A stretch of DNA of 63,319 nt, filler included, from Conidiobolus incongruus B7586 (lineage: Eukaryota): assembly GCA_000697335.1 (NCBI GenBank). It is 12 parts of 12 records of this genome, joined end to end, with 100 filler letters (N's around TTAATTAATTAA, not from the genome) between each part and the next. Parts side by side here need not be neighbours in the genome. Positions count along the whole stretch, not along the records: positions 36,776 to 39,988 come from JNEM01007047.1; 11 more parts are not named here. One strand, given 5' to 3'. The translations under genes were made by a program, and so were the position numbers. The notes under the pieces are model-generated. The model made no database searches. It worked only from the letters and a program-made list of their open reading frames with translations, and was not told the origin of the DNA. Position 1 is the stretch's first letter; every line of letters starts with the position of its first letter. Positions 1-63,319 of the stretch are shown here, in pieces.

Positions 1-1988
1 ATATATATATATATATATATATTTATTATAATATCAATTGATAAACTATTTAAACTTTTATCATTATATAAATAAAAACAATCTTTAGGTTACTAGATAT
101 TATAGTAGCTTTTTATATTCCTAATCTATTAAAAGAATATTATTTATATTTCCTTAAATTGAAAGTTAATTTTTATATTTTTATATTTTTAACCTTATAA
201 TTTATTTAAAATTTTTCCAAACTTTATTTTTTTAATAAATTATTTTCTAGCAATTTATTACCTTTCAATTTCTTGATATTATATTTATTTTTTAAATATA
301 ATACAATATATTCTGGTATTCAATAAATATATATTATTATAATAATTTTAAAATTTTCTTTAATAAATAATTTTCTTAAATTAAACTGAGAATATAAGTT
401 TAATATCTAATTAAGAAAAATTTAATAAACTTATATTTAAAATAATTAATCTTGTTTTTGAATATTAAAATAAAATCAGAGAAATTTCTCTTAAAAATTA
501 ATAATTTATAATTTAAAAACCAAATATTTGGTTATTAAATTTTGATCTAATAGCCTAAATGATTTATATTGAAAGAACCCTATTTTAAAATTATCAAAAC
601 TATTGTTCAAAGCCATGTGTTTTATTTTTTGAAACAATGTAATCTTATATAATATATAATTATTTAGGTTAATAATTATTTGATATCAGAGACTAATTAA
701 AGCCTGAATCTATTTCAAGTCTGTATTGTTCTAACCTTTCCTGTTTTATCTTTAAATATAAAACTGTTTGATAAAATTTCAGTTTAATCCTATACTATTA
801 AAAGCAGAATTGTAATTAAAATTATTTATATTTAACTAAGGACAAAGACAATATGTTTAATGCCATATTGTTTGAGACTGAATGCTATTGTAAAATAATG
901 TCCAAATATCTATATTGCAAGTGATAGTTTTCTAAACATTGATTAAATATTGATAGGTGTGTTGAAAACTAATTGAAATTCTGAGTATGGTTAGCTTTAC
1001 TATGTAATCTAGAGTATGTACATATTACGCTTTCCTAATTCAAAACATTGATGAAATATGCGATTTTAAGATTTAAAATTAGTGATATGAATATAAATAT
1101 TTTTATTTTATTGTTTTATATACTTTGATATTTGAAAGAAAAAATTAAACAAATTATTATATAATTGAATATAGTTTAAATAATTCTATTTTTATTTAAT
1201 ATTTGACTAAAGTTGATTAACACAGTAAAAGTAAAAAGATAATAATATTAATAATAATAATAATACAGTTATGAGTTAATTGTATATATTGTCGCTTATA
1301 TCTTAAATTTTCACTTCTTTTTGAATAAATTATTTAAAGTTGAAAACTATAATTCGGGGAATTACTAAATATGTAAATTACTATTAATGGTCATTGTTGT
1401 ATTAGAACTCTTGCCGATATATACAAATGCGTATACATTTTGTTAATATATATTAAGATTATACCATTGCAGTTGTTTTTGATTTTTATACTAATTAATC
1501 TAATAGTCATAATTATTCAATTCATTGTATGTTTATCATTCCAAAAATTATTTTTTATCAATCAGGTATTTGTGGATATAATTATATTTTTATAATTCAT
1601 TGAACAATGAAAAGAGCATTCATAGCATTATTATAATAATCATATATAACTTAATAATGGATTCAAATAATTTGAATTTAAATTACATTTTAAATCTGAT
1701 TATCTGGATTATGTAAGGGTCGAAAGTAGAGCAAAAAATAAGTGAACCTGATTGGTTGAAATAACCAAATAGAATTAAAGTTAAGCATTTGTAATATTTT
1801 CCATTTACCTTCTTTCAAATATCACTCATCATTATAAAGCTTTTATTACTATTATTTTCAATCATTTGGTATTGAAATTCTTGGTCATCAACGCCGATTA
1901 ATAATCCAGTTTTATAAACGACTTTAACTTAGACATCTTTATTTCTTTTGTAAATATTTTAAAATTTTTTATAATTATTATCTTAACG

Positions 1989-4900
1989 ATGCCTCCTAAA
2001 CCCTCTGGTCTTTATTATACTCATCATAATATTCCAAAGCCTAATGACCTGGAAAATTGGAGTCATAATTACTATGAAGTAATACAATTCTTTTTATATT
2101 TTAATACATTATTAAGGAAATTAATATGAATATTTAATAGGAAGAAATTATCAAAGCTCAAAAAGAGTCAATATGGAAAAAGCTTCAAAGTATAAAGCGA
2201 GAGAATCAAGATTTGAGCGAAAAACTCGAATTACAAGAACTACAAAATAATAACTTCAAAGATAAATTAAAAAATTTAGCTTGTCTAATTTTAACAGTAA
2301 ATTAAACATTTTTCAATATTTATAAAAAAAAATTATTAAACAAATAATTTTAGTTCCAAGACAATCTATTCCCTCTAATGCAATCTTTTGGTTTTAATTT
2401 TGATAAAATATCCAGTGGTAAGTATTATAAACTCCATTGCAATTTTTTCACAAAAATCTGTATAAATTTACTTTCTTTTTTTTTAATTTAGATGTATTTT
2501 TATCAAATCTCTTTCAAATCGATTATAACTCCGAAGATCTAAATCATTTTCTAGAGGATTTTGAAACTCAATTTCACGCTTTTTCAAAGTATCTCCAAAG
2601 CAACTTTATGCCTCTTAAATCACAGCTACACAATTTAATTACCAAATTTACTCAAGATGAATGTAAAATTTTTTCAATTCAAAATAATCTTTTATTAATT
2701 TTATTTTAGCCTCTTTACAACAGAGTGATATAAAAAGTTTTTTAAGTTGTCAAACATGGCTTTTGTCTCTTACCAATTCAACTTCTAAATCTAATAACGT
2801 TGACTCAGACACAATACATACTAACCTTCAAGAACAGGTAAAAAAATCAAACTAAAAACATTTTACGTAATTTTAATATCAATAAATAGAACCGACTCTT
2901 AACAGCTGATTTGGAATCCCAAAAAATCTTATACCAGCAAAAACTTGAAGAAATTGAGCAACTTAAATCTAAATTAATATTGGCTGAAAAGAAAGTTGAT
3001 TTTCTTATGTTACATCCACCGAAAGAGATTGAAAAAAGCGAAATACCAAAAGTAAGATGTTTTTATTAGGTTTTTGTGTAAAATTCTAACCTTAATATTA
3101 GGCTCCAGAGCCTCAGGTCATTGCCAATCCCACTCTGGACAGTGATAAGATTAAAGAAAAATTTGAAAAACAAATTGAGGTTCTAATTAAAGAAAAATCA
3201 CAACTTAAGATAGACTTTGATAGATTAAAACTTCAAGTCAGTTACAGATTATATTTATTTGAATTCATATCAACATATTAACATATATTACAGATTTTTG
3301 AAGTACCTACGAAGAAAATTGAAGAATCATATTTATTTAATCAATCTCAACTTAATAATGCAAGGCTGAAATCAGAAAATGAAATTCTTCATGCTAAAGT
3401 TCAAGAATTATCAAATGAAATACAACAGTTTCATGCAGATAAAAACAAATTGATTATGGAAGCTCAAGTAAATTCTAGATCTAATCTAACTTTATAATGG
3501 TTAATTTAACTAATTTTATAGGAGCAAATAATGAAAAGAAACGAATTTTTAGAAAGTTCCATGTCAAAAACTCTCCACGATCTTACAAGAGTTAGAAAAC
3601 ATAGAGATAATTTGATGACAGAAATCCAAGTTTATAAAACTAAAGTGGATACTCAGTCGGATCACAAGCAAGCCCTTTTGACTTTAACTGAATCTCAAAA
3701 TGTAAAAATCTATAATTTCTAATCTTTATTTAAACTAATTATTTTTACTAGGTACAAATCACTCGACTAAAATCCGAAAACCAGCGTTTACAAACAAAAG
3801 TTGCTTTTCTCTCTGGTAATGAAGATGCCATCTCCTTCCTTCAAAACAATAATGATTTGTCTACCGCCGAAGATTATCGAGATAAATTAATTGCCTATGA
3901 AAAGCACCTTCAAGCAGTAGTAGAAAAATGTTCTTGTGGTGCTGCTACTCTGCCTCAAGTAAAAAAAATCAACCATTACAAAAATACATATAAACTTACA
4001 TTTATTCAGGATTTATTATCAACTACCAACTACCCCAAAGGAAATGGTCACTCATTTGAAAATAATGATTCGAGTGTTGAGATCAATGGCAACGAAAGTG
4101 AAATTATTTTGCGTCAGAAAGATAAAATACACGACCTTGAAAGGCAACTAGAAATACAAAAAACTACTCAAGCCCAACTTGCCAAAGAAGTTGAAAATGC
4201 TTTTCAATCATGGACAATATTGCAGAATCAAGCAGCTAGCAAAATATTAAACTTGAAAGAGAAAGAAGATAGGATATTAGAATTAATGAGTGAGGTAAGA
4301 TTTAATAGAGTCTATTTTTCAGTTAAATTTAAGTGTTTTTTATTAGCAAACGAAACTAGAACAGAAACTTAATTCATCCATCAAAGAAAAGAATCAGTTA
4401 AATACACTCATACAAACTCTGAAGCGACAAAATGATAAACAAACGGAGTATATAGCCAAAGCAGAAGAAAGAATTAATAACCAAACAGTTCAATTGGTAA
4501 TTCATAAATTTATATTTTTATTAATCATTCAATTCTTACGTTATATCAGGCAATTGCTGAACGACAGGTCAATGCTTACAAAGACGGTCTATTAGAATTA
4601 GAGAACAAATCTAAAACATATGCTCAAGAGAACTTCCTATTTATTGACCGAATGAAAGTATTTGAAAGTCAAATGAAACAAGTAAATTTTCATACTATAT
4701 TTTACAATAGATTGACTAATTTTCATTTATAGATGGATCAAAATTTAGTTGAAAGGACTAAAGAGCTTGAAGAGCTACGATACAGCAATACGGAGTTAAA
4801 AGAGCAGCTTAAGCAAGCTACTAAACGTATTGATTCACTTTCGGCGAATGGTAATACCATGTTAATTGACGAATTAAATGAAAAGATCGATAATCTTAAG

Positions 4901-5123
4901 GTAAATATATAAAACAAATATTATCCTTGCTTTCTAAATGCAAGCTTAGACAATTTTGAAATGCCCTGCCTGTAATCTGAATTTCAAGTCTCATGTTATA
5001 AATCGCTGTATGCATGTGTTTTGTGAAGAATGTATTCAATCTCGAATTACAACTAGGCAAAGGAAATGTCCTCAATGTAATGAACCATTCGGTGTACAAG
5101 ATATGAAGCAATTGTATTTATAG
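1989..5123 (+). CDS. BRE1: Histone H2B E3 ubiquitin ligase BRE1 (multi-exon; coiled coil plus C-terminal RING)
   Basis: ATG at 1989 (MPPKPSGLYY...); chain of coiled-coil exons separated by short GT-AG introns (ORF-track pieces 2437, 3531, 3857); last exon reads LKCPACNLNFKSHVINRCMHVFCEECIQSRITTRQRKCPQCNEPFGVQDMKQLYL-TAG(5121-5123), the Bre1/RNF20-type C3HC4 RING. Confidence 0.88.
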
Positions 5124-5394
5124 TATATTAATCATAATTTTAACCTATTTAATTCATCGGTTCACTGGATTTTTAATAAATCATAGATCTCATTAACTAA
5201 GATACATTATTTCTCTATTGATTTAATTTCATTGTTTCCAACACTTTCATCAATATCAAATCCTTTTCCTATGCCTTGAATTGAATACCAGAAATAGGCG
5301 ATTATATATTTTTGAGTAATTTAAGTCTATGATATTATTTCCAATTGGTTTATAAGTTTTAATTCTGCGAATCAATATTGAATAATAATTAAAT

Positions 5395-8895
<3,501 letters not shown>

Positions 8896-9276
8896 TATTT
8901 AAATGCAATTAACTATTTTAAAATATTTATTTTAATTTTTGTTTACATCTCTTTGTAGACAATTGATCACTTTTATGATTATGGGTTATTAAATTTGAAT
9001 TGGTATCAAGAATATTCTATATATCTTTATTATTTAAAATATGATAATATACAATATAAATAATAGAAATAATTCATCATTTTTTATAAATATAATTTAA
9101 TATTAAAATATCTCGTTTATATGAAAAAATACACAAAATTTATTAATATGATTAAAGTTAGTATATAATAATATTATAATACTAATATTCCAATAATTAA
9201 AATTGATATTGATATTGTTTAGGTGGTCTACCTATAGATAGTTTTAATATTAATTATATGTCATGAGATATATAAT

Positions 9277-9879
9277 TTAACCAATACCTCTTCTTCCAGA
9301 GACTCCGACTGAGGAAACAAAGCCACTTTTCTTTTTATCGGAATCATCATCTTCAGAGTCATCGGTTTCTGGTGGTCTATTAAAGAAATCGAAACGCTCC
9401 TGTTTAACTTTCCTATATATTAAATAATGCAATAATTATATATATCTTTAAATAAATCAATTTAAAATAATAATTACTCTTGCATCTTTTTTTGGTCTTC
9501 AACACCTGTATAATAATCCATAGAATTTTTAGGAACTTGATAAGTGTAAGAATTACTATCTAAGTAGGGGCCTCTCGCTTTTCTTGCCCAAAGAATTAAT
9601 CCGTTCCTTTAGTATTCAACCCATGTTAATTATTTATTCTGTTATTTAAATTTTAAATAAAAAATACCAGTCTAAATAAAAAATAAATTATGAAAAAAAT
9701 TACTAGATATATTTAAAATAATTACCTGAAGCATTTTTTAACATCTCTTCATACTCTGGCGAATATTTGGATTCGACTATAACTTATTATTGAATGATGA
9801 ATTTATATGCTTGTGAAATATTTATACCTTGATCAATGCTTTCATCGTTTTCTAATTTAACTTTGATATCTGATGACAT
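9277..9879 (-). CDS. 125-aa five-exon protein with a Requiem-N/PHF10/Rsc7-like SWI/SNF-anchor motif
   Basis: Exons 9879-9828, 9782-9726, 9671-9668 (4 nt), 9606-9478 and 9412-9277 sum to 378 nt; all introns GT-AG. Product MSSDIKVKLENDESIDQVIVESKYSPEYEEMLKNASDWNGLILWARKARGPYLDSNSYTYQVPK...DDSEDDDSDKKK...GRRGIG*. Family assignment is from remembered motif similarity only. Confidence 0.7.
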
Positions 9880-10451
9880 GTTTAATTTTGAATTTAATTT
9901 TTAATTTAATGTTGATTCGATTCTAACGACTTTTATGCCATCTATTATCATTTAAATTTATTATGGTTTAAAATTGAGTTAATTTAAAATTGACTTTTTT
10001 ATTCAATATTTTTTGCTCTTGAATAACAATAATGACAGTTTAATAGTTATTTCGCCATATAATAACGTTATTCTTCAACTTTAATTTTTATATATTAATT
10101 ATTAGCAAAATATTATGTTATTTAAATGTCTAATTATTATACGTTAATACAATCATTTGATAAAACATGTGAGTTAATATGATTACCATTATACAAAGAA
10201 ATTTTATAAAAAATTAAAAAAGGAAATATTATTTAAGATATATAATAATTGAAAATACAATTAAATGATCTAAACATATCCATCAAATATTGATAAAATA
10301 AACTTATAATGGTACCAAGATAAAATGAATGTAATTGGTTCACACAGTTTGATATTTGATAAACCCAAAAAACATAATGATTATATGAATTAACAAATGA
10401 TAGATAGAAAATATTTGTGAAAAAATAAAGGGAAAAAAAATTAAAGTAGTA

Positions 10452-10524
10452 TACTATTGACCGGGGTCGAACCGAGGACCTTCCGCGTGTAAAGCAGATG
10501 TAATAACCACTACACAACAACAGT
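10452..10524 (-). tRNA. tRNA-Val (anticodon TAC)
   Basis: 73-nt cloverleaf: acceptor ACTGTTG/CAATAGT, D-loop TAGTGG, anticodon arm TCTGC-TTTACAC-GCGGA, T-loop TTCGACC, discriminator A; T-run downstream. Confidence 0.92.
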
Positions 10525-10728
10525 ATATAGACATTGTCACAGCTCTCAGTCGCATTACTACAGAAATCATGAATGTAACTTATTTTTTTTAAATATATTT
10601 TTCTTGACTACACCATCCCATAATAACTATAATTCTAATTAATATAAATTTTAATTATTGTTATTCATTTAAATTCTCTATAAGTCATACTAATAATTTT
10701 GATAATATAGATTAATTTTAATTTACTC

Positions 10729-11595
10729 ATGGCTACTCAACAATTTGAATTTCCAGACATTCTAAACTTCAACGAATTGGATCAAGATCCCGAATTTATT
10801 GATCAATTTTTAGATCATGCTCTATTAGATTTAACTAACCTTACACCTGAACTTATTGAAGACAACCAACTAAATTTGGATTTTTTAAATATGCCACCCC
10901 CCAACTTGGACGATGATAAATATTTCCAAATCGATCCCAAGACTGGTATGTGTAAATTACAAACTCAATTAATTGATCTTCAAGACCCCAATTATTTATC
11001 TACCAACAATGTCGAAAAGGCTAAGAAGGGTTTACAAACTTTGAAGGTGGATCAATCTGTTAGAAAATTCGATATGACTAAGAGACAAGAAGCCAGAAAA
11101 GTATTTTACTACTACAGTTCTATTATTATCAAAATATTGACTAATTATTTAGGAAAAGGCTGCCAGTGCTGGTCCCAAATGGTTTAACATGCCAGCTACC
11201 CCCCTTACAGAGGAAGCTAAGCGAGATCTACACATTATTAAACTTAGAAATGTTTTGGATCGTAAGAGATTCTACAAAAAGGATAATAACAAAGAATTAC
11301 CCAAGTTCTTCCAAGTAATTTTTATATTTTGAATCATTTTAATAATTTGACTAATATGATTTCCTAGTTTGGTACAGTTATCGAGCATGCTTCAGAATTC
11401 TACAGCTCTAGAATTAATAAGAAGGATCGTAAGAGTACTCTAGTTGAAGAGGTTTTGGCTGACGATAAATCTAGAGATTACTTCAAGAGAAAATATAATG
11501 AAATTCAAGAAGCTAAAACTTCAGGTGGTAAAGAATACGCTAGGAATAGATTCAAAGGTTATAAGAAATCCAGAGGAAAGGGAAAGAAACATTAG
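10729..11595 (+). CDS. FCF2: rRNA-processing protein Fcf2 (3 exons)
   Basis: Spliced product (introns 11101-11152, 11315-11367) contains [10 protein letters not shown]...[21 protein letters not shown]...[37 protein letters not shown], the Fcf2 domain; TAG at 11593-11595. Confidence 0.92.
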
Positions 11596-12583
11596 TGTAG
11601 ATTTTTATTATTTAGGTTTAACTAAAAATTCTTTTAGTATATATTATTCAGTATTTATGTTAACAAACTTTACCATATTTGTGTTGCATCAATATCTATC
11701 AACCTCATTTTGTTAAATGATAAAATGATAAGCTTTAGATCAATTAGTGTATTAACTCACATCATCTTTTTTAATTTTAAATATGTAGCAAAATAGCAAT
11801 TTATAGATATTATGGAATTACATTTTAAAAATAGTTTATTATACAAAAAATATGGCCTATATTTAATATATTACAAATATATTGTACAAATTGTTAAGTA
11901 ATATATATTAAATAATCTTTATACAATATAATTATTAATAACATTTTATTATCTAAACAATCGATTTAATAAAATAATTATAGCTATTTATCATTTATCT
12001 GATTTATAATGTGACTATCTTTAAAAACAAATATAACTGATCTTGATTGAATAGGAACAATTATAGCTGTGAAAAGTAAATATACTGAAATTTGATTCAT
12101 CCCTTAAGTGGCATATTGTGATTTATTCTATCATCCGCGAATCAATCAGCGTCAAATAAATATTTGGTTGAAATTAGTAATTTTAGATATTTCGTTCAAA
12201 GATTATTATAAATATATTTGTTTCAGAAAAAAATTGATAAACTTAGAAATTTATATTAAATCAAATAATTTTATTTGCTTTTTTAACACTATTAAATTTA
12301 TTTTATGTTATATTAGCAACCATTATGTTGCTTTATGAAGACTCCAAAAAGGTATTGATTATGGTAATTAGTATTATAAACATAATCAAAATATGCAAGA
12401 CAATAATAAAATGTTGCTAGATTTATCTAAGGATAAACCATATTAAAAGAACAATAAACTATTATTAATTAAATTAAAATTTGGCTATAAATTTCAATCA
12501 TCCCAAAATCCAAAAATTTATCAAATAATTCAAAGTGATTGAAATTTATTTTTAATCTTTTCAGTTTACAAAAATTACTCAAA

Positions 12584-12607
12584 ATGAGAGATATACTTAA
12601 TAATAGC

Positions 12608-12671
<64 letters not shown>

Positions 12672-13851
12672 GTAGCAATTCAGAACCTCACTCTGCCTCT
12701 ATTCAATTATACAATCATACAATATTTTCAGAAAGAGGCACTCAATCCCCTCTTTCGAGTGCATTAGCTGATTTATTAAATAATATTCACTCTCGCTCTC
12801 TGGAAGCTGGTTATACTAGTAGACAATTGCGAAGAAGAAGTCGCATTAATCCTTTGAATCATAATAGTCCACATAGTAGTCATAGGAGACAAACCCAGAT
12901 ACCCGATAACAGAACCATTTCTATAATTAAAAATTTCTCCAACGAGTCTACTACTGTTAACGGTGAATTTCCTTTACATTTTGATATTGTTAAATCCGAC
13001 GGTGGCGATTACAAGTAAGTGTTTTATAAATATAATTTTAACAATAATTTTGAACGTTAATTTTCTAGTTATGGTTGCTCAATTCCTAATATATTACATA
13101 ATGATGATTATGTCTACTGGTATATATACATTCGAGTTATATAATAATAATTTGACCAACATTTTATTTAGTTCTATTAAAAGCGAAAATATTAATATAG
13201 TACTAAAATTTAACTCCGGAAATAGCGGAGTAATGGACCACTCCTGTGTTATTACTGGAGTAACAGTTAAATCTCCTTCTAATAACAACTATACAGCTCC
13301 TTGTAAATTTAGATTCAAATCAAATTTTACATTTTACTAATTTCCATTTAGGTACCGATTGTCTATTATTTATTTCACACCATAATATATCTTTAGAGGG
13401 TAATTTATAGTTACTATTTATTTGCTTATTTCAAAAGTATTCAACTCATTTTTACATTTATAGATATGAGACTTTATGATAACTTTACTCTACAAGACTA
13501 TAACCGCTGTAAAGAACAACCAGATAAATTCCCATGGCCTAACTCTTCCCTTATTCCAGATCATTACTTTCAGCTCACTCTCAACACAAACTATTACCAA
13601 ACTGCCAAACTTAACCATAGGTAATCTTTCTATTAATTTCTTTCTATTATATACTAATTTGAATTGATCCTTTAGATCCTGTCGATACGTTGGACTTAAA
13701 TTACTAAGATCTGCTGGGACATCAGCTAATATTGACTTTCAGTATATCTGTCTAATGGGTAAATAAATCATCCTTTTTCGATCAAGTTGATAATTAATTA
13801 TTTTTAGGTTATACCGGAGCCAGAAGTTTTGCTCATGGTCAACTGATATAA
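12584..13851 (+). CDS. Uncharacterised multi-exon protein: poly-Asn/Arg-rich N-terminus plus probable galactose-binding-like (discoidin-type) beta-sandwich
   Basis: ATG 12584; spliced reading PLHFDIVKSDGGDY..NILHNDDYVYCS..NINIVLKF..ITGVTVKSP..YTAPC..RYVGLKLLRS..NIDFQYICLMGY..TAA(13849-13851); GT-AG introns restore frame. An upstream exon cannot be excluded. Fold call is inference. Confidence 0.7.
12608..12670 (+). repeat. (AAT)21 microsatellite encoding poly-Asn
   Basis: Perfect trinucleotide run in frame with the 12584 ATG. Confidence 0.97.
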
Positions 13852-15251
13852 AGCTATACCAATTGATTTAAACTCCACTATTGTATTCTTAATTAGACTT
13901 TATTTTATCCAATCCACCCATGAAAATATTTGGTCGAATCATCTAACTAACCCGGTATCTCATTTATATATTCATTTCAATCTCTTTTGATAAGGTTGAT
14001 TATGTTTCGTTTTAAGGATAATCATAACAAGTATACTAATTATATGGTATCATGAGTATAAAATTCTAAGACATTTGGTTTAAATTTAATTTTTTTTAAA
14101 TAACAATTTAAACTCACTCTTTTTATACTCAATAAAACCCTCTTTTTCATATTTACTTACCTTTAGCAATTCACATTCACTTTACTCATATTCATAACAT
14201 TATTTAATGTACTATTCATAGTATAGTTAATGAATGTTATGTTATTTTTATTTTATAGATTGAACAAAAGCTTATCAGACCATATTTTCAATTTGTTTAA
14301 TTAAACTTGTTAAATTAATTTTATTAACAAACCTTAAATAATTTAGATTAAATTTTAAAGATCAAAAAATGCAGTTTTGTCAATGTTACTTTTAATCATG
14401 ATTGGACAAAATGTTCTTCCGATCGTTAATTAACATTAAATTATTCTTATCCCTGTATTTAAAATTTTATTATAAACATTCTCGCTTTCAAAATAATTAC
14501 TTTCAATACATTCTATTTAATTTATGATAATAGGACCTGCTTCATATGCATATCTAAGTTTTCATAAAATGATTGTGATTAATATTAATGCTTGATTACA
14601 TTACTAGTAATGCTAACAAATATTTCATTTAAATATATATTCAACTGAAAATATTCTTATTTGATGTGAGAATTATTTCAAATAATTATACATATTATTA
14701 CTCAGTATTATTTATAATATTGATTTTTTATTTCAGAAAAATTCAATGAGTATTTGAATGTCTAATACTAAATTGTCAAGTTTGGAATTTAAAAATAATT
14801 ACTAAATTTATGAAAAAATTATGATATTACAATCCCATATAGTAAAATTTAATTAAGCAATCTCAGTTGATATGTTAATTATAAATTATAAATTATTTTC
14901 TCAATTGATATTAAATAAATAATGAAAACATTTCTGTGCTAAAGAATTGCAAATAATTTTACTCAAATAATCTCATTAAATACAATTAGCATTCAGCTTT
15001 CATTTCTGATTTATCACAATTGTGTTGAAAAAATATACGTGACTTGGAAAATTTTGAATTAGGAGACTTACAAGGTATATTTTAACATAAATTACAAATT
15101 TTATCAACATATGTATATATATCATAAAAAATGAAAAATATACCAAAATATTAGAATCATATTATGGAGTATTAGATTTTATGAGATATTATTTTTAATA
15201 ATGACAAAAATTGGATATGGAGTATTAGAAAATTAATACAATTCAGTATTC

Positions 15252-16794
15252 CTATTGCATCATACCGGGCATACCTCCAGCTTCTTGTTGTTCACGAACA
15301 AACATTTCGAAATATTGGTAGATGATAGTAACGGCTAATAAGATACCAGTTCCTGAACCAATAGCACCCATTAAATCAGCAACAACTGATAATAAACCAA
15401 TAAGTAAACCACCAACAGTGGCAGCTTGAGGAATAACACGCTTCAAAACCTTATACATGGAGGTATCACGGTGACCAGCGATGACAGTTTGTTGATCTTT
15501 GAGTTGCTTGGCAACATCACGAGGAGAAGATCCAGAAACTTCAATCCAAGTACGAGAGAATAAGGCACAAGCACCCAACATGAAAGTAACATAGATGGAA
15601 AAATGGATGGGATCTTTGAAAACATCCATGATGCTGGAAGGAGGACTGAGATAATAGGCCAAACCAGAGATGGCAAATAATTGGTGAGTACCTTCTTTAA
15701 TTTCCCATACACCAAACATACGAACAAAGAAGTTATTGGGGAAACGAGTGTAAAGCATTTGAGAAACCATATACAAGTTAGAAGTGAGAGCAGATTGAAG
15801 CATAATGGGCATGTTGGAAGTGTAGAACAATTTGATAGGAAAGCTACCACGAGATCCACGCATACGAGCAGATTTGACAGGAATTTCAATACGAAAGCCT
15901 TGTAAGTAGATAACAAGAGCGAAAATGAAAGCGGTAGCTAACAAGTTAGTAATATTGGGTAAGTTGGAACGGAAGAAAGCTTCATAAAGAGCGGAGAACT
16001 TGTTTCTGCGAGTGAATAAAAGGTGGAATAAAGCAATGACAGCTCCTTCAAATTGAGCGCCTTTGCCAATGTTATAAGTGTTGGGACTGAAAGCTTTCCA
16101 GATAATGTTTTCACAAATGTTGGTGGCAATGAACAAGTTGATACCAGAACCCAAACCGTATCCCTTTTGGAGAAGTTCATCAAGTAAAATGACAATAATA
16201 CCAGCCATAGCCAATTGGAAGATCAAAAGTAAGCAGACACCCAGTCCTAAGTTAGAGGCAGGTCCAAAAGTACCAGAAACAACGGAAACAATAGCTTGAC
16301 CAAGAGTGAGAATAATGGCGAATACTGTAACTGGGTTAAGAAACTGGAAGAAAAAAAATTAAGATAAAATACTTACATTTTTGAGCAGCACCAAAAAGAG
16401 CACGATCTTCACGAACGCTGTAGTCGACCTCGAGCAAGTTAGCTCCAGAAAGCATTTGTAAAATCATACCAGAGGTAATAATAGGAGTAATACCAAGTTC
16501 CATTAGAGTACCACGATTGGAGGCAAGAATAACTCTCATCCAATAAAGAGGATCTGAGGAATCAGAAGACATAATACCGTATAAGGGGATTTGAGAACAT
16601 ACTAAGAAAATGAATAAAGTGATTGCTGTCCACAAGATCTTTTGGTTGAAAGGGATCTATTTAAGATTAATATTAGATTAGCAAAAGATGGGCTGAGAAT
16701 AATGAAGGCTAATGTGTACCTTGCGATCTGGAGAAGCAACTTCAGGAATGAAGGCCACAAAAGGGCGCATTAAATGTAGCGCTCTGAAAGTCAT
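15252..16794 (-). CDS. SEC61: Protein translocon subunit Sec61 alpha (3 exons)
   Basis: [25 protein letters not shown] / [28 protein letters not shown]...[19 protein letters not shown] / ...[18 protein letters not shown]...[12 protein letters not shown]...[18 protein letters not shown]. Confidence 0.98.
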
Positions 16795-17108
16795 GATTTA
16801 GTATATTTAGAGCAAATTAGGTTGGAAAGACGGCCGAAAAAGACTTGCACCCAAAACAGTTTAAATATGATGACTGATGAATAAAATACAAATAGTGAAT
16901 GTGGTTTATGAATTGTCCAATCAGCATAGATTTAGTATTAATTTATACAAAGCATTTACTCAGTCAAAATCCAATCCCAAAATCCTAATTCAGTCAAATT
17001 TCAAACTCACAATTCTGATTCTCGTGTTGTAAAATGATTGGAGAATAATTGACAACTACCCATTCACAGGCCCTAGACTAATCCATAATATAATGGTTTC
17101 ACTTAAAT

Positions 17109-17116
17109 TCACGTCA
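17109..17116 (-). promoter_or_regulatory. Candidate bZIP (Hac1/XBP1 UPRE-like) site TGACGTGA upstream of SEC61
   Basis: TCACGTCA on + strand about 315 bp upstream of the SEC61 ATG; several CCAAT boxes lie between it and the gene (about 16917, 16971, 17037). Confidence 0.35.
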
Positions 17117-18508
17117 CAACAGTAATCTACACTAAATGAATTTTAAGCTCAAAAAAATATAATATACAAAATATATCTTATCGATCTCATTTTATTTATA
17201 AATTAGTCAGTAAATCGAGTTATAAATTTGATATCATTTTTGACTTATTATTAATATACTACTCTCGACTGAAAAGTGTCAATCAAATGGGTATAACGAG
17301 ATATGAAAGAATATCTAAGCAATGTGTGCAATCATTTGCATTTATATTATAACTCAAAAAATAATCAGGTTATATAGCTACTGGTATTTTAATAGGTCAA
17401 TATATTCATATAATGTCAAATAAATAATTTTATTAATAAATTATCCAAGCTTGATAATACAAAAAATAAGAATAAACAATGAAACAAGATTAATTATGGT
17501 TCAAATTTATTAATATTTAAACTTTGAAATGATTTTTCAATATCAAGACTAAAATACGGATTTTAAAGAATTCTAGTTTTAGTTAATTAAGCTTTAAAGA
17601 TAATAGTTAATAGATCGTATATTAATATCCATATTAAATAATTTTATCAGATCGATTATTCTCATTAATGAGAGAGATACAATAAACTATTATTTAACCC
17701 AAATTTGCAGGGTAAAGCAATCTACTATGATTTGCTATAAATTCAAAATTGAAAAAAATACAGTGAATCATATAATGAAAATATATATATTATAATTTGA
17801 TTGTTTATCAATTATGAATATAAAAATTTAAATTTTGATTCATTTTTATCAAGTTATTTTTCAAACTTTGTATACATCAATCAATTCTAAGGTATCCAAA
17901 ATCATAAAAATATTATAAAAATGAATAGCTAATGATATATTAATATATATCGATTTTTAATTATATTATAAAATATGTTGATATGTGTTATTTGGTAATA
18001 GAATATTTATATAGTATAAAATTCATTAATTATTATAAATAATAATTCATCAAAACATTTAATGAACTTAAAATATCCATCGAAGTATGCTTAAAACATG
18101 CAAGTAATTCATTAAAAGTTGATTATGTTTCTCAAATAAGAAAATATAGAACAATCACTTGATTCAAGATCAAAATTGCAAATAGCTGATGTTAAGAAAT
18201 TTATATTCTATGCTGAGAATTAAAATGGAATTTAAATACAAAAATTCAGATATATATTAGAAGAGTGTACTATAGATAATTGTTCTATATTAATGCTTAG
18301 ATTACAGTCCAATATATATTTCCTGGTATAAGTTACAGCGATGACATGAATAATTTAATCAAAAACTCAGCAATATAATCATTTAATAATTGAAAATTAT
18401 GACCACAATCCCATAAAAATTAATTGAAAATTCAAAATATAAATTCAATTTTGTAACAATTGATGAAAAGCATTACTTTCAATACCATATAAAATCCAGT
18501 AACATAAA

Positions 18509-18706
18509 ATGTCTCGCCCATTCAATCATTTTGCCGACCCCAATCCCAAGAAGAACGAAAACGAAAACTTCATCACCAGATTTATTCGTCAAGAAATTTT
18601 GGATCCCCAAACTTTCGCCGGAAACTTAAACGTCGCCTTTAACGTTGGCGTTTTTGGTGCTGCCGTTTACATTTTACAAAACTATGGCGATTTATTGGCA
18701 CTTTAA
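18509..18706 (+). CDS. TOM6: Mitochondrial import receptor subunit Tom6-like (65 aa, tail-anchored)
   Basis: Intronless ORF in AAAATG context with highly-expressed-type codons; C-terminal TM NVAFNVGVFGAAVYILQNYGDLLAL resembles the fungal Tom6 pattern (F.GAAV.....GD/EML). Confidence 0.65.
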   Translation: MSRPFNHFADPNPKKNENENFITRFIRQEILDPQTFAGNLNVAFNVGVFGAAVYILQNYGDLLAL

Positions 18707-19349
18707 TTTGGAGTATTTTTAATACTTAAATTTATTAACATATATAAAGTACAGAAATTTAACAAGATATTTTTGATTTATATATGGATTAGAAAATTCA
18801 CAATCTATACTTATATATCTATCACTTTTTAATACCCTTATATAGATAAACGCAAAGTGAATATCACAATTATCACTTAGTATTAATTATATATATCCAA
18901 GTGTTACAAACTTTTAAAGACTTAAAGGACAAATAATGCCAAAATCTATCATGTAGATAAACAAATTATATCAAAATTTAAGACTTATATTTTTATAAAT
19001 TATCAAACATTATGTCATTTATATCATTGTAATTTATTAAAAAATTCATTACAAACCACTATCGAGCAAACCATTAAGAGTTGATTATACTGTCTTAGTC
19101 TATACATAATGCAAAAATTCAAACCAGTCATTATTAACCACTTACTCTCTAATTTCAAAAATAAGCATCTATAATATAGAAATACATATTATAACGAACT
19201 CAAAACCAACAATTATGATTATTAATTCACTTTTATTTTCTTACAAAAAATATTCCCATAAAACAATTATTAAATTTTCAAATTATAAAATTACAATTCA
19301 GATATATGATTTTTATTTAAGATAATTTAAACTAATTGAATAAATAAAA

Positions 19350-19874
19350 ATGGCTAAAGTTGAAAATAATAAAATTCAATGGGAAACATCTGTAATACAA
19401 TATCAATAATTTATATAGATTTTTACTCAATTTAATGACTTTAGGAATTTCCAATTTTGTGTGAAACTTGCTTAGGTGAAAATCCCTATGTTAGAATGGT
19501 ATTAAATTATTTTTATATTTTCATTGGACAGCTTTGTAATAGTAAAATTATTTAAAATTTAGATTAAAGAACAATATGGAAATGAATGCAAAGTAAATAA
19601 ATTTAGTTTATCAAGTTGTTATTTATTCACTTTTATATAGATTTGTAATAGACCTTTTACTGTATTTCGTTGGAACCCAGGCTCAAACTCAAGGTTTAAG
19701 AAGACCGAAATTTGTACCACTTGCGCTAGAGTGAAAAATGTCTGCCAAACTTGTATTCTCGACCTTCAATTTAATTTACCAGTACAAGTCAGAGATACCG
19801 GTTTAGATGTTCAGTCCGCTGTTCCTAACTCTAACGTCAATAAAGAATATTATATTCAAAATGCTGAGAGAGCG
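19350..19874 (+). CDS. SLT11: Pre-mRNA splicing factor Slt11/Ecm2/RBM22, 5' part only (runs into an assembly gap)
   Basis: Four exons give [56 protein letters not shown]...[33 protein letters not shown], the RBM22 N-terminal zinc finger; followed by GTAAGT donor and N-gap. Confidence 0.93.
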
Positions 19875-19996
19875 GTAAGTCTTTTAATAGTTAATCNNNN
19901 NNNNNNNNNNNNNNNNNNNNNNNNNNNNNNNNNNNNNNNNTTAATTAATTAANNNNNNNNNNNNNNNNNNNNNNNNNNNNNNNNNNNNNNNNNNNN

Positions 19997-20465
19997 ATTA
20001 ATAGTAAACTATATATTGCTTTTTTAAATAAAAGTATTTCTAATTAGTGTTCTCAATATAATTTGAGAAGACCTATTATTTTGCATGATAATTGCAAAAT
20101 ACACAAATCTAAAGCTGTAAAAAACTTTCTAATTAAAAATAACTGGAAAGAATTACCACATCCAGTATATTCCCTTGATTATAACCCATGTGATTATAAT
20201 TGCTTTGGGCAATTAAAAAACCAGCTTGCAGGAAAGAAAATTTCTGCAGGAAAATTTAATTGGTTTGTGAAACATCAAATTTCAGTCCTTAATAAAAAGA
20301 ACTATTTTTTAGGTGTTAGAAGTTTGCCAAAAGTATGGCAAAAAGTTATTAATAATAAAGGAAACTATTAAATTTATATTATATATTTATTTTTATATAT
20401 CATATATTCAAATGTTTATTTATTTTTAATCGCAAAAAATTCCCATTATTAAAAATGCAGAGTAA
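19997..20465 (+). mobile_element. Mariner (DD34D) transposon, 3' part with terminal inverted repeat
   Basis: ORF 20063-20371: IILHDN...WKELPHPVYSLDYNPCDY, 34 residues between the two Asp; C-terminal LPKVWQKVINNKGNY; end ...TTCCCATTATTAAAAATGCAGAGTAA followed by TA. Confidence 0.88.
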
Positions 20466-22856
20466 TAGTATTTAAACCCATTTTCAGATCAAAATTGATA
20501 AAAGATTTTTTAAACAAAATTATATTATAAAAGATAATTTTCAAGTTTATTGACGCAATAATTCAAATAAAAATAATTGATTTTATCGGTTTAATTCATA
20601 TATTTAATCATCACAATTTACTTCTTGCAATATTGAAGATTAATCAACTTATTTTTTCATAAGATAATATCTTCGATTATCAAGTTGATGATTTTTCAGC
20701 CCCCTCCTAAGAAACAAACAGCTTGTAAGGAATAATATCATTGCTACAGCCTGCCTTCCAAAGGTTAGATGTCAATAATCATATATAACCAAGTTTTAAT
20801 AATTCGAATTAATTTGATCAAGGGTTTGAATCTTATTATTCTATCGTCATTTATCCAAAGTTCCGGTTGTCCAAAACTCACCAGTCATTTTGATTGGTAC
20901 AATGTAATTTTTGGGAATTAGTATGATTTAAGCCACCTTGCAAATAACGCGAATTACACTTTTTATCAAAAATTCACATTACATTTTTTAAATTGAGATT
21001 GGTTGGTTGATTGTCAGTGAATGGATTTTTCCGTTAAAACAGTCTTGAAAATTTTATTTAAAATATCTCTGAGGCTTGGCCATATTGATCAATTATCGAT
21101 TGCTGACGATCTTATATTAATTTAATTTCGTATTATGAAATAAAGTTTATTAGATATTGCCTTATATCTACAAATCGATAACGTGTCTTGATTAAGGGAT
21201 GATTAAAGTAGATTGAGAAATAAATTTAGTTTTTCAAGAAATTGTTGATTTAGTTTTGATCATTTATCTTTAGATTTAATTATATTTAAAGTTTTGAAAT
21301 CAACCACTTATATTAACAAAATAATAACCAGAACTATAAAAATTCCATATTGGTGAGAAATAATCCGAAATTCATCAAAATTTTTCCAGTATTTGTTGAT
21401 TTGAGGAGACATTAGATAAATATAATGGAATGATCTAATATTAGCATTTGATTGAATGGTATTGGTGTCCAAATAGTTTTTAATAATGGATATGATTATT
21501 AAATAATTTTACGTTTTGATCGTTGATACAATCATATATTCACATACTCAAACAATGCATTTCAAATAATATCCATATCCTTAATCATTTTTCAATCCAA
21601 TATATCCGTATTTAATTCAACATAGTGAATTTTACCTTATTAATCCAAATTCTACCACGTTACAAAATCGATACAATCTAAATTTTCAAATTCTATCGAT
21701 ATTGTGATACTATAAACTCTCAACAGATATCTGACCACTTTAAAATTTTAATCATCCAAAATATCAAATCATTCCTTATGTTTTGTCACTTTCTGACTAA
21801 GCACAAAATACTATAGCATAAAAATACTAGTCTATTGATATAGTTTCCACCTTCATTGCTTAAAAAGTGAGTCTATTTGTCACAAATTATATAGATTTAT
21901 TTGATAAATATTTATAATTTGAGAATTGAATCAATTATGGTATAATTAACAAGTACAGCTACATATAGATAATGATCAGTAATAGCACAAGTTTATAGAA
22001 ATCAAGTTTAACAAGACTATTTTGATTAGTTTATTTTAAAATATAATGTCTGTCCAATTGAAGATATTGAATCTATATATCAAACCCAATTATTCATGCT
22101 ACCAAAATAGATTGTACAATTCACTTTTTTATTCAATTATTTTATAATAAATATTGTTGCTATTTTAGATTTTATGAATATTTTCAATATTTGCTAATAT
22201 TTGAAGAATTTAATCTCACATTATGTTGAGAGATAGGATTTATTAACATATATTTAAATATTGAACCCATAATTCCTGCTTTATATTTAATGCTATTATG
22301 GAAAAAGAACTATCTTTATTTGCAATAACTTTGTATATCAATTCAGGTAATCAAACAGATGTATCCCAATGATCTAAATTTAATCATTAATATAATTTTC
22401 TTTACAAAAATATTAATCAATAAAAAATTTTCAAGCATATATTTAATGCTGAAAATAAAATTTGTACTATAAAATAAACTACCATTTTGACTCAATATAT
22501 ATTCACTCATTGCCAAGTATAAAATTTTTCTACATTCTCATTATGTAATATCTTTGGGTTCATGTTAATCGACAATTATTTAATTGCTTCAATTTCTCAA
22601 TTATTTAAACTTTATCTCAATATAGTTATTTGCATTGTTTTTTAATCTATGCTAAGTATGATTACCTTGTCAAACTTTTTTCTCTGAGCTCTTTTGTCAT
22701 TGTAATTATTAACCATATATATAATTATTTACTAACTCTATAATTTACCCAATTTTATTACTATTGTTTGAATTTGATAATTTCAATATTAAATTTAATA
22801 AATTTATCATTTTATAGGTATATTACACTCTGAAACAATATAGTAAATAATATACA

Positions 22857-23339
22857 TGCCAACGAACTCTAAGATCCGCCAATGAGGGGCTTAAGAACCC
22901 ATCACAAGAACATCACATTGATGTATAAGGATTCCCCATCTCGCGACAGACACAATCGCATTATCCAACGTTTACCCACTGTAGCCAATCAAGTTTTTCC
23001 CCAGCTAACCATCATACATATTGCGAAGATAATAAGTCCAAATGCTGAAACCTGTGCAGGATCTTTAAGGGAGACTTCCTTGAGCATTGCAGGAGGGAGA
23101 AAGAGGCGTAACGTCAACATTGTAATAGTCAGTAATTATAAATACAATACTTTAACTTTTGAGATAGCAGTTTATTAGTCCTTGAATCTTTTTAAGAGAA
23201 TGACCAAAATAGCTGAGTGGGCTATTCTGGTGTGCTTTCTTATACATTTTTATTTTGTACTAATTGTTTTGATTAACTTGAATTGTTTCTGGGACTATTT
23301 TTAAATGTTTCTAGTATATCCTTGTTTTAATTAATGTCA
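22857..23339. repeat. GC-elevated island, possible solo LTR relic
   Basis: About 480 bp clearly richer in G+C and CpG than its flanks, bounded by TG...CA with internal TATAAATA, but no TSD found. Confidence 0.25.
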
Positions 23340-25534
23340 TAATAGTTCATCACAATGAATTATTTTAAATCCAAATTTTTAAAATTATGAAATATTTAAA
23401 TATTTTATCTTATTCTTAATTTAAAATAATTAATAATTCAATAAAAATTAAATTTATAAAATAAATAAATATTATTTAGTATGATTCAATTATAATATTG
23501 AAATTATTTTCCAATTTTATAATTATATATAATAGATAATTTCATAAATTAAATATTATATCATTTTTCATTTAATGACAATTTCCAAAATTTGAAAAAT
23601 AGATTAATATTTAATATTTACTATATAAATATATATATATTTTTTTGATTTTTGTAATTAAAATTAAACTCAAATAATTATATCTTTTAAATATTATTTT
23701 AAATTTCATGAAATCAGTTTTATATATATAAAATATATTTCTCGAATAATATAAATATAATGAATTTAATAAATAAATAAATATTATTTATAATTCTTAT
23801 AAATATTAGTAAAAATATTTNNNNNNNNNNNNNNNNNNNNNNNNNNNNNNNNNNNNNNNNNNNNTTAATTAATTAANNNNNNNNNNNNNNNNNNNNNNNN
23901 NNNNNNNNNNNNNNNNNNNNATATAACTCTGAATATTTTATTTTTTTAATTATATAAATAATATAAATAATAATAAATTAATATTAATTAAAAATGAAAT
24001 TTAAAAAATTTAACCTTATTTATTGACTTTTGATATTTATTTTATAATTTATCTATAATTTATCATAAGCTATATAATTATATTTTGAATTTGAAAATTT
24101 ATAAACTTAAATTAATTTAAAGCTTTATTGATAATTTATGGCTTTCCAAAACTGAAAATTTATATTATTTTCAAATATATTAATTATTAACAATATAATC
24201 AATATATTCCATTTTACTAATATTATCAGGTTATTTTTTAAATCTTTTATTTCAATGTAAGCTTTGTTAATATTATTATTAATATTACTAATGATCATTT
24301 AGGTATATATAGTTAATTTATTAGAATCTAATTATTTAAATAACAATATCTTTTCAATTAGTAATTTGAATAAAATGCTGATATTTTCATGAAAATGTTT
24401 TGCAAATTTTAACAACAATATATACTCAAATAATAGATATTAGTTTTATTAATTAAATATTTAAAAATCAAATGAAAACAGATTAAATTAAAATTGATAA
24501 GAATTTTAACATTAGTCGTATAATTTTTCCCTAGTTTGATAAAGTTTAAATTTACTTGTGTAAAAAAGAAAAGTATATAAATAATTTAATATATAATGAA
24601 AGATATAATTCAACTTTGGATATTTCAATCTTGATTGAGCATCACAATTATTATCATAGAATATATAAAATAAATTGTATTATTATCAGTCACTTTTTTG
24701 TGATTTTAGTTTCTATACTTAAAACCATATATATCATGTTTATTTTTGAATAATCAAATTTACTAAAAATATATAATAGTTTTATTATTAATATATATTC
24801 ACGAACTATACATCAAAGCTAAATAATTGATATATTTATTCTATAGTACTTAATTTAATATTGATTAGGTTTTTTATATGATATAATCTTATATAAGTAA
24901 TCAGATTCATAATTTGTAATCGATTGTTTTTAGATCATACAATAATTTAAACTATAGTCCAAATTGTTTGTGACAAAAAATTTTCTATCAAAAGTATTCA
25001 ATTGAATATTTCCTCCAATTGGATAGATTTTGATATTTTAGTACGAATAAATAATTCAATTTATAAATTTTACAGTTTATCAAATTCAACTTTTTATTCT
25101 TAAGTGTTTTTAATATAATAATAGAAATTAAAATTAAATAATGATATAATTTGAAAATTGGAAATATTTTCTAAAAAATGCTATAAAAAATAAATAATTC
25201 AAATATAAGTTTGAAATTGATGATGCCATCAAATAAAAGGCAAAAAAATACTGCAAAATTAAAATTTCCCCAGAATGGGTTGCGAATTTCAATGTAATAT
25301 GACAAATTTTAGCTAGGTTAAATAAATCAATTACAATGATTCAAAGTTTTTTATTGGGCATTTTTAATTGAGTTAATATTGGAGCTTTTAATTATTTTAC
25401 AACAAAATATTTTCACTACAATAGTATCAATACTGTGGTATTGCTTTAAGACGACAATATTAAATAATTATTCTAAATTAATCAAGCTTTAATGAAATTT
25501 AAATTATTTTATTAACATACTTTCTCTGGATTAA

Positions 25535-27151
25535 TTAGATTTTTAGATTTCTTAGACTTAGTAGAGCAACGAGGGAAATAGCGGAAAATGGTAGTAACCC
25601 AATATAAACAAAGTGAAAAGCATTGTTGTAAGCTTCAGTAATGGGTTCAATTACTTCTTTTGGAAATGTATTCACGTGGGATAGCGTAGACATAATATGT
25701 TCGATATTGATATCTCCAGGTATCTTGGATAAATTCCTAAACAATACGTTATTGAATATAGCTCCAACAAGTGCTAATCCAACCACTCCCCCCATATTGA
25801 GGCAAAAACTGATGAATGAAGTTGCATTCGCCACCTCGTGTGAAGGAGCACCAGCTTGAGCTGCAATAATCACCAGTTGTTGATTCAACCCAATACCTAA
25901 ACTTGTTAGCAGGATGAAAATTATATGTAGGTACCGAGGCGTTTTGGTATTTGTGATGAGCATTAATCCAGTTCCCAAAAGCATAAAACATCCACCTGCC
26001 CACATTAATGGACGATAAACCCTAAATTTACTTGCCAAAGTCACGGAGCCATAAGAGAACAGGCAAGCGGATCCCATTAATAGTAGCAGGTAATAGCTTG
26101 AGTTAATGACATTTAATGAGTGAACTATTTCAAAGTATAATGGAATATAATATGAATAGCAAAACCAAATAGCTCCCATTAAGAAATTGGCTAAGCACGC
26201 ACAAATCACATTGTGTGTAAACATATGGACAGGTAGTAAAGGGTTTGTTACATACCATCCTTCGATATACACTAGTGTAATTAATAAAACTCCTGCTGAG
26301 ATCAGAGGTCCCAATACCATTGGAGAGGACCATGGATAGTCCTTGCCACCCCAATTGGTTCCCAATACTGTTAAACAAATTGCCGATACTAGAAGAGACA
26401 CACCTGCCCAATCCACAACTTTGAACTTATCCCAGAAACAACCTTTAGGTACTGGAAGTGGTAAGCAAAATATGGCTAGTACAACGGGGATTAATGTCAA
26501 TGGTACATTAGACAGGAAAACCCATTTCCAACTGACGTACTCAGCTAATGCACCAGACCCAACAATGCCAATTACATTACTAAGTATTAGGGTAATGGTT
26601 AAAAGTCCAAAGTAAAACCCTCTCTTTTCTAATGTTGTAATATCAGAAATAATGATATAAGGTAAAGTGAGCAGGCCACCACCTCCAACACCTGACATTG
26701 CACGAAAGAGCACCATAAGTGGCAAATTAGTTACCAATCCGCTTCCTAATTCTCCGACTAAAAATATTGATAGAACTGTTAAAAGCACCGGTCGCCTACC
26801 AAAAGCATCGGATAATCTTCCATATAAAGGGTCTAACGCGACCACAGTTAATAAATTTCCTACAGCAATCCAGGTGACACTATCGCCCACTTTGAGATCG
26901 TTGGCAATAGATCCTGCTACAACGACTCCCATCACATCGTCAAAATTTGATAATGTCACGCATAATAACAAACACAGGACAGCTAAGATGCGTTGCGTCC
27001 GACTCAACTCTATTAGGCCCACAGTAGAATGAGCATGAGAATTTATTTCATGAATGAGTAGCTTTTCACTTTGATGGATATCCTTTTGAGTTATGCTGAT
27101 ATTAGATTCCATCCTTTCTTTAAGAGAGAAGGAAATGCTATGCCTCCCCAT
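25535..27151 (-). CDS. MFS drug:H+ antiporter (DHA2, about 14 TMS), intronless, 538 aa
   Basis: Motif A YGRLSDAFGRR, motif B LFRAMSGVGGGG, WKWVFLSNVP, D-W-x-G in VDWAG, WGG..YPWSS typical of fungal DHA2 pumps. Confidence 0.93.
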   Translation of the reverse strand: MGRHSISFSLKERMESNISITQKDIHQSEKLLIHEINSHAHSTVGLIELSRTQRILAVLCLLLCVTLSNFDDVMGVVVAGSIANDLKVGDSVTWIAVGNLLTVVALDPLYGRLSDAFGRRPVLLTVLSIFLVGELGSGLVTNLPLMVLFRAMSGVGGGGLLTLPYIIISDITTLEKRGFYFGLLTITLILSNVIGIVGSGALAEYVSWKWVFLSNVPLTLIPVVLAIFCLPLPVPKGCFWDKFKVVDWAGVSLLVSAICLTVLGTNWGGKDYPWSSPMVLGPLISAGVLLITLVYIEGWYVTNPLLPVHMFTHNVICACLANFLMGAIWFCYSYYIPLYFEIVHSLNVINSSYYLLLLMGSACLFSYGSVTLASKFRVYRPLMWAGGCFMLLGTGLMLITNTKTPRYLHIIFILLTSLGIGLNQQLVIIAAQAGAPSHEVANATSFISFCLNMGGVVGLALVGAIFNNVLFRNLSKIPGDINIEHIMSTLSHVNTFPKEVIEPITEAYNNAFHFVYIGLLPFSAISLVALLSLRNLKI

Positions 27152-28834
27152 GATGACACTTTTAAATCAATTATGCTAATATCAATAAGTAGGGTATAAA
27201 TTTGAATTAAAGCTTATTATATATTGGTATTAATTATATTAAATTGATTTAAATTAATTGAATATAATTTAAATTTTAAATTAATCTATATAATTATAAA
27301 AAAGATTTTTTTAGACAAAAATTCAAATAAAATTAGCTCTTTGATTGATTTAAATATCCTAGGGATATTCTTATAATTTGATGTATTAATGAAAATCTTT
27401 AGTTTTTAGTAATTTATTAATTCATATTGAATTTTTATGATAGACCAATCATTGGTTTAGTAGTGCGTTGAGGTCAAGTTGATACATCAAAGTTAACAAC
27501 ATTCGACTCATTCTTAGGGCACCAGCACCTACCCAATTTAGCAATTCAAAGGAATTTTTCAATCTTAATTGGATAGTCTAAATCCATGTAAACTTAATTA
27601 AGAAACTATTATAATCAATTGAAATGATTAGTTTGTTGATATATTCCAGACGATCTTTATTGGGGAAATTTTAAGGATATTTTGAATTATATTCACTTAA
27701 TTATAATCACTTAATAATAACATTAGATATATAGTTATCGTGATTATAAAGATAGTTAGAATATTAAATTCAAAATTTATTGATTTCATTATACACTAAA
27801 TCGTAATATCACTTGTAAAATTACTATTAAAAGTTAATGATTAAATTCTAAAATTAATGAAATTTAATTAAATTTTAAATTTAATTAAAAAATATCTTTA
27901 GAATCATATTTTAACTCATTTTAATTATTTCTTTGAAGCTAGCATAATTATAATTACATATGATCTATATTCATTTCTATTATTAAAATAATAGTTCTAA
28001 ATACTAATATTAGAAACATTCAAAATTTTCATAGCATACAATATATCATTTAAATATATATTTATCAAATATTCCATTATTTAATTTATCAATAATTATA
28101 ATTTTATTTTGATTTTTTTTAGCCAAAATATCGAATAAGAGATTGATCCAGTTAAATTGTTAATTAAATTAATTAAAATAAGGAAGATTATAACCCAATA
28201 TAAACTATATTCCTAATTTTTATCAAATTATATATCATTAATTGCTATTTATTATTAATTATATAATTTAATTAACTTTATTTGTTAATATTTATTCCTT
28301 AAAAATTCAAATAATATTGATACTATAAACTCCTATATAATCAAAAATAATAAATATTTTTAAATTTTTTTATTAAATATATTTTCATTAATAATAAATA
28401 ATAAAAAATAATTTAAAGTGTATAAAATTTGGTAACTTATAGAACTATAAATTTATAAAAATTTATAGTATTTATGTTATTCATTGGTAGAATTCTATCT
28501 AATGGATTTTATAATAAATCTATAATTTTGCTTAATATCATTTTAATTAATTTGTGATTTTGATTTATATAAGTTTTTCATAGTTAATAATATAATATAT
28601 TATTAGTATTAAATTCTTTAAAATTTTTTAATTATATAAATTAGTATAAAACTTGATGATAATTGTATATTTTATTAAATAATCATTAATGTTTTAAATA
28701 TTATTTGTAAATCAATATTTAATATCAATTTATANNNNNNNNNNNNNNNNNNNNNNNNNNNNNNNNNNNNNNNNNNNNTTAATTAATTAANNNNNNNNNN
28801 NNNNNNNNNNNNNNNNNNNNNNNNNNNNNNNNNN

Positions 28835-28997
28835 AATAAAATAATAATTAAAATTAAATATATATATATATATATATATATAGTTTGAAAATATTTATTT
28901 TCCTATATATTTTATATTTAAAAAATCTTTCAAAATATATAATATGTTTGAAAGATTAGAAATTAAAAAATTTGCTATTTTTTAATTTCTATAGTAA
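28835..28997 (-). mobile_element. Mariner left-end fragment (TIR plus 5' UTR) beside a gap
   Basis: Reverse-complement similarity to 39069-39210 (AGTTTGAAAATATTTATTTTCCTATATA...AGAAATTAAAAAATTTGCTATTTTTTAATT); TA at 28998-28999. Confidence 0.6.
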
Positions 28998-30487
28998 TAA
29001 TAATTTTAAATTATTTGATAATAAACAGGCAATTGAGTAAGATAATATAGCTAGACTATTTAGTTAAGATCATCTCTTTTTAGTTGATATATACTCTTGC
29101 TATAATATATTAGAGTAACTATTTTCCAACCATTGCTCAGAAATATAATTATATTAATTATTTATACTATTCAAATATATCATATGAGACTAGAATTGGG
29201 AAATTATAAAAATAATAATTTGGTGAATCAATATCAATCCAGTTGAGATCTTAAGGAAAATATATTATTAATTGAGAGGAATAAAATAGTCCAATATTAA
29301 TAATTACTATAAAGTGGATTTTTTATTATTTGTTAAATTATAATAAAATCAAATGACAATTATCGTTCCGTTTATATTACTAAGTGAATCATATAATTAG
29401 AAAAGATTATTCAATTTTTAAAATAATTAATTTAAAAAATAATATTATAATTAATAAAATTATGTTATTTTAAACAATTAAATTTAAAATTAAAATTAAT
29501 AGAAAATGATGAAATTTAATGAAATAATAATTAATTTATATAATAATATTTGATTCAATGATTACATATTATATATTAAGTTTTCTCATAATAAAAAGTT
29601 TGACCCATTTTTTATGAGTAAATCCAATTCAAAGGAATAATAGTATATTAAATTTGTTGATGATATCATAATATACAAATTTAAATTAATTTCATTAAAA
29701 TTCTAATTTATAATAAATAACAATTTATGTTGAACGAAGTAAATTAAATTATATAATATTGTACTAATAGTTATAATATTATAATAAATAAGTAAATAGA
29801 TTATTTGATATTTGAATAAAGTTATTACAGAATTGTTGTTTTAAATTAAATCATCTTTATATGATTCAATCCTATTGAAATCACTATTCAAAATATATCA
29901 ACTGATTATAAATATATAATAATAAAATTAAGGTATATATTGATTGTTTATTAGAATTACTGCAGCAAGTATAGACATTTTATATATTATAGTAGATTGA
30001 AAAAAAATTAAATAATTTATATAAACAATTATTAAATTATAATGTCATAAATACAATATAATGTTAACATTAATTAATTTTATAAAATGAGAGAGCATAA
30101 ATTGAGTATTCATCTTTGAACAAACTAATTTTGATTAAAAAGTATTCAATAGATACTAATTATAAAATTTAATATTTCAATAATAATTAAAAATTAAATT
30201 TAAAATAATTTATATTAATTTAAATAATATAAGTTTAAAATATTAAAAATTCAATTTAAATTAATAAAAAATTATTTTAAAAATGATAATTTTATTTATC
30301 ATAATTTAATGTTAATTTGATCATCAAAGCCTTGTTTGATAATTGATAAATTGATAAAGTTTATCAATTATCAGCTTTGATTTATATTTATTAAAATAAG
30401 AAAAAAATTGATATGAAGAGAAATTTAGATAATTTGAGTATTATTTACATAAATAATTTTATTATTAAAAGCGTTTTAGGGGGAAGA

Positions 30488-31312
30488 TTATTTACCTACC
30501 AACTGACTGAGTAACTGGGAAGTATCAAAACCTGCAAGCTGAGCAATTTGACTGGCGTCCCAAGGACATTCGAAATCTTTACTACCTGAGAATTGGGGCT
30601 TGTAGCCGGTCCATTGGATGAGGGGGAGGTAAAGTGTGGCAGTGTAGTCGAGCTTGATGGGTTGGCGTTTGGAGGCGTCTGAAGTACACTTTTTGAGGAG
30701 AACTTGGAGACTTTTGAAGTTGATAGAGTTGGGATTATTGAGATCAAAGGAAAGGGTGAGAGGGATGTTGCTAGGGCCTGATGAACGTCCAGGAAAGTTG
30801 ATGGGGTTGGTTAGGTGGGAAGAGCCAGATGTCATACCGTCCAACTTAGTATCGATTTGAATGTCGTTGACATATATAGGGATATAGTTATCATTCACGT
30901 AGTTTATCGCAATGCTTAAGGGGAATTTAATAAGGCCATTATTGTTTTCAATACGACCTTGAAGGTTAGATGTAGAAGAAATGGGTGTTCCATCTTGATA
31001 AGTAATATCTTTGAATGCGAACTGAGGTATTCTAGGCCATAAAAAGTATACAGCTGTAGCAATACCTCCAATAAGGATCAGAATGAAAAGAGAGCAGCAG
31101 ATCGTGCCACGACGCGTGAGGCAGCAGTAGCAACAGCAACGATAGCACTTATTGCGTGGCTTCTTTTCAGTATCTTCGTAATTATAATCATCGTACTGAT
31201 TACTAGGGAATGTATTGTTCCTCTGATTTGTAGAATATTGATTAGTCAAGTCATTATTGTCTTTTAACATATGTTGAGTTGAAGGAGTTGCGTATTTGTT
31301 AGAATAACTCAT
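30488..31312 (-). CDS. Single-pass membrane protein with Cys-string and LEA_2/NDR1-HIN1-like domain, intronless, 274 aa
   Basis: Disordered N-terminus, CYRCCCYCC...ICC, TM helix, then FLWPRIPQF...NYVNDNYIPIYVNDI...FPGRSS..LLKKC..FECP, the layout of fungal LEA_2-type proteins. Confidence 0.75.
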   Translation of the reverse strand: MSYSNKYATPSTQHMLKDNNDLTNQYSTNQRNNTFPSNQYDDYNYEDTEKKPRNKCYRCCCYCCLTRRGTICCSLFILILIGGIATAVYFLWPRIPQFAFKDITYQDGTPISSTSNLQGRIENNNGLIKFPLSIAINYVNDNYIPIYVNDIQIDTKLDGMTSGSSHLTNPINFPGRSSGPSNIPLTLSFDLNNPNSINFKSLQVLLKKCTSDASKRQPIKLDYTATLYLPLIQWTGYKPQFSGSKDFECPWDASQIAQLAGFDTSQLLSQLVGK

Positions 31313-33716
31313 TTTTTAATTAATAAAACTTTATATAAATAAATAAAGAATAGAAATATCAGTAATAATTATATTAACTATACAAATCCACTAAAATTAA
31401 TACTTTAAATAATATGAAAACGAAATTTTCGTGATCTAATGAGTAAAGTGTTGAAAAAGTGATAATCTTTTTATTTATACCCTTGATTCAGATTTGAGAT
31501 GAGACAAATTCTATCTGGAAATTTTCATAAATCTTATTATACAGTATAAAAACCTCTTTGCAAAGTATTCAATTTTTAAGCGAATATTTTTTATGATAAA
31601 GAAATTTGAGTTTACATGAGCGCTGATTGGTGGAATAGAAAAAGGAGGAATTTCATGTCAGATCTGATTTGTTTAAGTTCACTCAACTGATGAATAAATT
31701 TAAGGTGCAGCTCCCAATTAGGCAATGGATTGAAGCCAAGGAGGGTGGTAAAGTGATAAATATAAATGAACTGCTGTGGAATTTGGGCAAATGAACCAAT
31801 CATCAAATCTTCATAATGTTAATAGATCCGAAGCTCTATTTCATAATTACAAAGGTATAAGTTCTAATTATAGTACATTTTCTGAAACTAAATTGAAGCA
31901 ATTTTAGCGAATTATTCTGTATTCTTTTTTGAATTTATGTTTTCATTTTCTTGGCTCTATTATAATTTATATTTTAACCTTCCTTTTTGATGTAATCACT
32001 GTGCTAATAAGTATAATTTATCAATTATATTTGTATATTAACTCCACTCTATTAAAGTTGAAATCCAGATCCCAACATTCGATTCATATAAATAGTATTT
32101 TTGATATATTACAACCAATCATTCTTTTAATTTGCTTTGATTTCATAATTTTCAATGATATAAATATGTATTGGACTTGAATAACTCTGTAAATTTTAGC
32201 CAAATCTACTAAATACACTACATTATGAATACAGAATCTTGAAAAAAATTCTTGTTTGATGAAATTTCCGATCCATCTATCACAAACTTTGCCAATAATA
32301 TCAAAATACATCATGCACCAGCTTTAGTAAAGTACAAAATTTTAATCATACATGATAAGTTAGTACAATGAATAATGAACCCCGTATAATCAATTTGAGG
32401 CAAAAATTTCCCAGGATCCTTGAAAGTATCAAACTCATTTGAGATAAATGAAATATTCAACCCTGAAGAATAAATTGAGAACAAAGTAACCTTATTTATT
32501 ATTCAAAATTTACAATCCACCATTTTAATAAAATCCTAAAGATCCTAAAATCTGACATTATTAATTATTTTTTGGTGTATAATTTGTTTAAATTAGTAAT
32601 ATTATCAAACCTGTTCCACTCCTAAATTTTTAAAGTAATTTATTTTATCAAATAAGTATCTTTGATTAAATAATATAAAAATTAACCCTTTATATAGTTA
32701 TATATTGATCTTGTTTTAATGAACTTGGAATATCATAAAAAATTTATGACATTAATAACAGATTTGTAATTTTATTAGAGTTAATTTTTTAAGTCTTGTA
32801 ATTTTAGCGATTAATATAATATGAAATTAAAGCAAATGTGACCTAATTTATAATGAATTCCATACCCAATATCCAATATTATATTCAATTCAATCAGGAA
32901 ATAAATTTAATATATTTCCAAAATTAACTCTATTAATTTTCAATACTTAGTCATAATGCTTTAAACAACTTGTACCAATTAGAAAGAAAATTTTGCCAAG
33001 GCATTGTTAAATTATATTAATAGCACTGTAATTGATTGAAAATTTAATACTGATTTCTCCCCTTTTTTAATTTAATGATGAACAAAATTCTTGGGTTTAA
33101 GTTGATTGTTATATTTTCAATGTATTATTTATTCAACCAGTAATCAATTGTGAAAAATGATAAATATAAAATAATGATATACTGATAATAAGAAATATTA
33201 AATGTATAAATTTTTATGTCAATTTATTAATTATATTAAATATTTTCCATCTTTACTATATTTAATATTTATTTAAACTTAGATATTTAAAAATTGATCA
33301 AATTTATTTAAAAATTTATAAAGATTAGAAAAAAATATTATTGGTGATATATTATAAAATATAAAAAATATATTTATCAATTAATTATTGATTTTATATT
33401 CTTAGATTTGGAATATTATTTATTTAATTATATATCCATTATAATTATAAATTCATATAGGATTGAATTTATTTTTATTTCAATTATTATTTTTAATTAT
33501 ATATTTTAATTTATTTAAAATTTTATTATCAATTATTGATAAATTTAAAATAAAAAATAAATCAACAATAATTATATTATATTATATTAAAAAANNNNNN
33601 NNNNNNNNNNNNNNNNNNNNNNNNNNNNNNNNNNNNNNTTAATTAATTAANNNNNNNNNNNNNNNNNNNNNNNNNNNNNNNNNNNNNNNNNNNNTATATA
33701 TATATATATATATATA

Positions 33717-35178
33717 CACTAATCTATAAAAATAGGTTATAAAATCAAAAACACTTATATTTTTACTAATAACTTAATTAATATTTAATAAAATAAACTT
33801 AAATTAAATAATTGACATCTATTATAATTATTAATAATATATATTATTATATAATAATATTTGAGTATTAATTAGTTAAAATATAAAGAATTAAATTTTA
33901 CCTAAGATAAGTTATAAATTTATAGGTTTTTAGTGATAAAAAAAATTAAAACTTAATATATTTATCTTAAGCTTTTCTAATTTCTTTAAGTTTGTAAGGT
34001 ATAAAATCAACTAACTTTTTATATTAAAAAAGGTTAATCTTATTTTATATTTCTTAAACATATTTTAAAGTTGATTTAAATTTTTTATTAGAGGGAAAGC
34101 TTTAATAGCTTTTTTTAACTAATCCTAAAGGTATTTAATTATGTTAAGGTTAAGAAATTGAAAAAGCTATTTTATAACTATTATCTTATTATTTTTAAGT
34201 TATTTGGTAATAAAAGCTATAGTATAATAAAAGGTATTATCTTACTAGAAAATAATATTAGATTTGTTTAACTTATACTATTTAATAATTTTTTTTAATT
34301 TATTATTTAAAATATGTTAATATATTTTAACATTAATTCCTTTATTATCTTTATAAAAATATTTTACATTTAAAGATAATATACAACTTTATATAATAAT
34401 TAACTTACTATTATATTTTTTGGTAAAATTAATATGATAGTTATAAAGTAATTTTATATCTTTTTTAAAGTATCTATTTTTTTTATTAAATTTACTAAAG
34501 TATATTTTTGTTTTATTAAACTAAATAACTTTACTTTAATTAGTTTTAGTTTAATATTAATAGTAACATTTAAACTCCTACCTAACTTTATAGTGGGATT
34601 TTTTTAGTTATAGGTGTTTTTTCTTAAAGTATAAGTGGTATCTATGTTAATATAAAGTATATATAATAATATTAGTGTTAACTAATATTTTTATATAGTT
34701 TTATAATTTTTATTATATTTCTACAATAGTATTATATTTGTTTATATTAACTAACCTATAAATATACTTCTTATTATATTTATTTATAATTTTAATATAC
34801 TTATGTTTAAATTTAAATATATTTTTATTTTTATTCTTCATAACTTTAACTATAGTAAACTAACTAACACTAGTAATTTTAATAATATTATAAGTTAATT
34901 TATTTGTTTTATAAAGTTAATTAATATACAAGTAGATTTTTTTAAAGAGGGATTTAGGTATAATAATACTAATAAAAAAATTTAGTATATTTATAAAATA
35001 TTATATAAAATAGTAACAAAGAGAGAAAAAAGATATAGTTATATATTGTTAATTTAATTTTTTTTTATTAAAAACCTATATATTTATAATTTACTTTAGT
35101 TAAATATTAAGGGTTAATATTTTTACTAATAGTTTACTAAATATATTTAAATATATTTATTTATAATTAAATAATATA
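33717..35178 (-). mobile_element. Tc1-like (DD34E) transposon copy 1, hypermutated; other end in gap
   Basis: Starts CACTAATCTATAAAAATAGGTTATAAAAT after (TA)n. Minus strand reads IIF**DNTFYYT...K*LFQFLNLNIIKYL*D, i.e. IIFQQDNAPCHT...WPxQSPDLNxIEHLWD after reversing C>T/G>A; D-to-E spacing 34. Confidence 0.82.
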
Positions 35179-35402
35179 NNNNNNNNNNNNNNNNNNNNNN
35201 NNNNNNNNNNNNNNNNNNNNNNTTAATTAATTAANNNNNNNNNNNNNNNNNNNNNNNNNNNNNNNNNNNNNNNNNNNNTTTTTAATTATCAAAAATTCCT
35301 ATTATTTATATTACAAAGTATTATTATTATTTTAAACTAACTTAATAATTAAAAATATTTAAAATTATTATAAATATAACTTACTAATGATAATTTATAA
35401 TA

Positions 35403-36675
35403 TTACTCTGTATTTTTAATAATGGGAATTTTTTGCAAATTAAAAATAAATGAATATTTTGATATATAATATACAAAAATAAATATATAATATAAATTGA
35501 ATAGTTTTTTTTATTATTAATAACTTTTTACTATATTTTTAATAAAGATCTAATATCTAAAAAATAGTTTTTTTATTAAAAATTGAAATTTGATATTTTA
35601 TAAACCAATTAAATTTTTTTGTAGAAATTTTCTTTCTTATAAACTGGTTTTTTAATTGCCTAAAGCAATTATAATTATATAGGTTATAATCTAAAAAATA
35701 TACTAGATGTGGTAGTTTTTTTAGATTATTTTTAATTAGAAAATATTTTATAGCTTTAGATTTATGAATTTTATAATTATCATGTAAAATAATAAGTTTT
35801 TTCAAATTATATTGAGAACACTAATTAAAAATACTTTTACTTAAAAAAACAATATAAAGTTTACTATTAATTAATTTTCCTTTAAGAACTAAATAAAAAT
35901 AGTATATACTATTATAATTTATTGTAATAATTAACATTCACTTATTAACAAAATATTTATTTAAAGGGATTTATACAAAGGGTTAATTTAGCTTAATCTA
36001 ACATTTTGATTTATATTTTAATAAAGAATTATACATAGGGATTTAAAATTCATTAGTTGTAATTATTCACTATAAAAGTTTAGGTTTCTAGTAATATTTT
36101 AGTAAGTTTAGTTTAACAATAGCTATTATAGCTTTTTTTTAAGCTTTAGTTAAATTATAAGGTACCTATTTTATATTTTTATTTAATAATTTGAGTTTAA
36201 ACTTTAATATATATAAAATACTTATAAAACTAATATTAAAATGCTTAGATAATTTTTTAACTGAAATAAAAAAGTGTTTTATAATATATTTTTTTATTTT
36301 ATTAACAATTGAAAGAGTAATAGTTAAAGTTAATCTTTTAAATTTTAACAGGTCTTAGATAGTTTCTTTTTTAACTTTAAAGTAATTTATCTAGCAATAA
36401 ATTATTAATTTAGATAATACCTTATTATTAAAATCTATTTGTAAATTTTAAATAATTGCAGAGGGGTTATAATTAAGTTTAACTAATACTAAAATAAAAA
36501 ACTTAATGATTATTATTTAGTTTAAATATAATTAAATTACACAACCAATTTTAAAAAGTTAATTTTTTTAATTAAAAAAATTATTATATATATTAGAAAT
36601 ATATAACTTCCTATTAACTTGGTATATATTTATTTATTTAAAATTAATAATAAGTTTGAAAAATCAGAAATTAAA
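35403..36675 (-). mobile_element. Near full-length mariner (DD34D), hypermutated
   Basis: TA plus TIR TTACTCTGTATTTTTAATAATGGGAATT matching the 20465 end; minus strand shows K*VPYNLT (WVPHxL motif), IITTNEF*I (TxDE-W) and IILHDN...PHLVYFLDYNLYNY; about 1.3 kb. Confidence 0.88.
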
Positions 36676-36775
36676 NNNNNNNNNNNNNNNNNNNNNNNNN
36701 NNNNNNNNNNNNNNNNNNNTTAATTAATTAANNNNNNNNNNNNNNNNNNNNNNNNNNNNNNNNNNNNNNNNNNNN

Positions 36776-37148
36776 GGCGAACGGGGGATGGGGGTATAGA
36801 TTCTCCACCAAATTAACACGTCTTGGGAAAGCCGCGTCCGGAATAGTATAAGTAAAAGAGAGAGATCTAGGGATTTCCAGGTAAAGGTTAGGGAGATAGG
36901 GGGTTTATTGATTTAAGCCAAATAGCTGGGAGGACCCAGATCAAACTCCTTCTCTGTAGTATAGCTCTGTTTCTGGGTTCTATATATAGTGCATAGAGTA
37001 GTAGGTTTCTGGAGTTTTCTGGAGGGTTGTATCATTAGCTGATTAAAGGATAGGGTTGAAGTGGTTGGTCACATGAGGGGGGGAATGACCCTTATATTCA
37101 GTTGAAGTAAGCATATTACGTGGGAGGAGAGTCACCTGACTCGTGACA
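36776..37148 (-). mobile_element. LTR of a second retrotransposon family (other end in gap)
   Basis: GC-rich, CpG-containing; minus strand begins TGTCACGAG, has TATATATAG (about 36985) followed by AATAAA (about 36905). Confidence 0.65.
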
Positions 37149-38065
37149 GTACTATAATGAACTAATATACTCATTCAATAAATTTAAATCACTATAAATT
37201 TGGGGAAAAATGAAATATTTCATTGTTTGATAAATTTGTATCAAAAATTACCTTGATCAATTGAATATTGTATTGAATGTGAAATTATAATATAAGTATA
37301 ATTGAATAAAATAATAACAGAAAGAGTAACCTAACAATATCAAATTTTCCCCTCTTTTATAAATTCCATTATCTCCAATCGTTGCAAATAATTTCGATAT
37401 TTTGATGCAAACTGTGTTCAAAATTCAATGACCAATTAATTGCTTGTTCATTAAATTTTGAGTTAAGATATTTATAAAATATTATACTATATTAAATTTA
37501 GACGAGATAAGCTAATTATTACATATATTATAATTTTTATGGTTATAATTGAATTTAAATATAATTTTTTTTCTTAAAATATTAAATTAAAATTGAATTT
37601 AATTTTTATTTTAGATAGACATTAGCAAAATTAAATTAAAAATTTTATTTAATATAATTTAATATCAGATTAATTAATTAGAAAAATTTCATATATACTT
37701 AAATAAAATAATATGATATTTACCTAAATTACCGATAAAACCATGACTTTGATTACATTCATATTGTATAATTACAATGTTATTAGAAATCAGATTCAGA
37801 TTTGATTATACCCTAACTTATTGTGATCATGAACCTTGGATTTGAATGTTAAAAAATTAAATAGGAATAAATTGCAGTTAGAAAAGTGATTTAAATATCA
37901 GTGAAAAAAAGATAGTAAATTGAACGAGGTTGAGTGTTTTGATGTATGAATAAGTAGAAATATATACTAGATAATTATATGATAGAAAATTAGTGAAAAT
38001 TGAAAAGAATGAAATAATAGGTAATATCATATTCAAAAAAAATTATTACATTATGAATAGTCTAT

Positions 38066-38343
38066 TGTGACAGATTTGACCCCATTTCTCCTAAGATTCA
38101 TAGCATTCTACCAATAGAATCATATGAAATGCATATAACTCTATCTCAATAATGGTACTATTGTATAAATATCATCTTTGGTACAATAAATGAAATAAAT
38201 CTTATACTTGTTCTTAACACATTTGTGTTGATTAGTAATCTGCCTACCAGTGTACAGTATAGTTCTAGTTGTACAGGTTATAGATTGGTGACAACTCCCA
38301 GTAGGTCTTGAATCCAGTGGTAATCTGACTGAAAACTGTAGTA
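38066..38343 (+). mobile_element. Putative solo LTR ending 10 nt upstream of tRNA-Lys
   Basis: Begins TGTGACAG; TATAAATA 38164-38171; AATAAA at 38185 and 38194; ends CTGTAGTA (degenerate inverted terminus); flanks CTAT/TTAC would both derive from CTAC by one C>T each. Last about 40 bp match the sequence upstream of tRNA-Val. Confidence 0.45.
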
Positions 38344-38353
38344 TTACTAACAT

Positions 38354-38426
38354 GCCCGGCTAGCTCAATCGGTAGAGCGTGAGACTCTTAATCTCAAGGT
38401 TGTGGGTTCGACCCCCACGTTGGGTG
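38354..38426 (+). tRNA. tRNA-Lys (anticodon CTT)
   Basis: GCCCGGC TA GCTC AATCGGTA GAGC G TGAGA CTCTTAA TCTCA AGGTT GTGGG TTCGACC CCCAC GTTGGGT G; canonical 73-nt cloverleaf. Confidence 0.97.
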
Positions 38427-39068
38427 TTTGTTCTTTAATTAGATTTTTTTAGTATTTTTATATTCTCTTTTGAAACTCTCAATACATTTAGATTCTCACA
38501 TAAACTATCAATTTTCTACTATTTTTTTATTTTTTCAAGGTCAATAAGTTCTTTTAACTTAATCTATTTTATTATAGTTTTTTCCTTTATTTTAAATTAT
38601 AATACCTTTGTATATATATATATTCATTTCAAAAATTTTAATTAATATCATTAATATAAAAAAGTTTTAATATATGCATTACCTTAGCTTTTTGCTTGAG
38701 ATATATTTGATTTAATATCATAAATAATATATATCAATTAATTTTACAGCTATCTTAATATTTTATTTATTGATAGTTATTATTCAAAATATTATCAATT
38801 ATTATTATTGATTTTAGGTATTTTAAAAATAATTCATAATTGAGAAATAAAAAAAATTTAAAATTAGAATAATAAATACTTTGTATATTAGTTTAAATTT
38901 ATATAATTCTGGTATAGCAAGATATAATATAAAACTAATATATCTATTTTCTATAAAAATATTAAATTAATCAAATCACTTATATATAACTATTATGAAA
39001 TAAATAGTTATAGGTTTTAATTTTTCAAAAGTATTTATTATTGTTAAATTTGATTATTTTTTATATTA

Positions 39069-39490
39069 TTAGTATGGGAATTAAAAAATGGCAAATTTTT
39101 TAATTTCTGATTTTTTAAATATATTATATATTATAAAAAATTATTTATATTTAAAATATATAGAAAAATAAATATTCTCAAACTATATATACTCGATTTT
39201 AACTATTTCTTATTAAAATATTTTGATTTTAAAATTTATATCTATATTTAATTATACTTAAATCAGATAGTAATTATCAAAAGGCTTTTATTTTTATATT
39301 TTTAAAACTTAACTATAAATTTTTTAAAGTTATCTAAAACTTATAAATAGTTTATAAAGATGGTGTTTTATTTAAAACTACCATATATCACTAAATTTAT
39401 AATTTTAAAGTTAGAAAAAATATTATTTAAAATTTATTAAAATCTAAAAAATTAATTTCTATTATTATTCATTTATTTATTAATAAAATA
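39069..39490 (+). mobile_element. Mariner 5' fragment (TIR plus HTH region), hypermutated
   Basis: TA plus TTAGTATGGGAATTAAAAAATGGCAAATTTT; colinear with the reverse complement of 36300-36675; reads VLFKTTIYH*IYNFKVRKNII*NLLKSKKL (degenerate W..F..G....D..SGRP). Confidence 0.65.
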
Positions 39491-39498
39491 ATTTAATA

Positions 39499-39988
39499 TT
39501 AGTGCAGAAATTAAGTAATGGCACAATTTTAAAATTAAAATTAAACAAATAAATTAATAAATAATATATAAAAATTAATGAATAATATAAAATTAATAGC
39601 CTCTTTTATTATTAATAACTTTTTTCTATACCTTTAGTAAGCTTCTAATACCTAAAAAATAGTTCTTTTTATTAAGGACTGAAATTTAATGTTTCACAAA
39701 CCAATTTAATTTGTTTGCAGGAATTTTTTTTCCTGCAAGCTGTTTTTTTAATTGTTTAAAACAATTATAATCACATAGATTATAATCAAGTGAATATACT
39801 GGATGTGGTAACTCCCTCTAATTTTTTTTATATAAAAAATCTTTTACAGCTTTAGCTTTATGTATTTTATAATTATCATACAAAATAATAGGTGTCTTTA
39901 ATTTATATTGAGAACACCATTTAGAAATTGTTTTATTTAAAAAAGTAATATATAACTTACTATTAATTGATTTTCCTTGAGGTATTAA
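39499..39988 (-). mobile_element. Mariner 3' part with TIR (rest in gap)
   Basis: TA plus TTAGTGCAGAAATTAAGTAATGGCACAATTTT; minus strand PIILYDNYKIH...*RELPHPVYSLDYNLCDY, homologous to 20063-20371. Confidence 0.85.
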
Positions 39989-40088
39989 NNNNNNNNNNNN
40001 NNNNNNNNNNNNNNNNNNNNNNNNNNNNNNNNTTAATTAATTAANNNNNNNNNNNNNNNNNNNNNNNNNNNNNNNNNNNNNNNNNNNN

Positions 40089-40561
40089 CCTCTACGTTCG
40101 GGACGAACGAAGGTAAAACAGAGGTATTGATGGGAATAATCCTGTCAATTACTCAAGAAACTCCGATTACCGCAGGATTCGAGAAGTCACATTGGAGATA
40201 TCACACCCCATGAACTAATTGATCCTATTACTTTCTGCCTGTAAGTTGTTCATGTCCACAAAAATCAACAATGGAACCTAATATAAGATTATCACAAGCA
40301 AACTAATAAACACATCTTCTATCTTCATTTTCAAAAGTATACCGTCTCTAAGTTTTTCTCGTAGCCCTCACAAAAGTGTTGAGTCGTGACGAGCGTGAGA
40401 TATTTACTTTATTCAAAGAACCCGATTCGTAACAAGTCATTTTCACCTACTTTGGTGAACCCCAATAATTTCCCTTAATTACGTGGTAATTTATCGTTTA
40501 CCACTGGCGATTCCCCGTTTAAGCTCGTAAAGCCCATTGTTGTCAGTGTTAACACCCGACA
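40089..40561 (-). mobile_element. Probable LTR of a third family (other end in gap)
   Basis: CpG-rich island ending abruptly in ...CACCCGACA (minus strand starts TGTCGGGTG) against AT-rich DNA; no ORF. Confidence 0.5.
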
Positions 40562-43248
40562 TAATATTAAAAGTAAATCAATTGGTTGGGTATTATAATT
40601 CCTTAGTTTACCAAATTCATTTATTTAATCTTCTTAAATATTAGTCGAGTTAAGTATCTTTAATAATTTAATATAACTCATAATTTATTTTTCTATTTTA
40701 AATTATATTAAATTTATACTTATTATATTTAATATGAAAACCCTTTATTTCATTAAGCTTAATGGTATTAATAATATATATAAATCCTTTATATTTTAAT
40801 TTAAAAATATATAATTTAAAATTATTGATTTATTGGTAATTCAATTACCAAAAAAACAAGTAATATTATTCTAATATTATTGAAATATTAAAACAAAGGA
40901 TACTCAGCCAATTTTGGATAAAATATTTGGAGAGAAATAAATATTTTCTAGATTAACTTGATAAATTTTTTAAATTTACAACGTTTTATTAGTGTATGAA
41001 ATCAAATATTATTATAAATATTGTTTCTTTAAATTGAGCATAATAAACATTATTCTATATACTATCTTAATTTAATCTATTTAATCAAATTTATTTTTTA
41101 TAGTAAAACCTTTAATATTGATTATTAATATTATTATTATGTACTTTAATATTGATATCTATTACATCAAAGCATCAGTGTAGATTTTACGCTATGTTAT
41201 GAATCACTATCAATCAGTAGAATATAACAACAGTTCAAATATTAAGATTAAAGTTAAATATTATACCAATGGTATATTGATTTTGTAATACTACATATTC
41301 AGAAAGCAATGAAAAAGCAAATTGCAATTAATTATTTCTAGAAAACTCATTTAATAACCAATTTATACAATAAAAGTTTACAACAAATTTTATTCAATAG
41401 ATAATTTAGAAATTGGCAAAACAAAAATCAATGTAAAGTAATATTTATGCTTCGGATTTACAGCTATATAAATCTCATACTTAGTTTATCTATTTGAAAC
41501 AAGGATATTTTTATATCTCTTGGATAATGTTATTATTTCCAATTCCTTGATTCACACTTTCACAATATTATATTAAAGAAATTTGTTATAAACTTATATC
41601 TAATTTCAATATTTTAAATTTGTGAATTATAAATTTAGTTTTTTTAAAGCTTCGGACATTTCATTTATTAATATTATGGTTGAGTTATATCAAATTATCA
41701 CTAGATTTAATATTATATTTTATATTTTTAATAAATGATCATTAAATCAATTTAATAATGATAAGGAAAATTATTTTATTGACTTAATATAAACACTCAA
41801 TGCTAAAAGTTTTTTCTAATTTTATAACCAAACTGTTGGATAATATTGTTGAATAATTGTAATATTAATTAAAGATAACAACTTTTATTTAAATTTACAT
41901 TTAGTCGAGTCATGTAATTATTAAAAATCAAATAGTCAAAGTCATTGATTTCCTTAATCATAATATAATATCAATATTTCAATCTTATTAAAGCATATTA
42001 ATATTTTGAATTATTAGAAATATTGTGGCAATACTCTGTTATCCGCACCATAGATTAGTGTATTTGTGATGTCTAAATCAGTATCCTTACACAAAATCTA
42101 ATGGTTACCTCAATTCTCTACCAATTAATGTTGCGTTTTATAATAAGATGGTTGATTGTAACTTATTTATTAATAATTTTATTTAAACAGTTCACTCAGT
42201 GAATTATATCCTTTAATTATGGACTTAGCCGCTAAAATGAGAGATAACATGAACTTAACTATCGAATCAAGACGGACGGGTATTTTCAAATTACAGCAAT
42301 ATATTTGATAATTATTGAATCAACTTGTCTATTAATCAAATTTGATGTTCAACAAAGAACATTGTAAAAATTTTCTATTCTTGACTTGAGTATTATAGAA
42401 AGATATAATGTAAATTACAGGGAAAAATGATTATAGGTTTGAAATATATGATAATCATTTTAATTATTACAATTATTATTTTATTTTTTTAATTATGATA
42501 CTAATCAAATTCTTATTTATATATTATTATTATTTATTATATATTCTAGTTTATAGTAATTTAATAATAACTATTAATAGGTATCTAATTAAATCAAACC
42601 TATAAATCTTTGAATATTTATTATTATTTTATCATTTTTAAACCAAATATATTAGTAATATTTTAATTTTAAAACTATTAATAAAATTTAAAATTATTTA
42701 AATTAGAAAAATATTACGATAGTATTTGAAATATGAGAAATTATTTAATTCCTGATTTTTTAAATATAATATTAGTNNNNNNNNNNNNNNNNNNNNNNNN
42801 NNNNNNNNNNNNNNNNNNNNTTAATTAATTAANNNNNNNNNNNNNNNNNNNNNNNNNNNNNNNNNNNNNNNNNNNNTTATATATTAATAATCTTTGATTT
42901 TAATCTTTTAATAATATAAAAGATATATCAATTTATAATCAATATTTATTGATATTTTTAGTATTATAATTTTTAGTTATAATATATTAACTATATTATA
43001 TAGTCAATAAAATAAATTTTCTAATATTTATATTCTCTAAGAATAAATATTTAATTTAATCTTATTATTTATAATTTGATATTCAAATTAGAAATTTTTA
43101 TTTAGCTAAAATTTTATTTTTATTAGATATTTAATAAGATATAATATTTACTAAGTTAAATTTCAAATTAATTATATAATTAGATTTATAATTATATATT
43201 TAAAGCTTTGATATTTTATATCAACTTATGGTTTTTTTAGTAAAGTTT

Positions 43249-43647
43249 TGTAAGTGTAGTGGTAGTTAAACTAATATAGTATAGAGGAAAACTTAATATA
43301 AAAGTAGTGTGGCACAAAATGTAGTAATATAATGTGGCTGTAGTGTGCAAATGTAAACAAAGTTTAATTAAGCTTCAAACTAGGATGAGTCACTAATATA
43401 TTAAGATTTATATTAGGTAGTACTAATATCCTATAATATTAATAGAATATAGTCTCAATTTTAGAAATAGTATAAAAGTAAAAAATAGTAAGAATTAAAA
43501 GGAAAAAGAAGAACCTAATTTATTAGATAATTTAATACTATTTATACAATTAATTTAACTATATAAGTATAAATTAATCATATAATTTATAGTTAATTGG
43601 ATTATATAAAAGTATATATAAGAATTTAAAGAACTAGTCTCTTAACA
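43249..43647 (-). repeat. 3' LTR (399 bp) of the Gypsy element
   Basis: TG...CA termini; aligns end to end with 48568-48964 and, inverted, with 61550-61949. Confidence 0.95.
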
Positions 43648-46600
43648 CTCCCCTAATAGGTTTTTTAAAAGAGACACACTCCCTAATTTTTTACAAATAG
43701 GTATAATAGGTTAAAGTATTCTTAATATTTTCTAGAGGTTCTTATATAGCTTCTTTAATTAAATAACCCATCTATTTTACATAAAAATAAAATTTATTCC
43801 TAATAGATTTAGACTTAATTATGTAATTAACATAGTATTCTTCTTCTCCATCTTAATTAATAATTAAATCTAGTTTTGGGGTTTTTAATCAATTAGGAAA
43901 AGTGTTAAAATCTTCAAAGTATGGTTTAATTTTAGATATGTGAAAGGTAAAGTTGATCCTCAAAGTTAAAAATAATTCCAAGGTAATATTTTTAAAATTT
44001 AAATCAATAGATTAAATTTTATAAGGATTATAATATAATGGTAAGTATTTGGGATTTAAGCTAAATTTAAATAGGGTAAGTTTAAGGGCAGATTGTTCTA
44101 AGTATACAAACATATTAGTTTTATATTTAAGAGGGTTTCTAGATAACTTTAAGTATTGTTGTTCTATAATCCTTTAATTTTCTTCTAAGTTAAATTTAAC
44201 AAGGGAATTAATATGTTTGATATTAGATTAAAATTCAACAATATTTAAAAGTAAGTTAATTTAAAGTTTTAGAGTAATTATTAAGTTAAGATGTTTATTA
44301 TAATTAATGAAATAAAAGCTAAAACCTGTTGATTTATTAATAAAGGTGTTGAATAAATATTAGAGTTAGTAGATATAAACATCCTAATTTAATTGATTAG
44401 TGTTAATATAAGCTCTAATCATTTGCTTTAAGGTTTTAATAGTTTTTTCAGCAAGTTTATTAATTTAGTGATAATTAGTAGTAGATATAGCTAGGTTAAT
44501 TTTAAAGGAAAAGGATAGTGACTTTTAGAATTAAAAGTTGAATTATACATCTCTATCAAATATAATAGTTTGTGGAATTTTATAGTGGGTAAAGATATTA
44601 AAGAATAATAATTGTGTAATATCTTTAGCTGTAGAAGTTTTGAAATAAAAAATAAAATAAGTATATTTAGAAAATGAATCAATTATAATTAGTAAATTAT
44701 TATAACTATTTGTTGATTTAAGGATTTCTATAAAATCAAGTTAGATTTATTGTTAAGTTTCATTAAAAACTTATAAGGGAATAAGTTTACTATATTTTAG
44801 TTGAGTATTATATTTAGTTCTTTAGTGTATATTATAGGTATTAGTGTATTTCTAAACTAATTTAATTAGGGAAAGCTAATAGTATTTTATTTTAATTTTC
44901 TTAGTAGTTTTTAACTAGTTTTAATATCTTTTAATAGGTAAATTATAACATTCATTAAATATTGTTTATTAAATCTTAAGAATGTTAAGAATATATAGAC
45001 AATTATTATAGTATAGTAAGTTATTGATAATTTTAAATTTTTTAACATATTTTAATTAGTTTTCTAATAGTTTAAAGAGTTTTTCTTTAACTAAAATAAA
45101 GAAATTATTATTTAACAGTGTTTTTTAAAGTAGTTTAATAAATTTTTTATTTCCTTCATTAATAATTATTAAGTTAATATTTGCTAGATTTTTACAATTA
45201 GAATAATAGGGTAAGTATGTAAAATTTCTTAATAAAGTATCTACAATATAGTTTTATTAACCTAAAAGATATTAAATAAAGAAAAGGTAAGCTTAGATAG
45301 TTTTAATCTATTTAACTTATTTTCTTAATAAATACTTTTGAGTATTTAAGTAGATGAGTGATTTATAATCTATAAGTGTTAAGAAAAAGTTGCAAGATAA
45401 GAAATGTAAGTGATTTTTGATTATTTCTACTAAAGCAAGAAGTTTTTATTTATAGACTAGGTATTTTAATTCAGCTGGTTTTATTTTTCTTAACTAGAAT
45501 GTTATTAGTTTTAAAGTAACATTTATAAAGTTAAATTCAACTTATTCTCCTTTATTTATTATTTTATCTTATAGTTATAAGGTAAAATATAAATTAAATT
45601 CAAACTAGGTTAATTATCTATTAATTGTAAAAAAATTAAAGTTAATAAAAATAATAGTAGGTAGTTTTAGATTAAAGATAAATAAAGCAAAAGCATTAGT
45701 AACATAGAAAATCAAAGTATTTATGTAGAAAGTGTGTAGTGGGGTTTATTTAAACAGAGAGTTTTTCTTTAAGAAATTAATAAAAAGAGTAACAAGTTTA
45801 ATAAAAGAATCAATAAAATCTTTAAAGTAATTTAATAATTTAAGTATAAATATAAGTTAATCTTTGTTTATAGGTATAGTAAAAGCTTTAATACTATTGA
45901 GTTTAGTTAGATTAATACTAATTCCTTAAAAAGAAACAATATAACTATAGAAAAAGATAGAAGAGGTACTAAAGATACATTTTAATAGTTTTAAAGGTAA
46001 TTTATATTCTTGAATAATTTGTAAAATTTAATTAATATGTTAGATATATTCTTCTTTAGTTTTTGAATAGATTAAGATATTATTAAAGTAGGTGATAATA
46101 AAGTTATTAAAAACAAGGTTAAAAAGGGAATTAATGAATTAAATAAAAGTTGTAAAGGTATTACACAATTTAAAGTTTATAACAGTAAATTTATAGTAGC
46201 TTAAAAGAGTATTGAAAATAATTAAAGGGATAGAATTTTTTTCAACTTTAATGTTGTAATACCTATTCTTAACATCTAGTTTAGTAAATATAATTGATCT
46301 AAGTAGTTTATCCTTAACATCATGTAGGTTTAATAATAAAGTTTTATCCTTGATAGTTTTAGAGTTTAAAACACAATTATCAATATATAATCTTTAACCA
46401 CTATTAGTTTTTTATATAAAGAAGATTAGAGATTTTTATAGTGAGGAAAAAAGTTTAATATACCTATTTTCAAGTAGTTTTTGGATTTCTTCTTTTAAAG
46501 TTTAATATTATTCAAGAAATAAATAGTAAGTAAGTTTTAAGTATAGTTATATATTAGGGATTAGTTTAATTTTGTGTTTAATATTATATTTAGGTGGTAA

Positions 46601-48567
46601 TTTATTTACAAGTTTAAAAACATTAGCAAATTAACTTATTATATTGTATAAGAAGTGGTTATTAGATATAACTTCATTGAAATCAACAGATAAAGTGTTA
46701 ATAGATAAGTAATAAACAAATATATATCTTTATAAATTATTTAAGTTTTTGATTAGCTTTTTACATTGATTTTTACTTATAATGATAAAATTATTTACTA
46801 CAATTATAGAGTTAGTGTTAGGTAAAGTATTTAATAGTTTTATAGTAGGGTAATGTAGATTTTTTAAGATTAATTCTATTAATTTCTTTTAGAATATGAA
46901 AAAAATAGATTTGTAACCTTTTAAGGTAATATTCATAGATATAAAACTATGATATTTAAATTAATTTTAACCTAGTATAAAATTATAACTAATGTTACCA
47001 ACTAGGAATTTAATATATTAGGAGTAGTTAGGGGGTAATGATAGGTATTTAAATATAGTACCAGATGCTTGTTTTATTAAGTTATTAGCATATTTAATTA
47101 TTAAGTTGCTTTTTTAAATAGGTAAAGATAGTTTTAAAACAATAAAAAAAGAGATAATATAACTAAAACAACTAGAGTTAATTAAAACACTAACAGGTAT
47201 ATCTATAAAATAATTAATTAACACAAACAATAAAGTGATAGTTAAAGGTAAAAAATTACAAGGTAAATTAATTACTAGAATGTTTTTAGTTTCTAATGGT
47301 TTAATTAGTTAGATTTCTCTAGTATATATAGTTTAATTTGTAGAATCATTAGTTTATTAGAACTTTTGTGGATTAAATTAGAATCTGCTAACTAATTGTA
47401 AAAGGAGTGATTTTAAGGTTATATTAATATTATTCAAGTTTGATTTATGGTTGGTAAGTTAAGATTATTGAAAATTAAACAGATGTTGCTTCTTTAAAGG
47501 GTATTTGTTAGCTTTATAGTTAACTTAAGTTCTTCAACAGTAATAACAACCTTTATTTGTTTTTAAGTAGGCTTTAACTTTTTTATTAAAGGTTTTCTTA
47601 TAAAGCTTTAAAGTAGAAACATTTATCATTTGAAATTTAGGTGGGTTAAAGTAAAGTTGAAAAGATTAATTTTTAAGGTTGGAAAATTTAATTATAAAGT
47701 AAAAAATATTATTAATTATAATTACTATATTACAAATGTTAAAAAAAAACATATTATTAAAGTGTTCTTTATTAACTAACTAAAACTTCACTTAAAAGTT
47801 AAGGTATTGTAATAGTTTGTAGATTTATTTTTCTTTAGTGATATTTAATATGTTTAAACATATCTCATTAAATTTCTCAATCAATTATCTTGTAGAAGTT
47901 TTTTATTTAAGCTAGGAAAACTTTTCTCTTGTTAATTAAACTTAATCTTTTAAGTAATACCTCTCTTTAAAAACTTTTTCTAATTGTTTAAAAGTTTATA
48001 TCTTTGTAATAAGTTATCCTCTTGAAGATTCTTTAGGATTAAACTTGTAATAAATTAACTACCAAATATAAACAAATTTTTCTAAAAAAAAGTAGCTAAT
48101 TTAAAGATATTCTTTAAATCTTCATCAAGAATCAAATTAAAATAATTCTTTATGTTTTTAAGGTAGTTTTCAAGTTTGTAAAGGTTTTTAAAATTATCAT
48201 AAGTAGTTAATTTGTTTTTAAAGATATTAAAGAAGTAGTTTAATATATTAACTATAATAAAATAGCTGGTTTGTTAGATTTAAGCTCTTTAAAACATGTT
48301 TTTTTCAATTAAAAGTTGTTTAATATATGTTTCTTAAAGGGTAATAAACTTTTAAAAACTAAAGTTTTAGATTTACTTAGTAATTAAGCTATTATTATTA
48401 TTATTAAAATAATATAAGGGTATCTCTTTTTTTAGTGGTATTATAGTATATAGTATTAAATTAAAATAAAATAAATTATAGATAAGATTTAAAATAGTAA
48501 TAATTAAATTTAATACAAATAGTTATTAATTTCTAGTAGGTTTTTAATGGTTTTATTACTGTTACTA

Positions 48568-48964
48568 TATAAGTATAGTGGTAGTTAAACTAATATAGTA
48601 TAGAGGAAAACTTAATATAAAAGTAGTGTGGTGTAAAATGTAATAATATAATATAGCTATAGTATGCAAATGTAAAGAAAGTTTAATTAAGCTTCAAACT
48701 AGGATAAGTTATTAATATATTAAGATTTATATTAGGTAGTGTTAATATCCTATAATATTAATAGAATATAGTCTCAATTTTAGAAATAGTGTAAAAGTAA
48801 AAAATAGTAAGAATTGAGAAGAAAAAAAAACCTAGTTTATTAAATAATTTAATACTATTTATACAATTAATTTAATTATATAAGTATAAATTAATTATAT
48901 AATTTATAGTTAATTGGATTATATGAAAGTGTATATAAGAATTTAAAGAACTAGTCTCTTAACA
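48568..48964 (-). repeat. 5' LTR of the Gypsy element
   Basis: Aligns with 43249-43647; the + strand terminal TG is mutated to TA. Confidence 0.93.
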
Positions 48965-50203
48965 AGTTCTATATTACTATTAAAAATAAATAATAAAAAA
49001 CAATATTATTATTAATTAATCTCAAAGAAAATATTTATTTTAATAGTAATATATATTTTAATACTAATAATTATCATAATTAAATTATTAACCATTATAA
49101 ACTAATTGAATCCTAAATTAAATTAAAATATTAATGGTTTTTATAATAATATTAAACTATATTAAAGTTGAAATATTTAAAAATATTTAATGAGAAAATA
49201 TGAAAAACAATATTTTGCCACAATTCCAGATTATTTAATCCTTATATCTCTTAATACAGATGTCCAACCATTAAAATATGTGAGAAGCAAATTATTTAAT
49301 ATAAATATAATTTTTATTAATCATAATTCTAAATTCACTAAATTGAAACTGCAAATTGGTTTTCTATCGCTTGACATGAATTATTTTGATGAAATTAATA
49401 TATTATAATTAATGAGAGTTATTAATTTTTTAAATTATAAAGTTTAATAATAAACTAAGTATATTATACTCTATTCAATTTAATAAAATATATTGGTAAA
49501 TTTTTGAGATAAATGTTGGATTCCAAAATTAAGGGTTGATCTTGATTTGATAGTTAAGGAAATATTTGATAGATTATAACATTCATTGAATCAACTATTT
49601 AATTTACTATCAACAACGTTTTTATACATCACAACAATAAGGTTAATTAATGGAACAATCATAAATCTAGTTCTAAATATTACCTAATATTTTAACTCTA
49701 TAATACACTCAATGATTACTTATTAAAATTATATAAATTAACAATATAATATGATAAATATTATATTGAGATCTTTAATTTGATTTTGCTAGTAAATTCA
49801 AATTTAAATAAATTACCAATATAGCTTTTTAAAAAAAATATTAATTTAAATAATATAATCTATTAAAAATATTAATTAAATTTTTATATAAATTAAAAAA
49901 AATTTTTTGAATAATCGGTAAAAGGTGAGAAAATTTTAAAAAATTTTTCTCCACTAAAATTTAATTTCCCCACCTGTTGAATTTAATCCACTTAATAAAA
50001 TTGTTATTTGTTTCAATTTTGACTTCTTTACAATGCATGTGGAGTACAACAATCAGGAATTAATAATCAATAGTGTATTAAGTGATGATAAATCAAGTAT
50101 TAATCAAGAAAATTTTCAATTGAGTAATTTTTGTTAAAAAAATAAGAGTATAATATTGAATTTATATTTCATTTATTTTGATTTTTATAATTTAAATAAA
50201 TTT

Positions 50204-51205
50204 TCAATGATTTTCAATTTTGATATATTCACAATCTTCTTCAGGTAATTTTACATTAAAATACTTTAAAAAGCACTCTTTTCTGTGTTCAAAATCTTTA
50301 GTGACTATAGTTTCGCTACCTTCTGCTGTATATGTTTTGATAGTTCCGTTGAGATACATGATGTACCCTTTAGGAGTATTGATTGCCATAAAATTGAGTT
50401 TGTAGAATACATTTTGTGGATCTGATAATATTTGATTGTTCATGATTTCAACATCAGAAATATAAACGGGTTTGGGTTGGAAGTAATGTAAAGGACACCA
50501 TTCATTTCTGGCATTGAGCTTTTTACCAGGGATGGGAGAGTGTCTTACTTCAAGGACATACGGATCGTATTTGCTGGATTGTGTTTGTTCAATAACTTCG
50601 GGATAAGGTCTTTGAACAATGCGATGTTGGGTCAAGTTTGAAGATTCTTGTACCAAATCCAATTGGAGTTTAATGGGAGTGGCAGTGGAACCGAGATGTA
50701 AGCCAAGATCGAGTATGTATTCCTCACCCTCAAGATTAATTAAGATAAAAGCGTGGTTAAGAGGAGCCACATGGATAGTTCTATTCTCTTGCCATAATCC
50801 ATAATCAACTCCACGTCCGCCCAATAAATAGCATTCGAATCCCAGACATCTGAGAATCCAATAAGCTAAAACATTATTTTCAAAGCAGCAGCCATCTCTC
50901 TCTTCTTCAATGACCTTAGTGAACATATCCTGATGATTGATACTCACGCCCTGAGTGGTGAGCTTGTCGAAGGGATGTGTGGGAGTATTACCCTTGGGTT
51001 GAGTGAGCTTATGATAGTAATGGAAACTCAAATTACCGAAAGGGATTGAGCGAGTATGGCATTCAGCGATGCTTTTCAAGGTATCATAAGTGGGCTTTGG
51101 TAATTCATTAACATTAGCACCAGTTGACTCAAAAAAGTTGATTCTTTTCAAATATTTAATCAACTGATCGTAAGAATAGATCTCGCAAGGGATTGTATTA
51201 ACCAT
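50204..51205 (-). CDS. NAT: Arylamine N-acetyltransferase, intronless, about 333 aa
   Basis: YLKRI, HTRSIPFGNL (IPFENL motif), ERDGCCFENN (catalytic Cys), PLNHAFILI (His), YILDLG (Asp), LKYFNVKL C-terminus. ATG at 51205; the ORF track starts one codon earlier at GTG. Confidence 0.92.
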   Translation of the reverse strand: MVNTIPCEIYSYDQLIKYLKRINFFESTGANVNELPKPTYDTLKSIAECHTRSIPFGNLSFHYYHKLTQPKGNTPTHPFDKLTTQGVSINHQDMFTKVIEEERDGCCFENNVLAYWILRCLGFECYLLGGRGVDYGLWQENRTIHVAPLNHAFILINLEGEEYILDLGLHLGSTATPIKLQLDLVQESSNLTQHRIVQRPYPEVIEQTQSSKYDPYVLEVRHSPIPGKKLNARNEWCPLHYFQPKPVYISDVEIMNNQILSDPQNVFYKLNFMAINTPKGYIMYLNGTIKTYTAEGSETIVTKDFEHRKECFLKYFNVKLPEEDCEYIKIENH

Positions 51206-54200
51206 CACGATTACAAATAAAAGTTTATTCTTTGACCATGACTCGAATCCATCACTTTTATATTACTCAAAATCCCAATTTAATATAATCGGTTTCATCA
51301 TCCATAGCACCCAATTTGCAAAAGATAATTATACAAACACTTGTGATTGGTCAGTTGGCTAAATCTTTTAATATAATTTTTGTGTAACATCCGAACCTGA
51401 GAAATTTAGATAAAAAAAGGGGGTTTTCATATTACTAAAATTGTTAAGTGTCAAATAATAATATTATTTAATAAAATTGAATAAATTTATAATATTCTTT
51501 TTTTTTTTGAAAAATTTCTAAAATTTAATTACTATCCGAATCTTATGATTTAAATATTTATTATAATTATTATTATATTTCAGCTTATATTAATTTTAAT
51601 TTATAAATAATTTTGTAATATATAATATTAATAGAAATCTATTTTATTTTAATTTTTTATTAATAATATATTTATTTATACATATTAACAATGATTAGAT
51701 TAAATAATTTAGATATTTTAATTGGTTTACAATTTGCCTATACCTTTAATCAAAATTTAAGTGAATTTTGAAAACTAAATTGAATATTTCGCTATATATA
51801 TCTAAATCAATTTTTTATCCAATTATTATTTACTCATTACCACCTCATTTTGCATTATATTAACATATCCATATATGATAAGAAATCAATTTTATTTTGT
51901 TAAATTAGGATTATTTTATTGGATAACTCTTAATTCTATAAAGTAGCTTTAGCTTTTTATTTTCAAGTTCTCGGACCAAATACTTTAAAATAAATTAATT
52001 TATCAAAATGATTTTTCCTATAAGGTATTAAATATTTTTTTAAATAATTATAATTTAGAAATAATAAAAATTAAAACCTAATTAACATAGTTAATTGATT
52101 AAATATGTATTACATTTTTATTTAATATTAAACATTATTATATTATATATTATTATTATTATTCGGATTAATATCTATTTTAAGTAATTAAAATTATTGA
52201 ATATTCAAATTTTTATAATATTATTGTAGTTATGAATATTCGTGATTTCCGATGCTTAATAGTAATGTATAATGCGAAAAGGAATATTATCATTGTGTGA
52301 TTTATTTTCGTTTCAATCAAATATAAGTATAATATTAATATGATGTTGAACTATTTATCAATAAGTAGCAACTTTTGTGTATACTTTTAAATGAATTGTA
52401 ATACTTAAAGTTTAAGAAATTTCACTATGTTTCTTTTTTTGAAGTGAATTTAATATTATCATTGTTTTTAAAACTTGCTTAAAATATTATATTATAGTAT
52501 AATTATCATACAGATTCAATTAACTATGGTATTAGCTAAGTAAATTTAAAAATTTTTTTATAAGATTATTGGTTATTTCTTTAATTTATTACATTTTATA
52601 ATAATTAAAATATATTTTGATCAATTAAGTTTTTAGTTGATTATATATTTTATAAATAAATTATAAAGGTATCAAATTATTAAATAATTATAAAAATGAC
52701 AATATTATAACCATTATTAATATCATTATGTTAATATATTTTCTATTTTATTCATCAATATTAATAATAAAAGATAAATATTCAATATTGTTATATATAT
52801 GGTTCAAGATTTTAATTTATTTTCAATAAATAAATAAATAAAATATTAATTAATTAGTTCTGATAATCCATGTTTAATCAATATAAAAATTTAAAAATTT
52901 AATTTTTCTTTATATTTACCAATAAATATTAATATTTGAGATATATATATGAGTAAAATAAATTCTCATGATATTGTTAAATTTAAATATTTCACTATAT
53001 ATCCTTTATTATTGTTTTTCCAATATAATTCAATTTATTCTTCTGCTATTTCAAAAAATAATATAATTACTAATATTTGATTTTGAAATTAAAAATATTT
53101 GATATAATTGAAGAAGTAAGATTTAATGAAACTTTATTGATAAAGCTGTTAATATAAATAATCAGCATTTTTTACAATATTTTCAATTGTAAAATTATAA
53201 ATACTTGTTAGACATGAATTTATACTAATTAAACATATTATTAGCATTAACCTTAATTAATGAGTAATTAAAATTTAGGAAATAATCAACTCAAAATAAT
53301 AATAATAATAATAATAATAATATATACTAAATCAAATTTAATTAATGAAATTTCGGAGGTAATTGAGTGATTTTAAGCATTTAATATTCAAAATTAAAAA
53401 TATTTTTTCAATATAATACAAGATATCAATTGCCATTGGAGACATTTAATATCATTTTAAATATAAATAATAAAATATTCGAAGCATTAATTCAGTATTA
53501 TTGTTTATATCAATTGATAGTGAAGAATTTGGTGTTAGTTTTTAATTTGCTTAAAATAGCAAGTGAAAATTATATTTCATCTATTAAATTTTAATGAAAT
53601 AAAGAAAATATTATCTCTAATTAAAATTATTCAATTAATTTTTGATAGCACTATTTGCGTTATATTGATAAAAATCAATAAATTTTAAATGCGAATAATC
53701 AAATAATAAATGTTTCTAAATTAAAGAGATATGTTATTGTAGAATCTAGGAATCACATTTGCCTTATAGAATTCGCAAATTATGGTATGTTTCACCTTAT
53801 TAATCAATAAGTTGGTGAAGTTATCATAAAACGTTATTATTGAAATTATGTTGATTAAATTAATATTTGAAACTATTATTTGATATAAATGGTAATTTTA
53901 CAACTTTTAAAATTATTTATCTCATAAATTTTAAATTTATCAATTTTAATCAAAGGTGAATTTGAAAAATTTATGCATAAGGATATACTTATATGTAATA
54001 ACTCATTGGGTACATGTTTTGAATCAATTTGGTAAATATTTGAAAATTCTTATATTAATCGGATTTTTATTTTCAAACTTCTTAAAGAAAATTTTATTAA
54101 CAGATTCCATGATAATTTTAAAAGAGTATTCGATTTAAAATTAAAATTAATATGTTTTATTAGTCATCTAGAAACTAATCACTTCTTTCTATTAATAGTT

Positions 54201-55016
54201 CAATTATAATGATATTTAAATAGTTTATCAAATATTTTATTTTCATAAATTATTATGTAAATGAATAACTAAAAGTTTGAATTAGTATCAATAATTGGCT
54301 GTTCATCCTTTTATTGTTGAATTGAAACTTGATTAAAATTCTACATATATTCTGTTGATATCAGTATAATTCAATTATAGAATAGATGAAGCAATATTTG
54401 ATATGATGTATAAATTGATTTCAATTAAAATTTTGTTTATTAATTTTGACACATTCAATTATAATAAAGTATATAAATCCTCAAATTTTGAATAAATATA
54501 TGTCATGTAATTTATTATTATATCATATTTTACTCAACAAACTGTTTTTTCAGGTACAATATGCGTGGATCCGCAATCTAGTGGAAACTTTTTTCAATTC
54601 TAATTTATTTGAATAATCAAATTTATTAACAAATAATAATTCAAATTGGGAAATTAAAAATCTTTTTCAACTATATCATAAAAGCAATTATCCAAATTCT
54701 TCAAATATTATATATATATATGAATAAAATCATGATTTTCTTAAAAAATTTTTGGTTAATAATATATATATATATAATAAAATATTTTAGTATTGAAATC
54801 ATTTTAAAAAAATCTTATTAGTTTTCATTTATACAAATCAAATTTAACTTTTAATTACATAAATTATAGTATAGTAATAAGTATCTAGGATTTTCAAAAT
54901 TCACGCTTATGTTACTATCCAAACTTATAAAAAAAGTATTATAAATATTATTATAGCAATAAAAAGCTTGAAATTTATGAACGATTTATTATTATATTCC
55001 TTTTTATAGTATTACA

Positions 55017-55342
55017 TGTCTTCTAGAAAGTAAATTTGCAATAAAGATCGCTTAGTTCGATAAAACGGGTTAAGGACGACTAACGGGATACTTTAAAAGG
55101 TTTTATTAAAATATCAAAGGGTTGAACTTGGCCCTGGTCAAGGTGATCCCTGAGCGAATAGGTGCCCAGTGACTATTTTATAATGGCTAGTCCTTCGCCA
55201 ATGTGTTGAAACTCAAATTACTGATATAAATTGGAATTTTCCATTGTGCAAGGATTGTGTCTGGTATTTGTGAGTGGATTACATTCGGAATCATGACGGA
55301 CGGTTAAAGTTGAATGGCGAGCGGACCTCCCAATCCGCAACA
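55017..55342 (-). mobile_element. Solo LTR (326 bp) of a further family
   Basis: TGTC...AACA termini; TSD TTACA/TTATA (one C>T); on the minus strand TATAAAA (about 55180) precedes AATAAA (about 55085); CpGs retained. Confidence 0.7.
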
Positions 55343-55691
55343 TTATATATATATATATATATATTTGACTAAATCTATAAATTTATCATAAAAATTATAT
55401 ATAAAAAACTTGGTAATATTTTAAAATTTTTAAAATATTTTTATAAAATTCATAATTAAATATTAATTTTAGGATAATAGTATTTTAATAATTTAGTTTA
55501 TAAAAATAAAATTAAATTGATTCAAATTTAATTATGAAATGAATCTTAATGTTATATAATTCATTAACAATCATATTTAAAAATTACTAATTCAATTTGA
55601 TCAAAATTTGAAATATAAAAATTATATTAAGACGAATTATTAAAAGAATTATTAGGTATTAAAACCAATTTTTAAATAAATTTAAATACAT

Positions 55692-56154
55692 TTAAAGTTG
55701 GCCACTGCTGAGCACATTACCACCATCTGCTAGGACCTTGACAGATTCATCTTGTACAACTTTGCCATCCATACCAGTGATTCGAATGTTAGCTGGATTA
55801 GTTGCTCCATTAATAATCCAAATGTTATTGTTGTTTCTAGAAGCTGGTTTCCATTGTCCATTGACATTGATTTCAATACTCTTAATAGCTTGAGCTGAGT
55901 TTAAGATTTGTAAACCAGCCCACCATTCGTTACTTCCAGCTTGCCAGCGATATTGGAGATTTCCATTAATGTTAGGACATCTGACTTGCTTCCAAGTGAT
56001 AGGGACATTTCCTGATGCAGGATCACCAATTAATTGGAAAGCATTGGCATTGATATTAAGATCACTTGCTCCACATCCACTACAAATATCAGCTACATTG
56101 ACAATGACTGATTTGTTGTTATCAGTGTTAGTGACTTCGAGACAAGCTCCACAC
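55692..56154 (-). CDS. Expansin-like protein (EXLX: DPBB plus CBM63), 3' part; 5' end in gap
   Basis: CGACLEV...VNVADICSGC...NAFQLIGDPASGNVPITWKQVRCP...YRWQAGSNEWWAGLQILN...NGQWK...IRITGMDGKVVQD...SGQL-TAA(55692-55694); colinear with BsEXLX1 motifs. Confidence 0.9.
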
Positions 56155-56254
56155 NNNNNNNNNNNNNNNNNNNNNNNNNNNNNNNNNNNNNNNNNNNNTT
56201 AATTAATTAANNNNNNNNNNNNNNNNNNNNNNNNNNNNNNNNNNNNNNNNNNNN

Positions 56255-57902
56255 ATACTACCTTTAACAATAAAAGAAAAAAGGTTAATATAAAGTAAAT
56301 TATTAATATATAAAATATATTTAGTAAATAATAATTAAATTGAGTTTATTTTATTATATTTGTTATTATTATAGTTATTAGATTTAAAATACTTTAAAGG
56401 ATAATTTTTAGTAATATAATTTATATATGTATAATAATAATAAAAAACATCTATTTTGTTTTTTCAAGAAACTTTTAATTTTAGGACTTAATATTTTACC
56501 TTGTATAATATAAAAAATAATACTTTTAACTTAAGCTGAATTAATAATTATATAATCAAAATTAAAATTATATGTAAGATAAAACTTAAGAGTAATTTTT
56601 AAATTACATATATAATTATCAGAAATCTAGTTTGAATTTTGGTTAAGATATATAATATTTTTGATTAATAATATTTTACTATATATATCTTTAAATTTAT
56701 CAAGTTTGATATTAATTTAAGATATTAATAAGCTAATGATATATAGTTTAAGTTTTTCTAAAAAGATGATATTATATTGGTATTTTAAAATAAATAATAA
56801 CTAAATCTTAATATATCTTAAAATATCAATGAAATTATCAACAAAACTAGTTTATTTTATACAAATAAGTTTTAAAAAGTTTTTAAGAATATTAGTAATT
56901 AAAGTGAAAAAAAATTTTAACTGAGAAATTAATATATTAAAAGAAGTAATATATTTAATAAGTTATTCACTAGAAGATAATTTAAGATGATTTTAATTAT
57001 ATTTGTTTTACTAATCTCTTATAATATTAGTTAGATAAAAGATAGGTAATATTTACCTTATTATCTTTATTAAACTAATAATATTAGAAATAGTCTTGGA
57101 ATAATAATTCATATATATTAAATTTAAGTAGAGAGTGTTCACTATTAAATTATTTTAGATTTTTATAAAAGACCCTTTAAATAAAAGTTTTATTATAATT
57201 TTAATTGGTATATTTTTAGAGGGTAAAGGGAGAGTAATATTAGTTCACCAATTTTTAAAGTATATAAGCTTGATTTAAGTAGTTTAAACTAAAGAAAAGT
57301 TTATTTAAATTACTATCTTTATTAATAAAGTCTTTAAATATAATAAATTAAAATGGTTGAGTGGTTATATCTAAAACATTAATAAATTTTTCTAAGAGAG
57401 TTATAATTATAAGTTATAATACTAGTAAAATTAAACAAGGGTATAAGGAGTAGAGAATAAGGTAAGTAAAAAGAAATAAAAAATAAGAGAAAAAATAAAT
57501 ATATAAAATAAGAACTAATAAAATATAAAATTAAAGCAATTATTTAAAATAAATAAAAATTAAAAGGAGTATAATAATCTCACTATTACCATATACTAAA
57601 TGGTTAGTAAATTTATTAAATTAATTAAATAAAGTTAAAATATAAAGGAAGCTAAACCAAGAAAGATTAATTAATAAACTAACTATACTAGAGTCCATTT
57701 CTCCTTTTGTGTATAGAATTATATTATCTAATTATTTATAAGGGAGTAAGTTATATTGTGATTTATAAGAATTTTAAGAGTTATTATCAATCTATAATAT
57801 TAATTTTCTAAAATAATAATAATTAAATAGATAATATAAATTAAATTAAAACATATATTCTAATAATAATATTGGGAAAATAAATATTAATTAATTTTAA
57901 TA
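56255..57902 (+). pseudogene. Unidentified CpG-free, hypermutated coding relic between two gaps (probably a TE)
   Basis: No CpG seen. One + frame reads protein-like once TAA/TAG are reverted to CAA/CAG/TGG (e.g. IKDPLNKSFIIILIGIFLEGKGRVILVHQF), but no motif recognised. Confidence 0.35.
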
Positions 57903-58002
57903 NNNNNNNNNNNNNNNNNNNNNNNNNNNNNNNNNNNNNNNNNNNNTTAATTAATTAANNNNNNNNNNNNNNNNNNNNNNNNNNNNNNNNNNNNNNNNNN
58001 NN

Positions 58003-59551
58003 AAGTAAGTTATAAAATCAAAATACTTATATTTTTACTAATAATTTAATTAATATTTAATGAAATAAACTGAAATTAAATAATTAAAATCTATTATATT
58101 TATTAATAATATATATCATTAAATGATGATATTTAGCTATTAATTAGTTAAAATATAAACCTTTAAATTTTACCTAATGTAAGTTATAAATTTGTAGGTT
58201 TTTGGTAATAAGAAAATTAAAACCTAGTGTATCTATCTTTAACTTTTCTAACTTCTTTAAATTTATAAGGTATAGAATCAACTAACTTTTTATATTAAGA
58301 AAAGTTAATCTTATTTTATACTTCTTAAATATATTCCTAAAGCTGATTTAAATATTTTGCTAAAGGGAAAGCTTTAATAGCTTTTTTTAATTAATCCTAA
58401 AATATTTAATTAGGCTAAGATTAAAAGATTAAAGAAACTACTTTATAACTATTAACTTATTATTTTTAAGTTATTTGGTAGTAAAAGTTATAATATAGTA
58501 AAAGGCATTATCTTATTAAAAAATAATATTAGATTTGTTTAACTTATATTATTTAATGGTTTTTTTTCAATTTATTATTTAAAATATTTTAATATATCTT
58601 AATATTAATTCCCCCACTAACTTTATAAAGATATCTTATATCTAAAGATAACATATATCCTTAAATAATAATTAACTTACTATTATACTTTTGGGTAAAA
58701 TTAATATAATAATTATAAAATAATTCTACATCTTCTCTAAAGTATTTAACTTTTTTATTAAATCTATTAAGATATATTTTATTTCATTAGATTAAATAAC
58801 TTTACTCTAATTAGTTTTAATTTAATATTAATAGCAATATTTAAACTTTTACCTAGCTTTATAATAAGATTTCTTTAGTTAAAGATGTTTTTTCTTAAGT
58901 TGTAAATGGTATCTATGCTAACATAAAACATATATAATAATATTAGTATTAACTAATATTCTTGTATAGTTTTATAATTCCTGTTATATTTTTATAATAA
59001 TACTATATTTGTTTATATTAACCAACCTATAAATATACTTTTTATTATATTTATTTATAATCTTAACATACTTAAGTTTAAATATATTTTTATTATTATT
59101 CTTAATAACTTTAACTATAGTAAACTAGCTAACATTAGTAATTCTAATAATATTACAAGTTGATTTATCTTTTTTATAAAGTTGATTAATATATAAGTAA
59201 ATTTTTTTAAAAGGGATTTAGGTATAATAATACTAATAAAAAAAATTTAGTATATCTATAAAATATTATATAAAATAATAACTAAGAGAGAAAAAAGATA
59301 TAGCTATATATTGTTAAATATATCCCTTTATCTCAAAAACCTATAAATTTATAACTCACCTTAGTTAAATATAAATGGTTAATATTTTTGCTAATAGTTT
59401 ATTAAATATATTTAAATATATTTATTTATTATGAAATAATATATCTTAATTATATATTATAGTTTTAAATAATCTAATATATATAATTATTTTTGTTATT
59501 AATTAAAATATATATATTTTTAATTTTATAACTTACTTTTATAGGTTAGTA
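58003..59551 (-). mobile_element. Tc1-like (DD34E) transposon copy 2, hypermutated
   Basis: Colinear with 33717-35178 over about 1.45 kb; right TIR ATTTTATAACTTACTTTTATAGGTTAGTA then TA at 59552-59553; keeps GAT AAT GCC (DNA). Confidence 0.85.
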
Positions 59552-59765
59552 TATTATAATATATTAAAATATTTTAAATAATAATTAAAAAATCCATTGA
59601 ATAATATAAGTTAAATAAATTTATTATTATTTTCTAGTAAGATAATATCTCTTGTTATATTATAGNNNNNNNNNNNNNNNNNNNNNNNNNNNNNNNNNNN
59701 NNNNNNNNNTTAATTAATTAANNNNNNNNNNNNNNNNNNNNNNNNNNNNNNNNNNNNNNNNNNNN

Positions 59766-60095
59766 GACATTTCCTGATGCAGGATCACCAATTAATTGGA
59801 AAGCATTGGCATTGATATTAAGATCACTTGCTCCACATCCACTACAAATATCAGCTACATTGACAATGACTGATTTGTTGTTATCAGTGTTAGTGACTTC
59901 GAGACAAGCTCCACACATAGCAGAGTTTGCGAAAGTAGATGGACCAACACCAGCATAATACTGATAAGTACCAGCTGGGTATGAGCAAGAGCCATAACCA
60001 TCAATCCCATTTTCAAAATAACCACGGCCAGTTCCAGTAGCTTGACTGAAGATATGAGAAGAAAGGAAAGAAGCAATTAAAATTAAGTTTTGCAT
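59766..60095 (-). CDS. Expansin-like protein, 5' part; 3' end in gap
   Basis: Signal peptide MQNLILIASFLSSHIFS, GSCSY, SAMCGACLEV, VNVADIC; identical to 62904-63233. Confidence 0.9.
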
Positions 60096-61549
60096 ATTGG
60101 TATAAATTGAATTAAATTAAATTATTATATTGATGATGAATATTTACCAATCTTCTATTTATATACTCCCAATTGAGCATTTTAATTTTACTCGAATTAT
60201 TTCATTTACTCATAATTAGACTGTGCAATATTAATCTTGTAATTATAATATTTAGATATAAATATACGTCAGATTTTATTATTATAATCATTTGTAATTA
60301 TACAACTAATATGAAATAAATATCTATTAATAGGATTCAATGTTACATATTGGATTAAATTATAACATTTATAACATATTTTGATCCAATTCCCAATTTT
60401 GATTAATCAAATTGACTATTAATAGCATATTCAAACTAAATTTAGCATTATCAAAAAATTAAAATGAATTTTCTCCAATTATACATTTTAAACATTATGA
60501 TTAGAATTAATAAAATATTGTGGTTGATATTACTGGTAAATCTAACTTCTTTCGATTACCAGTATCTTGTTTTTAAAACATTACAATAAATTTTACAGTA
60601 TAATATGCAAATCATCTCAAAAATAATTTTATTTGGTTACTTCTGATTTTTCAATTCTTACTCTATTACGGAAAAATGTTTTAATCAAGTTATATTAGTT
60701 GACTAATAATAGATATGGCTGAACTCTTTCAGTTATATTAGTAATCACTCAACATATTGAGATTATTTAATTATATTTTTTTTGTATTAAAATCTAAAGC
60801 TGATATTAAAATTCCATCCTTTTTACCAACTTTATAATTAATTTTTTATTGTTATAGAATTTTTAATGGAACCTAAAATCATTATTACAATATAACACCA
60901 ATTAGGTTTAATAAAATTCTTTTATAAAATAAAGTACACGATGTTTTTATATTTTGATATATAGTTAATAATATAAAAAATCCCAAAAAGAGCAAATTTT
61001 ATATCTATAAATATGATTAAAAATAAAGTTTAAAATATCTGTCTGATAAGTATATAATATTATTGTTAATATAAAAACTTCAAAATTGGTCAATATTAGC
61101 TGAATTGTGATATTATTATTTAAAAGTAATTCTTATGATTTAATCATAAAATATTAGTCTTGCAATTAGTATAATAAAGATAATATTAATTTATATAGTA
61201 AAATATAGTTATCAAAATTAAATTTTATAGCTTCCCAATATATATCATTATTATATTTTTTCACTTTACTTTTTGAGATTTTAAAAATTTAAAATTAAAA
61301 AGTAACATTATAATTGAATAATATAAATTATTATTAGGAAATTAAAATAATATTCTTTTATTTTTTATAATTAAAACAAAATTTAATAGATTCAATAATT
61401 AAGAAAAATATTATTTTAATTAATATATATAATTATTAAAAAATTAAGTAATCTTTATTGTTCAATAATTAAAATATAAATAGATAAAAGATTTTATAAT
61501 TTTAATTCAAATTGTATTATATGTAAAATAGTAATTATTACACATATTT

Positions 61550-61949
61550 TGTTAAGAGACTAGTTCTCTAAATTCTTATATACACTTTCATATAATCCAA
61601 TTAACTATAAATTATATGATTAATTTATACTTATGTAGTTAAATTAATTGTATAAATAGTATTAATTTATCTAATAAACTAGGTTCCTCTTTTTTTCCTC
61701 TCAATTCTTACTATTTTTACTTTTACACTATTTCTAAGATTGAGACTATATTCTGTCGATATTGTAGGATATTGGCACTACCTAATATAAATCTTAATAT
61801 ATCGGTGACTCACCCTAGTTCGAAGCTTAATTAAACTTTATTTACACTTGCACGCTACAGCCACGTTATATTACCACGTTCTGCGCCACACTACTTTTAT
61901 ATTAAGTCTTTCTCTGCACTATATTAGTTTAACTACCACTACGCTTACA
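61550..61949 (+). mobile_element. Solo LTR (400 bp) of the 43249-48964 Gypsy family
   Basis: TGTTAAGAG...CTTACA termini with perfect 5-bp TSD TATTT on both sides; aligns to both LTRs; keeps 8 CpGs. Confidence 0.95.
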
Positions 61950-62903
61950 TATTTATTAATTGATAGTAAATAAAATATTTGTCAAGTTATTGGCTAAAAA
62001 TAGAGTTAATCAACTATTTCACTATTTTACTACTTTATTATTTTATTATTTTATCATTTTATTATTAAGGATTTATTCATTTTGATCTTATTTGAGAAAT
62101 TGTGAGAATCTGACATTTATATAAAAAGAAGATTTATATTTCTCTGATAGAAAAGAGGAGGAATTTATTTGTTCTTTTTAGAAATAAAAGTAAAAGATAT
62201 ATTTTATTACTAGTCCTCACAAGTATGTTGTCTAATTAATTCATCCTGAAGTTAATATAATCTAACTTTATTTTGATTGTAAATTATAGAAACCTGAGGT
62301 AACTCAGAGATTAATAATATGCATAATCCCCTCTAACCAGAACTTAAAAAGTCAACAATATTTGATCCTATATTTTAATTGGATCAAATATTTTAAAAAT
62401 AAGATTTCAACTAAATGTTTTATATTATATTAGAAGATTCAATTATAGTATTTATTTTATTAATAATAATTATTAAAACAATTCATTACTTTATTGGTAA
62501 ATTTTTAGATATTATTTAAGGATATGATATTCAACTGTAACATTATGTACTTCATATATTGTAATACTATATTGAAATTTTCAAATAAAAAATGATTTAA
62601 TAAAAAGTAAATAAGGTACGAAAATAAATCAAAGTATTTTAATGAATTATATGAGAATAATAAAAAAATTAAGAATATTTATTTTGATATATTTTTGTAA
62701 TTATTAAACTATTTATAAATACAATTCTCTTGTGTACTCAAACTAAAATTTACTATTAAAACATTAAATCATTTTCAATTTTGCACAGGTCCTATTTAAT
62801 CCATTAGAGAAATTTCTTGAAATTATTGATTTTCTACTAAGTATATAATTAAAATAATTGAAAGTGTGCTATCAATATAGTATTTAATTTAATTTATACC
62901 AAT

Positions 62904-63319
62904 ATGCAAAACTTAATTTTAATTGCTTCTTTCCTTTCTTCTCATATCTTCAGTCAAGCTACTGGAACTGGCCGTGGTTATTTTGAAAATGGGATTGATG
63001 GTTATGGCTCTTGCTCATACCCAGCTGGTACTTATCAGTATTATGCTGGTGTTGGTCCATCTACTTTCGCAAACTCTGCTATGTGTGGAGCTTGTCTCGA
63101 AGTCACTAACACTGATAACAACAAATCAGTCATTGTCAATGTAGCTGATATTTGTAGTGGATGTGGAGCAAGTGATCTTAATATCAATGCCAATGCTTTC
63201 CAATTAATTGGTGATCCTGCATCAGGAAATGTCCCTATCACTTGGAAGCAAGTCAGATGTCCTAACATTAATGGAAATCTCCAATATCGCTGGCAAGCTG
63301 GAAGTAACGAATGGTGGGC
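62904..63319 (+). CDS. Expansin-like protein, runs off the window end
   Basis: ATG 62904, open to the window end (MQNLILIASF...YRWQAGSNEWW); identical to the other two segments where they overlap. Confidence 0.92.
   Translation, partial: MQNLILIASFLSSHIFSQATGTGRGYFENGIDGYGSCSYPAGTYQYYAGVGPSTFANSAMCGACLEVTNTDNNKSVIVNVADICSGCGASDLNINANAFQLIGDPASGNVPITWKQVRCPNINGNLQYRWQAGSNEWW

What the first reader, a model, noticed from the sequence alone, without database searches (positions are those of the whole stretch)
38306..38353. Same 34-bp element at exactly -48..-15 upstream of two unrelated tRNA genes
Seen: upstream of tRNA-Lys (38306-38339, +) is TCTTGAATCCAGTGGTAATCTGACTGAAAACTGT; upstream of tRNA-Val (10539-10572, -) is TCATGATTTCTGTAGTAATGCGACTGAGAGCTGT. 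They match at 25/34 positions, ungapped, in the same orientation and register relative to the mature 5' end, and include many G/C positions in very AT-rich DNA. Both continue to an LTR-like end (CTGTGACA / CTGTAGTA) 10 nt before the tRNA. At Lys it closes a 278-bp unit starting TGTGACAG with TATA then AATAAA and a possible 4-bp TSD; at Val only about 40 bp are present. Known: Ty3 integrates at Pol III start sites via TFIIIB, and Dictyostelium DGLT-A/TRE5 insert at set distances upstream of tRNA genes. Inference: a tRNA-targeting LTR element in this lineage, or an unrecognised non-TATA Pol III upstream element in the TFIIIB footprint, possibly derived from an LTR.
Basis: partly seen in the sequence, partly recalled or inferred. 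Interest (0 to 1): 0.85.

Follow-up and report, generated by a model that had tools for sequence, protein, structure and literature searches.

The report
Retrotransposon ends parked before tRNA genes
The shared 34 bases are the end of a dispersed repeat of about 310 bases, most likely the terminal repeat (LTR) of a jumping gene, that sits about ten bases in front of two unrelated tRNA genes in an early-diverging fungus, which likely means the element aimed at tRNA start sites as yeast Ty3 does.

Summary
In detail: 25 of 34 positions match, both at -48..-15. Only 17 of 93,248 random window pairs do as well. Contigs of the same organism laid on the Lys locus show what it is. 38066-38343 is one decayed copy of a dispersed repeat with sharp ends; up to 28 contigs differ from it at a site, and the listed pieces are 81-84% alike. 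The family's last 19 bases match the Val upstream piece at 18 of 19, but the Lys copy at only 11 of 19. So the motif is the 3' end of an LTR-like repeat, not a tRNA promoter element: 3-4 other tRNA-Lys contigs lack it. One further contig joins a repeat copy to a tRNA-Lys-like start. Best reading: solo LTRs of a retrotransposon with Ty3-like preference for Pol III start sites, in an Entomophthoromycotina-like fungus. Against strict targeting: three other copies run 300-3,900 bases past their 3' end without the break a multicopy tRNA would cause. No target-site duplication, coding part or genome-wide count could be established. A new instance of a known behaviour in a lineage where my searches found no report.

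The parts
38066..38343 (+). Solo-LTR-like copy of a dispersed repeat (278 nt here; about 310 nt in copies that keep the ~35 nt missing at 38189-38194); starts TG, own 3' end decayed
   Evidence: Summed contig depth rises from 46 in the left flank to about 1,000-4,400 inside (run X4), edges at about 38065 and 38340, flanks single-copy; up to 28 contigs with another letter at one site. GC 0.33 against 0.22 and 0.16 in the flanks. No CpG left.
38164..38171 (+). TATA box (TATAAATA), U3-like
   Evidence: Only TATAAA in the unit, none on the minus strand; none of the 40 listed differences falls inside it, 96 rows not shown (table 3).
38194..38199 (+). AATAAA shared with other copies, likely polyadenylation signal; with the TATA box it suggests U3-R-U5 runs towards the tRNA
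   Evidence: other copies resume alignment at 38194 after ~35 extra letters. Function inferred.
38306..38339 (+).
38344..38353 (+). 10-nt spacer between repeat end and mature tRNA (13 nt if the decayed end is read as a 3-nt deletion); likely holds the Pol III start site
   Evidence: start site inferred from yeast data (PMC6673722, passages)
38354..38426 (+). tRNA-Lys(CTT) gene, no encoded CCA, T-runs downstream; multicopy in this genome
   Evidence: Rfam 64 bits, ARAGORN
10535..10572 (-). 38-nt remnant of the same repeat's 3' end, intact CA terminus, -48..-11 of tRNA-Val; the rest of the repeat is absent
   Evidence: 25 of 34 to the Lys copy; last 19 nt match the family tail at 18 of 19 (hand count, against table 7)
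10525..10534 (-). 10-nt spacer between repeat end and mature tRNA-Val
10452..10524 (-). tRNA-Val(TAC) gene, weaker than Lys (two non-standard pairs marked), followed by a T-run; possibly decaying
   Evidence: Rfam 40.6 bits

Best explanation
The 34-mer is the 3' end of a dispersed repeat of about 310 bases, most likely the LTR of a retrotransposon, and its position about 10 bases in front of unrelated tRNA genes likely records integration aimed at the Pol III start site. Shown: the repeat is multicopy with sharp TG...CA ends and a TATA box ahead of AATAAA; two window copies end in the same register before different tRNA genes; a third contig joins a copy to a tRNA-Lys-like start. Inferred: (1) an autonomous element, probably Ty3/gypsy, was tethered by its integrase to TFIIIB/TFIIIC on tRNA genes and inserted at the start site; (2) LTR-LTR recombination left solo LTRs; (3) the Lys copy then decayed (no CpG left, ~35-nt deletion, mutated end) and the Val copy lost all but its tRNA-proximal 38 nt, perhaps because a divergent gene begins about 200 nt away; (4) copies without a tRNA at this end are in the other orientation, lost their tRNA, or show that the preference is loose.
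For: Repeat nature and edges: tables 2, 3, 7, 8. Val piece is family sequence: 18 of 19 to the tail shared by 7-9 contigs per run (table 7, hand count). Same register at two unrelated tRNAs. Third junction: one contig joining 38311 to 38352 in 2 of 4 runs (table 5); the window locus itself is covered by a separate contig with 0 differences (table 8, records 15 and 22), so this is another locus. Chance that both window tRNAs carry a repeat end: 6e-11 to 2e-6 for assumed 30-300 copies, 40-80 Mb and a 10-100-nt window (assumptions mine). The distance lies inside the published range: Ty3 0-20 bp, C. albicans beta 6-30 bp, DGLT-A 13-33 bp from the mature 5' end (PMC7175516, PMC5911963). Ty3/gypsy elements occur in this window (RT, RNase H, integrase order at 43228-48964, weak Pfam hits below cut-off).
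Against: Three other copies run on unbroken for about 300-400, 900 and 3,900 nt past the repeat's 3' part (table 8, records 11/18/25, 13/20/27, 12/19/26), whereas the Lys contig breaks 27 nt into its multicopy tRNA; loose ends behind 38324 have medians of 158-255 nt in 7-9 contigs, so at least half of those are not followed by a multicopy tRNA. None of the 7 joints changes strand, so no opposite-orientation copy at a tRNA-Lys was seen to explain this. No TSD at Lys, while another LTR family in the window keeps 5-bp TSDs (5 of 5 and 4 of 5). No PBS, polypurine tract or coding part is linked to the repeat. The letters between the two sides of the third junction are unknown, so its exact distance is unknown. 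All four runs are one sample, possibly the window's source.
Confidence: 0.72

Rival explanations
1. The LTR family inserted without aiming at tRNA genes; the few copies that landed at tRNA start sites were kept, and trimmed to the TFIIIB footprint, because they improve Pol III initiation (co-option).
For: At least half of the copies with a readable 3' flank show no multicopy tRNA (tables 7, 8). The Val remnant is exactly the -48..-11 stretch and is close to the family (18 of 19). Ty1 and Ty3 insertions can modestly raise expression of neighbouring tRNA genes (PMC7175516, passage). Summed depth peaks in the 3' part, 38270-38309 (table 2; depth is no copy number).
Against: Random insertion puts an end at a given tRNA with probability about 1e-5 to 1e-3; selection cannot keep what did not land, and two copies share one register. 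At Lys this stretch is the least conserved part (11 of 19).
Confidence: 0.1
2. The repeat is a small non-autonomous DNA transposon (MITE-like), or another non-LTR-retrotransposon unit, with a preference for tRNA start sites.
For: No internal retrotransposon part was found; ends are short imperfect inverted repeats (7 of 8); Tc1/mariner-like DDE remnants exist in the window.
Against: TG...CA ends, about 310 nt, one TATA box followed by AATAAA on one strand only fit an LTR; only 8 nt of inverted repeat; no TA duplication.
Confidence: 0.09
3. A lineage-specific upstream promoter element of tRNA genes that merely resembles, or was captured by, a repeat.
For: Fixed position in both window tRNAs, within the region TFIIIB would cover (position recalled from yeast work).
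Against: 3-4 other tRNA-Lys contigs per run carry unrelated AT-rich upstream DNA (table 7); the motif is the physical end of a ~310-nt dispersed unit; 0 of 3 tRNA genes in 80 other eukaryotic loci show it (best 13-17 of 34; tiny, distant sample).
Confidence: 0.04
4. LTR and tRNA move together as one unit (Helenus-like element, or retro-copied LTR-tRNA chimera).
For: A related fungus has 1,294 predicted tRNA genes in 44 Mb (PMC12387763, passage), so some process amplifies tRNA genes in this group; tRNA-Lys is highly multicopy here.
Against: Two unrelated tRNAs; the tRNA lies outside the CA end, not inside an LTR as in Helenus (PMC10886601); DNA after the Lys tRNA is single-copy; no encoded CCA.
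Confidence: 0.03
5. Chance match of two AT-rich upstream regions.
For: Free local alignment is not significant (286 of 500 nulls).
Against: 17 of 93,248 in register; 18 of 19 to an independently derived family tail.
Confidence: 0.01

Closest known systems
Ty3 (sigma LTR) of Saccharomyces cerevisiae, Ty3/gypsy
   Same: [quoted passage not shown]
   Different: Nearly all Ty3 insertions are at Pol III genes and carry 5-bp TSDs; here at least half of the readable 3' flanks show no multicopy tRNA and no TSD was established. No integrase is known, so the TBP/Brf1 contact is untested. Host is Zoopagomycota-like, not Ascomycota.
beta LTR / Tca8 of Candida albicans
   Same: [quoted passage not shown]
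   Different: Different phylum; sequence relation not tested.
DGLT-A of Dictyostelium discoideum
   Same: Inactive family with many solo LTRs at tRNA genes; 18 of 20 copies 13-18 bp upstream (PMC6101501, PMC5006619; passages).
   Different: DGLT-A inserts in either orientation and uses Tfc4; here 3 of 3 seen junctions face U5 towards the tRNA (too few to call a bias) and the distance is 10 (or 13) nt.
Tj1 of Schizosaccharomyces japonicus; Tyl3, Tyl6, Ylt1 of Yarrowia lipolytica
   Same: Fungal Ty3/gypsy elements 1-10 bp upstream of the tRNA start site (PMC5911963, passage).
   Different: All ascomycetes; for Tj1 targeting was shown by a transposition assay, here only by genomic position.
Helenus (TRIM with tRNA-like sequence in the LTR)
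   Same: LTR sequence and tRNA sequence side by side in fungi (PMC10886601, abstract and first half of Results).
   Different: Here the tRNA lies outside the LTR end, differs between loci and is followed by unique DNA.

Membership tests
Solo LTR of an LTR retrotransposon | Dispersed multicopy unit of a few hundred bases with sharp ends | tested here: met
   tables 2, 3, 7: depth step at both edges, up to 28 contigs differing at a site, pieces 81-84% alike.
Solo LTR of an LTR retrotransposon | TG...CA termini with short inverted repeat | tested here: met
   TG at 38066; CA end in the family tail (table 7) and at Val; 7 of 8 inverted. The Lys copy's own 3' end is decayed.
Solo LTR of an LTR retrotransposon | TATA box upstream of a polyadenylation signal on one strand | tested here: met
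   TATAAA at 38164, AATAAA at 38194, none on the minus strand of this copy; sequence match only.
Solo LTR of an LTR retrotransposon | 4-6 bp target-site duplication | tested here: inconclusive
   no perfect duplication with TG..CA-register ends; 3 of 4 if the end carries a 3-nt deletion; the Val copy is truncated.
Solo LTR of an LTR retrotransposon | Same repeat found as a pair around PBS, gag-pol and PPT | not testable with these tools
   No genome held; one copy and one fragment in the window; no exact motif hit in viral or metagenome contigs.
Ty3/gypsy (Metaviridae) | pol order RT, RNase H, integrase and RT phylogeny | not testable with these tools
   No internal part linked to this LTR. 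The gypsy-type element at 43228-48964 has a different LTR.
Pol III start-site-targeting LTR elements (Ty3, Tj1, beta/Tca8, DGLT-A) | Ends within about 30 nt upstream of several different tRNA genes | tested here: met
   10 nt at Val, 10 (or 13) nt at Lys, third junction of unknown exact distance.
Pol III start-site-targeting LTR elements (Ty3, Tj1, beta/Tca8, DGLT-A) | Most copies of the family lie at Pol III genes | tested here: inconclusive
   Contig lengths (tables 7, 8) say at least half of readable 3' flanks lack a multicopy tRNA; the other end of those copies and single-copy tRNAs were not seen.
Pol III start-site-targeting LTR elements (Ty3, Tj1, beta/Tca8, DGLT-A) | Integrase binds TFIIIB or TFIIIC | not testable with these tools
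   No integrase sequence available.
Upstream Pol III promoter element | Present at most tRNA genes without flanking repeat | tested here: not met
   3-4 tRNA-Lys contigs per run lack it (table 7); it is part of a ~310-nt repeat.
Helenus (TRIMp3) | tRNA-like sequence inside the LTR | tested here: not met
   tRNA starts 10 nt beyond the repeat end; no Rfam match inside the unit at E up to 1.
TRE5-type non-LTR elements | L1-like element 40-54 bp upstream, opposite orientation | tested here: not met
   Distance 10 nt, LTR-like ends; TRE5 values from PMC5911963.

The most novel reading that the evidence does not exclude
An Entomophthoromycotina retrotransposon lineage evolved Pol III start-site targeting independently of yeast Ty3 and amoebal DGLT-A, inserts with its U5 end towards the gene, and its last ~38 bases are kept after the rest is deleted because they have been co-opted as the TFIIIB landing sequence of those tRNA genes, in a genome group with very many tRNA genes.
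Probability: 0.08. Interest if true: 0.75.

Novelty: new member of a known kind. Interest (0 to 1): 0.42.

Why it matters
Published LTR elements that aim at tRNA start sites come from ascomycete yeasts and dictyostelid amoebae, and are explained as a safe-harbour strategy in compact genomes (PMC5911963, PMC5006619). A case in an Entomophthoromycotina-like fungus would extend the habit to an early-diverging fungal phylum, in a repeat-rich, AT-rich genome, and bears on whether fungal tRNA targeting is old and repeatedly lost or repeatedly invented. It would also offer a new integrase-TFIIIB/TFIIIC pair to compare with Ty3 (TBP/Brf1) and DGLT-A (Tfc4). The mechanism class itself is known, and unchecked notes from this scan report similar cases in other early-diverging fungi, so the value is mostly as one more point of a comparative series.

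Tried and rejected
No whole genome is held, so no genome-wide tRNA or repeat survey. No RNA holder listed. Exact scans with a 23-nt terminal motif: 0 hits in viral contigs and 0 in metagenome contigs. Search for an orthologous locus through Sec61: 80 loci kept of 545, best identity 76%, none close; these hold 3 tRNA calls with full upstream DNA, none with the motif, and no blastn hit of the unit at E up to 0.1. Exact look-up of 3 window proteins: 0 of 3 found; the N-acetyltransferase search gave no hit among 942 candidates. Third match at 40204-40162 (-), 22 of 34 to the Lys copy: rejected as probably chance (9 of 300 shuffles and 74 of 500 Markov nulls reach its score; it shares the Lys-specific letter at 38308, not the family's; no RNA family follows it). 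LTR-like pieces at 36800-37150 and 40089-40580 are not alignable to the unit. Pfam scan of 40 of the 71 frames of 55 aa or more beyond 19997 found no retrotransposon domain beside either tRNA. PBS reading (LTR followed by antisense tRNA 3' end) rejected: the tRNAs are full genes in sense orientation. Joint duplication of LTR plus tRNA rejected: different isotypes, unrelated bodies and flanks. Scan notes: nothing for this genome, for look-alike sequence or for this fungal group.

Full report
Setting. The window is 63,319 nt, GC 0.12-0.31 in 2-kb bins, broken by 11 paired N linkers, so it may be separate contigs; the two tRNA genes lie on different pieces. The Sec61-alpha exon finds as best named relatives Massospora cicadina (78%), Entomophthora muscae (77%) and Neoconidiobolus thromboides (77%), plus an unnamed protein at 97%. 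The host is therefore most likely an Entomophthoromycotina fungus other than these species (inference from similarity; no tree built). No whole genome is held.

Observation. ARAGORN and Rfam find 2 tRNA genes: Lys(CTT) 38354-38426 (+, 64 bits) and Val(TAC) 10524-10452 (-, 40.6 bits). The two 34-mers match at 25 of 34, both at -48..-15, and each is the other's best hit in the window. In register, 0 of 100,000 shuffles reach 24, and 17 of 93,248 random real segment pairs reach 25; a free local alignment is not significant (286 of 500 nulls). The match is real, and its weight comes from the register and from the family evidence below.

What it is. Four runs of one sample hold 82-89% of the sampled words of window 8000-17900; they may be the window's source and are not independent of it. 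Their contigs were laid on 37950-38520 at 80% likeness. In run X4 summed depth is 46 to the left of 38050, about 1,000-4,400 over 38070-38329, and 21-24 after the tRNA; the other 3 runs show the same steps. Up to 28 contigs show another letter at one site. The listed long pieces differ from this copy at 21-24 of 111-145 positions (81-84% alike); copies under 80% are invisible. Several copies have about 35 more letters at 38189-38194, so the full unit is about 310 nt. Seven to nine contigs per run leave the Lys copy at 38324 with one shared tail ending in CA and then diverge; three more leave at 38339 with GACA. By hand count the 19-nt tail matches the Val upstream DNA at 18 of 19 and the Lys copy at 11 of 19. 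The Val piece is thus a 38-nt terminal fragment of the family, and the 34-mer is the family's 3' end.

Why LTR. The unit starts TG and ends CA with 7 of 8 inverted bases, has one TATAAA (38164) and a family-shared AATAAA (38194) on the plus strand only, is richer in GC than its flanks (0.33 against 0.22 and 0.16) and has no CpG left, like the dead gypsy-type element in the window and unlike two exons (ratio 0.55). There is no purine tract before it and no primer site after it in either orientation, and the left flank is single-copy, so it reads as a solo LTR. A TSD is not established. No coding part is linked to it, so 'Ty3/gypsy' is inferred from the kinds of element known to target this site, not tested.

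Association with tRNA genes. Both window tRNAs carry the end in one register: 10 nt from the mature 5' end at Val, 10 nt at Lys (13 nt if the decayed end is a 3-nt deletion). One more contig, seen in 2 of 4 runs, joins 38311 to 38352 with unknown letters between and 28 letters on the shorter side (table 5); since the window locus has its own identical contig, this is another repeat-tRNA junction. Under random insertion the chance that both window tRNAs have an end nearby is 6e-11 to 2e-6 with my assumed copy numbers and genome sizes. Yeast tRNAs start about 10-13 nt upstream of the mature end (PMC6673722), so the repeat end would sit at or near the start site.

Results against strict targeting. 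A multicopy tRNA breaks a contig: those of the Lys locus end at 38380-38381. Three other copies run unbroken for about 300-400, 900 and 3,900 nt past their 3' part (table 8; 32 of 670 rows shown), and the loose ends behind 38324 have medians of 158-255 nt, against about 57 expected if a multicopy tRNA followed (table 7; 24 of 197 rows shown). So at least half of the copies with a readable 3' flank have no multicopy tRNA there. This fits insertion in both orientations, as for Ty3 and DGLT-A, but 0 of 7 joints change strand, so no reverse copy at a tRNA-Lys was seen; it also fits a loose preference, or tRNA loss since insertion. The flanks of individual copies were not read, and the fraction of copies at Pol III genes is open.

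Promoter reading. Three to four contigs per run reach tRNA-Lys from unrelated AT-rich DNA (table 7), the motif is the end of a 310-nt unit that also occurs away from tRNAs, and at Lys it is the most decayed part. A general upstream promoter element is therefore unlikely. Co-option of the terminal 38 nt at some genes is not excluded: the Val remnant covers just -48..-11 and is close to the family. A plain deletion favoured by the divergent reading frame whose ATG is at 10729 explains it as well.

Mechanism. Shown: repeat family, LTR-like ends and signals, position at two (probably three) tRNA genes. Inferred: integrase tethering to TFIIIB/TFIIIC, insertion at the start site, solo-LTR formation, later decay and truncation. 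Confidence 0.72.

Comparison with print. I read passages found by term search in PMC5911963, PMC5006619, PMC11105155, PMC6101501, PMC7175516, PMC6673722 and PMC12387763, and the abstract and first half of the Results of PMC10886601; no supplements were opened, and repeat tables there could bear on novelty. The 2018 review lists start-site-targeting LTR elements only from Ascomycota and Dictyostelium, and expects more among fungi. The passages seen from the Entomophthora and Conidiobolus genome papers do not mention tRNA targeting; the latter counts 1,294 tRNA genes in 44 Mb. Seven searches listed no report of tRNA-targeting LTR elements in Zoopagomycota; the library lacks most subscription papers, and Repbase was not searchable. 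Unchecked notes of this scan describe similar cases in Basidiobolus, Dimargaris and other early-diverging fungi; they are leads, not support, and they make this case less singular.

Verdict. Real feature; the end of an LTR-like repeat, likely from an element with Ty3-like preference for Pol III start sites; new member of a known kind in a lineage without a published case in my searches. Interest 0.42.

Noticed in passing
window 43228-48964 (-): Dead full-length LTR retrotransposon: 420-nt LTRs 91% alike, weak RT, RNase H and integrase hits in gypsy order, 5-bp TSD with one mismatch, GC 0.19 and no CpG; a solo LTR of the same family at about 61550-61949 has a perfect 5-bp TSD. No tRNA beside either.
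   Followed up: partly
window 36776-37148 (-): 5' end of another LTR element 1.2 kb upstream of tRNA-Lys: TG start, TATA and AATAAA, end in AA rather than CA, followed by a TGG primer-site-like stretch; cut by an N linker; not alignable to the finding's unit.
   Followed up: partly
window 40089-40562 (-): GC-richer, CpG-retaining segment beginning TG, possibly a ~185-nt LTR plus leader; holds the 22 of 34 match to the Lys 34-mer; no Rfam match.
   Followed up: partly
window 38354-38426: Summed contig depth over tRNA-Lys is several hundred times the single-copy flank, in line with very high tRNA gene numbers reported for a related fungus; how these genes are amplified is unexplained.
   Followed up: no
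window 10452-10524 (-): tRNA-Val(TAC) begins with A, has two non-standard pairs and scores 40.6 bits; it may be a decaying copy.
   Followed up: no
window 19997-20471, 35325-35882, 39421-39978: Three copies of a ~480-560-nt repeat with weak DDE_3 transposase hits (Tc1/mariner-like remnant), each next to an N linker.
   Followed up: no
window 55692-56198, 59718-60167, 62840-63319: Three near-identical pieces of a Barwin/DPBB (expansin-like) gene at contig ends; recent duplication or redundant assembly.
   Followed up: no
window 50204-51262 (-): Intronless N-acetyltransferase (PF00797, E 1e-30) with no relative at E up to 0.001 among 942 candidates of the word-seeded search.
   Followed up: partly

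What the first reader, a model, noticed from the sequence alone, without database searches (positions are those of the whole stretch)
43249..48964. RIP-like, both-strand C>T hypermutation of a structurally intact chromovirus
Seen: LTRs, TSD, PPT and domain order are intact with few indels, yet I found no CpG in 5.7 kb and key codons are hit by transitions: protease DSG>NSS, RT YxDD>YFNN, both chromodomain Trp codons>TAG/TAA, many Gln>stop. Differences among the three LTR copies are almost all C<>T or G<>A, in CpG, CpA, CpT and CpC contexts, with several CpG>TpA double hits. Known: RIP (RID/DIM-2 dependent, CpA-biased in Neurospora) is established in Pezizomycotina, with RIP-like CpG/TCG signatures in some basidiomycetes. 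Inference: if this is an early-diverging fungus, it has a strong, broad-context repeat-mutagenic defence outside the lineages where RIP is established.
Basis: partly seen in the sequence, partly recalled or inferred. Interest (0 to 1): 0.85.

Follow-up and report, generated by a model that had tools for sequence, protein, structure and literature searches.

The report
RIP-grade transposon mutagenesis in Conidiobolus
In a Conidiobolus fungus, a lineage far from those known to have the RIP genome defence, a retrotransposon and a DNA transposon have been ruined almost only by C-to-T changes at CG and CA sites while equally AT-rich host DNA beside them is spared, likely through a transposon-targeted cytosine methyltransferase.

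Summary
A Ty3 chromovirus (43249-48964, minus strand) keeps gag to chromodomain in one frame but has 0 CpG (47 expected) and 69 stops in pol. Its two LTRs differ by 26 transitions and 1 transversion. Against a spared solo LTR, C loss is CpG 63-81%, CpA 41-48%, CpC 7-36%, CpT 15-17%, while A/T sites change 1%. Other copies in same-sample contigs show this copy lost at least 549 G/C against at most 27 transversions. GC-matched single-copy DNA keeps CpG and CpA, so general AT bias is out; a Tc1-like DNA transposon shows the same damage, so reverse-transcription editing is unlikely. The host is Conidiobolus-like (Sec61 97% to C. coronatus), not Pezizomycotina. The context is graded (CpG > CpA >> CpC/CpT), not flat. 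That it is true RIP is not shown: a linked, identical host-gene duplicate is untouched and no enzyme could be checked. Best reading: methyltransferase-coupled, transposon-targeted C-to-T mutagenesis (Dim2-like, RID-independent), 0.5; homology-sensing RIP, 0.27. A RIP-index hint in Zoophthora is published; a 2025 kingdom-wide screen called C. coronatus 'no RIP', but a rough copy of that screen misses this window too.

The parts
43244..43248 (.). left target-site duplication AGTTT (4 of 5 match to the right one)
43249..43647 (-). 3' LTR, 399 bp, 0 CpG
43648..43654 (-). polypurine tract (AGGGGAG on the element strand)
43718..43834 (-). chromodomain remnant; both conserved Trp positions are stops (TAG, TAA)
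   Evidence: Pfam Chromo E 0.0043, below curated cut-off; alignment to SUV39H1 chromodomain E 0.006
43880..44131 (-). Tf2-1-like SH3 region (weak)
   Evidence: Pfam E 0.051
44282..44803 (-). integrase core; the three acidic positions still read D, D, E
   Evidence: Pfam rve E 0.0027; motif assignment recalled
45299..45511 (-). RNase H remnant
   Evidence: Pfam RT_RNaseH E 7.8e-7
45941..46342 (-). reverse transcriptase remnant; catalytic motif reads YFNN
   Evidence: Pfam RVT_1 E 5.8e-9
47168..47188 (-). aspartic protease motif position, reads NSS
   Evidence: no Pfam hit for the protease, assignment by position and recalled motif
47798..48010 (-). gag remnant
   Evidence: Pfam Retrotrans_gag E 1.5e-4
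48568..48964 (-). 5' LTR, 397 bp, 0 CpG, terminal dinucleotide TA instead of CA
48965..48969 (.). right target-site duplication AGTTC
61550..61949 (+). solo LTR of the same family, perfect TATTT duplication, keeps 8 CpG; used as the spared reference copy
33730..35178 (-). Tc1/mariner-like DNA transposon copy with the same damage (0 CpG, CpA/TpG o/e 0.44)
   Evidence: Pfam HTH_Tnp_Tc3_2 E 0.012, weak
58003..59664 (-). second copy of the Tc1-like element (0 CpG, CpA/TpG o/e 0.48); 140 transitions to 35 transversions against the first copy
15252..16358 (-). Sec61-alpha exon: host marker, 97% to Conidiobolus coronatus (on another contig of the window)
55692..56154 (-). expansin-like gene, 3' part, on the element's own contig; best named fungal hits are Entomophthorales
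59766..60117 (-). expansin-like gene copy, 352 of 352 bases identical to the inverted copy at 62882-63233, unmutated: control against indiscriminate duplication sensing

Best explanation
This is a dead Ty3 chromovirus in a Conidiobolus-like fungus whose cytosines were converted to thymine in the chromosome, on both strands and mostly at CpG and CpA, likely by a transposon-targeted cytosine methyltransferase of the DNMT1/DIM-2 class acting as a mutator without RID. Shown: the element inserted whole; its two LTRs then diverged almost only by C:G>T:A; the damage stops at the element's borders; it hits other transposon classes; one solo LTR and a duplicated host gene were spared. Inferred: long transposon copies are packed into silent chromatin, the methyltransferase modifies CpG and CpA (less CpC, CpT), and the modified bases are fixed as T far faster than the background clock, over repeated rounds, which would explain CpG>TpA double hits (the second hit is then a CpA hit) and the run of stops.
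For: Post-insertion LTR differences 26 transitions:1 transversion in 397 columns; 21 of the 26 lie outside CpG by the solo LTR's context. Solo to left/right LTR: 31 of 34 and 41 of 44 differences are C>T or G>A; loss CG 10/16 and 13/16, CA 12/29 and 14/29, CC 1/14 and 5/14, CT 8/52 and 9/52; A/T sites 3 of 285 in each; CpR against CpY P<1e-4 for each LTR. Contigs of the holder sample laid on 43648-48964: 959 transition places and 27 transversion places in X4, 928 and 27 in X1, three indel rows (X1 and X4 are one sample and may be the window's source; the tool says some differences were not counted). Fair per-lineage figure: at least 549 lost G/C against at most 27 transversions, 20:1, 35% of former G/C sites. 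At pol columns conserved in at least 9 of 10 intact Ty3 relatives, 25 of 38 changes are reachable by C>T or G>A alone (13 and 12), 0 by the reverse. GC-matched non-repeat DNA (57 windows, 18.9% GC): CpG o/e 0.61, CpA/TpG 1.16, composite index -0.55; element (19.2% GC): 0, 0.66, +0.76. All 300-bp windows with index >0.4 and no CpG merge into 8 stretches, each on a repeat or repeat-only contig. Tc1-like copies carry the same signature. A 50-fold CpG-only model with an AT-biased clock gave at most 7 CpA losses and 2 double hits in 180 runs, against 12-14 and 2-5 seen. Precedent: Dim2-dependent mitotic C>T in repeats of Zymoseptoria (PMC8016269, passages); RID/Masc1 found only in Dikarya apart from a bacterial-like chytrid copy (PMC5751038, passages); DIM-2 and DNMT1 exist in early-diverging fungi (PMC7862722, PMC11258239, passages).
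Against: No methyltransferase gene and no 5mC could be examined for this organism (no genome held). Zymoseptoria Dim2 mutates CpA and spares CpG, whereas here CpG is hit hardest, so the match is partial. Sparing of the solo LTR is also what true RIP does in Podospora (PMC10787394, passages). 5mC is described as scarce in Zoopagomycota (PMC11258239, passage). The context rates rest on three 400-bp LTR copies, with the solo LTR as stand-in for the starting state. The neutral control is compositional; no orthologous single-copy DNA from a relative was obtained.
Confidence: 0.5

Rival explanations
1. True RIP, or an independently evolved equivalent: duplicated DNA above a length threshold is recognised by homology around the sexual or resting-spore stage and mutated C>T in bursts by a RID-like enzyme.
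For: Transition excess of 20:1 or more, both strands, CpA strongly hit, sharp borders. Full-length copy hit and 400-bp solo LTR spared, as reported for RIP in Podospora; usual threshold about 400 bp (PMC10787394, passages). The 8 changes unique to the left LTR are all G>A on the plus strand, as one strand-biased round would give. RIP index 24.2% in Z. radicans and methyltransferases with RID-like domain layout in Entomophthoraceae, which the authors say cannot be taken as RID homologues (PMC11105155, passages).
Against: Two inverted copies of an expansin-like gene 2.8 kb apart are identical over 352 of 352 compared bases, with diverged upstream DNA and open frame; RIP can act on repeats as short as 150 bp. 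Caveat: an assembler may copy one collapsed sequence into both contig ends, or gene conversion may have homogenised them. CpG is hit harder than CpA (23/32 against 26/58, P 0.016). RID not reported outside Dikarya.
Confidence: 0.27
2. Passive decay: transposons are methylated in CpG and CpA, and 5mC deaminates spontaneously over a long time; no dedicated mutator.
For: CpG is lost first and completely; CpG-signature decay goes with Masc2/DNMT1-class enzymes in basidiomycetes (PMC4352252, passages). Older repeat pairs in the window have many transversions too (48:34 and 58:59).
Against: C>T per C is about 70-90 times the transversion rate per site (lower bound 17 for the LTR pair), with CpA at 41-48%; passive CpG decay in mammals is about 25-30 times the transversion rate (recalled, no call). 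Only three indel rows over 5.3 kb, so the copy is young by other clocks. CpG-only model fails; a model with methylated CpA was not simulated.
Confidence: 0.15
3. General AT mutation bias acting on unselected DNA.
For: The genome is very AT-rich (non-repeat, non-ORF DNA 21.7% GC).
Against: GC-matched single-copy DNA keeps CpG and CpA; A/T sites change 1% while C sites change 28-37%; older repeats show that the background makes many A<>T transversions.
Confidence: 0.02
4. Editing or error during reverse transcription (APOBEC-like or dNTP imbalance).
For: G>A outnumbers C>T in some LTR comparisons on the plus strand (19 to 7).
Against: The two LTRs, identical at insertion (passage), differ by 26 transitions; conserved pol columns need C>T 13 times and G>A 12 times on one strand; a Tc1-like DNA transposon is hit alike (its identity rests on a weak Pfam hit and recalled motifs).
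Confidence: 0.03
5. The element's contig comes from a contaminating Pezizomycotina fungus, so this is ordinary RIP.
For: The window is 12 contigs joined by an artificial linker; Sec61 and the element lie on different contigs. The acetyltransferase gene next to the element gave no hit at E<=1e-30.
Against: The expansin-like gene on the element's own contig has Neoconidiobolus (48%), Entomophthora (43%) and C. coronatus clusters (40%, 38%) among its 10 looked-up best hits and no named Pezizomycotina; flank composition and GC3 (0.35 against 0.36 for Sec61) match the host contigs.
Confidence: 0.03

Closest known systems
Dim2-dependent mitotic C>T mutation of repeats in Zymoseptoria tritici (PMC8016269; abstract and passages)
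   Same: C>T confined to transposons, more than 95% of changes are transitions there, CpA is a main target, no sexual cycle needed.
   Different: Zymoseptoria is Pezizomycotina and spares CpG; here CpG is hit hardest and the host is Entomophthorales; enzyme and timing untested here.
Repeat-induced point mutation (Neurospora crassa, Podospora anserina; PMC10787394 passages; PMC12543289 sections 8-9)
   Same: Both-strand C:G>T:A, very high transition excess, CpA loss with TpA gain, full-length LTR elements hit and solo LTR spared.
   Different: CpG exceeds CpA; a linked identical host-gene duplicate is unmutated; RID, homology sensing and premeiotic timing not shown; host outside Dikarya.
CpG-signature transposon decay in basidiomycetes and Tuber (PMC4352252, passages; Clutterbuck 2017, title seen in a reference list only)
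   Same: Complete CpG loss in transposons; Tuber shows CpG first, CpA second.
   Different: Rusts and Microbotryum show CpG only; here 21 of 26 post-insertion changes are outside CpG. Tuber has RID and Dim2. Clutterbuck's text on 'lower fungi' could not be read and may cover Conidiobolus.
RIP-index signal in Zoophthora radicans and other Entomophthoraceae (PMC11105155, passages)
   Same: Same order of fungi; proposes RIP-like activity outside Dikarya.
   Different: That work used a dinucleotide index on windows; in the passages read it gives no value for Conidiobolus s.s. and no copy-against-copy spectrum, LTR-pair test or spared-copy control.
Fungal chromoviruses (Ty3/Gypsy, Metaviridae)
   Same: LTRs, 5-bp duplication, purine tract, gag-PR-RT-RH-IN order and C-terminal chromodomain.
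   Different: Dead copy; nearest intact proteins found are only 20-23% identical; no clade assignment made.

Membership tests
Chromovirus (Ty3/Gypsy) | Two LTRs with short target-site duplication | tested here: met
   duplication 4 of 5
Chromovirus (Ty3/Gypsy) | RT-RNase H-integrase order | tested here: met
Chromovirus (Ty3/Gypsy) | Chromodomain at the integrase C-terminus | tested here: met
   Pfam E 0.0043, below curated cut-off because of damage; PDB chromodomains are the best 10 hits
Chromovirus (Ty3/Gypsy) | RT phylogeny inside the chromovirus clade | not tested
   no named close relatives obtained
RIP (Neurospora type) | Strong excess of C:G>T:A transitions in repeats, on both strands | tested here: met
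RIP (Neurospora type) | Single-copy DNA spared | tested here: met
   (composition only)
RIP (Neurospora type) | CpA is the leading context | tested here: not met
   CpG 23/32 against CpA 26/58; mixed CpG/CpA contexts are known in some RIP fungi
RIP (Neurospora type) | Any long or linked duplication is a target, whatever it encodes | tested here: inconclusive
   linked expansin duplicate identical over 352 bases, but assembly collapse or gene conversion not excluded; solo LTR spared fits the length rule
RIP (Neurospora type) | RID/Masc1 gene present and required | not testable with these tools
   no genome held; literature survey finds none outside Dikarya
RIP (Neurospora type) | Acts before meiosis in the sexual cycle | not testable with these tools
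   needs crosses or spore progeny
Dim2-type methylation-coupled mutagenesis | C>T restricted to transposons, including non-CpG sites | tested here: met
Dim2-type methylation-coupled mutagenesis | CpG spared, CpA mutated (Zymoseptoria spectrum) | tested here: not met
   all 8 CpG lost in both LTRs
Dim2-type methylation-coupled mutagenesis | DIM-2/DNMT1 gene and 5mC on transposons | not testable with these tools
   no genome or methylome; PMC11105155 says only that all fungi in its set have PF00145 genes
CpG-only methylation decay (Masc2/DNMT1 type) | Loss confined to CpG | tested here: not met
   CpA 41-48% lost; CpG-only simulation fails

The most novel reading that the evidence does not exclude
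Conidiobolus has a homology-sensing, RIP-equivalent genome defence that works without RID, either inherited from before the Dikarya split or evolved independently, and kingdom-wide screens have missed it because they are blind in AT-rich genomes.
Probability: 0.25. Interest if true: 0.85.

Novelty: new variant of a known kind. Interest (0 to 1): 0.6.

Why it matters
The most recent kingdom-wide survey concludes that RIP-like mutation is restricted to ascomycetes and lists C. coronatus as 'no_rip' (PMC12543289, abstract, section 9 and S14 row). A rough re-run of its k-mer rule on this window also returns zero qualifying k-mers, although the repeats here are plainly mutated, so the screen would likely miss such cases in AT-rich genomes. 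Copy-level evidence of RIP-grade, CpA-inclusive mutagenesis in Entomophthorales bears on how old repeat-directed mutation is and whether it needs RID or sex. Conidiobolus species have small genomes (C. coronatus 39.9 Mb) while sister lineages exceed 1 Gb, so the contrast is testable. It also warns that LTR ages and repeat content in these fungi are distorted.

Tried and rejected
No whole genome is held, so no family-wide alignment and no methyltransferase or deaminase search. Runs X5 and X7 of a related label laid nothing on the element: no evidence either way. No RNA holder listed. No close intact family member: best 10 proteins are 20-23% identical and the two looked up are unnamed; a viral-contig scan found none; the exhaustive protein search was busy for pol and was finally spent on the expansin gene. 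The acetyltransferase gave no hit at E<=1e-30 and only family-level Atlas hits; codon-usage correlations among six host genes were 0.25-0.68, too noisy to assign contigs. I first read '7 of 8 kept C sites are CpA''s 40 listed rows as survivors and dropped it: at four or five of them the remaining depth equals that at private transversions, so they are ordinary private changes. The raw 959:27 ratio overstates the bias, since other copies' private transversions fall under the 10% cut; 20:1 is used. Repeat contig 56255-57902 got no Pfam hit in six frames. Rfam: nothing in 42877-63319. Papers not held: Bewick 2019, Clutterbuck 2017, Gladyshev and Kleckner 2017. Supplements: PMC11105155 had no Pfam count table for DNA methylases in 3 files; PMC5751038 gave no RID row for Conidiobolus in the places shown; PMC12543289 S11 and S13 were too large to read and files 13-19 were not searched.


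Full report
Setting. The window is 12 contigs joined by an artificial linker; no whole genome is held. The element lies in contig 42877-56154. The Sec61-alpha exon at 15252-16358 is 346 of 357 residues identical to Conidiobolus coronatus KXN74440.1 and 77-78% to Massospora, Entomophthora and Neoconidiobolus. In a 29-row tree (28 rows picked by me from the 121 proteins to cover the phyla) it groups with C. coronatus at 100/100 inside Entomophthorales at 100/99, far from the three Pezizomycotina rows. Because Sec61 is on another contig, I tied the element's own contig separately: of the 10 best-ranked hits of its expansin-like gene that I looked up, four clusters name Neoconidiobolus, Entomophthora or C. 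coronatus, three name a hemichordate or an amoeba at 34-35%, three have no organism, and none names a Pezizomycotina species. The host is therefore a Conidiobolus-like fungus close to, but not the same as, C. coronatus.

The element. It is a Ty3 chromovirus on the minus strand: LTRs at 48568-48964 and 43249-43647, a 5-bp target-site duplication with one mismatch, a purine tract, and gag, RT, RNase H, integrase, SH3 and chromodomain remnants in a single frame. That frame has 105 stops in 1608 codons against 143 and 246 in the other two. Pol has no TGG, CAG or CGN codon among 1279.

Is it more than chance? The 5716 bases hold 0 CpG where 47.3 are expected from composition and 28.9 at the rate of GC-matched host DNA (P about 3e-13). 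Fifty-seven non-repeat 300-bp windows matched for GC (18.9%) have CpG o/e 0.61, CpA/TpG o/e 1.16 and composite RIP index -0.55, and 9 of 57 lack CpG; the element has 0, 0.66 and +0.76, and 19 of 19 windows lack CpG. The index turns negative in the first window wholly outside each end. Across the whole window, windows with index above 0.4 and no CpG merge into 8 stretches (11.7 kb), each on a repeat or a repeat-only contig.

Spectrum. The two LTRs differ by 26 transitions and 1 transversion in 397 columns, unlike an older repeat pair at 48:34 (P 1e-4). A solo LTR of the family (61550-61949, perfect TATTT duplication) keeps 8 CpG; 31 of 34 and 41 of 44 of its differences from the element's LTRs run C>T or G>A. 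By its contexts the losses are CG 10/16 and 13/16, CA 12/29 and 14/29, CC 1/14 and 5/14, CT 8/52 and 9/52, against 3 of 285 A/T sites. Of the 26 post-insertion differences, 12 are CA, 5 CG, 5 CT, 4 CC; 7 of 16 CpG fates are TpA. Contigs of the holder sample show a large family: 45,712 pieces laid in run X4, most 90-99% alike, with 959 transition places, 27 transversion places and three indel rows; X1 of the same sample gives 928 and 27 (not independent of the window, and some differences uncounted). Counting only this copy's lineage gives at least 549 lost G/C against at most 27 transversions, 35% of former G/C sites, about 70 times the transversion rate per site. A simulation with 50-fold CpG hypermutability and an AT-biased clock set above the observed transversion rate gave at most 7 CpA losses and 2 double hits in 180 runs, against 12-14 and 2-5.

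What is hit and what is spared. Two copies of a Tc1-like DNA transposon (33730-35178, 58003-59664; inverted ends, weak Pfam hit E 0.012 in one of the two, motifs recalled) have 0 CpG and CpA/TpG o/e 0.44-0.48, with 140 transitions to 35 transversions between them, so the process is not tied to reverse transcription. Spared are the solo LTR and an expansin-like gene present twice, inverted, 2.8 kb apart, identical over 352 of 352 bases with diverged upstream DNA. The first fits both RIP's length rule and chromatin targeting; the second speaks against sensing of any duplication, unless the assembler or gene conversion made the copies identical.

Mechanism. Shown: in-place, both-strand, repeat-restricted C>T, graded CpG > CpA >> CpC/CpT, far faster than other changes. 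Inferred: the enzyme, the timing and the targeting. I put a transposon-targeted DNMT1/DIM-2-class methyltransferase acting as mutator at 0.5, homology-sensing RIP at 0.27, passive 5mC decay at 0.15, and AT bias, retro-editing and contamination at 0.08 together. That some repeat-targeted C>T process acted in this Entomophthorales fungus is thus about 0.9.

What is known. PMC11105155 (passages; 3 supplements searched) reports RIP indices of 24.2% in Z. radicans and 2.4-5.7% in three relatives and says RIP may be active outside Dikarya, with major caveats. PMC12543289 (abstract, sections 8 and 9, S1 and S14 rows) finds RIP-like signatures only in ascomycetes and scores C. coronatus and 7 other Zoopagomycota 'no_rip'; this is a result against my reading, for a different species. 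My rough copy of its rule on this window (coding set from 12 long ORFs) gives 20-22 k-mers enriched in non-coding DNA and 0 enriched in both compartments, so it would likely miss this case. PMC8016269 (passages), PMC4352252 (passages), PMC10787394 (passages), PMC5751038 (passages), PMC7862722, PMC11258239, PMC13297926 and PMC12019607 (passages) supply the comparisons; PMC11451569 was read only for its citation of Clutterbuck 2017, whose text on 'lower fungi' I could not see and which may cover this genus. Nine full-text searches (pairing Conidiobolus, Entomophthora, Zoophthora or Zoopagomycota with RIP, DNMT and transposon terms) listed no copy-level description for Conidiobolus; most subscription journals are not covered. 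Four earlier notes of this scan describe CpG-then-CpA decay in other early-diverging fungi; they are unchecked leads and suggest the pattern is not unique to this genus.

Verdict. Real feature, new variant of a known kind: RIP-grade, CpA-inclusive transposon mutagenesis in Entomophthorales, mechanism open between a Dim2-like mutator and RIP proper. Interest 0.6; 0.85 if homology sensing without RID is shown.

Noticed in passing
window 55017-55342: A 326-bp island of 40% GC with 13 CpG (12.8 expected) in 18% GC DNA, bounded by TGT...ACA and flanked by TTACA/TTATA; possibly an unmutated solo LTR of another family; no Rfam hit.
   Followed up: partly
window 59766-60167 and 62840-63319, 55692-56154: Head-to-head expansin-like genes with identical coding sequence but diverged upstream DNA, with the solo LTR between them; gene conversion or assembly collapse. 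Nearest named relatives in Entomophthorales, also hemichordate and amoeba proteins.
   Followed up: partly
window 50204-51262 (-): Arylamine N-acetyltransferase gene 1.2 kb from the element, unmutated, with no close relative found at E<=1e-30.
   Followed up: partly
window 56255-57902: Repeat-only contig with the same signature (0 CpG, index +0.62) but no partner in the window and no Pfam hit; class unknown.
   Followed up: partly
window 19997-20471, 35397-35871, 39494-39967: Three copies of a 475-bp repeat; two differ mostly by transitions (55:10), the third also by many A<>T transversions, a rough picture of the background spectrum.
   Followed up: partly
window 48548-48567 (-): Bases just inside the 5' LTR read TAGTAACAG, like a tRNA-Met-type primer site with G>A changes (motif recalled, not tested).
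   Followed up: no
window 43648-48964: Summed contig depth over the LTR is about three to five times that of the internal region, hinting at many solo LTRs (not a copy number).
   Followed up: no
window 25535-27166 (-): Intronless-looking MFS transporter of the drug:H+ antiporter type on another contig.
   Followed up: no
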